Below are positions 1 to 64,000 of a DNA stretch of 64,000 nt, piece by piece. The stretch lies in NCBI GenBank assembly GCA_043824495.1, contig JBDRSV010000024.1, positions 1 to 64,000 on the forward strand, in the 5' to 3' direction. The notes below the pieces were generated by a model. That model had not been told where the DNA came from and ran no database searches. It was given only the letters and a program-made list of their open reading frames with translations. The translations under genes were made by a program, and so were the position numbers. The DNA comes from Candidatus Aenigmatarchaeota archaeon. Its GTDB lineage: Archaea; Aenigmatarchaeota; Aenigmatarchaeia; QMZP01. Numbering within the stretch: the stretch's first letter is position 1; each line of letters begins with the position of its first letter.

Positions 1-1
1 G

Positions 2-148
2 AGATATGCTCCATCAGCTATGGAAATAATATCACCTAAAAAACTAAGCATAGACATTGGCGAAGCACAATCAATTCTAAATTCAATGTCAGAAATGATT
101 CATAAGTTCGCAGCAGCAGGATTAGGCGGAGTTATAATTAATTCTTAG
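2..148 (+). CDS. 3' end of a hypothetical protein, truncated by the window start
   Basis: Open frame RYAPSAMEIISPKKL...GGVIINS* ending at TAG 146-148, translated by hand. Confidence 0.6.
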   Translation, partial: RYAPSAMEIISPKKLSIDIGEAQSILNSMSEMIHKFAAAGLGGVIINS

Positions 149-154
149 TTTATA

Positions 155-730
155 TCAGAGTCCAAGTACTAACTGTCTTGGATCAATATATCTTGCTTCT
201 GCGGTATTTACTGGAACTCTTGTTCTGATGATATCAATTAATTCTCCTATTGCATAATCATTCCAATCGGTCTCAAGACTTTCTTCTCTAATATCTTCTA
301 TTCGACGTAAAACATCATAGACTGATTCTATGGGAGCTTTTGGATTCTTTGCAGCAGCATGGGCAACAAAAAGATATCTATGTCCTGTGATATATTCAAG
401 AGCGTTACTAGATACATTTGGGTGATCAGTTATTGTTGTTAGAATATGTTCTATAGCATCACTGTAGATGAATGTAATTGTTGAATTATTGTCAGTTTCA
501 AAATCTGGCCATTCACATACCCTATCAGCAACTATTTCCAGAGCATCGGGTGGAGCATTTCTATTTCTTACTAGTGCAGCATAAGGTTCAACACTTTCAC
601 AATACAAACCTATATCTACAAGATCACTTGGTGGTATGGTGTCTCCAGAAAGTCCAGAAAGAGAACTCCAATCAGAACCATAAAAATCCACTAATTGTGC
701 AGCTCTCTCAAACTCGTTCAATTCAGTCAT
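155..730 (-). CDS. Hypothetical protein with three short helical (LRV/HEAT-like) repeats
   Basis: 191 aa ORF with recurring units LVRNRNAPPDAL, ITDHPNVSSNAL and AAKNPKAPIESV. Confidence 0.6.
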   Translation of the reverse strand: MTELNEFERAAQLVDFYGSDWSSLSGLSGDTIPPSDLVDIGLYCESVEPYAALVRNRNAPPDALEIVADRVCEWPDFETDNNSTITFIYSDAIEHILTTITDHPNVSSNALEYITGHRYLFVAHAAAKNPKAPIESVYDVLRRIEDIREESLETDWNDYAIGELIDIIRTRVPVNTAEARYIDPRQLVLGL

Positions 731-914
731 ATGTTTGATATAATCAGTAGATTTAAGAAAACGTTTATTAGAAATCTCACAGTCTTCTCTGAGTGAATAT
801 TTTGTTGTGCCAGTATGTTTAGGAAAACAGCGACATGAAAGCCTATTTATCTATTGGCATATTGGCACGCCGCTACCATTCGACTTTTATTCTATTCCAA
901 ATAAGATAAATGTG

Positions 915-1862
915 ATGTTTGTGGGAAATAAAAAGATTTTGTTGTCATTGGATGACTTACTAACATCAGATCTTTATTTTAATATATCAAAAAGAGGACG
1001 CCGTGAAATAATAAAAACCAGTAATAACACACTCCCATCAATTGGAAACAGAAAGAGAAAACCTATACTAACTTTATTGTTTAGATTAAATAAAAACATG
1101 TTTATGAGAGGAGACAATTTGAGATTTCTTTTAGATGAATTTAATTTGAGTGTAAGAAAGTTTGAGGCGAATATTGTGTCAATTAAAAGAGGAAACAGTG
1201 GATATAATAATCCAGTAGAAATAAAACTGCCACTAAAACCGACGCCTGAGCTATCACTGTTAATTTCTAAATGCCTTGGTGATGGTAGTGTGTGTAGTGA
1301 TTGGAGATTTGTTTATAGCAACGTAGAGAAAAGACTCATTAATGAAGTTATCGAATGCTCAAGAAAGTGTATAGGAAAGAGTGTATATAAAGTGTATTTT
1401 AGAAGAAATAGAATATATGAAATTAAGTTCCCTTCTGTATTGGGATTCCTTCTTGTTTTAATGGGCGCATCCAGAGGTCTAAAAGTTAAAAATAGATTTA
1501 GAGTTCCTGAATGGATAATGAGTGGAAATAAAGAAATTAAATCGGCGTTCATCAAAGGAATATATGATGATGAGAGTTGTGTGAACTACAGTCAAAGATC
1601 AAGAAGGATTATTCTTGCCATGGGGAAATATGAAAAACATATAGATTCTCTTATAAATTTTCTTAATGATATTAAAGCGTTACTAAATGATAATGGAATT
1701 GAATCTGGAAAGATAAATTTCCAGCAAAAGGTAAAAAATACTGTAATATTAAGATTTGTAATTTATAGGAAAGTGAATTTTGAAAAATTTCAAAAGTGTG
1801 TGGGATTTTCTCATCCTAAAAAGCAAAAAATGTTAACAAAGATATGCAACAGCTATAATTAG
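915..1862 (+). CDS. Free-standing double-motif LAGLIDADG endonuclease-like protein
   Basis: Motif 1 LISKCLGDGSV and motif 2 AFIKGIYDDESCV, with a typical C-terminal 'F...GF.HP.K...L' tail. ATG 915 is preferred over GTG 807. No intein splicing residues seen. Confidence 0.75.
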   Translation: MFVGNKKILLSLDDLLTSDLYFNISKRGRREIIKTSNNTLPSIGNRKRKPILTLLFRLNKNMFMRGDNLRFLLDEFNLSVRKFEANIVSIKRGNSGYNNPVEIKLPLKPTPELSLLISKCLGDGSVCSDWRFVYSNVEKRLINEVIECSRKCIGKSVYKVYFRRNRIYEIKFPSVLGFLLVLMGASRGLKVKNRFRVPEWIMSGNKEIKSAFIKGIYDDESCVNYSQRSRRIILAMGKYEKHIDSLINFLNDIKALLNDNGIESGKINFQQKVKNTVILRFVIYRKVNFEKFQKCVGFSHPKKQKMLTKICNSYN

Positions 1863-3046
1863 AAATCACTTAGTCTCTTCTGTCTCAAAATAACACTCTT
1901 CTTCATGTATTCTGGTACAGAAATCCTAAGTTTTGAATTGAGATGCATTAAAGCCTCTTGTTTGGTATTAAATTTACTGTGAGGTTGTTCGAATGCATGT
2001 CTGACATTTTCTAGAATCTGCCAACTTCCTACAGGAATTGTGTATCCTTCGTATACTTCTCTGAACACCACTACACGGGCTTGTTTCTTTAAGCCTTTCA
2101 ATCCAATCGTCGTCCCGAGACGCGAACTATAGAAGCCGCCCGCTTGACTATGTGCATATATTGTTCTTCCTCTGTAAGGTTCATATTCTCCTATTATTCT
2201 GGATTGAGTTTGTGTTGACCAATTAGATCCTGGAGCCCAGACTTCAAAGTTTTCAAATTCCCAATTTCCTGGCATAATAAGAATTTCGAAATGGTTGTCA
2301 AGGTATTCACTAGAGTAAACTCTGTACTCGTTTATGGAAGGAAATTGTTTTATTTCTTTGATTAGATTATCTGCAATAATAGATTGAATTCCTGTCAGGG
2401 ACCATCTAGTCGGGACAATTTTCTTATTTTCTTGCTTGCCCATAACACCAGAACTAAATATACTTGAAATCTTGTATACATCTACTCCTGATTTATAGAG
2501 TAAATATGCCTGCTCTGCAGCTTTCAAGTCATCTGATACTATGCGCTCTACTGGCCTTGCTATTTTTACGTTTTCAGTAATTTTTAGTTTTTCCAGAGTG
2601 GCTGTAGGTCCCATTGGTTGAATAGAATCTGAAAGACTGAAATTATATACAGGAACTTTCTTGAATGTTATTTCTGTGTCTGTAGATCTTTTTGCTAGAG
2701 CAAGCTCTTGATTCTCAGAAATAAATCTAGATCGTGAGAAAATGTTTTCTTTTTGTTGAGAACGTATCAGAAGAGAACGAAATTCTATTATTTCTTGATA
2801 GGACTTACCAAACCAGTTTGCTGGATTATCTATATTTGATTGTTCTTCTAAACCAGCCATTGGTCCTATGTTCACATTTGGATATCCATAATGTCCTACA
2901 AAGACTGAATAGCTTGGTCCAAAGAAATCTTTCTTAAGTTTCTCAGATACTCTCTTTTGCAAATTGAAATCCTTAGGAAGAGGATAGCTCTTATGAATAC
3001 AAAATGGTCTTTTATCTGTACAAATTGGGCACTTTGTGCTAACCAT
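1859..3046 (-). CDS. nreA: Nre-family archaeal DNA repair protein (PCNA-interacting)
   Basis: N-terminal CPIC...FC, SVFVGHYGYPNVNIGP, IVPTRWS, YLDNHFEIL, and a C-terminal PIP box QKRLSDF. Start placed at MVSTK (3046); the ORF track starts at 3097. Confidence 0.88.
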   Translation of the reverse strand: MVSTKCPICTDKRPFCIHKSYPLPKDFNLQKRVSEKLKKDFFGPSYSVFVGHYGYPNVNIGPMAGLEEQSNIDNPANWFGKSYQEIIEFRSLLIRSQQKENIFSRSRFISENQELALAKRSTDTEITFKKVPVYNFSLSDSIQPMGPTATLEKLKITENVKIARPVERIVSDDLKAAEQAYLLYKSGVDVYKISSIFSSGVMGKQENKKIVPTRWSLTGIQSIIADNLIKEIKQFPSINEYRVYSSEYLDNHFEILIMPGNWEFENFEVWAPGSNWSTQTQSRIIGEYEPYRGRTIYAHSQAGGFYSSRLGTTIGLKGLKKQARVVVFREVYEGYTIPVGSWQILENVRHAFEQPHSKFNTKQEALMHLNSKLRISVPEYMKKSVILRQKRLSDF

Positions 3047-3141
3047 GATTAAACTTGGGAAAGAAATTATAAAATCCTGAGGGTAGTACCGTGCCAATAT
3101 GCCAATAAAATGTATTTTAATACTGAACTGTTATTAAGATC

Positions 3142-4476
3142 ATGGTCAGGATAGAAGACGTCACAGAATTTTATAATGAAGAATTGCAAAAGAATCCCAA
3201 AGAGACAGAAAGGCTCCATGAGTTTATACGTAAACAGTACGTAAAGCACGATATAAGAATAGGTGAAAAGACTCTTCCTTTCTTCTTGACGCCACATTTC
3301 ATCACTAGCGATCTCGAAACCAAGCTAAAAGAGTACTCTAATTGTATTATGGGTATACTAAACAAAATAGGTAAATATTATTTCAAAAAAGGATTTAATG
3401 ATATACGTGAAGATGATCCACTAAATGATTTCATAGAATTGAATAGTGGTTATACTTCAATAAGTCCTATAAGCAGGCTGGATCTTTTTGTTAATGGAGA
3501 CGAGATTAAGTTTCTAGAGTTTAATACAGATAGTCCTTCAGGTATCGGAAGATTGGATGTGATTTACAATGCCTTCTTTTCACTTGAACCTGTCAAGAAA
3601 GTGGACAGAGAATTTAAAGTGAAAAAGCCGCCAAATGCTAGAAGAATACTTCTGAAGGCAATACTTGATTGTTATAAAGAATATAATGGGAAAGAAAATC
3701 CTGTTATAGCTATGGTGGACTGGAGAGATGTCAAGACAATGTCAGATCAAATTCTTGTAAAAAACTTTTTCTGTTCCAGTGGATATGAAACAATTATTTG
3801 TAGTCCACGAGATCTAACATATGATGGTGAATGCTTGTATTTCAAAGACAAGAAGATAGATGTAGTTTACAAAAGAGTTATTGCGCCTGAACTTCTAAAT
3901 AACGAGGGCTCAGATAATTTACTAAATGCAGTTCGTGATGGAAAGGTGTGTCTCATAAACCCTATAAAATCATTTTTAGCTGGACATAAAGATATTTTAC
4001 ATCACTTAAGTAATGGTGACTTTGATGATATTCTGGACGAAGAAGAAAAAAATGTTATAAGAAAAACAATTCCGTGGTCTAGAGACATGAAGAACGAAGA
4101 GACAACAGACATCTCAGGGAAGAAAATAAATCTTATGAATTTTGTGAAAAACAATAAAGATAGTCTTGTTCTGAAACCTTCAGGAGGGTATGGAGGAGAA
4201 GGTGTTGTTATAGGTAAATTTATTGACCAAGAAGAATGGTTGTCCACAATTAAAAAAATGGGAGACGATGAGTGGATTGTGCAGGAATTTGTGCAGATAC
4301 CAGAAATCAAAGTTCCTATAATGGGAGATAAAATAACATTCGAGTCTAGGTTTATTAACATAAACACTTTTGTTCTGAATGGAAAATATGCGTATTCTGT
4401 ATCTCGTATATCCAAAAATCCAGTGATCAATACCAGCAAGGGTGGAGGCTTCATTCCGACATTTGTCGTTGGATAG
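3142..4476 (+). CDS. Circularly permuted ATP-grasp amide ligase (glutathionylspermidine-synthase-like)
   Basis: RLDLF, KFLEFNTDSPSG (ExN), VVYKRV, LVLKPSGGYGGEGVVIG and WIVQEFV, in the permuted order. Confidence 0.85.
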   Translation: MVRIEDVTEFYNEELQKNPKETERLHEFIRKQYVKHDIRIGEKTLPFFLTPHFITSDLETKLKEYSNCIMGILNKIGKYYFKKGFNDIREDDPLNDFIELNSGYTSISPISRLDLFVNGDEIKFLEFNTDSPSGIGRLDVIYNAFFSLEPVKKVDREFKVKKPPNARRILLKAILDCYKEYNGKENPVIAMVDWRDVKTMSDQILVKNFFCSSGYETIICSPRDLTYDGECLYFKDKKIDVVYKRVIAPELLNNEGSDNLLNAVRDGKVCLINPIKSFLAGHKDILHHLSNGDFDDILDEEEKNVIRKTIPWSRDMKNEETTDISGKKINLMNFVKNNKDSLVLKPSGGYGGEGVVIGKFIDQEEWLSTIKKMGDDEWIVQEFVQIPEIKVPIMGDKITFESRFININTFVLNGKYAYSVSRISKNPVINTSKGGGFIPTFVVG

Positions 4477-4531
4477 TTCGGGTTTCTGAAAAGTTTATAG
4501 GCATGCATGAACAATAAATATTTAGATTAAA

Positions 4532-5335
4532 ATGGAGAGATGGGCACATTATTCACCTGGAAAAGAGAATGCTAAATTCTATGAGAGAATCTTTGAGAAT
4601 GTCGTAATCGTTGACTCTCATGCACATTTAGGTATTGATTTAGATGGGTATAAGACAGATGTTAGAGGATTGATTAAGTCAGTTAAGAAACAAAAAATAG
4701 ATAAAACAATAATTTTCCCTTTTAATGACCCAAAGCCAGGGAAGGCTTTCTCTGCACCTAATGATAGAATTTTCGAAGCCTATATGAAACACCCAAAACA
4801 CATAATACCGTTTTTTAGATTGAATCCAAAATATGCCTGGAAAAAAGAATTTGATACTAGACTAAGACAGGGATTTTACGGTGTTAAATTGCACCCAAAT
4901 GCTCAGAAATTTAAAATATCATCTAAACACGTTTTAAATATCTGCAAAGAAGCTGAGAAAGAAAAACTTCCAGTACTTATGCATACTGGTCTTGGTTTAA
5001 GTAAAATAGGAGACAGTGTAGATAAGTTAGTAAAAGCTTGTCCAAACTTAAAGCTAATATTAGGTCATGCAGCATTTGTTGACATGGCTTATACAGTAAA
5101 GTTGTTGGATGGAAATCCAAATGTATTCTTTGATACTTCAACACTGAAGATATTTGATTTGTTCCAATTAATACAAACAGTGTCACACAAACAGATTCTT
5201 TTCGGTTCAGATTACCCATACTATAACCAGACTTTAGCCATGGAAATGCTTATAGATACTGCACTGATACTTAACAAAACACCTTCCCAGATAAAAGAAA
5301 TTCTAGGAAAAAATATTATGAGATGTGTGTCATGA
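4532..5335 (+). CDS. Metal-dependent amidohydrolase (Amidohydro_2-type TIM barrel)
   Basis: DSHAH, VKLHP, LMHTG, ILGH and LFGSDYPY metal-binding motifs. Confidence 0.85.
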   Translation: MERWAHYSPGKENAKFYERIFENVVIVDSHAHLGIDLDGYKTDVRGLIKSVKKQKIDKTIIFPFNDPKPGKAFSAPNDRIFEAYMKHPKHIIPFFRLNPKYAWKKEFDTRLRQGFYGVKLHPNAQKFKISSKHVLNICKEAEKEKLPVLMHTGLGLSKIGDSVDKLVKACPNLKLILGHAAFVDMAYTVKLLDGNPNVFFDTSTLKIFDLFQLIQTVSHKQILFGSDYPYYNQTLAMEMLIDTALILNKTPSQIKEILGKNIMRCVS

Positions 5336-5772
5336 CGGAAAAAAAAGCCTCGCCGCTTAAAGAAATTCAAGAGAAAGTGAAATCACAGATTCCAGCTAGA
5401 AAGATTAATGAATATCTCAAACCTTTTGCAGATGTTCTTTTCACGAAACAGGAAAAAAAGAATATTGTAGAAAGAGTTTATTATCTTAGAATATATGCTA
5501 TGCTTGCATATGCTCTTGTTCTTATGAATAGTACAAGTTACAAAAGAGCTTTCAATAGATTAGAAATCCTAAAAAATCTTACTAGAAATCCCATAACTGA
5601 GAAGGAATCTATTTACGTGAAGCACATAGATGGTCTTGTTAGAAGCATAATAAAAGATAAGAAAAAAATAGTGATGCGTCTAAAAAAAGAAGAAAGTCAT
5701 GATCCTGTGCATGCAAAAACAAGATTACAACTAGCACAGAACATAAGTATAATCAGAATTCTAAAGAACTAA
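5323..5772 (+). CDS. Hypothetical basic, helical protein
   Basis: ORF overlapping the amidohydrolase stop and converging on the next gene (4-nt overlap). No recognised motif. Confidence 0.6.
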   Translation: MCVMTEKKASPLKEIQEKVKSQIPARKINEYLKPFADVLFTKQEKKNIVERVYYLRIYAMLAYALVLMNSTSYKRAFNRLEILKNLTRNPITEKESIYVKHIDGLVRSIIKDKKKIVMRLKKEESHDPVHAKTRLQLAQNISIIRILKN

Positions 5773-7199
5773 TCTTCTTCCTGAATCTCTTCTAATGATT
5801 TTCTAGCAATAACTATTTCCTTGAATAATCTCTTAGAATGGATTAAAGCTATTTCTCTTGATATGTCTTTTGTTAGAGGTCCTTTAGGATCAGCTCCTAA
5901 TTTCTTTGCCTCTGCCATTATTTGATCGGAGACGGTTTTTCTGTCATCTATCATCTTGGCAAAAGGATCTAACAATTTCTTATGACTTTTAGGGGCTAGC
6001 GTGGTTCCTAGTTTAAGTAACCTCTTACAGTATTCATAAACTTCATTATTTTCTAGACCATCAAAAGCAGCATGCTTCTGAAGTGTTTGTCTAACATATG
6101 TATGTGGTGGTATGTAGAGCGTGTTATCTTCCATCTTAAATGGATCCTTTATTCCAATATCAGATGCTACAACATTTATGAATTCTTCTTGGACTTCTTT
6201 TAGAATATACTTGATAAGCATTGATGCTGCAGTTATCATTAGAGGGTGATTCATATCCATGCCTCTCTGTTCAATTGTCCCGTTAGCATTGATCTTTACG
6301 GGGTTCCATGTTGTATCTAGAATAGAACCATGTTTTGCAAATACCCTGAATTTTATGTCAGCTTTTTTGAGAACATCCTTCCACATGTTATGCTTCTTAG
6401 AAATTAAATGAATAAGATCAGTACTTGTGTGTTTGTATGGTTGTAGTGCTCCAAAGTTTTGAAATTGTGCATACAATCCTTGTGGATAGTTGAAAACTGG
6501 ACCTCCTCTATATACAATCATTCTAGAATCCTTTCCCATATATCTTCCCTGATAAAAAGGAGATGATTGCATGAATGTTGTGAGACCAGGATCCATAGCT
6601 ATAAGCAAGTTATAAGAATTAACCATATTTTCTTTGTTTTTTGAATCTTTGAGATTTTTGATATGTTTGGTATTGGGATCAAATACTCCCCAAGGTAGTG
6701 TGTAATGGCAATGGAATCCAATACATCTACCAGCAATAGCGAATCTTGTCTTACCAAAGATTTGTTCTTTGATTTTGTATGGTTTGTCTGGTCTCATCTC
6801 TGGTGCAAATACTCCAGGATATGTTCCAAGAGTGAATATTTTATAGCCTTCTGTCTCTGCTGAAAGGAGCAGACCTTCAAAGCTTCGTATAATATTGAGT
6901 ACGGTATCTTGGATGGTGACATGTGGGAAACTTGTTAACTCAAGCATGTTTTTGCCAGCTTCCTTCTTTATGGTTATGTCAAGATAATTTTTCTTGACCG
7001 ATTTGAGTAGAACATCAGCTGTATTGACTACATCCCCTTCTTCGTTTAGAACAAACATCTCTGCTTCTAGCCCAAGCCTGATTTTTTTTACGTTCTTAGG
7101 CTTCTCTTTATCAATAGACATAGACTCTAAACTAAGTGTATTTTCGATGCTAACATTTTCCACCGCATTATTTACAATATTGATACTTTCTTCGTACAT
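5769..7199 (-). CDS. Glutamate-cysteine ligase family 2 (GCS2/YbdK-like) carboxylate-amine ligase
   Basis: LGLEAEMFVLN, KEAGKNMLEL, CIGFHCHY, SSPFYQG, SRM and IEQRGMD match the GCS2 pattern. Start placed at MYEE (7199). Confidence 0.78.
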   Translation of the reverse strand: MYEESINIVNNAVENVSIENTLSLESMSIDKEKPKNVKKIRLGLEAEMFVLNEEGDVVNTADVLLKSVKKNYLDITIKKEAGKNMLELTSFPHVTIQDTVLNIIRSFEGLLLSAETEGYKIFTLGTYPGVFAPEMRPDKPYKIKEQIFGKTRFAIAGRCIGFHCHYTLPWGVFDPNTKHIKNLKDSKNKENMVNSYNLLIAMDPGLTTFMQSSPFYQGRYMGKDSRMIVYRGGPVFNYPQGLYAQFQNFGALQPYKHTSTDLIHLISKKHNMWKDVLKKADIKFRVFAKHGSILDTTWNPVKINANGTIEQRGMDMNHPLMITAASMLIKYILKEVQEEFINVVASDIGIKDPFKMEDNTLYIPPHTYVRQTLQKHAAFDGLENNEVYEYCKRLLKLGTTLAPKSHKKLLDPFAKMIDDRKTVSDQIMAEAKKLGADPKGPLTKDISREIALIHSKRLFKEIVIARKSLEEIQEED

Positions 7200-7498
7200 T
7201 AAACAACCCCTGCCCAAAAATAAAATAAAATTAAATGTGACTATTATTTTCTAAGAGAAGACCATTTTAGAGTTCTTCTTCTTCTTCACACGATTTAATT
7301 AACATCTGTAACACCTTGGATTGAGTATAGAAAAGTTTGGTTTAAAAAGATATGCTTTTAGTCGACGGTTGTCGAATTTTCTTTATAACGGCGTTATAAT
7401 TAAATCCAAAAACTAAAGATTTATTAAGCTCAAAGACTATTAGAAGTAACTCAAATTCTAAATGTAAACAATTTAAATAAAAAGGAACATGATTAGTT

Positions 7499-8170
7499 AT
7501 GGAATGTCCAAGATGTAAATATAAAATACAAAAAGACTGGAAGTTCTGTCCTGAATGCGGATTAGGACGAAGTAATACGGTTAGTTTTAATATTAATGAT
7601 ATTTTCTCTCGAATGAGAAAAGAAATGAAAAATACAGAGGAATCGATGGACAGAAGCTTTGAAGCAGTTGATCTTTCTCCATTCTTCAAAGAAATGGGAA
7701 AATCCAAACCATTTTTAATAAAGCCTCAAGGTACTGGTTTCTCAATAAGAATAGTTCGTGCGGGAGATGAGAAACCTAAGGTTAGTGTAAAGACCTTCGG
7801 CGGAATGGAAAGAAAGAATGTGATGGGAGAGGTTTATGATGAATTCAATTTGAAGCCAGATGAAAAAACAATGGAAACGAGGAAGACGGGGGAGGATGAA
7901 TACGTCAAAAGGATCGAAAAAGTAGCTCCTAAGAGCACAGAGGAGCCAGAATCCAGTATTAAGAGAGTTGGAGCCAAAGTCTTAGTAGACATCAAACTAC
8001 CTAACGTAAAAAAGAAGCAAGACATCCAAGTAAAAGAGCTCCCAAATTCTGTTGAAGTCAGAGCTCTAACAAAGGATAAATTATACTTCAAAATACTTAC
8101 AAAACCAGTAAACTCTACTATATCCAATCATGAATTCAGGAAAGGTGTTCTACACCTGGAGTTTAACTAA
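7499..8170 (+). CDS. Zinc-ribbon protein with a C-terminal Hsp20/CS-like domain
   Basis: CPRC...FCPECG at the N-terminus; C-terminal VDIKLPNVKK..IQV..L.NSVEVRA...LYFKIL...GVL.LEF resembles an alpha-crystallin fold. Confidence 0.7.
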   Translation: MECPRCKYKIQKDWKFCPECGLGRSNTVSFNINDIFSRMRKEMKNTEESMDRSFEAVDLSPFFKEMGKSKPFLIKPQGTGFSIRIVRAGDEKPKVSVKTFGGMERKNVMGEVYDEFNLKPDEKTMETRKTGEDEYVKRIEKVAPKSTEEPESSIKRVGAKVLVDIKLPNVKKKQDIQVKELPNSVEVRALTKDKLYFKILTKPVNSTISNHEFRKGVLHLEFN

Positions 8171-8511
8171 TCACTGGATAAGTCTGTCATTTTCTCAGGT
8201 GGGATTTCAGCTTTTACATATTTGAGTAACTCAAAGAATTCATTATTTATATCTTCTGGTCTGATTTCGTTTTCTGCTATTCTTTTTGCTAATGATTCAA
8301 GGAATTTCAAAGCTTCTTCATTATCATTTAAAGATCTTAATTTAGAACCTCTTACGTTTCTGTTATATTGAGAAATAGCAGGTTGTGAAATACCAAGTTT
8401 TTCAGCGGCTTGTTTTTGTGACAACCCATAATCACTTGTCAACTTCTTTGCGATCACAGAACGTGCGGCAGGAAGTATCTCTTGGACAAGTATCTCGAAA
8501 ACAGATTTCAT
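8167..8511 (-). CDS. Predicted HTH transcriptional regulator (COG2522-like)
   Basis: EILVQEILPAARSVIAKKL followed by the HTH LSQKQAAEKLGISQPAISQY and RG. Confidence 0.8.
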   Translation of the reverse strand: MKSVFEILVQEILPAARSVIAKKLTSDYGLSQKQAAEKLGISQPAISQYNRNVRGSKLRSLNDNEEALKFLESLAKRIAENEIRPEDINNEFFELLKYVKAEIPPEKMTDLSSD

Positions 8512-8563
8512 AAAATAGAATTAGAAAACGGATTTATAAAGGTATAACATCGTTATTGAGACG

Positions 8564-11500
8564 TTATTTAACGGTTTTTGATTTTGATTCTTCGTCTTTC
8601 AATTTTTTCCACTTCTTTGCAACTTCTGCCCATTTGTCAAAATCTTCCTTTTTCTCGCTTTTATCTTCTTTTGGTTTTTCTTCAACTCCTTTTGTTTTCT
8701 CTTTTGGAGCTTCCTTTTCTGGTTTTACTTCTTTTTTGGTTTCTTTCCTTTCCTTATTTGTTGGTTCCTCTTTCTTAACTTCTGTTTTTCCCTTGTTTTC
8801 AGCTTTGTTTATCCTTTCTTCAAACTTCTTTTGAAGAAGCTCTTCCTTTTCTTCTCTTGTAAGTTTATCGTACTTCTTTCCCTCTTTATCTGATATCTTT
8901 TCTTCAACCTCTTTTGATATCTTATCCATTTTAGCTCTCTTCAGTATTTTAGAGAAAATGTTATCTTTGCCTTTGTTGTCCTTGATTTTGAACTCATAAA
9001 CATTATATATTGCTATCAAAGCTACTATTACTATAACAGCTATCACTAATGGTAGAGTGGAATCAACTTCTCTTCCGAGACATTGATTATTTTCACATCC
9101 CCATGGACATGTCTCACTAATCAACCACGAAGACCCTTCAGCATCACACTCATGAATATCATTTCCAATACATTTCAGTTCTCTTGGTTGACAAAGATCT
9201 GTTAGATCACAGTCTCCTGGGCATGTAACTAGGTTCTCACCGCTACCGAATTCACATACACCGTTTTCATCGCATGTAACACTAAGTTCTAATCCATCAG
9301 CATATATTTCTGTTAAACCGTCTTTCAAAACAGATTCATTGACACTACCATTTGTTTTATATGATATTATAATCTGTGCCCCCGGATCTATAGACTTCTC
9401 TGTGAATAGATATTCTGGATCTGTGTTCACAATTTCGTATCTATACTCAGATGATACAAATATTTCAGAAGATGAAGAAGCAAATTCTTTTGGTACTATG
9501 TCATAAATCATGAAATTTGTGAGCTTCTTATCTCCACTATAATCTAAAGAGATTACAAGTGTAGATTCGTCCTCTCCCGATGTCAGATGCTTAACTGCAT
9601 AAAAATCATTGACTATCTTCCTTGATACATCAGAAAGCCTCTCTATATAACTTGGATCTAGGGAAACTCCTAGTATTTTCTCAGAAGCATCCTGAAGAGT
9701 TGTACTTGTAAATATTGCATTACCTGGTTGGACATCTAATATCTGACTAGATTTTCTCACTGGTGTAGTATCTGTGGAGGATGAAGGAGGTATTATTATA
9801 GGAGGAATTGTGTCTGATGATGTTGTGTTAGTTGTACAAGAAGCATTTTCTGAAGGTTTATTATTATCATTTCCGCAAATATTTGTATCAGTACATGTTC
9901 TTGTGCCACATGTAGTGTTGCTCCATTCAGTGCAGTCCCAAGAAGTTGTACATATTGTGGTTGTGAAGCTTAGATCTTCAGATGTATTGAATTTATTGTC
10001 GTCAGTTGATCTCGTAACATAGAAATATGTGGTGTTTGCTATAAGGTCATCAAGCCGTATTACATGGAAAGTGACATCTGTTAAGTCTTGTCTTATATCA
10101 GGCGAACTCTGTTCCAAAGTTTCATAAATAACAGCAGAATCTGACAATTCAACTGTATTCCATGTGATAAGTGCAGAATCTTGTGTTACATTTGAATGAC
10201 TCACGTTGTATAGTGTTATGGTACTTATTCCTTCTGTAACATTCAAGTAATGAGTTTCTATTGAACTGGTGTGGTTTTCATCGCCTTCGAATATTCCCAT
10301 TACAGCATAATACCCATCAGGTGTAATAGTTGTTGTGTGTGACAAAGGTGTTTCATCAGATTGGTTTGTCCAATCTGGAATTTCTGTGTATAAAGACACG
10401 GTCCCTCCTGATACATTAACACTGACACTGAAAGTAATTTCTGATCCAACTTCTAAACTACTGTCTTCTCTATTGGAATCAAGTAGAGTGATAACTTCTG
10501 AAGGAGCTTTTCCTATATCCAAATAATATGTTCCAGCTGTTGTGTTACTTGTGTAATTCTCATTTCCAGTTGAATTTGCCGTGTATGCATAAACACCAGC
10601 AGCAAGTGGAGCAAAATCGGGATTGTTTACCATTTTTCCATTTCTGAAAAGACTAACATCTCCGCTCATGGATGTTGCTATCACATTGTTTGATCCATAC
10701 GTTGTGTCAACATCCTGGTCTAGAACATTGTTCAAGTAAATACTAATTGTATTGTTTGCTTTTTTTATTCTGTGTGTCTTGCTTGTTTCTGCGCCTGTGT
10801 AATTCTGAGTTTCTGTTGTGTTCATCACAAAATTATATTCAGCAACTCCCAAAGATGTACCAACTTCATTTTCATCTGTTATATCAACTCCATCTCTGTA
10901 AAGAGCCCCGTTAGATTCTTCACTATCACATATTCCTATAACAACAGTGTCGGTTCCATATTCAGCAGGAGATTCTGGTGTTATTTCTATAACACAATCG
11001 GTTTGAAACTTCTCTACTACATATGTAAATTGTGTTGTATAATTGTAACCATTTAAATTGCTACCAATCATCCTCCATGAGTATGTACCAGCAGCTAAGC
11101 TAAGCCATTCATAGTAATAATAGTTTCCAGAAGATTCTACAGAATAGTTTTGAGTCTCTCCTGAGAAGTTGTGTTCCATCAAAACAGTGTCTGCGTTTTC
11201 CCATGTAACACGGAATTCATAATTTTCTGTTTTCAAGTATTGACTCATATTGCTTGGTAATTCTATCACATTAGACCATACTGGTGGAGGATTTGGGATA
11301 ACGTTCAATGTTGAAGATGTAGATGCCGAACTGTGATTTTGTGTTTCTGTGTTATTACATGTGTAAATATGAGCTCCTAAACCAAGAAGTTGATACTCAG
11401 GGTTGGTTACAGGCATGTCATCTCTGTGTAATGTGAAATCAATGTCAATGTCATATGTACATTCAGCGGTTGTATTGGTTCCTTGAGTTATTGTGTCATA

Positions 11501-12592
11501 AGGCGATAGAGTGATTATTGGAGTTGGTGTAAATCGCTCAATAATAAACATTTCTTTGTCTGTGGCGTTCCAGTTATCATCAATATCTGATGCCCATGCT
11601 CTCCAATAGAATGAACCAGCTGGTAATACTGTACTATACGAGAAAGTGCTGCTTGTTTCATTGGTGGAATAATTAACAGGAGATCCTGACCAGTTACCTT
11701 CTATTAAAACAGATTCCAGAGAAGGATCAAACCATGTCACACTGAATTCGGAGACAAATGTTTCTGAATAAACTTCAGTTATGTTACTTGAAATAGATAG
11801 CCAATAAGGAGCTCCTAGATCTATTCCAGACTGAACAGAAAATGTTCCTAAAAATGCTGAATAGCATTCAGAATCACAAATGAAAGCAAAATAATCATTT
11901 ACACCGATATCAGATTCCTGTGCTACATAATCACATGATCCAGAAGTTTGGTTTTCTGTTTGGAAGCTGCATAGCTCATCAGTGCAAGAGACATTACTAA
12001 TTGAGTTTGTTCTGCATATATTGATTTGATTGATGCCCTCATCATCCCAGAAAACAGTGAATGTAGTAGCAGAATCGACATTAACAGGATCAGGTTCTAC
12101 AGTGACATCTGAAATGCCTCCAACTCCTGCTGGTGTTCTTGATGGTCCACACACTTCATCTACTTGACCATTACAATTATTGTCAATAGCATCACACACT
12201 TCTGTCTGTGGTCCTATACCACCAGCACAGTTTTCCCATTGACCCTCGAAACATGTTGTGATACCAGGTTGACAAATGCCTATATTGGATCCGCATGCTC
12301 TTGTTGTGCCCTCTTCACATACAATATTACAAACATTGGTCTCATCTATTTTTGCGTCACAATCGTCATCTATACCATTACATATTTCTTCTCTTGGATT
12401 AACGTCACCAATGCATTCTCCCCATGTATTATCATTACATGTCTGAAGACCAGATTGACAGATGCCTATATTACTACCACATGGTTTTATAGCTCCATCA
12501 TCACATACAGGAGCATCTTGGCTTGTTGTGGATCCTGCAATAGCTAGAATTAGCAAAATTAAAGTTATAGCTACGTATAACCCTCTTTTCAT
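8564..12592 (-). CDS. Large cell-surface protein A (1342 aa): signal peptide, Cys-rich EICNGIDDDCD (MopE-like) repeats, Ig/FN3-like modules, C-terminal TM and charged cytoplasmic tail
   Basis: Hydrophobic N-terminus, two E.C.x.D.DC.G..DE motifs, many N-x-S/T sequons, TM LPLVIAVIVIVALIAIY, Lys/Glu-rich tail. Confidence 0.85.
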   Translation of the reverse strand: MKRGLYVAITLILLILAIAGSTTSQDAPVCDDGAIKPCGSNIGICQSGLQTCNDNTWGECIGDVNPREEICNGIDDDCDAKIDETNVCNIVCEEGTTRACGSNIGICQPGITTCFEGQWENCAGGIGPQTEVCDAIDNNCNGQVDEVCGPSRTPAGVGGISDVTVEPDPVNVDSATTFTVFWDDEGINQINICRTNSISNVSCTDELCSFQTENQTSGSCDYVAQESDIGVNDYFAFICDSECYSAFLGTFSVQSGIDLGAPYWLSISSNITEVYSETFVSEFSVTWFDPSLESVLIEGNWSGSPVNYSTNETSSTFSYSTVLPAGSFYWRAWASDIDDNWNATDKEMFIIERFTPTPIITLSPYDTITQGTNTTAECTYDIDIDFTLHRDDMPVTNPEYQLLGLGAHIYTCNNTETQNHSSASTSSTLNVIPNPPPVWSNVIELPSNMSQYLKTENYEFRVTWENADTVLMEHNFSGETQNYSVESSGNYYYYEWLSLAAGTYSWRMIGSNLNGYNYTTQFTYVVEKFQTDCVIEITPESPAEYGTDTVVIGICDSEESNGALYRDGVDITDENEVGTSLGVAEYNFVMNTTETQNYTGAETSKTHRIKKANNTISIYLNNVLDQDVDTTYGSNNVIATSMSGDVSLFRNGKMVNNPDFAPLAAGVYAYTANSTGNENYTSNTTAGTYYLDIGKAPSEVITLLDSNREDSSLEVGSEITFSVSVNVSGGTVSLYTEIPDWTNQSDETPLSHTTTITPDGYYAVMGIFEGDENHTSSIETHYLNVTEGISTITLYNVSHSNVTQDSALITWNTVELSDSAVIYETLEQSSPDIRQDLTDVTFHVIRLDDLIANTTYFYVTRSTDDNKFNTSEDLSFTTTICTTSWDCTEWSNTTCGTRTCTDTNICGNDNNKPSENASCTTNTTSSDTIPPIIIPPSSSTDTTPVRKSSQILDVQPGNAIFTSTTLQDASEKILGVSLDPSYIERLSDVSRKIVNDFYAVKHLTSGEDESTLVISLDYSGDKKLTNFMIYDIVPKEFASSSSEIFVSSEYRYEIVNTDPEYLFTEKSIDPGAQIIISYKTNGSVNESVLKDGLTEIYADGLELSVTCDENGVCEFGSGENLVTCPGDCDLTDLCQPRELKCIGNDIHECDAEGSSWLISETCPWGCENNQCLGREVDSTLPLVIAVIVIVALIAIYNVYEFKIKDNKGKDNIFSKILKRAKMDKISKEVEEKISDKEGKKYDKLTREEKEELLQKKFEERINKAENKGKTEVKKEEPTNKERKETKKEVKPEKEAPKEKTKGVEEKPKEDKSEKKEDFDKWAEVAKKWKKLKDEESKSKTVK

Positions 12593-12611
12593 ATATATAA
12601 TATACGAGGGA

Positions 12612-12629
12612 AAGCTTAATTAATGTGAA
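12612..12629 (-). promoter_or_regulatory. Conserved 18-bp upstream element (TATA-like) of surface protein A
   Basis: AAGCTTAATTAATGTGAA on + strand, 20-37 nt upstream of the ATG; identical copy at 21674-21691. Confidence 0.55.
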
Positions 12630-12632
12630 GAA

Positions 12633-15600
12633 TCACCTAGAGCTCTTTCTTACTCTTCTACGTTTCTTTTTTATGTGATGCGTCTTTCCCCTCTGAGTCA
12701 AATAAACTCCAATCATGGCAAGAATCACGATTCCCACAAAGACAGGAATTATATAAGCAATATCAGGAGCTTCAGCACAAACATCACCAGAACAGCCGAC
12801 AGGGCAATGTTCTGTAGTGATCCATATTATATTTTCTGAATCACATATCTGAATATTATTATCTAAACAGCGTAGTTCGCCAGGAGTACATAAGTCTGCT
12901 AATTCACAATCTAGGCAATTGACCAAATTTTCACCAAGTTCTAATTCACACAGATCGTTTCCATTACAAATAGGAACAATCTCAGAACCTTCTGCATATA
13001 TTTCGGTCTTAGTGTCATTTATAAGAGAAAGATTTACCAAAGAATCTGCTGTGTAACTTATTATTATTTGGTCTCCCGGTGATATTTCATTATATATGAA
13101 AACATATTCAGGATCGTCTTTAACAATGCCATGATTTGCTGCATTTGGAGCATAAACTGTTATACCCTGAGAACTTGATGCAAATCCTTTTGGAATCTTC
13201 TCATATATTATGAAATTTTTCAGTTTTTCATCTCCTGTATACTCCAGGCTTGTCACAAGCTGCGATTTAGACTCGGTTACTGTTAGGTGCTGGATACCGT
13301 AGAAGCGGTTTACAATTAGCCTCGATGTTTCTACCAGCTTGTTTATATATTCCCTATGAAGCGTCAATAAACCCAATACATCCTGAGATGCATCTTGCAG
13401 ATTTTGATCATCTTGTATATCGATCCCAGGCTTTAGTAACAATTCCCTTGTCGCTTCAAATAAAACCTTATTTGTATCATTTTCTGGTTCCGTGCCTGAT
13501 CCTCCTCCGCCCCCTCCACCTCCTCCGGGAGGAGGGCAACTAAGTAATTCAGAAGGCTTGTCATCTTCAGTTCCACAATTATTAAGATCTGTGCAGGTTC
13601 TTGTTCCGCATGTAGAGCTGCTCCATCCAGAACAATCCCAATCCTCCAAGCACACACCTGAGCTATCTGTTGTGAAGTTAAATTCTGTAGAAGTGTTACA
13701 AAAACTTTCGGAATCGCATGATGTAATCGTATAAACATACGTCGTGTTGGGTAGTAAATTATCAAGTAAAATAATGTGGAATGGTGTGAGTGTTAAATTA
13801 AACTTGATATCACTAGGTACATTAAAAATTTCATAAATAACTGCTGAATCTGTTAGTTCCAATGTATTCCATGTGATAAGGGCAGTTGTATTTGTGACAT
13901 TTGAATGACTGATGTTATACAATGTTATTGGTGTCACACTTGCAGACACATTCATAAAATGGGATTCTGAACTTCCCGTGTAATTCTCGTCCCCGCCAAA
14001 GGAGCCTATGACAAGGAAATAGTCTTCTGTTACATTTGTTATATAATTCAATGGTGTCACACCAGATTGATTTGTCCAGTTTGGTAGTTCTGTATAAAGT
14101 GTTACCGTCTTGCCTGGAACATTAAGGATGACATCAAATGAAACGCCAGTATTTGCAGCTATCAGAGTGTCTCCTCTATTAGAATTTATTCTAGTTACAA
14201 TTTCTGTTGAATTTTTGTTTATGGTCAGATAATACATCAAGCCTGTTGTGTTATCTGTGTAATTCTCGTTTCCTGTTGAATTTGTCTTGTATTCATAAGT
14301 ACCAGTAGTCAATATTTTAGATCCAAATTCAGGGTTTGGAACAGCTTGTTCGTCCCTGAATAGGTTAGCTATACCTCCAGCTGATGTCCCTATAACATTA
14401 AACGGGTCCTCATAATTAATTGTTACATTCTGATTTAGGAAATTGTTGATGTATAAACTTACAGGGTTTTCAGCTTCATTTACTGTAACAGAGATATTGT
14501 CTGGTACTGCTGTATAGTTTTGCGTATTTGTTGCATTACAGACAAAGTCATACAGTCCTGCACTCAAATTTACAAAAATCCCAGAATCTCCAGTTCTGTT
14601 TACAGAATCTCTCCACAAGGTTCCAGGAAGAACATCACACGAACACGTAATATTCAGGTCAGTTCCATATGTCATAGTTGCTCCGGGTTCTGTTGTTAAT
14701 GTGCATGTAACAACACCTGGTGTCACCGTCAACCATCGTGTTGTGTCTGAACCAAAATAATTCGAATCTTCAAGTGTTATAGCAGTGTAGTTGTACACAC
14801 CAACTCCTAATACATCTACACCAGAGTTTATATCAGGATTTGAAACAATAGTTGAATTTCTGTACAGCATCACTGTGGTTCCAGGCGTGTATGCAGATAC
14901 ATTTGTCATGGTTGGATGCTGGATACTGATATCAGATTCTTGGTCATTTAAGAATAGCTGAGTTGTTGTTGGCGCTTTGCTGATGGCGAGTGTATTGGTC
15001 GCCTCTGTTGCTGTATAATTCTGCGTGCTCGTGGAATTACAAACATAATCATATGTTCCTGTATTTAAATTCTGTGTATCTGGATTGCTTACAAGTATGC
15101 CATCTCTATATAAATCAACAAAGACTTGACCTGAATCTGTGCAGTTGACAGATGTTTGTGTTCCATACACCTCTGACCACGAAGGCAAAGCAGAAAGGGT
15201 TAATACAGGTGTTGCTGCAGTTACTGTGTATGTCTGTATGATTGTGACATTCCAGCTGTCGAATATATCATTTGCATACCATCTATAGTTATAACTTCCT
15301 ACAGCTAATGAATTGATTAAGGAGAAGTATTCTGATCCGGCATTTAATGGTGTGTAATTAAATCCATCGAACTCAAAAATAACAGAATCAATAGCAGTAT
15401 CGTCCACCCATGTGATATTAAAGTAATGATCGTTTTCTGGTGCATACAGACTTGGCGATGTTACAATTCCAGAATATATTGGACTGGAAACATCTGATGT
15501 TGTGATTGTTATTCCTATCTGATTTGGTGTTCCAGTAAATCCAAGTGAATCATTGAAGTAAATTGTATACATCCAATATCCCAGTTCGCTTGTATTTACC

Positions 15601-18600
15601 CATATGTTCAAATTTGTATCATTTATCCACGGAGCCGTGGAGTTTTGTATTGTCCCGTTCCTTTCAACATAATAATAACCTGGGCCTACATTATCCTGAA
15701 GAATCCATCCTATTGTCTGGGAGATGTCTTGTACGTAAACAGCATCTCCAGGATTGTTTGATATTGGTGGTGTTGTGTCAACAGTAAGGTCAACACCTAT
15801 TTCTTGTTCATTTCCAGCTAAATCTCGTGCATAAAGAACAAGATGATGAGAACTGCCAGAAACTATTATTGTTGTGTTCCCAGATAAGCTGGTGTTTGAT
15901 CCAGAGTCTAAAGAATACCATGTAGAATCAATTCCAGATGTAGAATCTAAGCTGTTATATTCAAGTAGAAGACTTCCATTTGTATAGCTCGTATTCTGGG
16001 GCTCGAAGAGTACAACTGTAGGTGGAACAGAGTCAATCATCACAACGTCAGTTAGGTATTGGTTATTATTCGTAAAGTCAGTAGATCTTATCCTTACGTA
16101 ATTGATTCCTTGTTGTGTTACAGAGATTGATTCTCCGTCATCTGCTGGTACTGCTTGTGCACATGAGTTTGTCTGATCTATACAATAAAGTGTTGTTGGA
16201 TTCAAATCAATATTATCCATTTCTGTAACTAATAAAGTTTGAGTAGATTGCACCCAGGTATTATTATTTGTGTAATTAGTTAAGCTTGTTGGAGGAGTGG
16301 TATCAACTGTAAGTTTCCTATAACTCGTGTAGCTTGAGTTTGCATCTTGTGTAACACTCTTGACTCTCCAGTAATATGTTCCATCAATTAAAGGCGTTGA
16401 TGTATAATTAGTATTACTAACAACAGCACTCTGAGCCAATGTGATGAAGTTTGTTTCATCACTTATCTGAATCTCATAACTTAGAACGTCATTGTCTACA
16501 TCTGTTCCTGTTGTCCATGTAAATGTGGGTGTGTTATCACTTGTGTTCTGATTATCAGACAGCGAGATCAGAGCTGGAGCAGTTGGTTGTGTATCTATTA
16601 CAACAGCGGTGTTAGAAGAATTTTCCCAGGAAGAATTGTCATAACCATCAAACACCCTTTGAGAACAAATTATTGAATCGCCTTTATCCCCATTTCCAGG
16701 AAGACTCAAATCTAATGTCTGTTCACCAGATACATACACTCCTGAAACAAACCACATCCAGTATGCAGCTTGTTGTGTGTCTCCACTATCTGGATCAAAA
16801 AATATTCCAGAATTGCATACCAAAAGATCATTTGTCTGTGGTGATGTTGAATTCAAGGCGGGCGCAGTTATTAATAGTGGTGGTTGATTGACAATTATGA
16901 AAGAAAATTGAGCACTTCTATTCATGTTATTATTTGTGTTAAATGCATACCAGTAATAGGATACTGTATCATGGGGTGTTAAGTTCCCTGAGTTTAAAAT
17001 AATCTGGTAGACATCCCCAGCAGATGTCACTGTGTAGTTGATTGTGCTATTCCATTCGAAGTAGACCAAGCTTACGTTAACATCATTTGTTATTTTAATT
17101 TGTATGTCAACATCCTCATCCTCATTTGGCTGTAATGGAGATCTTATGTGACTTGAAAACTGCGGAGGTGAGCCTGCTAATACAGTTAACCAATGGGTTT
17201 CAAAACTTCCTGTATAATTCTGGTTGCCATTATAAATTCCTGTTATATTATGCAAACCAATACCTGGATTTGTGATGTTTTCCAATACTGACAAACCAGA
17301 ATCAAGTAACACATTATCTGCATAAATGAAGACTGTGTCAGCGAAACCAATATCTACAGTTATATTTACATATTCTCCGTCATCTATTGTCAGATTTCCA
17401 TCAGTATTATTCAGTAACAGGTTTATGTTTGTTAAGACTTGAGATACAGTAAGCGAATCAGTCACTTCATTAGTTGTGTAGTTCTGCGTAGCTATATTAT
17501 TACAAGTATAGTCATAACTTCCTCCACCAAGTGTCTGTATGTCAGGGGTACTCACAAAAACATAGTTCCTGTACAATTGTGCAGTTACTTCAGATTCAGC
17601 ATAAGAACAACTCATAGTAGTCTGAGTTCCATAAGTTTCTGAATTAGAAGGCGTAATTGTCAGAGTAGGAGTTGGATTTTCTTGACTCACGACATAACCC
17701 TGTCCATCAGAATTCCCTGTGTAATTCTGAGTATCTGTAGAATTCACCTCATAATAATGTGATCCAGCACCAAGAGAAACAGGAACACCATTCTCACTGT
17801 TTACAACAATCCCATTCCTGTACAAGTTATAACTTGTTTCAGGATTATTACAGCTGCCTGTTGCAGTTGTAGAAATACCGTATATTATTGGTGAAGCTGG
17901 TATTATGGTAAGAATACAACTACTGGAGTCCTTGTTCACAGTAAGCGAATCAGTCACTTCATTAGTTGTGTAGTTCTGCGTAGCTGTATTATTACAAGTA
18001 TAGTCATAACTTCCTGCAGCCAAATCTTGAATACTATCAGAATTACTTACAGGAACCCCGTTCCTGTACAATTGTGCAGTTACTTCAGATTCAGCATAAG
18101 AACAACTCACACTCCCAACATCACCATAAGTTGCAGGATTAGATGATATGTTTAGTGTAGGAGTCGGATTTGCTTGATTTATAGTCACAGAATTACTTAA
18201 TTCGGCAGCAGTATAATTCTGCGTAGCTGTGTTATTACAGACGTAATCATACACGCCAACTCCAAATACTTGTATGTCAGGATTAGCAATAAGAATATCA
18301 TTCCTGTACAACTGTGCAGTCACTTCAGATTCTGTATAGTAACAGGTTACGGCTGTTGGAGTTCCATATGGCTCTGAAGCTGAAGGTATAATAACCAAAG
18401 AAGGTGTTGGGATTGTTTTATTTATAGTCAACGTATTAGATGTCTCAGCAGTAGTATAATTCTGCGTAGCTGTATTATTACAAGTATAGTCATAACTTCC
18501 TGCAGCTAAAACTACAAACTGATTGTTTTCTGAAGTGACATCATCACTGTTTCTGAATAAGCTAACAACTACCTCATTATTATTCGCGTAACAACTCACA

Positions 18601-21600
18601 TTAACAGATGTGTTATAAACTACATTCCAATTAGGATTAATACCAAGGTTTAATACAGTAGCGCTTCTATTAACTGTCAAGAATCTTGTCATACTCTGTC
18701 CAGTATAATTCTCAGAGTCTGGATAAATATAACTATAGTTATAAATTCCAACACTTAGAGTTGTAATCTCTGGATTTGCAACAACACTGGAATCCCTGTA
18801 TAATACAGCAGAACCTTGTCCAATCTCTAACCATCCTGTTGCATTAGTCACCGCAGGATACGTGACACTCTTATCTGATTCTAAATCATCAAGAGCTAAA
18901 TGAATAGTGTGATCAGCCCTGTTTACAGTAAGAGAATCAGTTACCTCAGCTGCTGTATAATTCTGAGTTGCAGTATTATTACAAACATAATCATAAACAC
19001 CAGCAGCCAATACATTTATATCAGGATTACCAACCAACACACCATCCCTAAATAACTGCGGAGTAACTTCAGACTCCAGATACGAGCAACTTACAGTTGT
19101 CTGAGTTCCATAAGTCTCCGAATTGGATGGAAGAACAGACAAAGAGGGTGTTGGAGTTGCCTGGTTCACAACATACATCTGACTATCAGAAGCTCCTGTA
19201 TAGTTCTGCGTATCTGTAGAATTCATCTCATAATTATATGATCCCACACTCAAAGAAACAGCAACACCATTCTCATCATTAATCAAAATTCCCTCCCTGT
19301 ACAAGTTATAACTTATTTCAGAATTGTTACAACTTCCTGTTGCAGTTACACTAGGAATTGGGTCATATGTAGAAGGTGTTGGAGGTGTTATATTAAGTAC
19401 ACAACTACTCGAATCCTTGTTCGCAGTGAATGTCCAGCTATCTGTTACATTCAAATTTCCAGCAGAGTCATTGCTCCATGATCTCCAATAAAATGTCCCA
19501 GCTGGTAAATTAGTCTGATATGTATATGTGTCTCCTGTTGGTGTTGCTGAATAATTGTTTGTTCCTGACCAATTACCTTCAATATAAACAGCATCCACAG
19601 CTATATTATCTGTCCATGAAACATTGAATTCTGAAATAAACGTAGGTGAGTAAACTGCTGGCGTGTTACTCACATTATTAAACCAATATGGAGATTGCAA
19701 ATCTCCTGCAGGTTGGACATCAAATGTTCCGGATGTTGATGCAGAGCAATCATTAGAATCGTCGCACACAAATGCATAGTAATTATTTATTCCACCATCA
19801 GCTGCTTGTGTTATGTAAGCGCATGATTCAGGATCATTTGTTGTAAATACTGCAGAATCACACCAGCTTCCACCAGGGCATGATTGAGACACACCAGAAA
19901 TTGCATCAGTCTGGCATACGTATATCTGTATCTGCTCACCAGCATCCACATCATTCCAATCAACAGTGAATGTGATGCCATTACCTTCATCAACAGGGTC
20001 AGGAGAATCTGTCACACTAGTAATAGTCGGAGGATTGTTTGCTCCAGCTGGAGCAGTAGGCCATTCTACAACCTCCCAGCGCCCATTTTGAGTTTGCCCA
20101 TTATCTGAATACCAGAATTCTATTGTGCTTGTGTCAACCAAGCGAGCAGCGAATATGCCATGTGGAAAAGATGTTCCTGTGCCTGCTGAACGGTCATTGG
20201 CAAAGAGTGACGCTATTGTAAGATCAGATATAGGACCGTAATTGACATTAACTGTGCCGGGTTCTGCTCCCGTTCCTGGCTTAGTAAATGTTCCTCTCTC
20301 AACATTCATAGGCGTTCCACTTGCTTGTGTATTCTCTATAATCCATGCAACAGATGTATGTCCTGATGGTGTTCCTGATCCACTCTCAAGCTGGAAGCTG
20401 ACTTGATTAGCTGCTGACAACCACACTTCATGACCGAACTCATCAAGTCCCCTTAAATTCTCATCAACCCGTTTCTGGGAATGAATAAAGGCACGCGACA
20501 AGGAATTAACAGGGGTAATAGTTTCAGTCTCTGTTACTCCCGCAGCAGAATATGTATGCTCAACTCTCTGGACATTCCAATTTGATCCCGTGAATTCAAC
20601 TATTGCATATAAGACAGAGACAGCATCAGGCCCTGACACTGGAAGTGTCCCCCTCTGAAATCTCACAGTTGATGCATCATCAAAGCTGATAGAGCTTTGT
20701 TGGTTATGATAGTCATTCCTGCCGGTATCGGGATTTCTTATGCCTGTTACAAATCCCGCAAGATCATTCACATTTGCCACACCTGCTAATGCTTCAGTCT
20801 CGCTGTTCCCACTGGCTGCGAATGTATGAATGCCTTGTTTCCTGACAATGAATTCGTTTGAACCTCCTGGTGGCCCTGTGTATTCAACAATTTCCCATGC
20901 AATACGCGTGTTGGACGTAGCAGAGGAAGACCTGGTAATAACAATTGTTGTCGGTGAACTAAACTCAATAGTTGCAGTGACATCATCAGCATTCTGCGAA
21001 CCAGAAGTAGTTCTACCAGCTCCAGTGTGATGTGTGTTTGTAATCCTGACAAATGCATTTGAGAGTGAAGAAACTGCATCAAAGTCAGCTGGCGCAAATA
21101 ATAGCATACCAGTGACACTCATGGTAGCCACGCCTCTCTGAACTTTGAAATCATCTCCTGGTTGTGCTGCTGTTCTTGGAGGTTGTGAATCTGGTGATTT
21201 CGAAAGCGTGCATCCCTCATCCACAGAACCGTCACAATCATTATCTAAACCATCGCACATCTCAGTAAATGGTCCTATATCATCAATACATTCTGCCCAT
21301 TCTCCACCAACACAAGTTCTAATACCAGAAGAACAAACACCAACATTACTCCCGCATGGTTTGATTCTCCCGTTTGTGCATGTGAGTTGGACGCATACAC
21401 CACCCTCATCTACAAGACTGTCACAGTCGTCATCAAGACTATTACATACTTCTTCCTCTGGTCCTATATCATCAATACATTCTGCCCATTCTCCACCAAC
21501 ACAAGTTCTAATACCAGAAGAACAAACACCAACATTGCTCCCGCATGGTTTTATAACATCATCTATACATGTTGGAGCATTTTGACTTGTCGTGATCCCT

Positions 21601-21656
21601 GCAGATGCTAAAGTTAATAAGATTAAAGTTACAACTACGTATAACACCTTATTCAT
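12633..21656 (-). CDS. Giant cell-surface protein B (3007 aa), paralog of A with a 4-repeat distal domain and a long Ig-like stalk
   Basis: Signal peptide and Cys-rich repeats closely similar to A, many 'YxCNNTATQNYT' stalk repeats, FN3-like modules, PPPGGGGGGGGS linker, C-terminal TM and basic tail. Confidence 0.85.
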   Translation of the reverse strand: MNKVLYVVVTLILLTLASAGITTSQNAPTCIDDVIKPCGSNVGVCSSGIRTCVGGEWAECIDDIGPEEEVCNSLDDDCDSLVDEGGVCVQLTCTNGRIKPCGSNVGVCSSGIRTCVGGEWAECIDDIGPFTEMCDGLDNDCDGSVDEGCTLSKSPDSQPPRTAAQPGDDFKVQRGVATMSVTGMLLFAPADFDAVSSLSNAFVRITNTHHTGAGRTTSGSQNADDVTATIEFSSPTTIVITRSSSATSNTRIAWEIVEYTGPPGGSNEFIVRKQGIHTFAASGNSETEALAGVANVNDLAGFVTGIRNPDTGRNDYHNQQSSISFDDASTVRFQRGTLPVSGPDAVSVLYAIVEFTGSNWNVQRVEHTYSAAGVTETETITPVNSLSRAFIHSQKRVDENLRGLDEFGHEVWLSAANQVSFQLESGSGTPSGHTSVAWIIENTQASGTPMNVERGTFTKPGTGAEPGTVNVNYGPISDLTIASLFANDRSAGTGTSFPHGIFAARLVDTSTIEFWYSDNGQTQNGRWEVVEWPTAPAGANNPPTITSVTDSPDPVDEGNGITFTVDWNDVDAGEQIQIYVCQTDAISGVSQSCPGGSWCDSAVFTTNDPESCAYITQAADGGINNYYAFVCDDSNDCSASTSGTFDVQPAGDLQSPYWFNNVSNTPAVYSPTFISEFNVSWTDNIAVDAVYIEGNWSGTNNYSATPTGDTYTYQTNLPAGTFYWRSWSNDSAGNLNVTDSWTFTANKDSSSCVLNITPPTPSTYDPIPSVTATGSCNNSEISYNLYREGILINDENGVAVSLSVGSYNYEMNSTDTQNYTGASDSQMYVVNQATPTPSLSVLPSNSETYGTQTTVSCSYLESEVTPQLFRDGVLVGNPDINVLAAGVYDYVCNNTATQNYTAAEVTDSLTVNRADHTIHLALDDLESDKSVTYPAVTNATGWLEIGQGSAVLYRDSSVVANPEITTLSVGIYNYSYIYPDSENYTGQSMTRFLTVNRSATVLNLGINPNWNVVYNTSVNVSCYANNNEVVVSLFRNSDDVTSENNQFVVLAAGSYDYTCNNTATQNYTTAETSNTLTINKTIPTPSLVIIPSASEPYGTPTAVTCYYTESEVTAQLYRNDILIANPDIQVFGVGVYDYVCNNTATQNYTAAELSNSVTINQANPTPTLNISSNPATYGDVGSVSCSYAESEVTAQLYRNGVPVSNSDSIQDLAAGSYDYTCNNTATQNYTTNEVTDSLTVNKDSSSCILTIIPASPIIYGISTTATGSCNNPETSYNLYRNGIVVNSENGVPVSLGAGSHYYEVNSTDTQNYTGNSDGQGYVVSQENPTPTLTITPSNSETYGTQTTMSCSYAESEVTAQLYRNYVFVSTPDIQTLGGGSYDYTCNNIATQNYTTNEVTDSLTVSQVLTNINLLLNNTDGNLTIDDGEYVNITVDIGFADTVFIYADNVLLDSGLSVLENITNPGIGLHNITGIYNGNQNYTGSFETHWLTVLAGSPPQFSSHIRSPLQPNEDEDVDIQIKITNDVNVSLVYFEWNSTINYTVTSAGDVYQIILNSGNLTPHDTVSYYWYAFNTNNNMNRSAQFSFIIVNQPPLLITAPALNSTSPQTNDLLVCNSGIFFDPDSGDTQQAAYWMWFVSGVYVSGEQTLDLSLPGNGDKGDSIICSQRVFDGYDNSSWENSSNTAVVIDTQPTAPALISLSDNQNTSDNTPTFTWTTGTDVDNDVLSYEIQISDETNFITLAQSAVVSNTNYTSTPLIDGTYYWRVKSVTQDANSSYTSYRKLTVDTTPPTSLTNYTNNNTWVQSTQTLLVTEMDNIDLNPTTLYCIDQTNSCAQAVPADDGESISVTQQGINYVRIRSTDFTNNNQYLTDVVMIDSVPPTVVLFEPQNTSYTNGSLLLEYNSLDSTSGIDSTWYSLDSGSNTSLSGNTTIIVSGSSHHLVLYARDLAGNEQEIGVDLTVDTTPPISNNPGDAVYVQDISQTIGWILQDNVGPGYYYVERNGTIQNSTAPWINDTNLNIWVNTSELGYWMYTIYFNDSLGFTGTPNQIGITITTSDVSSPIYSGIVTSPSLYAPENDHYFNITWVDDTAIDSVIFEFDGFNYTPLNAGSEYFSLINSLAVGSYNYRWYANDIFDSWNVTIIQTYTVTAATPVLTLSALPSWSEVYGTQTSVNCTDSGQVFVDLYRDGILVSNPDTQNLNTGTYDYVCNSTSTQNYTATEATNTLAISKAPTTTQLFLNDQESDISIQHPTMTNVSAYTPGTTVMLYRNSTIVSNPDINSGVDVLGVGVYNYTAITLEDSNYFGSDTTRWLTVTPGVVTCTLTTEPGATMTYGTDLNITCSCDVLPGTLWRDSVNRTGDSGIFVNLSAGLYDFVCNATNTQNYTAVPDNISVTVNEAENPVSLYINNFLNQNVTINYEDPFNVIGTSAGGIANLFRDEQAVPNPEFGSKILTTGTYEYKTNSTGNENYTDNTTGLMYYLTINKNSTEIVTRINSNRGDTLIAANTGVSFDVILNVPGKTVTLYTELPNWTNQSGVTPLNYITNVTEDYFLVIGSFGGDENYTGSSESHFMNVSASVTPITLYNISHSNVTNTTALITWNTLELTDSAVIYEIFNVPSDIKFNLTLTPFHIILLDNLLPNTTYVYTITSCDSESFCNTSTEFNFTTDSSGVCLEDWDCSGWSSSTCGTRTCTDLNNCGTEDDKPSELLSCPPPGGGGGGGGGSGTEPENDTNKVLFEATRELLLKPGIDIQDDQNLQDASQDVLGLLTLHREYINKLVETSRLIVNRFYGIQHLTVTESKSQLVTSLEYTGDEKLKNFIIYEKIPKGFASSSQGITVYAPNAANHGIVKDDPEYVFIYNEISPGDQIIISYTADSLVNLSLINDTKTEIYAEGSEIVPICNGNDLCELELGENLVNCLDCELADLCTPGELRCLDNNIQICDSENIIWITTEHCPVGCSGDVCAEAPDIAYIIPVFVGIVILAMIGVYLTQRGKTHHIKKKRRRVRKSSR
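17446..18109. repeat. Near-identical DNA repeats between stalk modules of protein B
   Basis: 78 bp at 17446-17523 and 17938-18015 (1 mismatch); 50 bp identical at 17565-17614 and 18060-18109; partial third copy near 18455-18506. Confidence 0.85.
21271..21551. repeat. 92-bp direct repeat encoding the duplicated Cys-rich module of protein B
   Basis: 21271-21362 and 21460-21551, offset 189 bp (in frame), 1 mismatch; both encode KPCGSNVGVCSSGIRTCVGGEWAECIDDIGP. Confidence 0.9.
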
Positions 21657-21673
21657 ATATAATATACTAGAAT

Positions 21674-21691
21674 AAGCTTAATTAATGTGAA
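21674..21691 (-). promoter_or_regulatory. Conserved 18-bp upstream element (TATA-like) of surface protein B
   Basis: AAGCTTAATTAATGTGAA, 18-35 nt upstream of the ATG; identical to 12612-12629. Confidence 0.55.
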
Positions 21692-21728
21692 TCAGTAGTT
21701 CTTTGATTACAGATTAAAGATCCTAGAA

Positions 21729-24700
21729 TTATTTCCTTTTTGATTTGCCTGAGTATGTGTAACGCCAATCCCGTTTCTTTTTTCTCCACCTTTTTTCCAA
21801 TGTTTTCCATTTTCTTTTTCCCCGTTTTCTCCTGAAGTAGATTGCGTTTATGAAAATAATTACTACCAAGACAGCACCAGCAACTTCATAATAAAGAGTG
21901 TAATCGGGTTCCTCAGCACACATACCCTCAAAACAACCGAAATCACAGAATTGTTTTGATTCCCAAGAAAACCCTTCTCTGCAAGCCTCTACATTGTTGT
22001 CTACACATCTTGTAGCTCCTGCTTCGCATATCATTGGAGGATCTAAACAAGAGGAGTTAGAGCATCCGTGCTCACATTCTTCGATGATCCATTCAGTTCC
22101 AGAAATACAGCGTTCTAATTTATTATCAACACAGATAATATCGCCGGGCGTGCATTCGAGAAGAATTATGATTGTATTACTTATGTTTGAAGCCCCTTCC
22201 TTAGAGTCCACCGAGAAATTAATACTATGGTTTCCCACATCACCGGAAATATCAGCCTTAACGCCTTTCCTCTCTCCAATATTAAGAGAGAAATTGTTTG
22301 GTGTGATTGTAACTTCGCAATCACAGTCTGTATTCACAAACACTTCTGTAAGATTGGTTTCTCCTGTGTTTTCTATTGTTATTACAAAATATCCTTCCTT
22401 GATCACTGTTACACTTAGAGGAGACAAAATAACAACTTCCTTGGTTTTGGGGGTTGTAGAAGAGAGAGAAGCTCCAGAGCCTCCCGTGTTTGTGTTAATT
22501 GCGCAGGCACCCACATCAGCTGGACAGCTGTTGCATGTTTCTCCAGAGTCTATTATACCATCACCACATGAATAACCTTCTCCTACAGAGAAAGCAGACA
22601 AATTAGTTGAGTTTATTATAGCGATGCTAATTGTAGAATTTATTGTACTGTTTTCTGTAATATTTTCCCATGACCCGTCACACATCCTATTTGATAAATT
22701 CCATGTGTGACAAGCATATACATTTATCCTGCCATTGTTTGTTATAGATGTATTGTTATATGAGACTTCCAAGATAGCATTACTGAATTCAAAATTTGTA
22801 TCAATTGCTACAGTGTCAACAAAAACCAACACGTTACTTGGTAATGTAATCCCGCTTTCTGTTATATTATTGTCTAAACTAAAATTCCCGGCAGAATTAT
22901 TTATTATATTTACATTGTTTATTGTTATATTGAAATCACTGACAATTTTTATGTCCCAGAAACCTTGTGGTATTGTCAAGTTGACGCCTGTTGAATTTAT
23001 TGTCTGGTTTCTTATAGTTTTTGTTCCATTGTAGAATATTTGTATCCACGAAGCATTTGTTTGGTTATCTTGATAATCAAGAATGTTTATGCTTGCCTCG
23101 CTTGGGTCTCCTATACTAAATCCGTTGGTAGACGAATTCACATTGTTCCCTTTTGTATCGTTTGCATAAATTGTGACGTTGTAAGAAGAGCTCATTAAAC
23201 TGGTTGTGTTATAACTTGTATTGTAGGAATCACTCGTGTTATCCATCATAACATTTACAGACCATGTAGTATTAGATATGTTGAACCAAACTTCTGATGC
23301 ATTCACAGCAAAATTATCTGTTATGTTTGCAAATACTGTAATATTCTCTCCAGCTATTAATGGCGTGGAAGATATGCTAGAGTTGGATATGTTTGGAGGA
23401 GATGTGTCGTCTACAACAACAAAATGTGTTTCAGATGTGGTTGTATAATTCTGATTTGAAGAGAATATGGAAGTGATATTATATGCATCTAGAGCAAAAT
23501 CTGTTGTATTCCATAAGCTCCCTAATGGTGTTGTGCTGTTAGAAATGAAAGATGAATTTCTGTACAAAGATATGTTTAGACCAGATACATTGAGTGTGGA
23601 GTTTAGATTTACAACAGCTCCAGTTTCAACTGTTATATCTCCATCACTTCCGTCTAGAGTTAGATTGATGAGAACAGCTTCTTTAGATATTGTGAATATC
23701 CATGTGTTTGTAAAATTGAGATTACCTGAAGAATCATTTGCCCAAGATATCCAGTAGAGATCACCTGCAGGAAGAGTTGTATTATACTGGAAAACATTAC
23801 TATTGTTTGTGACAGAATAGTTTACATTAGAACCAGACCAATTACCTTCTATAAGAACTGTTATATTTGTCAATGCTTCAGACCATGTTATATTGAAATA
23901 TGAAATTCCTGTAGAGTTGTATGTGTCAGTCAAGTTTGTTATATTCCCTGACCATGATGGTGAAGTAGAATCTACTGTGATGGATCTATTTGTTCCCCAA
24001 TTTGAATTTGAATTGTTGTCATAGGAAACACAGTTCCATGTATATTCACCACTGCTAATGTCTGTAATGTTCCACTGTGAAGAATTAGAAAACCCAGTTA
24101 CATCTACGGTATCATTAACTGTCCACGAACCATACACATTTGTGTATAATGTTATATTTGCTAACCCTCCTCCATCAGTTACAGAACAATTGAATGTGAC
24201 ATTAGAATCTGATGTAAGAAAATTATCTGCGGGAGTTCCAAGCGAAACAATAGGAAGTTCAAAATCATTATTTGTTATTAGAGAATAGTTTTGCGGTCCT
24301 TGTGGAATTAATGTTCCATTTATTTGTATTGTCCATACACCTGAACTGGGATTTGAGACATAGACCTGTTCTACATTGTTTATGCTATCAATTTGATCTT
24401 GAGTTGCATTAGCTACTGGATTAAAACCTAGAGTCCAAGGATAAACTCTTTGTCCAGAAGAATTTGTAACTATCAAATCAAGATCATTTACAAGTTCTTT
24501 TGCGGCTGCAGGAGTTCCTGGATAATCGTCCCATGTAAGAGTCATTTTAAATTCTGATTGTCCTTCCTGAACAAAAACATAGTATATATCAGATTCAGAA
24601 TTAGAAATATTAGATTCTATTATAAATTCAGTAGAGTTTACGTCTTGTCTTATTTTATCCAAGCCTCTTGTTATATTTATTATGCCCCACCCAGTGGTGT

Positions 24701-26216
24701 AATCAGGTCCAGTGTTGTTTGTATCGTCTGCTGTGTGGATCAGTAATCCTCTAATAGTAGAAGGCAACATATTAGAGTCATTGTGAGTACTTCTGTAGTC
24801 CTCTACCAGCAGAGCAATAGCTCCTGAAACAGCAGGCGCAGCCATGGACGTGCCTGATTTGACTGAATAGTCATTCCCCACATCGGTAGAAGTTATACTT
24901 ACACCATCAGCCACCACATCGGGTTTGATCCTTCCATCATCAGTTGGTCCCCATGAAGAGAAGGAGGACATGGTTCCAGAGTCATCAACCGCACCTACGG
25001 TTATTACATTCTTCGCGGTTGCTCCAGGTCCTGAAGTTGTATTAAATCCTCCACTACATATGTGACTTGATCCACCATCATTACCTGCAGCAAAAACAAC
25101 AGTAATAGGAGCATCTATACCATTCCCTTTTGTTATGTTATCATACCGTGCAGACCAAATATCATAATCTCCGTGTATAGAACAAGCAGCAGGACTTCCA
25201 CAACCTTGTCCTATACAATAGCCCCAAGAGTTCTGAGAAACAACCGCACCATAATCAGCTATGGAGAGATTCGTTTCATTTATGAGTTCTGTGGGTGTAT
25301 CAGGCCATTCGTACGATATCAGAGTGGCATTCGGGGCCATACCCCAATAAGAACCAGTTGAACCATTTCCTATCATAGTTCCTGCTACATGTGTAGAATG
25401 ATCTACATAAGCACAACTTCCGGTATCTCCAGCACCTCCACAACCTAGTGTATCACCTATTGTTGTTCTGTTGGCTAATCCGCTATGTGTTTCTTCAGCC
25501 CATCCAAAATCCCATTCAGCTAAAACCACGCCACTACCATTCACCCCATAAGGAGCTACTTGAGATTCGCTTACGCTTATTAGAGATCGAGAGCCGTCAT
25601 TCAATGTGATTAGATTAGGTTTTTTCTCAATCCATTGAACTGCATCCTCATTTAGAAGATCATCTATCCTGCCTTCGTCAATCTGGACAGACCAGACATT
25701 ATTAGAAGCTTCCTGAAAATCTCCATACGTGCTTATTACATTTTTCATGTCTTCTTTTTCTGTATCAGAGAAAAACATGACACGGATTTCAGACATACCC
25801 AAGCTTTCTGCAGCAAAATCTTTCTTATTCTCTGAGCTTACCTCGCCAACATATGTGATACCGTGTTTTTCTGCTATTTTCTCAATTTCAGATAGTTTAG
25901 CAGAAGCGTACCATGCGTTTTCAGGTATGTAATCAAGCAAATTCATACCCTCGTCAGCTAAAAGTTTCTTTTCTTCTTCGTCTGGTATATGGTCGAATTG
26001 AACGATCACGTGTTTTTTCAGGTCACCAATCCGACTTAAAACACTCTTGCTATGTTTCTCTATATTTCCATCTATTACAGAATATGGAGATATCTTGCCC
26101 GATTTGAGCAATATCGGTTTACTTCCTGTATCAACAAATGAGGATGCCTTCTCAGAGTAAAAACTAACCAACAGCAAAATTATTATTAAAAAAATCATAA
26201 CAAATGCTATTTTCAT
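21729..26216 (-). CDS. Membrane-anchored subtilisin-like S8 serine protease C (1495 aa) with Ig-like stalk and Cys-rich modules
   Basis: Signal peptide, propeptide, triad AEWDFG / DHSTHVAGT / GTSMAAP, AAGNDG, KPDVVADG, C-terminal TM and basic tail. Confidence 0.92.
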   Translation of the reverse strand: MKIAFVMIFLIIILLLVSFYSEKASSFVDTGSKPILLKSGKISPYSVIDGNIEKHSKSVLSRIGDLKKHVIVQFDHIPDEEEKKLLADEGMNLLDYIPENAWYASAKLSEIEKIAEKHGITYVGEVSSENKKDFAAESLGMSEIRVMFFSDTEKEDMKNVISTYGDFQEASNNVWSVQIDEGRIDDLLNEDAVQWIEKKPNLITLNDGSRSLISVSESQVAPYGVNGSGVVLAEWDFGWAEETHSGLANRTTIGDTLGCGGAGDTGSCAYVDHSTHVAGTMIGNGSTGSYWGMAPNATLISYEWPDTPTELINETNLSIADYGAVVSQNSWGYCIGQGCGSPAACSIHGDYDIWSARYDNITKGNGIDAPITVVFAAGNDGGSSHICSGGFNTTSGPGATAKNVITVGAVDDSGTMSSFSSWGPTDDGRIKPDVVADGVSITSTDVGNDYSVKSGTSMAAPAVSGAIALLVEDYRSTHNDSNMLPSTIRGLLIHTADDTNNTGPDYTTGWGIINITRGLDKIRQDVNSTEFIIESNISNSESDIYYVFVQEGQSEFKMTLTWDDYPGTPAAAKELVNDLDLIVTNSSGQRVYPWTLGFNPVANATQDQIDSINNVEQVYVSNPSSGVWTIQINGTLIPQGPQNYSLITNNDFELPIVSLGTPADNFLTSDSNVTFNCSVTDGGGLANITLYTNVYGSWTVNDTVDVTGFSNSSQWNITDISSGEYTWNCVSYDNNSNSNWGTNRSITVDSTSPSWSGNITNLTDTYNSTGISYFNITWSEALTNITVLIEGNWSGSNVNYSVTNNSNVFQYNTTLPAGDLYWISWANDSSGNLNFTNTWIFTISKEAVLINLTLDGSDGDITVETGAVVNLNSTLNVSGLNISLYRNSSFISNSTTPLGSLWNTTDFALDAYNITSIFSSNQNYTTTSETHFVVVDDTSPPNISNSSISSTPLIAGENITVFANITDNFAVNASEVWFNISNTTWSVNVMMDNTSDSYNTSYNTTSLMSSSYNVTIYANDTKGNNVNSSTNGFSIGDPSEASINILDYQDNQTNASWIQIFYNGTKTIRNQTINSTGVNLTIPQGFWDIKIVSDFNITINNVNIINNSAGNFSLDNNITESGITLPSNVLVFVDTVAIDTNFEFSNAILEVSYNNTSITNNGRINVYACHTWNLSNRMCDGSWENITENSTINSTISIAIINSTNLSAFSVGEGYSCGDGIIDSGETCNSCPADVGACAINTNTGGSGASLSSTTPKTKEVVILSPLSVTVIKEGYFVITIENTGETNLTEVFVNTDCDCEVTITPNNFSLNIGERKGVKADISGDVGNHSINFSVDSKEGASNISNTIIILLECTPGDIICVDNKLERCISGTEWIIEECEHGCSNSSCLDPPMICEAGATRCVDNNVEACREGFSWESKQFCDFGCFEGMCAEEPDYTLYYEVAGAVLVVIIFINAIYFRRKRGKRKWKTLEKRWRKKKRDWRYTYSGKSKRK

Positions 26217-26218
26217 AT

Positions 26219-26602
26219 TTACTCCTCTAATTCAAGATAGTAACCATTAGCGTCTTTCAGTATGCCTGTTAATTCGTATTCTTTTCCTGTTTCAAAATCT
26301 TTGCAATACATTACACAATTACTTCCACTACACTCAATTGGGTCTCCACCTTTCCTTAATTGAAGAGTTGAATCCTCTCCCTCCAAACTGAGTCGTCCAC
26401 CACAGTCATTACAACAAGGCTCTTCGTCTGTGCAAGCAATTAAAGTGCAAACAGCTGATGGGGCTACAGAAGTGCCTTTAACTGTTATTTTTGTGTCTAT
26501 TAGATTATCCGCATTCTCAATAACATGATCAATTGTGTATGTTCCAGTTGTGCAACCACTTATTACAATCACAAAAAATACAGCTAAGACAAGAAACTTC
26601 AT
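26219..26602 (-). CDS. Small Cys-rich putative lipoprotein, possible OB-like fold
   Basis: Lipobox-like VISGC after a hydrophobic stretch, followed by six further Cys. Confidence 0.65.
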   Translation of the reverse strand: MKFLVLAVFFVIVISGCTTGTYTIDHVIENADNLIDTKITVKGTSVAPSAVCTLIACTDEEPCCNDCGGRLSLEGEDSTLQLRKGGDPIECSGSNCVMYCKDFETGKEYELTGILKDANGYYLELEE

Positions 26603-26660
26603 ATAGGATTATTGATAGTATTATTAATTAATACAAGTTATAAACCCTTATAGAGAGTGT

Positions 26661-26948
26661 ATGAAACTGCAAATATATAATCAACCCTGTATGACAGAGA
26701 AGAATAAAATAATGGCTACAGTACGCATAGGGAAACCCATAGATACTGATACTGTATTAAAAGATATGGAAAAAGAATCAAAATTCTCTGATGTAAAATA
26801 TTCGCCTAGCTTAGGTTTAATCAAATTTAAGCATGGAGAAAAAACAGTTCTTCTTTTCAGTTCAGGTAAGATAGTTATAAGAAAAGCAGTTAATGAGAAA
26901 GATGCTGTGGAAACAGTAAAAGTTCTATCTGAAATAATGAAATTCTAG
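26661..26948 (+). CDS. Small protein with a single TBP-like domain
   Basis: VKYSPSLGLIKFK...TVLLFSSGKIVIRKAVNEKDA resembles one TBP repeat (Y.P...GL.......LIF.SGK.V.TGA). Confidence 0.6.
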   Translation: MKLQIYNQPCMTEKNKIMATVRIGKPIDTDTVLKDMEKESKFSDVKYSPSLGLIKFKHGEKTVLLFSSGKIVIRKAVNEKDAVETVKVLSEIMKF

Positions 26949-29900
26949 TATACACTTGTTCTTCTAAATGTTTCCATCTTTATGTAAAGTTGGCTGTTTC
27001 CTGTCCTTTCTACTACACCAACTAGGATACCAGAACCTCTGATTCCCTTCTCTGTGCTATATATGAGAATGTCAGATGTTCCGTCGTCCATTGTGTACCA
27101 CATATCTCTCGTAGCTTTGAACTCGTTGGAGAATATTATTGACCCTCTTACTCTAACCCTTCTTCCGATAAAGCTCTTCGGATAGTCATTTATGTCCCTC
27201 AGAGACGAGTCTATAGGGGTTCCTGTTACAGGTCCCTTAGGTAGTGGTTTCTTCAAAATCTTAATCTTTTTCTCTGGTTTAATTTTCAGCTTTGTGCTAA
27301 GTGAAGGTTTCTTAGTTTGCATTTTTGTGTAAATGAAATATCCACCTAGAGCACCAGTTGCCATTATTACTAATATAACTCCTATGACACCGGTAAGATC
27401 TCCTAAGTTTACAGGAGTTTCATTACATGTCAGACCTACTTGATTGCATCCAAATTCACAAAATTGTCCATTCCACCCGGTTCCTTGGACATTACATAAT
27501 TCTACAGTATCGTTGTTACATCTCTTCTCTCCAGGAGTGCATGATGAAGCAAAACAGTCTCCAGGACAATTGTCTATTGTTTCTACTCCAGAATCACATA
27601 CTCCGTTGTTGTTACAATCTGGAATCTCTTCTATTCCTTCTGCAAATAATGATGTGTTGGTTTTGTTTATGATATCAAAATCAACCTCAGTTTCCACTGT
27701 GTATGATATTGTTATTTCTTCTCCAGGGCGTACTTTTGGATAAGAGAACATGAATTCAGGATCAGGATTGACAACTTCATAGTTACCGTATGGTACATAC
27801 AACCTCAAGCTTGTTACATTATTTGTAAACTCTTTTGGTATGATATCATATACCATCAGATTGATTAAGTTGCTATTTCCATTGTATTTTAGTTTCAATA
27901 CAAGTTCTGAATCCCCATTAACTATGAATAGGTATCTAGTTCCGGTAAAGTCTGATATGATTGCTTCTGAGAAACTTATTAGATCTTCTACAGCATCGTC
28001 TGTCAATTCGGGTATATCTATTATTCCCTCTGATATATCTCTAAGTTCTTGATTGTCTCTCAAAGCTGTAGGTGGTGTTATAACAATACTGGTTGTTAGG
28101 TTCGTAGATTCATTTTCTGGAGGGTCTGGTTCATTGTTGTTATTGTTATTATTGTTGTCAGGAGGAGGACAATTACCACAATCTGATGAACATGTTGCAC
28201 AACTCTCACCGCCATTACATGTTCCATCACCACACGAAGCAGGTTGTGGGTTAGAAGAAGTTGTGAAACTGTTTGGGCCTGAAGTGTTACAATTTCTAGA
28301 AGTATCACATGATGTGATGTTGTAATAATAAAGCGTATTATTTGTTAGGGATGTTATCCCAATCTGATGTTGAGTTACACTTGATGATGAGTAAATATTA
28401 CTGGAGAGCGCAGAAGCGTTTTTATCATAAGCTATTCTAGAGTCAGCGTTTTCAGTGGTTGTCCATGAAAGAGTTCCTGTTATATTTGTTACACTGGTTG
28501 TGATATTGAATATATTTGGTGGACTTGTATCAATAGTAAATAATATACTGTGAGTAGCTTCTGAATTCGTAAATGTATCATTTGTTGAGTTGACTAACCA
28601 AACAGTTAGATTATGTTGTCCGTTAGATATTCCTGTGAACAAATAATAACCTATGTTTTGTACATCATGGATTTCAGGGTTCGAATCCATTTTCAATTTT
28701 GCATGATCTACTTCAGTTAGAATACCAAGTTTCTCATAAGTCATGTTTATTGTGGTTACATTGAAAGAATTCCCGTTCATAGGATGTGTGATATTAACTA
28801 CTGGTATAACTCCAATTGTTTGTGCTGTTGCATTTATCCACGTAGTGTTCATGTGGCCATATGTGTCTATGGTTCTAGTTGATATTTCATGAGATAAACC
28901 TGAACTAAGACCTGTTGTATTCAAAGATGTGTTTGTCACATTTAGGTGGAATGTACTATCTACCCAAATTTCTACATGATCAAAATTTGGATTTGTTGGG
29001 TTTGTCCATGTCCAGAAAATTGAATATGGGCCTCTACTAGAATTGCTTAGATTCTCAACTCCGTTTGGAGGACTTGTATTAACTGTGAATACTCTCGTGA
29101 AAATTGCAGAGTTGCCCGCTTTATCAGTTGCATTAACTTCGACAACATTGATGCCTTCTTGTGCAGTCATTGAATCTCCTTGACAATTATTTAGTAATGG
29201 ATTAGGTCCTGCACCGTTTAGATAATATACGCAAGTATATATGTTACTCTCGATTATAGTAACATCTAATAATGTTCCGGTGTTGAATATTGTTGTGTTG
29301 AGAGGAACTATTACGTTTATTACAGGAGCCGTGAAATCAATTGTTACATTACCAGAAATTGTTTGATTATAATTACCAATGGAATCGTTTACCCAGACAT
29401 AAAACAAATAATTTCCATCAGTTAGTCCAGTTTTATTTGACCAATAGAATTCTCCATCCTGGACTTGTATTGTTTCATTCACCCCGTTCCAACTAATCAT
29501 AACAGAAACTAAGTTTGCATCTATACTCGAAACATTTACAAATATCCAGTCTAAGCTACTGTAACCATCAGCTGTTCTAGCTTCGTAGTTTATTGTAGGT
29601 GATGTAGAATCTAATATTATTGTTCTAGTCTCTGTTACATTTGAATTACCTGCAGAGTCGTTTGTCCACACATGGTATGTGTGGGACTCTTCTGCTCCCA
29701 TACCTTTTGTAATTTCCCAATTATTTCCACCAACATTTGTCATTGTGTTACTCTCATTTGTGCCGTTCCAGTGAAGTATGATATCATCGAGGGTATTCTG
29801 GTCGTTTGCGGATACACTGATAGTAACACTAGGGTTGCTTGTTATAGTATTATCAGTTGGGTTACTTGGATTGAAACTTATGTCTGGTTCTGTTTGGTCT

Positions 29901-32900
29901 ACTGTTAAAGTTCTCAAAGGTGTTACTGCTCCATTACCTAAAGAATCATTTACAAACATGAAAAATGTATGTGAACTTTCGGATAGAGAACCTATTGGAG
30001 TTAGGCAATAATTTCCACTAGATGAGAAAGATGTATTAACGCCATCTAATGTGATCACACATGAATCTATATTTTCATCTCCATTTACACGAATTGAAGC
30101 TGTGTTTGAATATTGTTCAGTTCCATCATTTGGAGTAGGAGGTACATAACTCAAGCTAGGTGGTGTTGTGTCTGATCCTGTTGTTTCTGCTGTATTGTTT
30201 ACCCAACCTCCTAAATTACCGATCGTATCAATTGTTCTCAATGATATTGTATGTGATCCACCAGAACTCAGTCCGCTTGCATTAAAGTATTCGTTTGTTG
30301 TGTTTGTTTGGAAAACGCTTTCTATCCAAACTTCTACATGATCAAAGTCAGCGTCTACTGGGTTTGTCCATGACCAATCTATGAAATTTACACCATTACT
30401 ATCATTAATTAATCCAGCTACATCACCTGGTGGTATTGAGTCAAATGTCCATGAAATGGAATCTAGACCAGTGTTACCAAAACTATCTGTCACATAGAAC
30501 GTGACATCATTTGAACTCTGAACAGAAGTTAAGATGGTGGAATTGTCTCCACATGTAATTGATGTGTTTCCTCCATTATTCAAATTGTATTCACAGGAAA
30601 CTGGATTGACATCAGAATAGGAATATTCAAGTGTTGGGTTTGATGTGTATATGATTGATTGTGGTTCAAATATAACAGCTTGTGGTTGTGTAGTGTCTAG
30701 GATAACGCTTCTCATAACAGTTTCAGCATAATTTCCTGCAGAATCATTGACCCATACATAGAATGTGTGGAAACCATCTCCTAGGAATTTTGTCTCCCAA
30801 TAGAATTCTCCATCCTGGATGTCAAATGTTTCGTTTACACCGTCTATGTTTAATCCAACAGAATCTAAGCTGCTATCTGTAGCTGAAATATTTACGAATA
30901 TGAAGTTCTGACTCCAATTACCCTCTGATGTAGTTGATGACTGATAATTTATTTGAGGATCTGTTGTGTCCAAAGCCCATGTTGCAATATCAACTCCCAC
31001 GTTACCTGCATAGTCTGTGAAATATAAAACAAGATTATTTGCTCCTTCAGATGAACTTATTGTTGTAATATTAGGTCCACATGCAATCGATTGGTTAGCT
31101 TGACCATTAGGACTATATTCACAAGTATCTAAATTCATTTCTTCATATGAATAAACAAGAGTAGGATTTGAACCATATGTTATTGGTTGCGGCTCAAACA
31201 CAACAACTTGAGGAGTTACGGTGTCAATTGTTACAATTCTGGTTTCTGTGTAATTACCATTTCCACTCAAATCTTCTAAATAAACTCTGTAAGTCTTAAC
31301 ACCATCTGAAATATACGAATGTAATATTCCAGCGGATGTAGGATTGTATATGTCCATGGAATAATTGTTGCCTTCTGTTTCAAGATAAACATTCTGTATG
31401 TTTTCTGAAGCCGAAACATTTACTTGAATAGCTACAGAAGAGTGAGATCCATCTGTTGGTGTTGGTGGAATGAATACTGGAGATGTGGTAGATGAGTCAA
31501 TTGTGAAAAGGTCACTAACAGACATACACTGACTTGCATTATCACAAGTCTCTATTGACCAAACATGAAAAAAATCAGGTAAATTTACATTGAAAGCGTA
31601 GAGACCTTGTTGTCTTGATGTATTAGTTTGATTGACATGCATTACAGGATAACTATGAGAGAAAGATACATTCATAATATTGTTGTCATCAGAGACATTA
31701 ACGAGGAATGTCACGTCATTATTTAGAATTGTTGAGAATCCTGGAGGAGTTGGAGGAGATATAACAGTTAAAACAGGAGGTAAGTCCGGTAATGATGTGA
31801 TGTTGATGTGTTTAGTTTCATTTGTTGTTACATCAAAAGGATATGTGGTTGCATTATACATCACAAAGAATTCAAATGATCCGCTATCTGCAGTTGCATT
31901 AACATTCCATGTTGTTGTGCACGAATCTCCATTTTTCATGTCCTGAAGACAAGGAGTGTTACTTGTGTTTCTTGGATTTGGATCAGTTGTATAGAAAGGA
32001 GTATCTCCTATGGTAGTGGATAAAGCTCCTTTCATCCAAGCAGGTGGACTCATATCTCTTACGAATACGCCGCTACCAGAAATTCCATCTCCTCCATTGG
32101 GTAGTGGATATGAAGAGCTTATACCATCCCCGTTATCGTCATATTGTGGAGCTTCATCAACATAATCATTCTCAGATACATAATTAAATACTTCGTCTAA
32201 TGTTGCTATACTGTCATTATTCACATCTGCTAAACTTGGATTATTAAGAACATCTCTGAAAAGTTGCATGAAAACATTTCCGTATGAAACATCTTCTTCA
32301 AGAGAAGCTGCCATTATAATCATATTGCTTCTGCTTAAATCATCAATGAATCCTCCTCCAAAACAAGGAAGTATATATACGATTATATTTGCGATGTCTA
32401 GTGCATCTGTGTATACTTTCAAATCATCGTCTGTTAATTTGTGTCCATAAATATACAACCACTCGTCTATACTCACCCAATCGTTCATATCTCCATCATC
32501 GTTTACATCTATCCCATCAAATAATCCTTGATTATCCAAATCAGTTCCATCTACATCCAGCAAAGAAGTGTTGCAATCTGATAGATTATCTTTATCACAT
32601 AGACAATCTACATCTATATCCAATCTATCATCTAAACCTGAATCAAATATACAGTAAGTTGATCCAGGAGTTTGGCTGCTTATACTGCTATAATCATCTA
32701 CAAAAACATCGGGTAGTCCCCAGTCATCTTCATCGAATACACCAGTAGTGTTATTATACGGAGGAATTCCATCACCGTCATAATCCAATACTTCACCATC
32801 AATAGATTCAATGCGTCCATTTTTGTCCAGGTCACTCATCAAATAATCAATAAATCTCTCAACAAAAATATCAGTATCTGCGCTAATATTAGTCCCATTC

Positions 32901-35900
32901 TCTAGCGGAGTTTCATTGAAACTACTCAAGAAAATATGCCTATACATACCATAACTTCCCGAAGAATTGTATTCGTATCTTACCATCCAATTATTCATGC
33001 CATGGTTTGTTCTATAATCTCCTCCGATGTATAAACTTCTTAATTTCAAATTACTTTCTATATAGTCTTGCTCATCTCCTGGTGATACCTCTGGTTTTGA
33101 ATATGAAAAGCCGTGATAAGCACCACCTTCCCATGTGCCTCCTAATCCGGCATATCCTGCCCCGTGATCACTTATCCATAAAATTAAATTATCGTCTTGA
33201 TCTATCACATTTGCTATTTCATTGAAAACTAAATCAATATTATCTAAAGTTGCCGAATAGTCTATCATATTATTTGGATTGTTTCCGTCTGGATCTGTTC
33301 CATCATGATTTATAACGTAAATTTTATCAGGATCCATTCCATATCTGTTGATAAACACAGGATACATCTGCTGAACATCTGTCCAGTATCTCGAGTCACT
33401 TCCGCCATTTAACATAATTATGTACTGTTCTTTTACACCATCTGGTGGTGCAGTGGTTATCCATGATGTAGTTGTTTTTGGTCTTTCTACTTCTGCTTGC
33501 TCTCCACGTTCTGTTCTAACCTCGACTGTTATTGTATCAGAGGCTGAAAGTCCAGCGAAAGATGATGTCTTCAAAAGAGCGTTGTAAATTCCCGCTGTTG
33601 TATAGACATGTGTAGTGTAACCAGAAACAGATTCATAATCAAAATTATCGTCTCCATCAAAATCCCATTGATAAGAAAGTGTTTCATCATCTATAGAATA
33701 ACCTTCTCCTCTAAACCGCGTTTCTTGATTTACATAAGTTATAATATTCTTTCCAGCAGATGCTACAACTTCTGGAAAAAGTTTGACAGGATCAGATGTT
33801 TCACAATCTGATGGGCAGCTACTGAATGTTTCATCATAGTTACAAACTCCATCACCACATGAACCAAAAATAAATCCTGGGCTGGTAAAATCATGTGTTG
33901 CTGGTTCTTCTGGATCTAGAACAGCTTGTATGCTTCCACATTCTCCTCCAAGACATGTAACATTAGACGTGAAATTAAAGAACTCGTCTTTACTAACATT
34001 TGTATTCACAACAGGGTCAATAAGAGTTGTTTGTAATTGACCCCATGGAATAAACATACCAACAAAACCTATGTCATACTGTGGCTGATCATCATAACAT
34101 GTGACATTTAGTCTGAAATCTCCAGAATCATTTATTGTAACATCGGGATTATCATATTCCCAAATATCACCGCCTGTGTTTGTCCCGGATTGATTAAAGA
34201 AGATATTTGAATCAGGAATGTTCTCAAATCTGAAATGAACACTTGTAATAAGTCCATCTTGGCTAGTGCAATTAGTTCTTACAGAATTCAGAATATCTCC
34301 GTATGTGAGTAGGCATAAATTGTCCCAGATACCATTGATCCTACATTCAATTTCATTTACTGACGGAGGAATAATCGTATTCGAATCAATACTACCATTG
34401 TTGATAATCAAAGAAGCTGGAGTGCCTCCACTAGAATTTGTCCATCCAACATTAGTGATGTTTACAAAAGAATTTCCTGTATTGTTTGCGAAAAATGTTA
34501 TTGTGGTAGTAACATTCTCATTATCATTAACACCAGAACTATTTCTTGTTATATTCACATTATCAATAAGACCAGAAACATTGGAGTAGCTAAAGAAAGT
34601 TAGATTACCTCCAGATTGGCTGAGCATAGGCCCTTCTGTTATCGAAACGAACGAAAGAATACTTTCATTATATTCAATGTCATATTGCAGAGAATGTAAA
34701 TCATTTGAACCAAGAGGAGCTTTAGCTCTAATTTCTATAACAACATTATTTCCTACATATACCGGAGATGATGGAGAAACAAATAATTCATTTGGATCAG
34801 ATTGGAGTGATATAAAAGAAAGAGTTGCTGTCATTGTCATACTTGAATTAGAAATGTTGGAAATAGACACGCCTGTCAGATTTGAATAATAGTCATTAGA
34901 ATCTGGAATACTTGTGGCATCAAAAATTCTATTGTTTGTTGGTCCAGGGTAGATATCTTCTGCATCACCGTTTCCTATCTGTTTTTCCAATTCCCATAAA
35001 CCATCTGCCTGTTCCAATGCTACTAGAAAATGTGAGAATGGGCTCATTCCAGGATACCATTCCATATTATTGCTACTCTTTGCCTCGTCTATGTGCCATA
35101 TTAAAAGACCTGTTCCCCGAAGAGGAATATCGTAACCAAGTCTCTGCCTATTTTCTACAAGAAAATATTGAGATAGTTGAGTGTTATTTGTCCATAGCCT
35201 ATAGATGCTCTCATTTGATGTTTCCGAAGCTGGAAGCTGTACTGTTGTTAGAGACGAGTTTATGAACAATGGATCAGCGAAGCCTAATTGTATCTTACTC
35301 CAAGCACTTAGATGTGATGGAGAATCTCCGTTGTTGACGATACCCATCCAAGATCCATGACCCATTACACCCCAGACGCCAATACCTCTTGAGCTGCCAT
35401 CAATATCATAAAGATCAGGCAATCCAAATATATGACCCCATTCATGAACAACAACGCCTATAGTTAGGTTCAATGTATCATATGTAACTTCTGGAAAAAT
35501 ACAGTAATCAGAAATAATAACACCGTCTCTAGTTAGAGGAGTTCTCAAATTCCATTTATGAGACCATATATCGTATGGATTTCCTGTGATCTCTGCCCCT
35601 TTACCTGCATGTATAACAGTAAATCCTTCTACTCTGCCATCACCGTCATTATCATAGTCTGCAAAATTAACAAATGAATCAACGAGATCTACTGCCTCTT
35701 CTGCCAGTCTCTGAGCATTATTAGGATAAGCCATACTAATACCATATGTCCCGTTTGCATAGAAAGAGGAGTTCTGAGAAGCTGTGTGCCATCCTAGTAT
35801 AGAAGGTAAATTAACAGTTGTTATATCAAATTTACCATAACTGTTCTCTAAATAGAAATGTCTTGCAGATGGTTGAGTTGTTCCAAATATTCTGTCGTCA

Positions 35901-36223
35901 TAAAAATCTTCTGGGATCACATGCGGCTTGTTAGGAAAATCAACTAGGATAAGTAACATCTTGAAAGTTGTATTATCAATAGATGTTGTTATTCTGTTTC
36001 CTGGAGGAGCTAAAGCCGCAAGATCTAAAAGCTTTCCAGGTTTATCCAAGCCAGAAGTTCGTGCTACTGTATATTCGGGTGTAGTGAAAGGGTTTGGTAT
36101 TTCTCCCCTTTCTATTTTTCCTTGGACATCTGGAGAAGGAGCTACAGCCATTGTAGTTGAAATAGAAATTGATAAGACTGATAAAAAGACTACTAAAGCT
36201 AACAACACTGAAACAATCCTCAT
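26945..36223 (-). CDS. Giant surface protein D (3092 aa): M6 (immune inhibitor A-like) metalloprotease, cohesin-like, PKD, C13-like cysteine protease, Ig/FN3 stalk, TM and cytoplasmic domain
   Basis: ILVDFP, DIWSHKW, HEWGHIFGLPDLYD (35432-35446), WGVMGHGSW, YFLVENRQ; PKD YQWDFDGD...HVYTTAG.Y; MLNGG...SDHGAG...ILPCFGGGF...GNVF; TM near 27330-27400. Confidence 0.88.
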   Translation of the reverse strand: MRIVSVLLALVVFLSVLSISISTTMAVAPSPDVQGKIERGEIPNPFTTPEYTVARTSGLDKPGKLLDLAALAPPGNRITTSIDNTTFKMLLILVDFPNKPHVIPEDFYDDRIFGTTQPSARHFYLENSYGKFDITTVNLPSILGWHTASQNSSFYANGTYGISMAYPNNAQRLAEEAVDLVDSFVNFADYDNDGDGRVEGFTVIHAGKGAEITGNPYDIWSHKWNLRTPLTRDGVIISDYCIFPEVTYDTLNLTIGVVVHEWGHIFGLPDLYDIDGSSRGIGVWGVMGHGSWMGIVNNGDSPSHLSAWSKIQLGFADPLFINSSLTTVQLPASETSNESIYRLWTNNTQLSQYFLVENRQRLGYDIPLRGTGLLIWHIDEAKSSNNMEWYPGMSPFSHFLVALEQADGLWELEKQIGNGDAEDIYPGPTNNRIFDATSIPDSNDYYSNLTGVSISNISNSSMTMTATLSFISLQSDPNELFVSPSSPVYVGNNVVIEIRAKAPLGSNDLHSLQYDIEYNESILSFVSITEGPMLSQSGGNLTFFSYSNVSGLIDNVNITRNSSGVNDNENVTTTITFFANNTGNSFVNITNVGWTNSSGGTPASLIINNGSIDSNTIIPPSVNEIECRINGIWDNLCLLTYGDILNSVRTNCTSQDGLITSVHFRFENIPDSNIFFNQSGTNTGGDIWEYDNPDVTINDSGDFRLNVTCYDDQPQYDIGFVGMFIPWGQLQTTLIDPVVNTNVSKDEFFNFTSNVTCLGGECGSIQAVLDPEEPATHDFTSPGFIFGSCGDGVCNYDETFSSCPSDCETSDPVKLFPEVVASAGKNIITYVNQETRFRGEGYSIDDETLSYQWDFDGDDNFDYESVSGYTTHVYTTAGIYNALLKTSSFAGLSASDTITVEVRTERGEQAEVERPKTTTSWITTAPPDGVKEQYIIMLNGGSDSRYWTDVQQMYPVFINRYGMDPDKIYVINHDGTDPDGNNPNNMIDYSATLDNIDLVFNEIANVIDQDDNLILWISDHGAGYAGLGGTWEGGAYHGFSYSKPEVSPGDEQDYIESNLKLRSLYIGGDYRTNHGMNNWMVRYEYNSSGSYGMYRHIFLSSFNETPLENGTNISADTDIFVERFIDYLMSDLDKNGRIESIDGEVLDYDGDGIPPYNNTTGVFDEDDWGLPDVFVDDYSSISSQTPGSTYCIFDSGLDDRLDIDVDCLCDKDNLSDCNTSLLDVDGTDLDNQGLFDGIDVNDDGDMNDWVSIDEWLYIYGHKLTDDDLKVYTDALDIANIIVYILPCFGGGFIDDLSRSNMIIMAASLEEDVSYGNVFMQLFRDVLNNPSLADVNNDSIATLDEVFNYVSENDYVDEAPQYDDNGDGISSSYPLPNGGDGISGSGVFVRDMSPPAWMKGALSTTIGDTPFYTTDPNPRNTSNTPCLQDMKNGDSCTTTWNVNATADSGSFEFFVMYNATTYPFDVTTNETKHINITSLPDLPPVLTVISPPTPPGFSTILNNDVTFLVNVSDDNNIMNVSFSHSYPVMHVNQTNTSRQQGLYAFNVNLPDFFHVWSIETCDNASQCMSVSDLFTIDSSTTSPVFIPPTPTDGSHSSVAIQVNVSASENIQNVYLETEGNNYSMDIYNPTSAGILHSYISDGVKTYRVYLEDLSGNGNYTETRIVTIDTVTPQVVVFEPQPITYGSNPTLVYSYEEMNLDTCEYSPNGQANQSIACGPNITTISSSEGANNLVLYFTDYAGNVGVDIATWALDTTDPQINYQSSTTSEGNWSQNFIFVNISATDSSLDSVGLNIDGVNETFDIQDGEFYWETKFLGDGFHTFYVWVNDSAGNYAETVMRSVILDTTQPQAVIFEPQSIIYTSNPTLEYSYSDVNPVSCEYNLNNGGNTSITCGDNSTILTSVQSSNDVTFYVTDSFGNTGLDSISWTFDSIPPGDVAGLINDSNGVNFIDWSWTNPVDADFDHVEVWIESVFQTNTTNEYFNASGLSSGGSHTISLRTIDTIGNLGGWVNNTAETTGSDTTPPSLSYVPPTPNDGTEQYSNTASIRVNGDENIDSCVITLDGVNTSFSSSGNYCLTPIGSLSESSHTFFMFVNDSLGNGAVTPLRTLTVDQTEPDISFNPSNPTDNTITSNPSVTISVSANDQNTLDDIILHWNGTNESNTMTNVGGNNWEITKGMGAEESHTYHVWTNDSAGNSNVTETRTIILDSTSPTINYEARTADGYSSLDWIFVNVSSIDANLVSVMISWNGVNETIQVQDGEFYWSNKTGLTDGNYLFYVWVNDSIGNYNQTISGNVTIDFTAPVINVIVPLNTTIFNTGTLLDVTIIESNIYTCVYYLNGAGPNPLLNNCQGDSMTAQEGINVVEVNATDKAGNSAIFTRVFTVNTSPPNGVENLSNSSRGPYSIFWTWTNPTNPNFDHVEIWVDSTFHLNVTNTSLNTTGLSSGLSHEISTRTIDTYGHMNTTWINATAQTIGVIPVVNITHPMNGNSFNVTTINMTYEKLGILTEVDHAKLKMDSNPEIHDVQNIGYYLFTGISNGQHNLTVWLVNSTNDTFTNSEATHSILFTIDTSPPNIFNITTSVTNITGTLSWTTTENADSRIAYDKNASALSSNIYSSSSVTQHQIGITSLTNNTLYYYNITSCDTSRNCNTSGPNSFTTSSNPQPASCGDGTCNGGESCATCSSDCGNCPPPDNNNNNNNNEPDPPENESTNLTTSIVITPPTALRDNQELRDISEGIIDIPELTDDAVEDLISFSEAIISDFTGTRYLFIVNGDSELVLKLKYNGNSNLINLMVYDIIPKEFTNNVTSLRLYVPYGNYEVVNPDPEFMFSYPKVRPGEEITISYTVETEVDFDIINKTNTSLFAEGIEEIPDCNNNGVCDSGVETIDNCPGDCFASSCTPGEKRCNNDTVELCNVQGTGWNGQFCEFGCNQVGLTCNETPVNLGDLTGVIGVILVIMATGALGGYFIYTKMQTKKPSLSTKLKIKPEKKIKILKKPLPKGPVTGTPIDSSLRDINDYPKSFIGRRVRVRGSIIFSNEFKATRDMWYTMDDGTSDILIYSTEKGIRGSGILVGVVERTGNSQLYIKMETFRRTSVY

Positions 36224-36295
36224 GATATCTATATATTAATTAGAATTGTAAGCATATATTGGTAGCTATATAAAGGACTTTTTTAAAATCATAAT

Positions 36296-37135
36296 ATGAA
36301 AGTAATATCTTCTCTTAGAGCAGCTGAATATGTGTCAGATTGGCATCCAGAATCTCCAGATAGGCTCTTATCTTCTCTAGGTTTTGTAAAAGATAAAGGA
36401 TTCGAAATTATTGAACCAAGAGAAGCGCATGAACAGGATGTGATGCTTGTTCATGATATAGATCTTATAGAGAGTGTGAAAGCGAATGATTACTTTGAAC
36501 CTGATACACCAAACATAGAAAACATATACGAATATGCACTACTAGCTGCAGGAGCAGCTCTTGAAGCTCAGAAATTGTGTTCTAGAGAGTTTATCTTCTC
36601 TCTAATGAGACCTCCTGGTCACCATGCAAGAAGAGGTTTCTTAGGAGGATTCTGTTATTTCAACAATATAGCTATAGCTGTTTATAGAGCTTTACAAAAA
36701 TACAAAAAAATAGCTGTGATTGACATAGACAATCATCATGGTGATGGCTCGCAGGACATATTTATCAACAATCCTAAAATTCTTTACGTGTCACTTCACG
36801 AACATCCTTTTTTCCCAGGAACGGGATTGCGATCGGAAGCCAATTGTTTAAACTATCCTTTGCCTGCAGGAACCGAAGAGAAAACATATATAAAAACACT
36901 AGAAGAGGCGTTGATTCATGTAAAAAAATTTGAACCGGATTTAATAGCAATATCTGCAGGATTCGATACACATAGAGATGATCCACTTGGTAACATGAGA
37001 CTTGAAGTAAGCTCATATCAAAAAATAGCCGAATTAATCAAGAACTTAAATAAGCCTACATTTGCGGTATTGGAAGGTGGTTACTCTACATCTTTACCGC
37101 AGTGTATATATAGCTTCTTGAAAGGATTTAGTTGA
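36296..37135 (+). CDS. Histone deacetylase family (AcuC/AphA-like) Zn-dependent deacylase
   Basis: RPPGHH, GFCYFNN, DIDNHHGDG, SLHE, SAGFD and LEGGY. Confidence 0.93.
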   Translation: MKVISSLRAAEYVSDWHPESPDRLLSSLGFVKDKGFEIIEPREAHEQDVMLVHDIDLIESVKANDYFEPDTPNIENIYEYALLAAGAALEAQKLCSREFIFSLMRPPGHHARRGFLGGFCYFNNIAIAVYRALQKYKKIAVIDIDNHHGDGSQDIFINNPKILYVSLHEHPFFPGTGLRSEANCLNYPLPAGTEEKTYIKTLEEALIHVKKFEPDLIAISAGFDTHRDDPLGNMRLEVSSYQKIAELIKNLNKPTFAVLEGGYSTSLPQCIYSFLKGFS

Positions 37136-37146
37136 ATTAAATAAAA

Positions 37147-38463
37147 TTAAAAAGAGTATAAAATTCTCTTCAAATCCTCAGGTATATTAATTCTGTATTT
37201 ATCCTGAAAAAACTCATAGTCACCCTTATGATAAGTGTAGTGATGTTTTTCTATAAGTTCTACGAATTTATTTTTTTTGAGTGTTCTGAGATAATTTCTA
37301 GCAGCTCCAAGAGAAACATCCAAAACATCACTGATATTGTTTGTAGTGAAATAGCCTTTGGATTTTTGTGTCTTTTCTAGTTGTTTTATAAAGAGAGAAA
37401 AATCATATAATTTCCTCTTAAGCTCACTTCTTAAATAACCTTTGTTTATATTTAGCAGAGGCCACAATCTCAAAAAATTATAATATCCGTTGATGTTCAA
37501 GTAATACATAAGTTTCCACTTCTTAAGAGTCTTATCATAATAATTAGATGGCTTTCTAAAAGTGCTGTGTATATTACATATATTCAGTAATTCTCTGAGC
37601 TCTTTGAGAACATGCGGTGCCATGTTTTCTTTATCTAGAATTGTATGTTTTTCTTTACTGCTAGATTTTATACCGGATGAGAGTGCTATATAAATTCCTC
37701 CAGCATTAATATGTCCTTCATCGTCTATGAATTGAGAAACACATGAACCGATAAGATTGGGATCTTTTAACTCCTTTAAAATTTTATTCAAATATGTTTC
37801 TCTTAATACTTTGCTTCCAGTGATAAATCCTAGGGATTCTACGTATATTTGTCCAAGTATTCCTGTGAAATATATCTCTTGAGCTCCAGATACTTTTCTC
37901 TTAGAGTGATTTACTATACCAAAAGTATGTCTGATACATCGAAATACCTCTTCATGTAGATCATTATTTGAATTTACATATCCTATTCTTACGTGGCCAG
38001 AATAATCTTTGGTTATATACCCATCTCCAAAGGGGAATGTTAAGCATTTAACTCCTTCTGGTGTATTGAAATCAAATGGAAATTTCCTCATAAGAAAATT
38101 CCCCTCCTTCAAGTAGGGTATTATTGAGCCTCCCCTTGATGATTCTATGGAATATAAATATTTTTCTAAAAAATCTATAGAGTATTTTTTAATTCCATTT
38201 CGTTCAAGATAAGAGCAAATTTTTAACAAATGCTCGAGTCTAATTTTTCTTTTATAGGAAAGCGTCTTATAAATTAATGTTCTTGGTATACCAATTTCTT
38301 TTGATACACGTTTTATATCCACTGCTTGTTGTTGAAAATCCTTGATAAGTCTCTTTAAAAAATTCCTGTCCTCTTTGATTCCTATCAATTTATTGTTTTT
38401 GTTTAATCTCAATTTACCAAAAGACAGATAAGTACTCTTTGGTAAATCATCTAGTCTTATCAT
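37147..38463 (-). CDS. Free-standing LAGLIDADG-like protein with N-terminal HTH and C-terminal winged HTH
   Basis: Motifs LTFPFGDGYI and VSQFIDDEGHI; HTH-like VSKEIGIPRTLIYK; C-terminal FTTNNISDVLDVSLGAARNYLRTLKKNKFVE. Confidence 0.7.
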   Translation of the reverse strand: MIRLDDLPKSTYLSFGKLRLNKNNKLIGIKEDRNFLKRLIKDFQQQAVDIKRVSKEIGIPRTLIYKTLSYKRKIRLEHLLKICSYLERNGIKKYSIDFLEKYLYSIESSRGGSIIPYLKEGNFLMRKFPFDFNTPEGVKCLTFPFGDGYITKDYSGHVRIGYVNSNNDLHEEVFRCIRHTFGIVNHSKRKVSGAQEIYFTGILGQIYVESLGFITGSKVLRETYLNKILKELKDPNLIGSCVSQFIDDEGHINAGGIYIALSSGIKSSSKEKHTILDKENMAPHVLKELRELLNICNIHSTFRKPSNYYDKTLKKWKLMYYLNINGYYNFLRLWPLLNINKGYLRSELKRKLYDFSLFIKQLEKTQKSKGYFTTNNISDVLDVSLGAARNYLRTLKKNKFVELIEKHHYTYHKGDYEFFQDKYRINIPEDLKRILYSF

Positions 38464-38546
38464 AATATATTTACAATTATAGATATATAAATATTACTAT
38501 GGATAAGGAACACAACATATTTAATAATGGTCTCTATTACAATATT

Positions 38547-39359
38547 ATGAAAAAAGGAATATTATTGGTTATTGTTGTCGTAGTCCTTGGTGCTATGGGT
38601 TATATTCTTCTCGATTTACCAGGGTCTGAAATAGTACCTGATATTAGATTACAAGGAGAATCAGCAGTTATAGATCGTGTTATAGATGGAGATACGGTAG
38701 AGCTAGAAAACGGAGATAAAGTAAGACTTCTGGGAATAGATACTCCTGAAAAAGGTCAACTGTTTTATGGAGAAGCAACTAGATGGCTAGAAGAGCGTGT
38801 GCTAAATAAAGAAGTTTGGCTAGAGCCTGGAAAAGAAAACAAAGACAAGTATGACAGGTTTCTAAGATACATATTCGTGGGAAGCACTTTCATCAACTTG
38901 GAGCTTGTAAAAACAGGCTATGCAACTTCTTACATTTTTGAAGAAGATCAATATTCAGAAGTGATTCGAGAAGCAGAGCAGGAAGCTAGAAGAGATGGTC
39001 TCGGTTTGTGGGGAGTGGCTAGTCTGAAAGCATTCTGTCTAGGAATATACAATTTCCATTACAATGCAAAAGGAGATGACAACGAGAATCTAAATGATGA
39101 ATACATAGAATTTAGAAACAAATGTACTCATCCTATACAAATAACTGGATGGGTATTGTTTGATTCTAAGAATACTATATACAGGGTACCAAATGTTACA
39201 GTTATGAACAAAACAATAATAACAGTTCATACAGGGACAGGACAAAACACAGAAGAAGATTTATTCTGGGGATTAGAGAGAGCTGTGTGGAACAATGATG
39301 GAGATAAATTGACCATGCTTGATGCTGAAGGAAACGGGATGCTTGAGTATGAGTACTAG
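38547..39359 (+). CDS. Membrane-anchored thermonuclease (SNase-like) with a lamin-tail domain
   Basis: N-terminal TM, VIDGDT, VRLLGIDTPE, DKYDRFLRY, GLGLW; then NDEYIEF.N...GW.L.D...VWNNDGD. Start placed at MKKG (38547). Confidence 0.9.
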   Translation: MKKGILLVIVVVVLGAMGYILLDLPGSEIVPDIRLQGESAVIDRVIDGDTVELENGDKVRLLGIDTPEKGQLFYGEATRWLEERVLNKEVWLEPGKENKDKYDRFLRYIFVGSTFINLELVKTGYATSYIFEEDQYSEVIREAEQEARRDGLGLWGVASLKAFCLGIYNFHYNAKGDDNENLNDEYIEFRNKCTHPIQITGWVLFDSKNTIYRVPNVTVMNKTIITVHTGTGQNTEEDLFWGLERAVWNNDGDKLTMLDAEGNGMLEYEY

Positions 39360-39390
39360 CTTTAAATATACAAAACACTAATCTGAAACC

Positions 39391-40149
39391 ATGAAACAAG
39401 GAGATTTTTTACTTATTGACTTCATAGGTAGAGTAGAGAATACAGGTGAAATATTCGATCTCACAATGGAAGATGTAGCTAAAAAGGAAGATGTCTACAT
39501 CGAAGAGCAGAAGTATGAGCCTAAGTTTGTCATAATAGGTGCAGATATGATTATCAAGGGAGTGGAAGAACACCTCCTCAAAATGAATGTGGGTGACAAA
39601 AAGAAATTTAATGTGACTTATGATAAAGCATTCGGAAAAAGAAATCCACAGCTAATTAAGATTTTCTCCTTAAACAAATTCTATGAACAGAAAATAAACC
39701 CTATGCCTGGTTTATTTGTTACTATAGATAACATGAGAGCAAGAATTCAAAGTGTTTCAGGTGGAAGAGTCAGAGTAGATTTCAATAATCCTTTATCTGG
39801 GAAAGATCTTGTCTATGAAATAACGATAATCAAACAAATCAAAGAAATCATGGAAAAGATAAAATCTCTTCTATCATACCAGAAGATGAAAGCTGAACCT
39901 AAATTAGTGGAAGACAAACTTACATTAGAAACAGAAAAGAAACTACCTCCTGTGATAGAGCACATGCTTGGTGAAACAATCAAGAAATGGGTTACAGAGG
40001 TTAAAGAAATAAAATTTGTTTTAAAAGAAGACAAACCAGCTGTCAAAAAAGAAACAAAAGCTGAAACAAAAGCTGAAACAAAAGCTGAAAAAGAACCGGA
40101 AAAAACTGAAAATGTCTCTGAAAAAGAAACAACTGAGGCTAAAGAGTAG
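39391..40149 (+). CDS. slyD: FKBP-type peptidyl-prolyl isomerase, long archaeal SlyD-like type
   Basis: GDF..IDF.GR, IFDLT, GADMIIKGVEE, AFGKR, RVRVDFNNPLSGK. Confidence 0.9.
   Translation: MKQGDFLLIDFIGRVENTGEIFDLTMEDVAKKEDVYIEEQKYEPKFVIIGADMIIKGVEEHLLKMNVGDKKKFNVTYDKAFGKRNPQLIKIFSLNKFYEQKINPMPGLFVTIDNMRARIQSVSGGRVRVDFNNPLSGKDLVYEITIIKQIKEIMEKIKSLLSYQKMKAEPKLVEDKLTLETEKKLPPVIEHMLGETIKKWVTEVKEIKFVLKEDKPAVKKETKAETKAETKAEKEPEKTENVSEKETTEAKE
40051..40090 (+). repeat. 12-bp tandem repeat (about 3.3 copies) in the FKBP tail
   Basis: GAAACAAAAGCT x3 plus GAAA, encoding ETKA-ETKA-ETKA-E. Confidence 0.85.
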
Positions 40150-40299
40150 TCTATTCTAACTGCTTTTATTTTTAGATTAAAACAAAAGAGTTCCCAGTGG
40201 ATAGTTTCCACATGAAATTTCCAAATGAAATAAACATAATCTATTAAAAACTTACTTTCATAGATATTCTTATCCGAACATGGAAATGGAGGATTTATT

Positions 40300-41394
40300 A
40301 TGACATCTAGTGGTTCTGTATTTGTTGACGAAAGATTAGGAAGAAATTACGAGACTGATGATGAGTTAAGAAAAATTCTTGAAACAAGAAAAGCTGAAAT
40401 TAAAGTAGTTGGTTGCGGTGGAGCAGGAGGCAACACAATTTCTCGTTTGATGCAAGTTGGCATTGTAGGTGCTGAAACAATTGCATTGAATACTGATGCT
40501 CAAGATTTATTATACACCGATGCAGATAAGAAGATTCTTATCGGAAGGGAAGTATCAGGCGGTTTAGGAGCTGGTGCTGATCCAAAGATTGGTAATGAGG
40601 CAGCAAAAGAATCCAAAGATGAGATCAAGAAAGCTCTTGAGGGCGCAGATATGGTTTTCATCAACTGTGGTTTAGGTGGTGGAACAGGTACGGGTTCAAG
40701 CCCACTGGTTGCTGATATTGCAAAGAAGATTGGAGCTTTAACAGTGGCTATTGTAACAATTCCATTCACAATGGAAGGAAACCAGAGAGCTAAAAACGCT
40801 CAAACAGGATTAGAGAATCTAGAAACAGTTGTTGACACTTTGATAGTAATACCAAATGACAAGCTTTTGGACATTGTTCCAGATGTTTCAGTAACTACAG
40901 CATTCAAGGTTGCTGATGAAATACTAGTAAATGCTGTAAAAGGCATTGCGGAACTGATTACAAAACCAGGTCTTGTCAACTTAGACTTTGCAGACATCAG
41001 AGCAGTTATGGGTTCTGGTGGATTAGCAATGATAGGTATGGGTGAATCTGATTCAGAAAATAGAGCAATGGAATCAGTTGAAAAAGCTTTGAGTAATCCA
41101 CTCCTAGATGTGAACATTGAAGGTGCATCTGGAGCTTTGATAAATGTTTCAGGTGGAGCTGATATAACAATCAAGGAGTGCCAAGACATAGTAGAAGGTG
41201 TGTCACAGAAGATCAGTCCAAACGCAAAGATCATCTGGGGTGCTCAAATAATTAAAGAGCTTGGAGATACAATCAGGGCAATGTTGATTGTGACAGGAGT
41301 TAAATCCTCACAAATCTATGGGCCTGAGAAAACATTCAAGCTTGAAAAACAAAGGGAGATTGAAAGGGTCTTGGGAATAGACTTTGTGGATTAA
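40300..41394 (+). CDS. ftsZ: Cell division protein FtsZ (FtsZ1-like)
   Basis: [16 protein letters not shown], tubulin signature [19 protein letters not shown]; GGAGG ribosome-binding site upstream. Confidence 0.98.
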
Positions 41395-41403
41395 GTGATT
41401 ATT

Positions 41404-41667
41404 ATGGCAGTAGATACAGAATTCAGACCTCAAGAAACAAAAATCAAATTCGAATTTGATGTTCCAAATGAGGTCATAAAATTTATTGAAAGACATAGTG
41501 GTAGTGAAGGCGCTATGAGAATATTCGAACAAATCTTTTCAGATGGTGTTTCAAGACACATAAACGAAATTCTACAGGATTTGAACAGCATAAAGAATTT
41601 TGCTCAGAATCCAGAAATTGGTTTAAGAAAAACACAGTCAAGATCTGACCCTCAACCTTTTGTTTAA
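41404..41667 (+). CDS. Hypothetical protein downstream of ftsZ
   Basis: ORF directly after the ftsZ stop; ATG 41404 preceded by GTGAT. No recognised motif. Confidence 0.55.
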   Translation: MAVDTEFRPQETKIKFEFDVPNEVIKFIERHSGSEGAMRIFEQIFSDGVSRHINEILQDLNSIKNFAQNPEIGLRKTQSRSDPQPFV

Positions 41668-42776
41668 TTTTCTAATCGTACGCCTTTTCTGTCCAATGTA
41701 GCGTCAATTATGTAGAAGTCGGCTTTTTTCCACTTCTCTTTAACTTCTTCAGATATTTTCTTATCGAAACTGATAGATATACCACAATCTCCACCACCAG
41801 CACCAGAAAGCTTGCCAGCAGCTCCACAGCCATTAGCTATTTCAGAAAGTAATCTAAGATCAGGTGTCTCTATAGGAACATCAGACTTCATACTGAGCTC
41901 CCTCAGATAATGTTCATTCTTCTTTATACAATCTAATATACCCTGCTTATCTCCTTGTTTCCAATGAGAAATCAATTGTTTCACTGTTCCTGATATGGCA
42001 TCATAGAGCATTTTGTATTCATCTCCATGTTTCTCCTTGAATCCTTTCATTTGTTTAACCATAGCAGATGTTGATGCAGACTTCTTTGTCCATCCTATGT
42101 CTAATATGAAATCCTCTGGGATTTCAAGCTCTTCTATGTATAACCCAGGCCATTTATCTTTAACTATATTCTTTATCGTTCTTCCCGTTTCTATTGCTTC
42201 TTCAAGCCAGTTTGGATCAAATCTCTTGTAAATAAAAATTCCACCGAATGTAGAAGCTGCAACATCAAAGGCAGATCCGACTTTACCTTGTGCGAAATAA
42301 TGAGCTATAGTAGATAATTTGTATATCACATTTTTTGTTTCTCTTTTTGTGATATCATGACCATGTAAAGCTAGAATAGATGACACAGTGGATACAACAG
42401 AAGCAGCAGATGAGCCGAAACCAATCTTCTTCTTCTCTCCATCAACTTCCAATTGGGACATTTCACCCCATGAAACAATATGAAATTTTTCAAATTCGCC
42501 TAGATATCTAAGTGTAGTCTCTATAGCACCTTTCATGAAAACAAGAATATCCTTTTCATCTTTTTGAGCATTTTGCCATTCTATATTTGCTCCATCAAAA
42601 GTAGCCCTTATATCTTTGATCCCAAAGTCTTCAACAGTAACGGAGATATCTTCTTCCTTTTTTATCTCACAAAAAACTTTCTTATCAACTGCAGCAACTA
42701 ATCCTGTGTTGCCTAATTCCAGAATTGCCCATTCTCCAGACAAAAACATCTTACCTGGTGATGCTATTTTCAACAT
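41664..42776 (-). CDS. mvaK2: Phosphomevalonate kinase (GHMP, ERG8/Gram-positive type)
   Basis: SPGKMFLSGEWAIL, KIGFGSSAA, GSAFDVAASTFGG, KLSGAGGGDCGI; 1-nt overlap with the mvk stop. Confidence 0.88.
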   Translation of the reverse strand: MLKIASPGKMFLSGEWAILELGNTGLVAAVDKKVFCEIKKEEDISVTVEDFGIKDIRATFDGANIEWQNAQKDEKDILVFMKGAIETTLRYLGEFEKFHIVSWGEMSQLEVDGEKKKIGFGSSAASVVSTVSSILALHGHDITKRETKNVIYKLSTIAHYFAQGKVGSAFDVAASTFGGIFIYKRFDPNWLEEAIETGRTIKNIVKDKWPGLYIEELEIPEDFILDIGWTKKSASTSAMVKQMKGFKEKHGDEYKMLYDAISGTVKQLISHWKQGDKQGILDCIKKNEHYLRELSMKSDVPIETPDLRLLSEIANGCGAAGKLSGAGGGDCGISISFDKKISEEVKEKWKKADFYIIDATLDRKGVRLEN

Positions 42777-43705
42777 TACCCACCTATACTTGTTTTAATG
42801 GTTTTGAATCCCTTTTCTTCCATTATACTTGATATTTTTTCTTGTGTTTCTTCATCTGGAACCAAAGCGACCATGTATCCTCCGAGACCGCCACCGGTCA
42901 TCTTAGCTCCTATTGCTCCGTTTTCTTTAGCCAGAGCAACCAACATATCGAGCTCAGGAGAAGATACTCCGATATCTTGGAGTAACTTATGATTATCATC
43001 CATCAGCTTACCTACTTTCTGGGAATCGCCCTCTTCTAATGCTGTTCTAGCCTCTTGAACAAGAGCTTTTGCTTGATCGAATATTTGATTGTATTTCTCA
43101 GGGTTTTTTTCTTTCCTTTCTGCAACTCCTGCAACAGCTGCTTTTGTGTTTGCAACTATTCCAGTATTTCCCATAACTATAAGCATTGGCTTTTCTGTTT
43201 TGATCCTATCCATGACAGGAGGAGTTCCTTTCACAAACCAAATTAAACTACCATAAGTAGCTGCTGTATTATCAATACCTGAAGGAGTTCCATGATATCC
43301 CTTTTCTCCTTCGTAAGCTATTTCATTGATTTTTTCATCATCAAGATTTAGATTAAACTCCTCTGATAGCGCTCTTGCTATTGCTGCGCAAGAAGCAGCA
43401 GAAGATCCTACTCCACTAGCGGCTACGAGGTCTCCACCCAAAACAATCTTTAGGCCTGTTTCTTCTACATTTATTCCGACTTTTTGTAATATTTTGTTAT
43501 TAGAATCTGCTTGTTGTTCGAATTTTTCCTTCTTGTAACCTGGTATTTCAGGTCTTTTGTCTTCCAATTCGAATCCAGATCCTTCCTTTTTAATTGCTAT
43601 TGCGGTTGTTTTTGAGTTAATAGCTGATGCTATTGAAGGCACTCCATGCACAACAAAGTGTTCACCGAATAATATAACCTTACCAAAACCGTATCCTTTA
43701 CCCAT
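42776..43705 (-). CDS. mvk: Mevalonate kinase
   Basis: GKVILFGEHFVVHG, GVGSSAA, HGTPSGIDN, AKMTGGGLGG; GGTGAT ribosome-binding site. Confidence 0.93.
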   Translation of the reverse strand: MGKGYGFGKVILFGEHFVVHGVPSIASAINSKTTAIAIKKEGSGFELEDKRPEIPGYKKEKFEQQADSNNKILQKVGINVEETGLKIVLGGDLVAASGVGSSAASCAAIARALSEEFNLNLDDEKINEIAYEGEKGYHGTPSGIDNTAATYGSLIWFVKGTPPVMDRIKTEKPMLIVMGNTGIVANTKAAVAGVAERKEKNPEKYNQIFDQAKALVQEARTALEEGDSQKVGKLMDDNHKLLQDIGVSSPELDMLVALAKENGAIGAKMTGGGLGGYMVALVPDEETQEKISSIMEEKGFKTIKTSIGG

Positions 43706-43789
43706 GATATCACCTGTATGTGTGTTTATTTTAATCTTTATAAAACTTATGTTACCACATAATAGTAATATGCGATAATATGAGATGAG

Positions 43790-44170
43790 TTAGTCTAAAT
43801 ACTCATCAAGTATTCTTAAAAAGAATGCTGCAACATTGTTTTTCTTCTTGATCTCTTCTTTTGTGAACCATCCATGATCAGCTGCCTCTGCGCTTAGAAC
43901 AAGATCACCCTTCAATTTACATAGGAAAACGTGACACATGTGGTGATGATCTTCTTCTACTGTGTGCTTGAGTACTCCAAGCTCTTTTATGATCTCAACA
44001 CCACCTAGCTCTTCCTGTCCTTCTCTTATAGCTGCTTGTTCTGATGTTTCTCCTTCATCCACGTGTCCACCAGGACTCTCCCATCTACCTATATTTGGAG
44101 GATGAGATCTCTGAATAAGAAGAAATTTACCATCATTTTCTATTACTAACGTGGCTGTATCATGTATCAT
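43790..44170 (-). CDS. Nudix hydrolase
   Basis: Canonical Nudix box GGHVDEGETSEQAAIREGQEELG; ATGA overlap with the HAD gene. Confidence 0.92.
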   Translation of the reverse strand: MIHDTATLVIENDGKFLLIQRSHPPNIGRWESPGGHVDEGETSEQAAIREGQEELGGVEIIKELGVLKHTVEEDHHHMCHVFLCKLKGDLVLSAEAADHGWFTKEEIKKKNNVAAFFLRILDEYLD

Positions 44171-44802
44171 AACATATCCTTTAATTCTCTGATATTATTA
44201 AGAACTGTCTCTGCACCTGCTTTTTCTAATTCTTCCTTAGAATCTCTACCAGTCGCAATTAATATAATATTCATATTAGCTGCTTTTGCAGCTTTAATAT
44301 CTATGAGAGAGTCTCCAACATATACACATTCATCTACAGGCAAACCTAGATCTTCAGCTGCTTTTAGAAGAGCATCTGGAGAAGGTTTGGGATTTTTTAT
44401 TTGTCCACTGAATATCATTACTTTAAACATGTCTTTCAATTTTTGTGGAAATAGAGGATCAAATTTATCTTTGCTGGAGTTTGTTACTATTGATAACACA
44501 TACTTCTGAGATAGGTAAGAAAGAACGTCTTCTACACCATCAAAAAGAATATTAGTGTCACCAACTTCTTCTATGTAATACTTGCCAGTCAGATTTCTCA
44601 ATAATTTTATGTCTTCTTGGTTTATGTCTTCCTTTCCTAGAATTCTTTTCATTTTTTCTATGGGAGACAAGGATATCCAATTCCCTATATCTTCCATAGT
44701 TACATTAGATCCAACTTCCTTTGCAGCCTTGTAATAAGCAGATTCATGGAACCTTAAATCATCTACAAGAGTTCCATTATAATCGAAAATGATAGCTTTC
44801 AT
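44167..44802 (-). CDS. HAD-family phosphatase
   Basis: IIFDYNGTLVD, IVTN, KPSPD and YVGDSLID. Confidence 0.92.
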   Translation of the reverse strand: MKAIIFDYNGTLVDDLRFHESAYYKAAKEVGSNVTMEDIGNWISLSPIEKMKRILGKEDINQEDIKLLRNLTGKYYIEEVGDTNILFDGVEDVLSYLSQKYVLSIVTNSSKDKFDPLFPQKLKDMFKVMIFSGQIKNPKPSPDALLKAAEDLGLPVDECVYVGDSLIDIKAAKAANMNIILIATGRDSKEELEKAGAETVLNNIRELKDML

Positions 44803-44804
44803 AA

Positions 44805-45788
44805 TTAGAATAAATGATCATCTACAAGCCTTGCTTCCCCGCCAGGTTTGCATACAAGAACCTTTTCTATCCCTTTTATCTTGGATAATCTTTTTCCAAT
44901 TTCTTTTACATCTTTCTCTAAACACATTATCTTAACCTGAGGACCAGCATCGATTGTGAAGTAGCTTTCCAATCCTTCTTCTCTCCAGTCCATTACAGAA
45001 TGAATAACTCTCATAGTAACATCATTCCAGTAGATTATTGGAGGTTTTGTTGTCATCATGGTTGCATGCATTTTCAAACAATTATATTCGGCTGTCTCCC
45101 CAACTTTTGTGAAATTCTTTTCTTTTATCCCCTCTCTCACTTTATCTAAATCTTCATTCACAGTTTTTAGCCATCCATCATAATAAGGACACGTTGCAAC
45201 AGTTTGAGACATTCCTGCTCTACTTTTTACTTTTTTTTCTTTTGTTGATGTGATAACAGTAACAATTCTAAATTCTTTCCAGAAATTCTCGTCAGCTATT
45301 TGTACACCAAAAGAATCACTTCCGTCTTCTTTCTCTCCTTTAATCCATTCTACAAAACCGCCTTCTACAGATCTACTTGCAGATCCAGATCCTCTTCTAG
45401 AAAGAATTGAAAGTTCTTTTTTGTCTAAATTCAAGCCAGCAGCTTTTGCTCCTGCAACAGACAATGCGGCTAAACCAGACGCAGAAGAAGCTAATCCAGC
45501 AGCTACAGGAAAATTTCCTTTAGAAACTATCTTAGCTTTGTCTTTTATTCCAGCCATTTCTCTGATAACATCTAAATGGTCTAAAGTGCTAGCGCTTTCT
45601 AGTTCTTCTCCGTTGAGAATGAAAACATCCTTCTCATACTTAGGATCAAATTCGACAGTGGTATGAGTATTCAAATCACCTAGAGTCAAGGATATACTAC
45701 CATTATTAGGAAGCATAAGCTTTTTGTCCCTCTTTCCCCAATACTTAACCAATGCTATATTGGCATTAGCAATTGCTGTTGCTTTCAT
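44805..45788 (-). CDS. mvaD: Diphosphomevalonate decarboxylase
   Basis: ANANIALVKYWGK, GLASSASG, SGSASRS, KVKSRAGM, FTIDAGPQVK. Start placed at MKATA (45788). Confidence 0.92.
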   Translation of the reverse strand: MKATAIANANIALVKYWGKRDKKLMLPNNGSISLTLGDLNTHTTVEFDPKYEKDVFILNGEELESASTLDHLDVIREMAGIKDKAKIVSKGNFPVAAGLASSASGLAALSVAGAKAAGLNLDKKELSILSRRGSGSASRSVEGGFVEWIKGEKEDGSDSFGVQIADENFWKEFRIVTVITSTKEKKVKSRAGMSQTVATCPYYDGWLKTVNEDLDKVREGIKEKNFTKVGETAEYNCLKMHATMMTTKPPIIYWNDVTMRVIHSVMDWREEGLESYFTIDAGPQVKIMCLEKDVKEIGKRLSKIKGIEKVLVCKPGGEARLVDDHLF

Positions 45789-45835
45789 ACAATTCACTTT
45801 TATTTGTAATTATTATAATAAACATTTAAAAGTCT

Positions 45836-45908
45836 GCCCCGGTGGCTCAGTCGGTAGAGCGTTGCATTGGTAATGCAGAGGTCGCGGGTTCAATTCCCGC
45901 CTGGGGCT
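45836..45908 (+). tRNA. tRNA-Thr (anticodon GGT), no intron, CCA not encoded
   Basis: Cloverleaf: acceptor GCCCCGG/CTGGGGC, D arm GCTC/GAGC, anticodon arm TTGCA-TTGGTAA-TGCAG, T arm GCGGG-TTCAATT-CCCGC. Confidence 0.97.
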
Positions 45909-46121
45909 CTGCAATGTTTATAAATAAATGAATCAACTATAGCAATATGTCATAACCCCGATGTGGGACAGTTTGTTGACTAGTTAACAAATTGCGCAAA
46001 GTCGTGAGGTAATGGCATCCTGGTAGGCTCCAATCGTCTCGATATGGAGATATGAGAAGGTTTTTTGACTTTCGGATGATAAGAAGAAACCTGCTTATGG
46101 GGGTTCGACTGGCTCTTTTCT

Positions 46122-47345
46122 GTGCGAGCAGAAAACGGTACGGAAGTCCCCTCGACCCCACCTTACTCAGACTTGAAATCTCTTAAGTCTTCTGTAGTCA
46201 GTTCTGAGTCTTCAGACTGGGACATATACAATACTATACGACGGTATACTAACCATCTAAACAAAATACCACACTGGGATACAGCTGAAAATAACAAAGA
46301 ACTGATTCTAAATTTCTTGAAAAAGACAGAGATAGAAGGCATTGGACTAGTGCAAAGAGTCAAGTATGTGGATGCATTTCGTACCCTACTAACCGCTGTT
46401 AACAAAGATATGACCAAATTCACAGGTAAAGATCTGGAAGAATTCCTCTATCACATGAGAATCTACAAACCAAAAACAAGGCATACACGGTGGTACTCCA
46501 TAAAGAAATTCTTTAGGTACATAGACAAGAAGGACATCTACAACAACATAGAGCCCCATTTTGACAAGAAAGGAATGAAACTACCTGAAGAATTGCTAAC
46601 AGAAGATGACATCAAAAAGATGATTTCAGCAGCCAATAACATAAGAGATAAGGCTCTGATATCGGTTTTATACGAATCGGGTGCTAGAATAGGTGAACTC
46701 CTGACTAGAAGAAGAAAACACATCACATTCGACGATTATGGAGCAGTCATGACTGTGGATGGAAAGATAGGCATGAGGAGAGTAAGGCTAATACACTCTG
46801 TTCCTCTTCTAGCTAACTGGATGGAGAATCATCCAAAGAGAGATGATGACAATGTATTCCTTTGGATTAGTATGAATGATTATACAAATCCAGTCAAGTA
46901 CATGGCTATAGCCAATATGCTCAAGCTAACAGCCAAACATGCAGGAATAAAGAAGCGGATATATCCACATATATTCAGACATAGTAGAGCAACCTACATG
47001 GCCAACAAACTAACAGAACAACAACTAAAAGTATACTTCGGTTGGACTGGAGATAGTGCAATGGCTTCTACATATGTTCATCTATCAGGTAGAGATGTGG
47101 ATAACGCAATCTTGGAACTTAATGGAATAAAGGAGAAGACAGAAGAGAATGGAAACGGCTTCAAGGTAAAGAACTGTCCAAGGTGCAGAGTTAACTCTGA
47201 CCCCTCATCAAAATACTGTAATAGATGTGGTATGGTATTGGATGATAACGAAGCCTTTGATTTGAAAGATTTAACCTCAAATGAAGACTTCAAAGTCTTC
47301 CTACAAGAAGCATTCGTAAAATGGAAAGGTTCAAGAGTGGTTTAA
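46122..47345 (+). CDS. Tyrosine recombinase/integrase with C-terminal zinc ribbon (start uncertain)
   Basis: Complete catalytic set: YESGARIGEL (R), DGKIG (K), PHIFRHSRAT (HxxR), FGW, STYVHL (Y); then CPRC...YCNRCG. Lies about 210 bp downstream of tRNA-Thr. Confidence 0.92.
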   Translation: MRAENGTEVPSTPPYSDLKSLKSSVVSSESSDWDIYNTIRRYTNHLNKIPHWDTAENNKELILNFLKKTEIEGIGLVQRVKYVDAFRTLLTAVNKDMTKFTGKDLEEFLYHMRIYKPKTRHTRWYSIKKFFRYIDKKDIYNNIEPHFDKKGMKLPEELLTEDDIKKMISAANNIRDKALISVLYESGARIGELLTRRRKHITFDDYGAVMTVDGKIGMRRVRLIHSVPLLANWMENHPKRDDDNVFLWISMNDYTNPVKYMAIANMLKLTAKHAGIKKRIYPHIFRHSRATYMANKLTEQQLKVYFGWTGDSAMASTYVHLSGRDVDNAILELNGIKEKTEENGNGFKVKNCPRCRVNSDPSSKYCNRCGMVLDDNEAFDLKDLTSNEDFKVFLQEAFVKWKGSRVV

Positions 47346-47350
47346 TCTTT
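47032..47350 (+). repeat. Left copy of a ~319-bp direct repeat (integrase 3' end)
   Basis: Aligns with 49255-49573 at offset 2223; about 20 mismatches by hand count. Confidence 0.93.
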
Positions 47351-47423
47351 GGGAATTAATAATCAAACTTTTCGATTTAAATGATTATTCCTATCACTAT
47401 ATCCCGTTAAATAGACAATACAA

Positions 47424-47455
47424 ACCAGATTTGCGATATTTCACACAAATCTGGT
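47424..47455 (-). terminator. Inverted repeat just downstream of pepD, possible intrinsic terminator
   Basis: Perfect 10-bp stem ACCAGATTTG / CAAATCTGGT with a 12-nt loop, 20 nt beyond the pepD stop. Confidence 0.5.
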
Positions 47456-47475
47456 ACTGTTGGTATTGTAATAGA

Positions 47476-49035
47476 TCACTTCGCCAGTGCAGGTAAGAGA
47501 CAATACAGGAAAAGATAGATATCTGCAACTGAGGAAACCAGTAGTCTCTCGTTTGCGGTGTGAAGATTCTCGATTGTTGGACCTGTCGCGATGATGTTCA
47601 TCCCAGGATACTCACCGGATATCACTCCACACTCGACGCCTGCATGCACTGCAGTGATAGTCACTGAGTCACGTGGTGTTAGGTAATCGTTGTGTAGATC
47701 GTTCCAGGTTTTCCCTGCAATTTCGAGTAGAGGCGAATCAACTGGCTCCCAGTTTGGGAATGGAGAACCGAGACTTGCTTCTGCACCGAACCTCTGACTG
47801 ATATCGGTTATCACTTCTTTCAGTGAGTCGAGGTCAGACATGGAGAACGACCGAGTCAGCATCGAAACTGTGAGAGTATCGCTGTCAATCTTCACGCACA
47901 TGTTGGAAGATGTTTGTGGAATTCCTTCCAGATGTGACATGGAAATGACACCGTTAGGCAGACTCAGGATCATATCGATCATGTTTTGTGTTGCTCCATG
48001 ATACGAGATACTTGATTGAGGATTTAATCTCGTCAACTCCATCTTGAAATTAGGATCGGTCGTTGGCACAAATTCCGCTACAAAGTCTTTCAAGATTCGC
48101 CAGAAAGTATCTTCGATATCTCGAACTTCGGCTGGAGTAGCGAAAATGGCTGTTGCCGTGACTGGAATGGCATTGGATCTCTCACCGGCTTCCATACTGA
48201 GAAGAGTGATTGGAAACTGAGAGGAATATTCTTTCAGAACTCGAGCCATGATCACTGCTGCATTTCCGCGACCGTGAACGATATCCACCCCGGAATGTCC
48301 ACCTGTCAGTCCAGAGATATTCAGCTTCCATTCCCACATATCATTCTGTTTGGCGAGTGGAGGGAGAGGCAGAGTAATAGTGGAGCCGAAACCACCAGCA
48401 GATCCTGTGTAGATAACCCCAATCATCTCTCCGTCGAGATTGATCATGTACTCTGCTAAGAGTTTCAGATCGAGGTTGAAAGCACCGATGAGACCATTCT
48501 CCTCCTGGACGGTGAACAGAAGTTCAAGAGGTCCATGCTCGATGAGTTCATACTCTACAGGAATCGCTATTGTCAGTGCTATTGCAATTCCAATCCCGTT
48601 GTCAGCTCCAATGGTGGTTCCCTCTGCGCTCAGCCATTCATTGTCCAGTACCAGTTTGAGTGGGAATCCCGTGGAATCGAATTCCTTTCCAGCATCATCC
48701 AGACATACCATATCCAAATGAGCCTGGAGAGCAACGACAGGTGCGTTTTTAAATCCTCGAGTTGCCGGCACATGGACGAGCAGATTCCCGATGGTATCCT
48801 GTTGGGTTTCCCATCCATGTTCATCTGCAATTGAGCAGATCCAGTCAGCGAGTGCTTGCTCGTGACCCGGACAGTGTGGAATCGCGCTGATTTCCTCGAA
48901 GAGGTTAAAAGCCCTGTGATGTTTGTACACATCTACTGGATTGATTTCTCCGTACTCGCTTGCTGATCCTATGCTCGGTAACAAGACCAAGCAAAGACCC
49001 AAGCAGACTAAAAGAACGGTCTTTCTCGAGGTCAT
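47476..49035 (-). CDS. pepD: Aminoacyl-histidine dipeptidase (PepD, M20C) with a predicted signal peptide; compositionally foreign
   Basis: LQAHLDMVC, IGADNGIG, LFTVQEENGL, INLDGE, HAGVECG, GPTIENLH; hydrophobic N-terminus ending IGSA; GGGGAG ribosome-binding site; visibly more GC-rich than the flanks. Confidence 0.9.
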   Translation of the reverse strand: MTSRKTVLLVCLGLCLVLLPSIGSASEYGEINPVDVYKHHRAFNLFEEISAIPHCPGHEQALADWICSIADEHGWETQQDTIGNLLVHVPATRGFKNAPVVALQAHLDMVCLDDAGKEFDSTGFPLKLVLDNEWLSAEGTTIGADNGIGIAIALTIAIPVEYELIEHGPLELLFTVQEENGLIGAFNLDLKLLAEYMINLDGEMIGVIYTGSAGGFGSTITLPLPPLAKQNDMWEWKLNISGLTGGHSGVDIVHGRGNAAVIMARVLKEYSSQFPITLLSMEAGERSNAIPVTATAIFATPAEVRDIEDTFWRILKDFVAEFVPTTDPNFKMELTRLNPQSSISYHGATQNMIDMILSLPNGVISMSHLEGIPQTSSNMCVKIDSDTLTVSMLTRSFSMSDLDSLKEVITDISQRFGAEASLGSPFPNWEPVDSPLLEIAGKTWNDLHNDYLTPRDSVTITAVHAGVECGVISGEYPGMNIIATGPTIENLHTANERLLVSSVADIYLFLYCLLPALAK

Positions 49036-49254
49036 TTGACTCCCCTTTGCTCTGTACTGCGATTAAGAATTGTATATTAACTAACTCAAAGCACTACACG
49101 ACATACACACAATTGTCTTTCGTTGTCGCAGAGTGTTGTTTCCTGAAATACAGATGCTGACTTTACCTCGAACAAGGATCTTGTTCCAGATGTCTAAAGA
49201 GTGTCAGCGATGATATGTGGAATATGATAATTTCAATTGATAGTAAAATTTAAA

Positions 49255-49568
49255 TATACTTCGGTTGGACTGGAGACAGTGCAATGGCTTCTACATATGT
49301 CCATCTATCAGGTAGAGATGTAGATAATGCAATCCTAGAGCTCAATGGAATAAAGGAAAAGACAGAAGAGAATGGAAATGGTTTCAAAGTAAAGAAATGT
49401 CCAAGGTGCAGAGTTAACTCTGACCCCTCATCAAAATACTGTAATAGATGTGGTATGATCTTGGATGACAATGAAGCCTTTGATTTGAAAGATTTAACCT
49501 CAAATGAAGACTTCAAAGTCTTCCTACAAGAAGCATTCGTAAAATGGAAAGGTTCAAGAGAAGGTTAA
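49255..49568 (+). pseudogene. Integrase 3' fragment (second copy, from YFGW to stop)
   Basis: About 94% identical to 47032-47345 by hand count; no upstream integrase sequence before 49255. Confidence 0.88.
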
Positions 49569-49571
49569 TCT

Positions 49572-52500
49572 TTAACTATCTACAGGTAAGCCGCCACTCG
49601 GATCGCATGTGTTGACCTTTTTGCCGCCTATAATCTGCATGCAGTTGTCTACAATACTCCTCTTACATAATCCGTTTATATCACAAGTATATCCACTATA
49701 ACATCCACACTTGTTGCAATCATTAGAGAAGCTCCCATCAGAATCACAGAATAATGGCTTTCTTGTTGAACATTCACCATAAGTTATATCCCCTTCACAA
49801 ACAGGACACATCCCAGGGCTCTCCAGATCACCATTAGCAATTGCAATTATCCTAACAACATCAACTAAATTTATTCTATCATTCATGTCCACGTCAATAC
49901 AGCAAATATCTTCAGGTGTAGGAATATCTCCGACAAAAGCAATGTCATTTGCTAAATCAGAATCTGTGTGATTTATTACACCATCTCCATTTACATCACC
50001 AATTTGTTGTCCTGTATTACAAGGAAGAGAAGATTTTGTGGTTAATTCGAATCCATAAAATCCAGTATTATAGGAGTCATGTTGATATTGAGGCCATTCC
50101 ATTGTACTGGAATCATAGTTGTTGTCAAGGTCCCATGTTTTAGCAGTCAGATCACCTACCCATGAACCTTCACAATCTATATTTGGTCCAGAGTGTGTTA
50201 CCAGCTCCACATCTCCGTCATTATCAATATCATTAATGAGCGGAGTAGAATAGATCATCATGCAAGTATGATCAAGAATCTGTTTAGGAAATCCTTCAAT
50301 AGGTGTTCCATCTCCATGATATGCAACAACCATTTGGTTTCCAGGAGGTCCTGAATAAACACTACCCGCATAAGAAATTACATCTGGTAGATTATCACCA
50401 GTAATATCTCCTATAACTGCTTGCGTAAATACCCATCCACCCAATGAGTGCTTTGGCCAACCGTCAACAACTGTTCCATCATGATGCCACATATTTAGAT
50501 CATACCAATAAGTAGAATAAACTATTTCTAAATTACAATCACCGTCAATGTCTCCTAGACTAGGGATATTGTAATTATGAAAAGTGCTAGTTGCAATTGA
50601 TTCTTGAGGCCATCCCGGGAAAAGATTTCCATCCTTATCTAGAACGTAAATTTTCATCTCTGGGTGATTGTTCATTCCAAAAATAATTTCTTCTTGACCA
50701 TTACAATCTAAATCTCCAATAATAGGAACACCAGGAGTTCCAGGAAGAGAATATTCCCATAGCTTGACTTGATTATGCAGTGTGTATGCATAAACCTTAT
50801 CTGTGGCGGTTCCAAAAACAACATCAAGATACCCATCATCATTAATATCTGCAATTGCCTGGCCATAAATGGCTCCTCCGTCTGGGTATTCTGGTTCATC
50901 AAGATTAAGAGGATATCCTGGATAAAAGTTCCCTTCGTGATCAAAAACCTTTAATATAGGATCAGAATCTCCAATAATAATTTCTAAATAGCCGTCATTA
51001 TCAATATCCCCCATACTGGGTATTAAACTTCCTCCTTGATTTGTATGGTATCTAAAAAGCTCGTCTCCAGCAGTATTAAAAACATGCAATCTTGCACCAT
51101 GAGTAATGGCAATTTCTAGCTCTCCGTCATTATTAATATCTCCAATTGCAGATGTTGTGCCGCTTGATTTGAACGTAGGCCAGCCAGTTACTGGACTTCC
51201 ATCATGATGCCAGGAATAAAATTCCGGGTCATCACCAAAATTCTGGTTTGCGAAAGATACTTCTAAATCAGAATCACCATCATAATCTGCAGCCGATATG
51301 GACGAAACAGAACTTATACTATCTAATAATACTGGCCACCCTGTTTGAATACCTGAATCATCTTCAATGTAATAAAGTGTCCTCTCCTCACCAATAAGAA
51401 CTCCTCCGGAATTGTATACACTGAGATAAACAAAATAATAAGAATCTTCTTGAACAATTCCACTTGTGTCAAATGTTCCTAAAACCCCATTTATTATTGG
51501 GGAAAATCCTGTTTGAATTGGAATAAAATCTTCATTGGGCTTAAATAATGCATAACCAGTATACTCAGCCTTTACATATTCAAGTGTATATCGTTCAAAA
51601 TTCTCAGCGTTTGCATTTCCAATTATATTAATACTGTTTCCATGTGTAATCTCAGAATAGTATTTTGGCGATTTTATTTTTATATTCTCTACTATGATGA
51701 CACTAGCATCTTCACTTATATCTCCAGTTGAAGGATAAACGCTTAATTTTATGTCGTAATCCCCATTCAAAGCAGATGGATCATATCCAGCGCAAAGTAC
51801 TTCGCTCTCTTTAGGAATATCAGAGGTACAAATAAGATCCCAGTTTTCTAGGTTCCTCTCAGAGATATAAAGATCATAATAAGAAAATCCTCCGCCCATC
51901 GCTGTTCCAATGAAATCAATACTTAAGCCTTCAATTGCTCCATTTGTTTCTATTTCTGCTACAAGAGGACTAGTTAAATTGAAAGCTTCTGCAATATCTA
52001 TTCTTCCTTGGCCTTGTGTCCCAATTGGTTCTCCGATGTCTACTGCCGTATTTCTTAAAGCTGCTTTTATTTCTAAAGGGCTCCAATCGGGATGAGACTG
52101 TTTTAATAATGCAACTGCTCCAGCAACTATTGGCGTAGCCATAGAAGTTCCTGCGACTTGTAGATGCTGATCATCTAAGCAAGGATGGTAATAAGGATGT
52201 TCACCTTCTGGAAATATAGAATCATATCTTGCTGCACAAGTTATTGCTCCTGGTGCAACAACATCGGGTTTATATATTGCCCCATTATCCCATATCACTG
52301 GTCCTCTGGAACTAAAGCTTGTTATCTGATCTACTATTGGATTACTATCTTCCCAATATTGACACCATATCTGCCCTTCAGCTGGACAACTCCATTCACC
52401 ACAAAACACTCCATTAAAAGGTGATGATGTGCAGTTCCACCAAAAATCATCATAATTTTTCTTGTATGTTGCTCCGACAGTAATAGCCTTTTTTGCTGTT

Positions 52501-53675
52501 CCAGGACTGCCAACAGTTTCTTCTCTTGGGCCACTGTTTCCTGCAGCTATAACTGCAATAACACCCAAATCAACAATATTATTAACTGCTTGTGAGACTG
52601 GATCTTCTGGTCCACAAAATTCACTGTATCCCCAACAGTCTGCTCCTAAACTTAAACTTATAATATCTAAATGATCATCAAAATTTTCATCTTGGTTTGG
52701 ATCTGCTGACATTTCTATACCCTCTATGACTGCATCAAATGTGCCGCTACCTCTAGAATTTAATACTTTATATGCATAGATCTTTGCATCGGGTGCAATC
52801 CCGTTTATTATACCGTTTCCAGCTGCGCTTGCTGCGCAATGAGTTCCATGACCTTCATCATCTATTGGGTCCGGATCATCATTTACAATATCATATCCTC
52901 CTTCAACTTTACACCCAGCTCCAAAACATCCTCCAAGATCAGGATGTGTATAATCTACACCAGTATCAATAATTCCAATAGTTATTCCTTCTCCTGTAAT
53001 AGGAACTGCTTCAATTTCTCTTGCCCAAACATCGTCAGCATTAATTAGTGGGACAGCGTCCATCAAATTCATTTTAACTTCGTAATTAGGGTAAACTTCT
53101 TTGACTTCTGCAATTTTTTTAATGTCTTCTGCTTCCTTTTGAGAAATTTCTGAAACAAAAAATCCATTAAAAACATCACTGTAGCTCTTTGTAATGCTGG
53201 CTTTTGGGGCCAAATTTATTATTTGAGTTATTGTAGCTGATTGTTTTTCGATAATATTGTTCTTATAGTTCGATAAAATCGATTTTGATAGTGCTGTTTG
53301 TGAACGAGTTTTATATTCTACAACCGGAGCATCGCGAAGTTGTACAAGATAACCATTAAAATTAGGTCTTTGCTCATAAGCTCTGAATCCAAGCGAGTTC
53401 TTTTCAGCTAAATTTTCTGATTCCGGAGGGTTAATTCTTTCCGGCTCTTCACAAACTTCTTCCTCATCCACTAATCCATCACAATCATTATCTATACCAT
53501 CACACTTTTCTATAGAAGGAGTGCATGCTGGTTCCAAAGGAGCGGTTATTATTGTAGGTTCTAAAGTCCTCAAAGGAGCTCTGAATTCCCCTGCGGGATA
53601 ATAAGATACTCCAACAACACCAGAAATAACAACCACAGCAATTATAACAGCGATAATAATAGGAGATAAATTCAT
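49572..53675 (-). CDS. S8 subtilisin-like protease with N-terminal membrane anchor, Cys-rich motif, I9-like propeptide, FG-GAP/VCBS-like repeats and a dockerin-like C-terminus
   Basis: Triad GIIDTG / DEGHGTHCA / GTSMATP; repeated GDIDNDGxLEI units; GDVNGDGVINHTD...DVDMNDRINLVD paired Ca-binding loops. Confidence 0.92.
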   Translation of the reverse strand: MNLSPIIIAVIIAVVVISGVVGVSYYPAGEFRAPLRTLEPTIITAPLEPACTPSIEKCDGIDNDCDGLVDEEEVCEEPERINPPESENLAEKNSLGFRAYEQRPNFNGYLVQLRDAPVVEYKTRSQTALSKSILSNYKNNIIEKQSATITQIINLAPKASITKSYSDVFNGFFVSEISQKEAEDIKKIAEVKEVYPNYEVKMNLMDAVPLINADDVWAREIEAVPITGEGITIGIIDTGVDYTHPDLGGCFGAGCKVEGGYDIVNDDPDPIDDEGHGTHCAASAAGNGIINGIAPDAKIYAYKVLNSRGSGTFDAVIEGIEMSADPNQDENFDDHLDIISLSLGADCWGYSEFCGPEDPVSQAVNNIVDLGVIAVIAAGNSGPREETVGSPGTAKKAITVGATYKKNYDDFWWNCTSSPFNGVFCGEWSCPAEGQIWCQYWEDSNPIVDQITSFSSRGPVIWDNGAIYKPDVVAPGAITCAARYDSIFPEGEHPYYHPCLDDQHLQVAGTSMATPIVAGAVALLKQSHPDWSPLEIKAALRNTAVDIGEPIGTQGQGRIDIAEAFNLTSPLVAEIETNGAIEGLSIDFIGTAMGGGFSYYDLYISERNLENWDLICTSDIPKESEVLCAGYDPSALNGDYDIKLSVYPSTGDISEDASVIIVENIKIKSPKYYSEITHGNSINIIGNANAENFERYTLEYVKAEYTGYALFKPNEDFIPIQTGFSPIINGVLGTFDTSGIVQEDSYYFVYLSVYNSGGVLIGEERTLYYIEDDSGIQTGWPVLLDSISSVSSISAADYDGDSDLEVSFANQNFGDDPEFYSWHHDGSPVTGWPTFKSSGTTSAIGDINNDGELEIAITHGARLHVFNTAGDELFRYHTNQGGSLIPSMGDIDNDGYLEIIIGDSDPILKVFDHEGNFYPGYPLNLDEPEYPDGGAIYGQAIADINDDGYLDVVFGTATDKVYAYTLHNQVKLWEYSLPGTPGVPIIGDLDCNGQEEIIFGMNNHPEMKIYVLDKDGNLFPGWPQESIATSTFHNYNIPSLGDIDGDCNLEIVYSTYWYDLNMWHHDGTVVDGWPKHSLGGWVFTQAVIGDITGDNLPDVISYAGSVYSGPPGNQMVVAYHGDGTPIEGFPKQILDHTCMMIYSTPLINDIDNDGDVELVTHSGPNIDCEGSWVGDLTAKTWDLDNNYDSSTMEWPQYQHDSYNTGFYGFELTTKSSLPCNTGQQIGDVNGDGVINHTDSDLANDIAFVGDIPTPEDICCIDVDMNDRINLVDVVRIIAIANGDLESPGMCPVCEGDITYGECSTRKPLFCDSDGSFSNDCNKCGCYSGYTCDINGLCKRSIVDNCMQIIGGKKVNTCDPSGGLPVDS

Positions 53676-53857
53676 ACTATATAGTTGGTCTTAAACGAAT
53701 AAAAATGGTTTTTGATACTTCCCCATTATTTAATCTTAAACTCACACACACAATAGAAAATACACTATTTTTGCAATCGGTTCTTGGTTAAGAGAAGTAT
53801 ATGTAGAGTATAGTGGGTAGACACCCACCTTTTATTATCAGAAATCAATAATTATAC

Positions 53858-54268
53858 ATGAAGAGGAAAGCACAGGCAGCTTTTGAGTACATGATGATTG
53901 TCGGTATAGTTCTGCTTTTCATAGTGCCTGTGTGGTCTTACATGAATACAGTACACAAAGATACAACCAATGAGCTTTATTTCAGTTATGCAAGGAATGC
54001 TGTAACAAAGATAGTGGATACTGCTGAACTTGTTTATTCTCAAGGACCTCCAGCAAGTGTGCAAGTCGTTGTTTACATACCAAAATATGTGGAGGAAATA
54101 AACATCACCGGCACAACAATTAACATAAGATTAAATATAGGAGATGTTAATGATGTGAATGGTTTTGGTATAGCTCCTCTTAATGGTAGCTTGCCAACAA
54201 CGGAAGGGTCTTACGTAATCAAAATAGAAGCAATAGATGATTATGTTAATATCAGCTTAGCTAATTAG
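53858..54268 (+). CDS. Type IV pilin-like protein (class III signal peptide)
   Basis: MKRKAQ|AAFEYMMIVGIVLL: K-A-Q cleavage motif, Glu near +5, hydrophobic helix. Confidence 0.8.
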   Translation: MKRKAQAAFEYMMIVGIVLLFIVPVWSYMNTVHKDTTNELYFSYARNAVTKIVDTAELVYSQGPPASVQVVVYIPKYVEEINITGTTINIRLNIGDVNDVNGFGIAPLNGSLPTTEGSYVIKIEAIDDYVNISLAN

Positions 54269-54380
54269 ATTGTGTGTTTTATTCTACATGAGAAATAGAT
54301 ATTCTTACAAGAAGAAAAAAAGAAAAATAATATTAAAAATAAAAAAATGGAAAAATTCTAACCATCTACGATGGGATATC

Positions 54381-54875
54381 CTACGAAGCAGTACCGGTCA
54401 ATGTACCAGAGCTTGTAAATCCTGTTAATCCAGTATCTAGGTTATCATATGTTATTCGGATATCGACTGTGTATGATGATCCTGCTGCTGGACCTGATAT
54501 TTGAGGCATAGAAATTTTTTGTTCTTGGTTAATATTCATAGCTCGAGGTCCGTTTGTTCCAGTTGTGGTTATATTCCAACCTGCAACCTCTGCATATGGA
54601 TAATTTATGCCTCCGTATGTTGCTTGTATACCTGTTATGTTAATGTTTGCTCCAACTCCATTAGTTAATATAAATGTTACCTGTGTGGAGTTCATCTGCC
54701 AACCGCCTGCCTGGATGTTGAATCCTTGGAAACCTGTAGATGTTGATTGTGTAAAGGTTCCTGGGTTAAATAATCCAAGTGCAAATAATGCTGCGGCAAC
54801 TATAACTACAATTAGTATTGCCCATCCGTATGTCATCAGATATTCCATCGCTGCTTGTGCTTTTAAATGTTTCAT
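54381..54875 (-). CDS. Archaeal type IV pilin, probable major pilin
   Basis: LKAQAAMEYLMTYGWAILIVVIVAAALFALGLFNP, a common euryarchaeal/DPANN pilin N-terminus. Confidence 0.88.
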   Translation of the reverse strand: MKHLKAQAAMEYLMTYGWAILIVVIVAAALFALGLFNPGTFTQSTSTGFQGFNIQAGGWQMNSTQVTFILTNGVGANINITGIQATYGGINYPYAEVAGWNITTTGTNGPRAMNINQEQKISMPQISGPAAGSSYTVDIRITYDNLDTGLTGFTSSGTLTGTAS

Positions 54876-54964
54876 TAATTTAACACCCTTTATATTGTTG
54901 TGTTTTAATTACTATTTGGTCTAGCACCCTTATAAACATTAAAACTGATATTTTTTTCTAAAAA

Positions 54965-55918
54965 CTAAACAGATGCTATTACACCGAACATTATACCTAT
55001 CATGAGTTTTGCTCCGAAAAAGATAGCAAGAGCTCCTACAACAAATATGGGTAAGAATTTAATTCCACCCTTTTCTTTACCGGTACTAATCAAACCCATA
55101 ATTAAACTACCAAAAATAGTTGTAATTAATATAGAAGCAATTGAGAATAGGAAAAGAAATTCTTCTGATATTTTTACTACACCAAAACTCATGAAAGACG
55201 AACCCGAACTTACAGTCTCAGGTACAACAACATTAGCACCTAGCTGTGTTATAGAGCCTATCAAATAAGACGATAATGCGTATAATGCAGGAGCTGCTAT
55301 TACACCTGCAAATCCTATGAAGATTATGTAAAGCATAATGTTTGCACTTACTTCCTTCTTGATTACTTGAATTCTTCTAAGGTCTGTAGCATTCTCTTCG
55401 AGTAATGTAGCAAATTGTCCTCCTGATTTACTACCTTCTACTATCAGTTTCAAAGTTCTATCAAGCATTTCTGATTTTATGTAATAGCCAACTTTGTGTA
55501 TACTCTCTTCTAAGCTCTTACCTGTAACCATCTCTTTACCTACAAGTTTAATGGCATCTGATAGAGGACCAAATTCTGGTCTCGCACTGAGTAACAAGGC
55601 TCTGCTAGGTATATATCCAGCTCTACTGTTAGCAGACATTAACTGTAATGCATCAGGCAATATATTCTCAACAAATTTTGATCTCCTTTCAACTCCCATT
55701 ATAAGAAAACCATGAAGAAGTACAAACAAACCAACGAATACCCCAACAAATACGTAATATGTGTAAGGAGCTGAGACTAAAGCAGCCACGAAGCCTACAA
55801 GTAAACTTAGTATTACTGCAGAGTCTACGAAAGTCTTCGAACTCTTTTTACTACCAGAATACCTAAGATTGGTTTCTATATATTTCGTATATTTCCTTGG
55901 AACTATTTTATGAAACAT
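54965..55918 (-). CDS. TadC/T2SS-F family pilus platform protein
   Basis: LPDALQLMSANSRAG, EFGPLS, SGGQFATLLE; multiple TM segments. Confidence 0.88.
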   Translation of the reverse strand: MFHKIVPRKYTKYIETNLRYSGSKKSSKTFVDSAVILSLLVGFVAALVSAPYTYYVFVGVFVGLFVLLHGFLIMGVERRSKFVENILPDALQLMSANSRAGYIPSRALLLSARPEFGPLSDAIKLVGKEMVTGKSLEESIHKVGYYIKSEMLDRTLKLIVEGSKSGGQFATLLEENATDLRRIQVIKKEVSANIMLYIIFIGFAGVIAAPALYALSSYLIGSITQLGANVVVPETVSSGSSFMSFGVVKISEEFLFLFSIASILITTIFGSLIMGLISTGKEKGGIKFLPIFVVGALAIFFGAKLMIGIMFGVIASV

Positions 55919-55927
55919 ATTTTTCTC

Positions 55928-56821
55928 CTATATACCTGGAGGTCTCTTGGACTTTATAAGACCCATAAACATGAATTGGAATAACGTTACCGTACCTAAT
56001 ATACCAAGTAGTACTAGCTCAACATTGAATACCGTTCCTACGAAAGAGAACAGTACGAGTATGAAGATTATGCCTAATGTAGGGAAAACAACAACAAGAA
56101 CCATGTAGAAAAGAGCCAATGGATTTAATTCAGACCCGTATTTCTTGATTGCTACTTTCTGTTCCATCACGAGATTGTCAACTATTTCTTTCAGAGTGTC
56201 ACCAATATCTGCACCGCTCTTCAATGCATTAATTAGTTGCCATAGGATTCTACGGAAATATAATGAAGCATTATCCCTGGCTAATAATTCAAGAGCTTCT
56301 ATTTCTGATCTCCCTGTATTAATTTCATTGACCGCTTTCTTAAATTCAGCTGAAACTTCTCCGTATTCACTTCTAGCAATAGACATCATGGAATCGAAAA
56401 GGGTAACACCAGATCTAACCTGAACTAAGAAATGATGTAGTGTATGAGGTAAGAAACCGTCTATCGCTTTAACTTTTCTATTGACAAATAGTCTCGGGTA
56501 AATCATCAAATAGATGAATGATACGAAACCTAAAGCACCTCCAACTCCAACTGCAATTAAGAAGCTTCTTGCTAGTTCTAATCTGAAACCTAAACCAAAG
56601 ACAAGTACAAACACAAAGAAAAGAATGAAATAGAGAAGCCCTGTAGCAAAAGCAATACCCATCCATTCTCTTGGGGATACGTCCATTTCAGAATGTTTTA
56701 GTTGAAACTCTAAGGTAGGGGAGAAAACAGTTAGACTCTCACCGATACCAACATATCTTCTTGTCAAAGTTTTGGCCTTTTCAAGTGGTAAAGGAACAAA
56801 AGGAATTCTCTTCTTTTTCAT
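55928..56821 (-). CDS. TadB/TadC (T2SS-F family) pilus platform protein
   Basis: LPHTLHHFLVQVRSG, YGEVSAEF, SGADIGDTL; multiple TM segments. Confidence 0.88.
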   Translation of the reverse strand: MKKKRIPFVPLPLEKAKTLTRRYVGIGESLTVFSPTLEFQLKHSEMDVSPREWMGIAFATGLLYFILFFVFVLVFGLGFRLELARSFLIAVGVGGALGFVSFIYLMIYPRLFVNRKVKAIDGFLPHTLHHFLVQVRSGVTLFDSMMSIARSEYGEVSAEFKKAVNEINTGRSEIEALELLARDNASLYFRRILWQLINALKSGADIGDTLKEIVDNLVMEQKVAIKKYGSELNPLALFYMVLVVVFPTLGIIFILVLFSFVGTVFNVELVLLGILGTVTLFQFMFMGLIKSKRPPGI

Positions 56822-56834
56822 ATCACACCAGGAA

Positions 56835-58331
56835 TTATGGCTTTAGCGTGCCCTTTCTTAGCTTCTTCATTATGCTATCTTGGTCTATATAATATTCAGA
56901 TATTATTCTGCCTACAGAATTTATGTCATATACTTTATTCTTAACTAACCAGTCTAGCACACTCATTTTTTCTTTTATATCAGCATCAATTTCTTTCTCA
57001 TTCATACCAGCGAATAATTTAATATCCTCTAGAGCTCTTCTAGATTTTCCTGATTTCACAATCCTATCTGTTGAAGGAGACCAACGGTAGATTGTGTTTA
57101 ATTCGATTTTTATCTCGTCTAATCCACCAGGAATAAGCTCTGAAACCTGAATGACTCTTCTGATTTCTCTTCTCCTATCTCTATGCATAACTACGATAAG
57201 CTGTAGAGAGTTTAATAGAGCTGCTGGAATGTCTATTGGAGGGTTTGTCAATCTTCTGTAAGTTTCTTCTGCTGTGTTTGCGTGAAGAGTTGAATATACA
57301 GAGTGTCCTGTGTGAATAGCTTCGAATAAAACCTCTGCTTCCCTCTTTCTCCTAATCTCACCTACAACAATTCTATCAGGTCTCATTCTAAGAGCGTTAA
57401 TCATAAGCTGAAGCATTGTGACTTCTCCTTTACCTTCAGTGTTAGGAGGTCTCGTAGTCATTGGTACCCATTGAAGATATTTAGGAAGTTGTAGTTCTCT
57501 AGTATCTTCAATTGAAATTACTCTGTGGTTAGGTGGTATGAAAGATGTAAGAACATTGAGCAAAGAAGTTTTACCGCTTGCTGTACCTCCTGGTATGATT
57601 ATGTTCATTTCGTATTGTGTTGCTAGCCATAGGAACGCGGCTACTTCAGTAGTAATGGTCCCTTGTTCTACAAAGTTTGTTATAGTCCAAGGAGTTCTAG
57701 CGAACTTTCTCACTGTTAGAGTGTTACCGGTTGCACTGACTGGGAATAGAGTAGCGTTAGCCCTATCTCCTGTAGTTAGATAAGCATCCATAAGTGGGTT
57801 CAAATGGTTTATTTGGACACCAACTCTTCTACCAATCATAGCTGCATAGTTGTATATTTCTATTTCACTTTTTAGTGGTATGTTTGTTTTTAGCCATCCC
57901 AAACTTCTATGATAAACCCATACTGGTTCTTTTGAATTGTTGATAACGATCTCTTCTAGATTATTGTCTTGTAATAGAATTTCTATTGGACCTAAACCCA
58001 ATGAGTTGTGTATGAGTATTCCTGTTAAAATCTTTCTCTCTTTCTCGTTTATGTCTGGTAGTTGCTCCTTAATCAAAGGAGCAGATTTATCTATAAATGA
58101 TTTTTTTAGTTTTGTAAGTTCTTCTGGGTCTAAAATTTCTGCCGTCTTAACCATTATATGAGAAAGCATCTCTTCTCTTATTTCATCAAGAACAGCTATT
58201 GTAGCTGTTTCTATCTGAGGAAAAATAAGTTCATATAGAGGAACAAAATCTGTTACACTCTTTTTTATTGTTATCTTTGCCGGAACGTCATCAATTACTA
58301 GTTGATATGTCTCTAATACTTCGTTCTTCAT
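56835..58331 (-). CDS. Type II/IV secretion ATPase (TadA/CpaF/FlaI-like)
   Basis: Walker A GGTASGKTS, SIEDTREL, ALRMRPDRIVVGEIR, TGH and STLHAN. Confidence 0.95.
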   Translation of the reverse strand: MKNEVLETYQLVIDDVPAKITIKKSVTDFVPLYELIFPQIETATIAVLDEIREEMLSHIMVKTAEILDPEELTKLKKSFIDKSAPLIKEQLPDINEKERKILTGILIHNSLGLGPIEILLQDNNLEEIVINNSKEPVWVYHRSLGWLKTNIPLKSEIEIYNYAAMIGRRVGVQINHLNPLMDAYLTTGDRANATLFPVSATGNTLTVRKFARTPWTITNFVEQGTITTEVAAFLWLATQYEMNIIIPGGTASGKTSLLNVLTSFIPPNHRVISIEDTRELQLPKYLQWVPMTTRPPNTEGKGEVTMLQLMINALRMRPDRIVVGEIRRKREAEVLFEAIHTGHSVYSTLHANTAEETYRRLTNPPIDIPAALLNSLQLIVVMHRDRRREIRRVIQVSELIPGGLDEIKIELNTIYRWSPSTDRIVKSGKSRRALEDIKLFAGMNEKEIDADIKEKMSVLDWLVKNKVYDINSVGRIISEYYIDQDSIMKKLRKGTLKP

Positions 58332-58342
58332 GAATTACACCG

Positions 58343-59146
58343 CTAATGTTTTCTCCTCTTCCATAGCCAGATCTTTATTGACTTCAGTTTGAATTTGAGT
58401 ATTACCAGTATTGCAATTATTGCTATGATTACTATTAGGAATATTGGAACATAAAGCTGAGTATCTAGGCCTCCTCCCATTGCATCGTTTATAGGGTTCA
58501 TTATAGGAGCTATAATAGCAGTCAAACTGCTATATGGGTTACCTACATCAAAAGGAAGTAGGTTTCTTACACTCAACCAATATACCATGAGTAATACAAC
58601 CACAACAACTATGACCAGGATGACTGGTTTTTTCTTAGATCTTTTATGTGGTCTTGTTAGTTTATCTATCTTTTCTTCTGTTGTTTCTACACCTTTAATT
58701 TTCTTTCCTCGTTTAGGTTTGTATCCCTTTATTCTTATCACAACTTTACCCATTACTGGGTAATGTAAATCAACTAAACCATGAGATTCTAGAATTTCTG
58801 CCCATTTTTCTAATCTCTTTTTATCAACTTTTAATCTGGAAGCAGCGGCCTCTAAACCAACACTCTTTTCTTTTTCAATGATATGAAGAAGTTTATCAAC
58901 ATTTGTTTCTATGTAACCTTCTATATGGCCTTGACCTTCAACTTTTTCTCCACCCTTCCCCTTTACTTTTTTCTCAACAATTGCGCTGGGTTTCTGGGAT
59001 TCTTTGAAAAGACCTTCTCTTTTCAGTCTAATTACAGAGAACTGAACATCAAGCTTGGACAGAGTAAGTTTCTTGCTTATTTCTTCTACGGTCTTGCCTT
59101 CTTTAAGAAATTCCAATATTTTCTTGTCTGATGTTGTAATTTTCAT
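58343..59146 (-). CDS. Membrane protein with two N-terminal winged-HTH-like domains and two C-terminal TM segments
   Basis: KTVEEISKKLTLSK..V..L.REGL and SVGLEAAASRLKVDKKRLEKWAEILESHGLV; two hydrophobic helices; co-oriented with the ATPase. Confidence 0.65.
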   Translation of the reverse strand: MKITTSDKKILEFLKEGKTVEEISKKLTLSKLDVQFSVIRLKREGLFKESQKPSAIVEKKVKGKGGEKVEGQGHIEGYIETNVDKLLHIIEKEKSVGLEAAASRLKVDKKRLEKWAEILESHGLVDLHYPVMGKVVIRIKGYKPKRGKKIKGVETTEEKIDKLTRPHKRSKKKPVILVIVVVVVLLMVYWLSVRNLLPFDVGNPYSSLTAIIAPIMNPINDAMGGGLDTQLYVPIFLIVIIAIIAILVILKFKLKSIKIWLWKRRKH

Positions 59147-59154
59147 TTATTCAC

Positions 59155-59853
59155 CTATACCATCTGACATAATCCAGAGTTACATGATATGTAAGTATAT
59201 ATTATGCTTTCGCATTCTGTTTTTGTTATGAAGTCGTCTAAGACCTCTATTCCTAGTACGTCTATGATACACTGTTGATTTTCTTCATTATAAATCCCAT
59301 GGAAATCAGGTTCATCTATTATTCCATAGTCGTAGAATAGATCATCGACCAGTTCATGATTTTGTACTGTGAATCTTAAACAATCTTGTTGACTTTGACA
59401 TTCTCTGCAAAATCCTGACGTATCACATGTTGGTAGAGGATTCTCACAATTAGTGTTATAATATGTGAATGTTACATTGTTTCCTTGTTCTGTGTATGTG
59501 TACCTGCAATCATCAAAAGTTTCCTCTTCCCCGTCTCCAGATCCGCTACCATCGCCTGGTTCAGATGGACCAGATTTTCCGATCTCAATATCTCTTTCTT
59601 GGTTGTTTATTTCTATTGTTACTTTCCAACAAGAATCATCTGGTGTGTTACATCCATCGTCATCGCATATGACACAATTGCTTTTTGGAGTTATGTCTTT
59701 TATTTCAGCGCCTTCATAATCATCGTTTATTATCTGTTGTATTTTCTGGTATTCTTCTGAAGATAGAGTATCAGTTGATGAAAATATGCCCGAGAAAAAA
59801 ACGGCTAATATAATGATCAATATGACAATCACAATTAATATCACTTTTTTCAT
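59155..59853 (-). CDS. Secreted or membrane-anchored Cys-rich acidic hypothetical protein
   Basis: N-terminal hydrophobic helix, multiple Cys, Asp/Glu-rich. Confidence 0.7.
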   Translation of the reverse strand: MKKVILIVIVILIIILAVFFSGIFSSTDTLSSEEYQKIQQIINDDYEGAEIKDITPKSNCVICDDDGCNTPDDSCWKVTIEINNQERDIEIGKSGPSEPGDGSGSGDGEEETFDDCRYTYTEQGNNVTFTYYNTNCENPLPTCDTSGFCRECQSQQDCLRFTVQNHELVDDLFYDYGIIDEPDFHGIYNEENQQCIIDVLGIEVLDDFITKTECESIIYTYISCNSGLCQMV

Positions 59854-59854
59854 A

Positions 59855-61078
59855 TTAACACACCGTGTATCCTATATCTGTTAGATTATATTTACTTGCA
59901 AACGCTGCATTGAGTCTAAACCAATCAGGTAATCCTCTAAATTGTAGACATCCATCATTTGATGCATCCTCAAAGTATAGGTAAGATACTGATATCTGAT
60001 CAGGTTTTGTGTTTGTTGGATAACCCACAGCTTGTAAGTCCGGGATGTTTACGAATGTTTCTAATCCGTTTGTTGATGATGATGTGCTCCCTTCTAATCT
60101 TTCAAGGAAGCTTGGCCCTGTTGTTCCATCAAATGTGGTATAATATCCTTGTTCAAGTGCTTCTTCAATTGGTAGTGACCAGACTCCAGTGTACTGATCT
60201 AAATATACTGTCTTATAATTAGTTGAATTCACAGTATTATTAATTATGTCTATGGCATTTGTTGCACCTACGACATAGCAGTCTATACCGACTGGTAGAT
60301 CATTTGTTTCTCCTATAATACCACCGAAATTGCCTACAATAGCTGACGCGTCTGTTGTAACTAAAATATTATCAGCACTCTCATCTGAAGAATCTGTTGT
60401 TATATTGCCTGTACAGTTCTCATTTCTGAGTGTACCAGAAACCAGCTTCATGACATGATATGGATAAGGATGTGCTTTCACTTTTCTCACAACACCACTA
60501 CCATTAACAGCGAAAATAGGATCATCAAAACCTTCTGTGGATATTAGAATTGCTTTACTTGTGTTTCTCTCTATTCTGGATTTATTTGTTTTATCAGAAA
60601 CATTTGAGTAGAAGTTTATTGTTGCTACTATATTGAGACCGTTGTAATTGTATATAGTCAAATTAGAAGAGTTTAGATATTTATTGAATCCAATTCCGAC
60701 GCCCAGTATTCTATCTTTCCAATTGACGATTGTATTGTTGAATAATAATAAATCGAATTCTCCATCAAAACTTCCGTTATTCATAAGCTCTTTAATACGG
60801 TTCGGTGTTTCACCTGTTGGTATGAAAGTTCCGTTAGTTAGAACTCTGTTAAGAGCTGATAATAAAGCTCTCTTACCTGAAATTTCTAATGCTCTTTCGA
60901 AATCACTTTCTATTATTTTCTGTGATTGTCTTACTTGGTCAGAAACTATTTTGTCTACAACACCAACATTCATATCTTCAAGAGAGTTGATGTAAACTAT
61001 AATGAATAATAAAAGCGGTATGACTATCAAAACAGAAATAAGTGAATATATCTGACCTTTCTGGTATTTTATATCCAT
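59855..61078 (-). CDS. Large pilin-like protein (class III signal peptide)
   Basis: YQKG|QIYSLISVLIVIPLLLF; located in the pilus operon. Confidence 0.7.
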   Translation of the reverse strand: MDIKYQKGQIYSLISVLIVIPLLLFIIVYINSLEDMNVGVVDKIVSDQVRQSQKIIESDFERALEISGKRALLSALNRVLTNGTFIPTGETPNRIKELMNNGSFDGEFDLLLFNNTIVNWKDRILGVGIGFNKYLNSSNLTIYNYNGLNIVATINFYSNVSDKTNKSRIERNTSKAILISTEGFDDPIFAVNGSGVVRKVKAHPYPYHVMKLVSGTLRNENCTGNITTDSSDESADNILVTTDASAIVGNFGGIIGETNDLPVGIDCYVVGATNAIDIINNTVNSTNYKTVYLDQYTGVWSLPIEEALEQGYYTTFDGTTGPSFLERLEGSTSSSTNGLETFVNIPDLQAVGYPTNTKPDQISVSYLYFEDASNDGCLQFRGLPDWFRLNAAFASKYNLTDIGYTVC

Positions 61079-64000
61079 ATTCTAATCTCCAATTCAGATG
61101 GTCCCCATAGAGAAGGTATGCCACCTATTGAGCTTGAATCAAAGTTAACTTCTTCTGTGATTTGCAAATCTATTGGATTTGTGTCATTCAATCCGTCGTA
61201 TGGATCTCCGATTGTACCATCACCATAACTGTTTATGTTTTTATCAAAAATGAAGTTCAAGTTATTTAGAAGACGCATGAAAGCATCATCTACAGAGTCG
61301 TTCTGTGGATCAAAAATGTCTGTTGGATCTGCTCCTACAGCTACATTAGATGAACCATCTACAATATCATCTCCATTGAAATCATAATACACGGTTACAG
61401 TGCTCCCCTTACCTTTAGGGAACACATCGCTATAGCCTTGGAGATTGATATTCCCTATTCTTAGTGTGTAAATAACTCTAGCATCTGGAGAACCTCCAGT
61501 CCCATTGTCCGGACTAACTCCAGTACCTAATCTAACAGAATTATTTTCTCCAACACCTAAATATTCAGGAGGAATCTGAACTATGTACGGATCTCCTAAT
61601 CCTAAATACTCGTCAGAATAATTTCCTAACCAATAGACAAGATTCCAATTATCATCGCTTTCGTTTTTTACGTATAACCTATCTGTCCAATATTCAGATG
61701 AGTAAGAAGTTATTTTAGAGTCTATAACTTTAGTGAAGTTTGGGACAAAGAACCATCCTTCTTTTGTTGTTGTTGTATTATTTGTTATAGTGGCAGAACC
61801 AGTTGAGATTGAAAGCCTTGGCATTTCAAATGTTAATGTGGCTTCTCCATATTCAGGAGGCTCAATGGTAGTTACGTAATCAAAATTTATGAAAGAATCA
61901 TTAAACAATGTGCTGTTTATGGATGCGTTTCCAGAAATATTTAATATCTGAGCAACAAAGGATGCTTCTACTATGTCTTGAGCAATTCTTTTATAGATTT
62001 CTTGTAAGTCGTCTGCATTACTACTATTGAAAAATCTATTACAGTTAGGAATCCAGTCATCGGCTTCACAGTCCCAGCAAGCTGTTTTATTTAATGTGTC
62101 AACGTCTGCTGTTGCACCAAATGCTACTGCATAAACTGTGATATTAAATTCGTCCCTAGCTTCACATGCTCTTGCAATTGCATCAGCTGAAGCTACCGCA
62201 TTCGCACATGAAGATCCTGGTATACATACATTTGCTTGACCATCACTCATAACAAGCATTGACTTGAATCGACTTCTAGTTATGTTCATTTCTAAATCAA
62301 ATTTAGCTGACTCTGCGTCATCGTTCTTCAGTTTAACTGCAACTACATTATCCCCTGTGTAGAAGTATGGTGTGCCTCCAGGAAGCTGCGCTGCAGGAAC
62401 ATTATACACAATTACCTGTTCAAATACAGAAACATTGTCCAATAAGAATGTATCAGAACTTTCTGCATCTATTGCGTTTGATCTAAACCTTATCTTAAAG
62501 TCATCTACATGGTTGAATATATTCAAATTCACAATCTCACGGTAATAGTCTCCTGAATTAGTTGTGTGATCTCCATTGTTTCCTGTATGTGTTCTTACTT
62601 CTGTGTGCCATGCACCATCGTAAACATCTAGATAACCATATTCTCCAGTTTCAAGATCTTCTACTCTCCAGTAATATTCAAGTATAGCACTTGTGATATT
62701 CGATATGTTTATCTCTTTTTCTATCCACATTTCATTAGGACTAGATCCGTCTCCATAGAATTTAACAACATTAGTTCCTGACAGAGCTTCAGATTGGCTT
62801 ACAGTAACCACTCCACCATCATTTGTAGAGTCAACTGTCCAACCACTCAGTGGACTCGAGCTGCCTCCCTGACCAAGAGTGATGTAATCAGCTCTACAGT
62901 AAGTACTGCCACTAGTTCTGTCGCATTCCAAAGTGATTTCTTCACCGTTATTTACAACTATATTTTGAATTGTTCTGTCTGTCCAAGATTGTGTTAATTC
63001 ATTGGCAAACCAGTTGTCCACTTCAACATCATCTACATAAACTCTCCACTCGTCGTGTGGAGCAGAGCTGTCACTTTCTGGACAATACCTAACTGTGATA
63101 TTATAAGTTCCATCTGTTCTAGAATAAGTCATTGTAGCATTGGAAAAGTCTGTAGTAGCGCCTTCGTGTCTGATGCATGTGCCTGATGGTCCAGAACAAG
63201 CACAGCTGCTTGTAGTTGCGAAACCATCAACATAGCTGAATTCTCCTGTATCTTCTGTTTCCACTAGATAAGAAACACTATCATTTTCAAATCCATCAAA
63301 GAATATCAGGTTTGGTCTGTTCCAATAAGTTCCATTGTATTCATTTGTATCGTTTTCTATCAAATGTCCATTCAAATATAATTCCACTGCATCATCTGCC
63401 ATTATAAAGAATTGTGCAGATTCTACAGTGCTTACATCATTTACGTCAAAATGTTTTCTCAAGAAATATGAACCTCCATTATTTCCCGTGTTTGTGTCTA
63501 TGTTAGGAAGATAATCATAACCCACAGATTCGAATCCTAGTATGGCATCACCACTCTGCCAGAATGTATCATTGTATGATTTGTTTGTCCATTCACTTGC
63601 GTTTTCCACAGGAGGTTCAGAATCCGGATAACTCGTGTTGTATAACCAAGTTGTACTTCTATTTATAGCAGAATAAATCAGAGTCTCATCTCTTAATCTT
63701 CTCGTTGCATCGAAAATGCCACACGCAATACATGTTGAACCGCATGTAGAATCATATGTGTTTATGTCAGTTTGTAGAGAAACAATATCAGAACTGAAGT
63801 CATGGCTTCCACAGCTTAAATCACTACCATAAGTAACTAGACTAACTCTGTTGCCTGTTTTATTTTCTAAAACAGACTCTACAAAATCGGTGTCAGCATC
63901 CCTCACAACATTGATCCTCTCCCTGTTACATGGAGCAGGAGCTCCACAATCACATGGTCCTAATGGAGAAGAAACATCACATATACCCATACTTCCTGAT
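61069..64000 (-). CDS. vWA-domain pilus-associated adhesin with nested jelly-roll/carbohydrate-binding-like inserts (5' truncated)
   Basis: vWA elements NRVSLVTY, GSTCIACGI, SMLVMSDGQAN and ITVYAVAFG. The frame stays open upstream of the ATG at 63990 to the window edge. Confidence 0.8.
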   Translation of the reverse strand, partial: SGSMGICDVSSPLGPCDCGAPAPCNRERINVVRDADTDFVESVLENKTGNRVSLVTYGSDLSCGSHDFSSDIVSLQTDINTYDSTCGSTCIACGIFDATRRLRDETLIYSAINRSTTWLYNTSYPDSEPPVENASEWTNKSYNDTFWQSGDAILGFESVGYDYLPNIDTNTGNNGGSYFLRKHFDVNDVSTVESAQFFIMADDAVELYLNGHLIENDTNEYNGTYWNRPNLIFFDGFENDSVSYLVETEDTGEFSYVDGFATTSSCACSGPSGTCIRHEGATTDFSNATMTYSRTDGTYNITVRYCPESDSSAPHDEWRVYVDDVEVDNWFANELTQSWTDRTIQNIVVNNGEEITLECDRTSGSTYCRADYITLGQGGSSSPLSGWTVDSTNDGGVVTVSQSEALSGTNVVKFYGDGSSPNEMWIEKEINISNITSAILEYYWRVEDLETGEYGYLDVYDGAWHTEVRTHTGNNGDHTTNSGDYYREIVNLNIFNHVDDFKIRFRSNAIDAESSDTFLLDNVSVFEQVIVYNVPAAQLPGGTPYFYTGDNVVAVKLKNDDAESAKFDLEMNITRSRFKSMLVMSDGQANVCIPGSSCANAVASADAIARACEARDEFNITVYAVAFGATADVDTLNKTACWDCEADDWIPNCNRFFNSSNADDLQEIYKRIAQDIVEASFVAQILNISGNASINSTLFNDSFINFDYVTTIEPPEYGEATLTFEMPRLSISTGSATITNNTTTTKEGWFFVPNFTKVIDSKITSYSSEYWTDRLYVKNESDDNWNLVYWLGNYSDEYLGLGDPYIVQIPPEYLGVGENNSVRLGTGVSPDNGTGGSPDARVIYTLRIGNINLQGYSDVFPKGKGSTVTVYYDFNGDDIVDGSSNVAVGADPTDIFDPQNDSVDDAFMRLLNNLNFIFDKNINSYGDGTIGDPYDGLNDTNPIDLQITEEVNFDSSSIGGIPSLWGPSELEIRIWI

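Follow-up and report, generated by a model that had tools for sequence, protein, structure and literature searches.

A foreign pepD gene cassette in a DPANN archaeon is bracketed by two diverged copies of the 3′ end of a tyrosine integrase gene, and this duplication is most likely the trace of a single recombination event between two variants of the integrase. The cassette itself belongs to a genome-wide family of imported cassettes. The locus lies within the window, the whole 64,000-nucleotide stretch of DNA that was analysed, from a tiny groundwater archaeon (Aenigmatarchaeota, DPANN) with a metagenome-assembled genome of 1.01 Mb.

Organization of the locus

Along the locus, a tRNA-Thr gene is followed by a whole integrase gene, a GC-rich pepD gene in antisense orientation, and a second integrase 3′ end of 319 bp, exactly as the original prediction had described them. 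The tRNA-Thr gene (anticodon GGT; 45836–45909, forward strand), which was detected by ARAGORN and matches Rfam RF00005 with 71 bits, lies 5′ of the integrase at a distance of 212 nt. No downstream copy of its 3′ part was found, and no repeat of at least 12 nt of the tRNA or its 3′ flank is present at a plausible attR position, in agreement with the earlier remark that no attR is visible. The tRNA-Thr region and the integrase gene share no match of at least 12 nt, and no junction of the locus carries an exact repeat of at least 8 nt. Because no tRNA att repeat was found, there is no sign of canonical tandem integration. On the far side, the locus is bordered by a gene for an S8 subtilase with FG-GAP repeats (49572–53675, reverse strand; 1367 aa, PF00082 E 1e-56), which has a host-like GC3 of 0.22 and converges on the second integrase 3′ end, with the stop codons 3 nt apart. 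The block of 45.8–53.8 kb has no counterpart at the syntenic position in the same-genus genome G001.

The intact integrase gene (46122–47345, forward strand) encodes a 407-residue tyrosine integrase (PF00589 E 3e-19) whose C-terminal part contains a C4 zinc ribbon; translation may in fact start further in than 46122. R189, K215, H283, R286, W308, Y318, and the four zinc-ribbon cysteines are invariant in an alignment of eight sequences, which includes seven relatives. Searches found 2791 relatives, the nearest full-length one being 60% identical. No close integrase allele or donor was found in the databases, and single-protein scans of genome and metagenome contigs were empty. The integrase scores 108 bits against the NCBIfam XerA model, below its cut-off of 220, and 46.4 bits against the integron-integrase model TIGR02249 (cut-off 265), with a match that spans residues 90–221 only. 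In Pfam, it matches PF00589 only, together with a sub-threshold match to PF22822, and PF16795 is absent. No int(N) piece was detected among the six integrase matches in the genome. By these profile comparisons, the predicted enzyme belongs neither to the integron integrases nor to the 'suicidal' integrases of the SSV type.

Duplicated 3′ ends of the integrase gene

Copy 1 of the repeat (47032–47350, forward strand) consists of the last 314 nt of the integrase gene and 5 further nt and completes the intact gene. Copy 2 (49255–49573, forward strand) represents the 3′ end of a second integrase allele, either displaced or left as a relic. The copies are 93.7% identical over 319 nt without gaps, and the 1.01-Mb genome contains no third copy. 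The homology opens at codon 304, within the K-V-Y-F codons and a short distance upstream of the catalytic Tyr and the conserved GW that precedes it, and closes 5 nt beyond the TAA stop in both copies; the alignment thus bears out the abrupt start of the second copy that had been noted just before these codons. The mismatches, first estimated at about 20 and mostly synonymous, number exactly 20, of which 16 are transitions and 16 fall at third codon positions. Nei-Gojobori analysis assigned 16 synonymous and four non-synonymous differences, the latter being N/K, V/I, and the final two codons as originally listed, with a dS of 0.31 and a dN/dS of 0.052. Copy 2 is open (ORF 49284–49568, 94 aa) and has no stop or frameshift in the homologous part. 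In simulations, four or fewer non-synonymous changes occurred in 0 of 20,000 runs when all 20 changes were neutral, and with P 0.045 when half were neutral. Because of this result and the low dN/dS, a fresh duplicate decaying in place is rejected. The pattern supports a divergence of the copies as coding alleles of one integrase gene, as had been proposed.

A 10-nt palindrome, AAGTATACTT, is located at 47029–47038 on the left edge of copy 1. Palindromes of this length cover 1.2% of the genome and number five in the integrase gene, with a chance of about 4% that a breakpoint within the gene coincides with one. The opening 22 nt of the repeat are identical in both copies, and a mismatch-free run of 88 nt lies inside it (P = 0.026 given 20 mismatches in 319 nt). 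This run may be a trace of exchange between the copies; the run and the palindrome are each just marginally unusual.

In a metagenome-assembled genome, such an arrangement could be an assembly artefact, either a two-strain chimera or a mis-joined repeat. The Logan contigs, assembled with k=31, break in identical stretches and, taken alone, would also permit an 'empty site plus 2,223-bp circle'. However, in the run that is the probable source, four independent Logan contigs extend across every one of the four edges of the repeat with 100% identity and no differing letters; they carry the copy-specific variants and have similar depths (40.9, 47.9, 62.4 for the shared piece, and 38). Because contig ends overlap by 140–141 nt (9 of 14 overlapping end pairs), we infer that the genome was assembled with k=141, which would span the identical stretches of 60 and 88 nt. 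In addition, no shared 31-mer could have generated the joint between the pepD leader and the integrase fragment. We therefore regard a misassembly as most improbable.

The pepD cassette and its family

The gene between the copies (47476–49035, reverse strand) encodes a pepD-like M20 dipeptidase of 519 aa with an N-terminal signal-like segment and is of foreign composition. Its residues 38–515 align to positions 2–475 of the 478 positions of NCBIfam TIGR01893 (beta-Ala-His dipeptidase) with 406 bits, and this full-length score above the curated cut-off of 343.75 identifies the product as a predicted PepD, or beta-Ala-His dipeptidase. The GC content of pepD is 0.478 compared with about 0.36–0.39 in the flanks, and its GC3 is 0.47 compared with 0.22–0.26 in neighbouring host genes. 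Its top database matches share about 40% identity with it, and most of the named ones come from bacteria. The gene was not found in 40 relatives, and its nearest detected relative, at 45% identity, is a paralog carried by another cassette (C24:90254–91792).

A terminator-like hairpin with a 12-bp stem is predicted by folding just past the pepD stop codon (47423–47456, reverse strand). The fold of 47395–47480 on the same strand has an energy of −22.8 kcal/mol (z −3.1), and 1 of 200 shuffled sequences was equally stable. The cassette boundary on this side is marked by a 27-nt motif, TATATCCCGTTAAATAGACAATACAAA (47398–47424, forward strand), which is antisense and points into the 3′ end of pepD. 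At the opposite end, the 5′ leader (49079–49254, reverse strand) has a TATA-like box, TTTAAAT, at its outer end and touches copy 2. This leader is 81–82% identical over 140–182 nt to leaders at C24:108116–108254 and C5:2–183. The similarity to the C5 leader extends to base 49254, and copy 2 starts at the next base, after the TATA-like box; the natural 5′ end of the cassette is judged from these three leaders, one of which is cut off by a contig end. The motif is separated from copy 1 by an AT-rich spacer of 47 nt (47351–47397), across which similarity to other cassettes or relatives extends only weakly. Both joints can be compared with known sequence, the two integrase alleles, and this comparison delimits the inserted unit to 1,904 nt. 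The insert holds the motif, the hairpin, pepD, and the leader with only these 47 nt in addition, and therefore corresponds to one complete cassette; it encodes no recombinase.

In this genome, the GC-rich, partly bacterial cassettes number at least 17, including the pepD cassette, and each of them ends in a hairpin and the 27-nt motif. There are 17 motif sites in the genome (up to two mismatches to a 17-nt core), and every one marks a GC jump from 0.27–0.44 to 0.42–0.58. Inspection of the contexts indicated that the other cassettes have a different hairpin at an equivalent place. In each of the 16 islands whose ORFs are clear, the large genes are oriented against the motif; the 17th island (111233–114830) is without a clear ORF. 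Four contigs carry the 16 cassettes other than pepD, at scattered positions. Two of these 16 share the leader, and the remaining 14 have, by inspection, only short repeated words in common. A long flanking duplication is present at the pepD cassette only, the other 16 of the 17 having none. As far as was noticed in passing, the pepD cassette is also the only one beside an integrase. The motif occurs in 8 of 24 same-family genomes and in none of 16 other-family genomes, with 0–1 hits for a reversed control, and one of 14 motif loci from relatives has a nearby integrase of this family. We found no published description of motif-tagged cassettes of Aenigmatarchaeota. The pepD unit shares GC-rich cargo, the 3′ hairpin, the antisense 27-nt motif, and the 5′ leader with this family, to which it is assigned on these features.

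Related integrase loci

A full integrase accompanied by its own 3′ fragment was found at one of 95 other informative loci of the integrase family. At this locus, designated L163, the cargo is different and the dN/dS is 0.054. The repeat offset is 2,073 bp, giving a unit of similar size to the one here (2,223 bp), and the breakpoint is at approximately codon 325 compared with codon 304 at the pepD locus. The fragment of L163 has an open frame, and its full-length copy carries a TAG. The original prediction had looked to related loci for other cargo between an integrase and a 3′ fragment; L163 provides one such case and indicates that such events recur, though rarely.

Lone 3′ relics in other genomes of the phylum start at about residues 219, 249, 277, 281, and 320, and this variation is a poor fit to one fixed site inside the integrase gene. 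The protein collection contains 16 stand-alone C-terminal pieces as against 2791 full-length relatives. They form clusters of one to five sequences, several are on contigs shorter than 2.5 kb, and they start at conserved internal Met codons, which gene callers would choose in any relic. Tandem or clustered integrases occur at L150 (two, 70% identical and 10 kb apart), L176, G194:C153 (two, 5.9 kb apart), and G190:C5 (five in 32 kb).

Comparison with known systems

As described in PMC13626634, element e14 in Escherichia coli icd leaves the gene intact, with a 3′ end supplied by the element, and the original 3′ end persists in displaced form as the icdC pseudogene. The locus is like e14 in these respects: the insert carries the 3′ end of the gene, a C-terminal fragment stands at the far end of the insert, the differences between the ends are few and conservative, and excision would rebuild a chimeric gene. 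This layout of an intact gene and a displaced 3′ fragment with mostly silent differences is present here and also at L163. However, e14 is a prophage of 15 kb that brings a site-specific system of its own and has a defined att core, whereas the insert here is 1.9 kb and carries pepD only. Unlike icd, the target gene here is itself an integrase gene.

In SSV-type elements, the att site within int matches a stretch of a tRNA gene exactly. According to PMC8371274, integration splits the SSV-type integrase genes, which are represented by Pfam PF16795, into int(N) and int(C), whereas classical archaeal integrases keep the gene intact; pNOB8 is tabled there among the classical ones. The original grouping of SSV1 and pNOB8 as types split by integration therefore holds for the SSV type, but not for pNOB8. 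The locus resembles SSV1, pTN3, and pT26-2 in that an archaeal tyrosine integrase has a recombination point in its own gene and a separate Int(C)-like piece carries the catalytic Tyr. It differs from the SSV type in that the gene is whole, matches PF00589 only, shares no sequence with the tRNA, and stands without an int(N) partner.

Integrons of archaea, together with attC clusters that lack an integrase, are described by Ghaly et al. 2022 (PMC9668308). The pepD unit and its relatives are similar to integrons in their promiscuous foreign cargo, their recombination-site-like 3′ element, and, at one locus, the adjoining tyrosine recombinase. In contrast to integrons, the integrase scores 46 bits where 265 are required, the cassettes are scattered and not arrayed downstream of the integrase gene, and the pepD cassette is a single unit on the opposite strand that faces the integrase with its own leader and promoter. 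The 3′ element also appears to differ from attC in that, by inspection, it combines a conserved 27-nt sequence with a variable hairpin. We saw no complementary copy of the motif across the hairpin, and no Rfam family matched there at E values up to 5.

Origin of the duplication

The explanation that we tentatively put forward is that an allelic integrase 3′ end and the cassette recombined inside the resident integrase gene and displaced its 3′ end. The resident integrase (allele B) would initially have been tail to tail with the S8 protease gene; copy 2 looks native to this site because it adjoins the convergent protease with only 3 nt between the stops. Incoming DNA from a related lineage would have consisted of the last ~320 bp of integrase allele A, the 47-nt spacer, and a complete pepD cassette, and a recombination within the coding region would have joined it to the resident gene. 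The 3′ end of allele A would then complete the integrase, and the resident 3′ end would be left 2,223 bp downstream as an undecayed fragment. The joining was probably homologous or homology-facilitated illegitimate recombination, with a crossover or conversion in the repeat, while the other joint would fall where the cassette naturally ends on its promoter side. The fragment begins right after the last base of the leader (49254), as predicted for a cassette-end joint and not for a random deletion. The second case at L163 and the e14/icd precedent are among the supports. On the other side, a tandem pair followed by a deletion yields the same end state, both tandem pairs and lone 3′ relics with variable starts exist in the integrase family, neither a donor nor an empty site, a circle, or a variant in the population came to light, and the nearest integrase in the databases is only 60% identical. 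Homologous recombination is inefficient at 6% divergence, the 5′ end of the cassette rests on three leaders, and the 88-nt run and the palindrome are marginal.

The main rival, possible though in our view somewhat doubtful, is that two related integrase-bearing elements came to lie side by side, one with intA and the pepD cassette and the other with intB next to the protease. What remained of element A, along with any att site and about 910 bp from the start of intB, would then have been lost by deletion. The tandem and clustered integrases, the lone relics with varied starts, and the 16 stand-alone pieces against 2791 full-length relatives speak for this history; the synonymous bias fits it equally well, and the tRNA-to-protease block is a variable region that is absent at the syntenic place in G001. 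However, the deletion would have to end exactly at the promoter end of the cassette while sparing 319 nt of useless integrase sequence, two integrations and a deletion are required, and even the element that is still present has kept no att repeat. We consider it highly unlikely that the fragment is a working small gene, which would encode a 94-aa zinc-ribbon protein from a conserved Met, selected after an older duplication, with the TATA-like box at the end of the cassette as its possible promoter. Its frame is open from an ATG at 49284, about 30 nt downstream of that box, its dN/dS is low, the L163 fragment is open while the full-length copy has a TAG, and stand-alone C-terminal ORFs exist elsewhere; but such pieces are few (16 against 2791), fall into clusters of one to five with several on contigs below 2.5 kb, and start at the internal Met that gene callers pick in any relic.

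The original prediction went further and proposed an integrase-centred gene-capture locus. Here, the site near AAGTATACTT (47029–47038) would be the attachment site, the integrase gene would be the capture platform, and an integrase-less small circle of an integrase 3′ end and a cassette would insert there. The duplication does open abruptly in the 10-nt palindrome within the most conserved block, LKVYFGW, the first 22 nt of the repeat are identical, the L163 unit is of similar size with other cargo, and archaeal 'suicidal' integrases have an att site in their own gene (PMC8371274). However, the breakpoints are unequal (codon 304 compared with ~325 in L163) and the starts of lone relics vary; the layout recurs at only 1 of the 95 other loci, 16 of the 17 cassettes have no flanking duplication, and just 1 of the 14 motif loci from relatives is near an integrase of this family. 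Moreover, the integrase lacks PF16795 and fits neither the integron-integrase nor the XerA model, the 22-nt identity is ordinary at 6% divergence, and the palindrome would coincide by chance at ~4%. A dedicated integrase-centred capture system is thus very unlikely, and the join was probably not made by a dedicated integrase-catalysed capture reaction. The part of the proposal that survives is recombination inside the integrase gene, with which the layout and the displaced 3′ end are consistent.

Implications

The duplication could conceivably be a first footprint of the movement of motif-tagged cassettes as small circles via integrase homology, although we regard this as unlikely. The cassette would exit its donor site as a small circle via its natural promoter end (…TTTAAA), with a look-alike site in the neighbouring integrase (TATAC…, resembling the motif start TATAT…) being used on the other side, and the circle would re-enter another genome through integrase homology. 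If this is true, the cassettes would travel as ~2-kb circles that land in the conserved, widespread integrase genes, and the reaction could be catalysed by the intact hybrid integrase itself.

By itself, the duplication is a modest curiosity, as replaced and displaced 3′ ends are known from e14/icd and integrase relics are common. The interest lies between the copies, where a DPANN archaeon carries an entire cassette from a family that appears to be undescribed and whose members are imported and partly bacterial. The pepD cassette is the only one in the genome for which both outer joints can be read against known sequence.

Structure of the integrase locus

The window makes up the initial 64 kb of a contig of 172 kb in a genome of 1.01 Mb (29 contigs, 80% complete). 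The only public run containing the stretch is labelled as a groundwater metagenome and probably represents the source sample; run X2 contains almost nothing of the stretch. The layout described in the original prediction, with a tRNA-Thr, an intact integrase, a GC-rich pepD on the opposite strand, and a second copy of the 319-bp 3′ end of the integrase gene, was found in all its parts. The tRNA-Thr(GGT) gene (45836–45909, + strand) is followed by a tyrosine integrase of 407 aa (46122–47345, + strand), which matches PF00589 and, in an alignment with seven relatives, retains all catalytic residues and the C-terminal C4 zinc ribbon. The organisms that carry relatives of the integrase are named Nanoarchaeota, Aenigmarchaeota, or simply archaeon. 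The pepD gene (519 aa, 47476–49035, − strand) scores 406 bits against TIGR01893 (cut-off 343.75) and has a GC content of 0.478 and a GC3 of 0.47, compared with GC3 values of 0.22–0.26 in nearby host genes. It is followed by the integrase fragment (49255–49573, + strand) and an S8 subtilase of 1367 aa (− strand), which ends beside the fragment in a block reaching 53.7 kb. The stop codons of the subtilase and the fragment are only 3 nt apart, and this packing is native-looking. An Rfam scan of 45700–49700 gave the tRNA alone at meaningful scores. The 212-nt spacer between the tRNA and the integrase (45910–46121) has a raised GC content of about 0.44–0.47 and holds an antisense 74-aa ORF with no Pfam match. 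A frequent 15-nt word at 53478–53492, also present at many other places in the genome, codes for a repeated Cys-rich DNDCDG sequence in large surface proteins, including the S8 protease beside the fragment.

Divergence of the two 3′ ends

The copy that completes the intact integrase (copy 1, 47032–47350) and the fragment (copy 2) share 93.7% identity in an ungapped alignment, and no other sequence of the genome resembles them. Of the 20 differences between them, 16 are transitions and 16 fall at third codon positions. By the Nei–Gojobori method, 16 changes are synonymous and 4 non-synonymous, giving a dN/dS of 0.052 (dS 0.31). We also simulated random substitutions drawn with the observed transition share. 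If all 20 changes were neutral, 4 or fewer non-synonymous changes occurred in 0 of 20,000 trials, and the probability of such an outcome was 0.045 for 10 neutral and 10 synonymous changes. The dN/dS value and the simulation bear out the earlier view that both copies evolved as coding alleles, and indicate that the two evolved apart as working genes, each in its own lineage, and were joined recently. The copy 2 fragment contains no stop codon and no frameshift.

The left edge of the homology lies at the K-V-Y-F codons of the conserved block LKVYFGW and inside a 10-nt palindrome, AAGTATACTT (47029–47038), and the right edge lies 5 nt past the stop codon. Because 10-nt palindromes make up 1.2% of the genome and five occur within the integrase gene, their coincidence with the edge is just mildly unusual. 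The mismatches are unevenly spread: the first 218 nt carry 17 of them, the following 88 nt are free of any, and the final two codons account for the other 3. The mismatch-free run of 88 nt (P = 0.026) hints at the trace of a crossover or a conversion tract.

A genome-wide cassette family

When other GC-rich stretches of the contig were checked, we met a 27-nt motif, TATATCCCTTTAA(A/T)TAGACAATA(T/C)AAA, part of which is the most frequent 13-mer of the genome. Allowing up to 2 mismatches in its 17-nt core, the motif occurs at 17 sites on contigs C5, C11, C24, and C29. The only site in the window (47398–47424) lies between the stop codons of the integrase and pepD. At all 17 sites, the GC content jumps from 0.27–0.44 on one side to 0.42–0.58 on the other, and inspection of the sequence contexts revealed a hairpin of differing sequence after each motif (fold z-score of −3.1 for the pepD hairpin). 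Large genes run against the motif in the 16 islands with clear ORFs, and therefore the motif sits just past gene 3′ ends. The remaining island (C24, 111233–114830; 3.6 kb, GC 0.50) has no long ORF and no Rfam match at gathering thresholds. At these thresholds, 60 kb of cassette DNA beyond 45700–49700 gave no match. Pfam matches of the cargo include a second pepD with an M32 carboxypeptidase, a protein with a type IX secretion sorting domain, a sigma-70 factor, a STAS protein, FHA proteins, and acyl-CoA and 3-hydroxyacyl-CoA dehydrogenases; many cargo ORFs have no match at all. Taken together, the cassettes form a family of GC-rich, partly bacterial blocks spread across the genome. The motif was also present in 8 of 24 genomes of the same family and in none of 16 genomes of other families, and a reversed control motif occurred 0–1 times. 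Neither half of the motif occurs on its own above chance, so this search gave no unoccupied target site. Another frequent 13-mer, GATAATGATTGTGAT, was considered as a cassette end but proved to be a repeat within the coding sequence of surface proteins.

Upstream of pepD, the stretch at 49079–49254 shares 81–82% identity with the corresponding leaders of two other cassettes. The similarity to the leader on contig C5 reaches base 49254, which directly adjoins the integrase fragment, and its end is a TATA-like box. The pepD leader is no more stable in its fold than shuffled sequences (z-score of −0.9). With the motif, the hairpin, pepD, and the shared leader all present, the stretch of 1,904 nt that separates the integrase ends is one complete cassette plus a 47-nt spacer.

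Two further sites were noted. At 11445–11542 of L058, a locus of a relative (G008:C27), the motif lies 4 nt past the 3′ end of a tRNA-Met gene, antisense as after cassette genes, so it may mark gene 3′ ends more generally or reflect insertion at a tRNA. At 108290–108694 of C24 (4290–4694 of the fetched locus L029), a host-like, AT-rich ORF of 134 aa is flanked by two cassettes and sits on the leader side of one of them, which is the position of the integrase fragment in the window. Its product combines a CxxC...CxxC zinc ribbon with a weak match to a helix-turn-helix, which we take to be reminiscent of transposase N-termini.

When the left and right flanks were compared for each of the 17 cassettes, a long flanking duplication was found only at the pepD cassette. 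The other full-length integrase of this family in the genome (C15) lies in DNA of flat, host-like GC content, and among 14 motif loci from relatives, one had a family integrase 3.6 kb away and one had a distant Xer-like gene. No general link between the integrase and the cassettes emerged. The idea of a dedicated integrase-centred gene-capture locus is not sustained, since 16 of the 17 cassettes lack a duplication and the layout is rare among related integrases (discussed below).

Distribution of integrase 3′ fragments

Among 47 genomes of the same family, no other contig carried an integrase plus a copy of its tail. Loci were then fetched by family alignment (80 from species-representative genomes and 79 from metagenomes), and each integrase gene was compared with its own locus by BLAST. 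Of these, 57 and 38 loci, respectively, were informative, as the gene was followed by 2.5 kb or more of sequence. The prospect of different cargo between an integrase and its own 3′ fragment was realized, though rarely, at one of the 95 loci. This locus (L163), on a 7.49-kb contig of another Aenigmatarchaeota genome, contains an integrase gene with a premature TAG (3886–5067), AT-rich cargo of about 1.85–1.9 kb that includes 5278–6896 and encodes a PIN protein, a wHTH-nucleotidyltransferase, and small ORFs, and a repeat of the final 225 nt of the integrase gene (6916–7140; 89.8% identical, offset 2,073 bp). The copies have a dN/dS of 0.054 (dS 0.63), and the fragment is open while the full-length copy is broken by the TAG. 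The cassette motif is absent from L163.

Two other fetched loci contain two diverged integrase copies, either one full and one partial about 9 kb apart (L150) or adjacent (L176). The integrase tail is present in 106 of 371 genomes of the phylum. From these matches, nine loci with short open frames were fetched. Four of them were true lone 3′ relics, with start points near residues 219, 249, 277, and 281, two were frameshifted full genes, and two were cut by contig ends. In the ninth (L252, G183:C19, 4190–6622), roughly 1.3 kb of inserted DNA apparently interrupts the integrase near residue 168. A further lone relic (G004:C52) starts at about residue 320, past the Tyr codon. The protein collection contained 16 stand-alone C-terminal pieces compared with 2791 full-length relatives. 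Integrase 3′ relics are thus a low-frequency, recurring by-product with variable breakpoints. Clusters also occur, with five family integrases in 32 kb of one genome (G190:C5, 46–78 kb) and a pair of equal score, separated by 5.9 kb, in another (G194:C153, 9–15 kb); they look like integration hot spots or tandem elements.

In a genome of the same genus (G001), the flanks of the block adjoin in the same order, with MVD on one side and the genes of 53858–59146 on the other. There, about 2.2 kb carrying two unrelated genes takes the place of the 8 kb that run from tRNA to protease, which makes the block a variable spot. No empty site was readable in G001. For the surroundings of another cassette, a DNA search yielded a single piece of 66% identity, located on a short contig, again with no readable empty site, and single-protein scans of genome and metagenome contigs gave no close integrase alleles.

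Origin of the duplication

The region is covered by four Logan contigs of the single run at 100% identity, which end exactly where 31-mers become common to both copies. Their depths are 40.9 on the integrase side, 47.9 for the pepD piece, and 38 on the protease side, and 62.4 for a short piece made mostly of shared words. All four repeat edges are bridged, each by a contig with copy-specific variants. Taken alone, these contigs are also compatible with a 2,223-bp circle alongside an empty site. However, we infer that the genome was assembled with k = 141, because the overlap is 140 or 141 nt in 9 of 14 pairs of overlapping contig ends (for example, between the start of C28 and the end of C5, and between the ends of C1 and C14). 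Words of this length reach across the identical stretches of 60 and 88 nt and fix the order of the parts as given; an artefact is very unlikely. Several contigs of the genome could be joined through such overlaps; a join of the C7 end, which holds an integrase tail, to the C5 start, which holds a cassette leader, was rejected because the ends do not overlap.

The end state to be explained consists of two alleles of the gene 3′ end, a complete cassette between them, and a fragment tightly packed against the protease. We tentatively favour homologous or homology-facilitated illegitimate recombination, because the fragment begins precisely where the cassette has its natural promoter end, there is no att remnant, and the 88-nt identical tract resembles a conversion tract. 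A resident integrase would have lain tail to tail with the protease, and incoming DNA with the 3′ end of another allele, the spacer, and the cassette would have recombined inside the integrase gene, so that the incoming end completed the gene and the resident end was displaced. A tandem pair of related elements trimmed by deletion would give the same end state and is the main alternative, only somewhat less likely. The tandems and relics found elsewhere support it; the end of the deletion must coincide with the cassette end. A site-specific reaction at an intragenic site is improbable, because the variable start points of the relics do not fit one fixed site inside the gene. In keeping with the earlier observation that no tRNA 3′ repeat is visible, short-word BLAST and exact matching found no attR, and there is no att repeat at the ends of the tRNA-to-protease block. 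'Suicidal' integrases, which according to a review carry the att site inside their own gene and are assigned Pfam PF16795 (PMC8371274), differ from the window integrase, which lacks PF16795; it also falls below the model cut-offs for the integron integrase and XerA. That the fragment is instead a functional small gene is very unlikely.

Recombination inside the gene would give the locus the geometry of e14 in icd/icdC, for which a completed gene with a displaced 3′ end is reported (PMC13626634). In their accessible parts, works on integrons and attC sites in Archaea (including PMC9668308) and on SSV- and pNOB8-type integrases mention no integrase gene as a cassette landing site. The kind of event behind the duplication is already known, and the form seen here is new. 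The cassette family is apparently undescribed; the duplication frames one of its members between readable sequence, and this framed cassette offers a direct assay for mobility.
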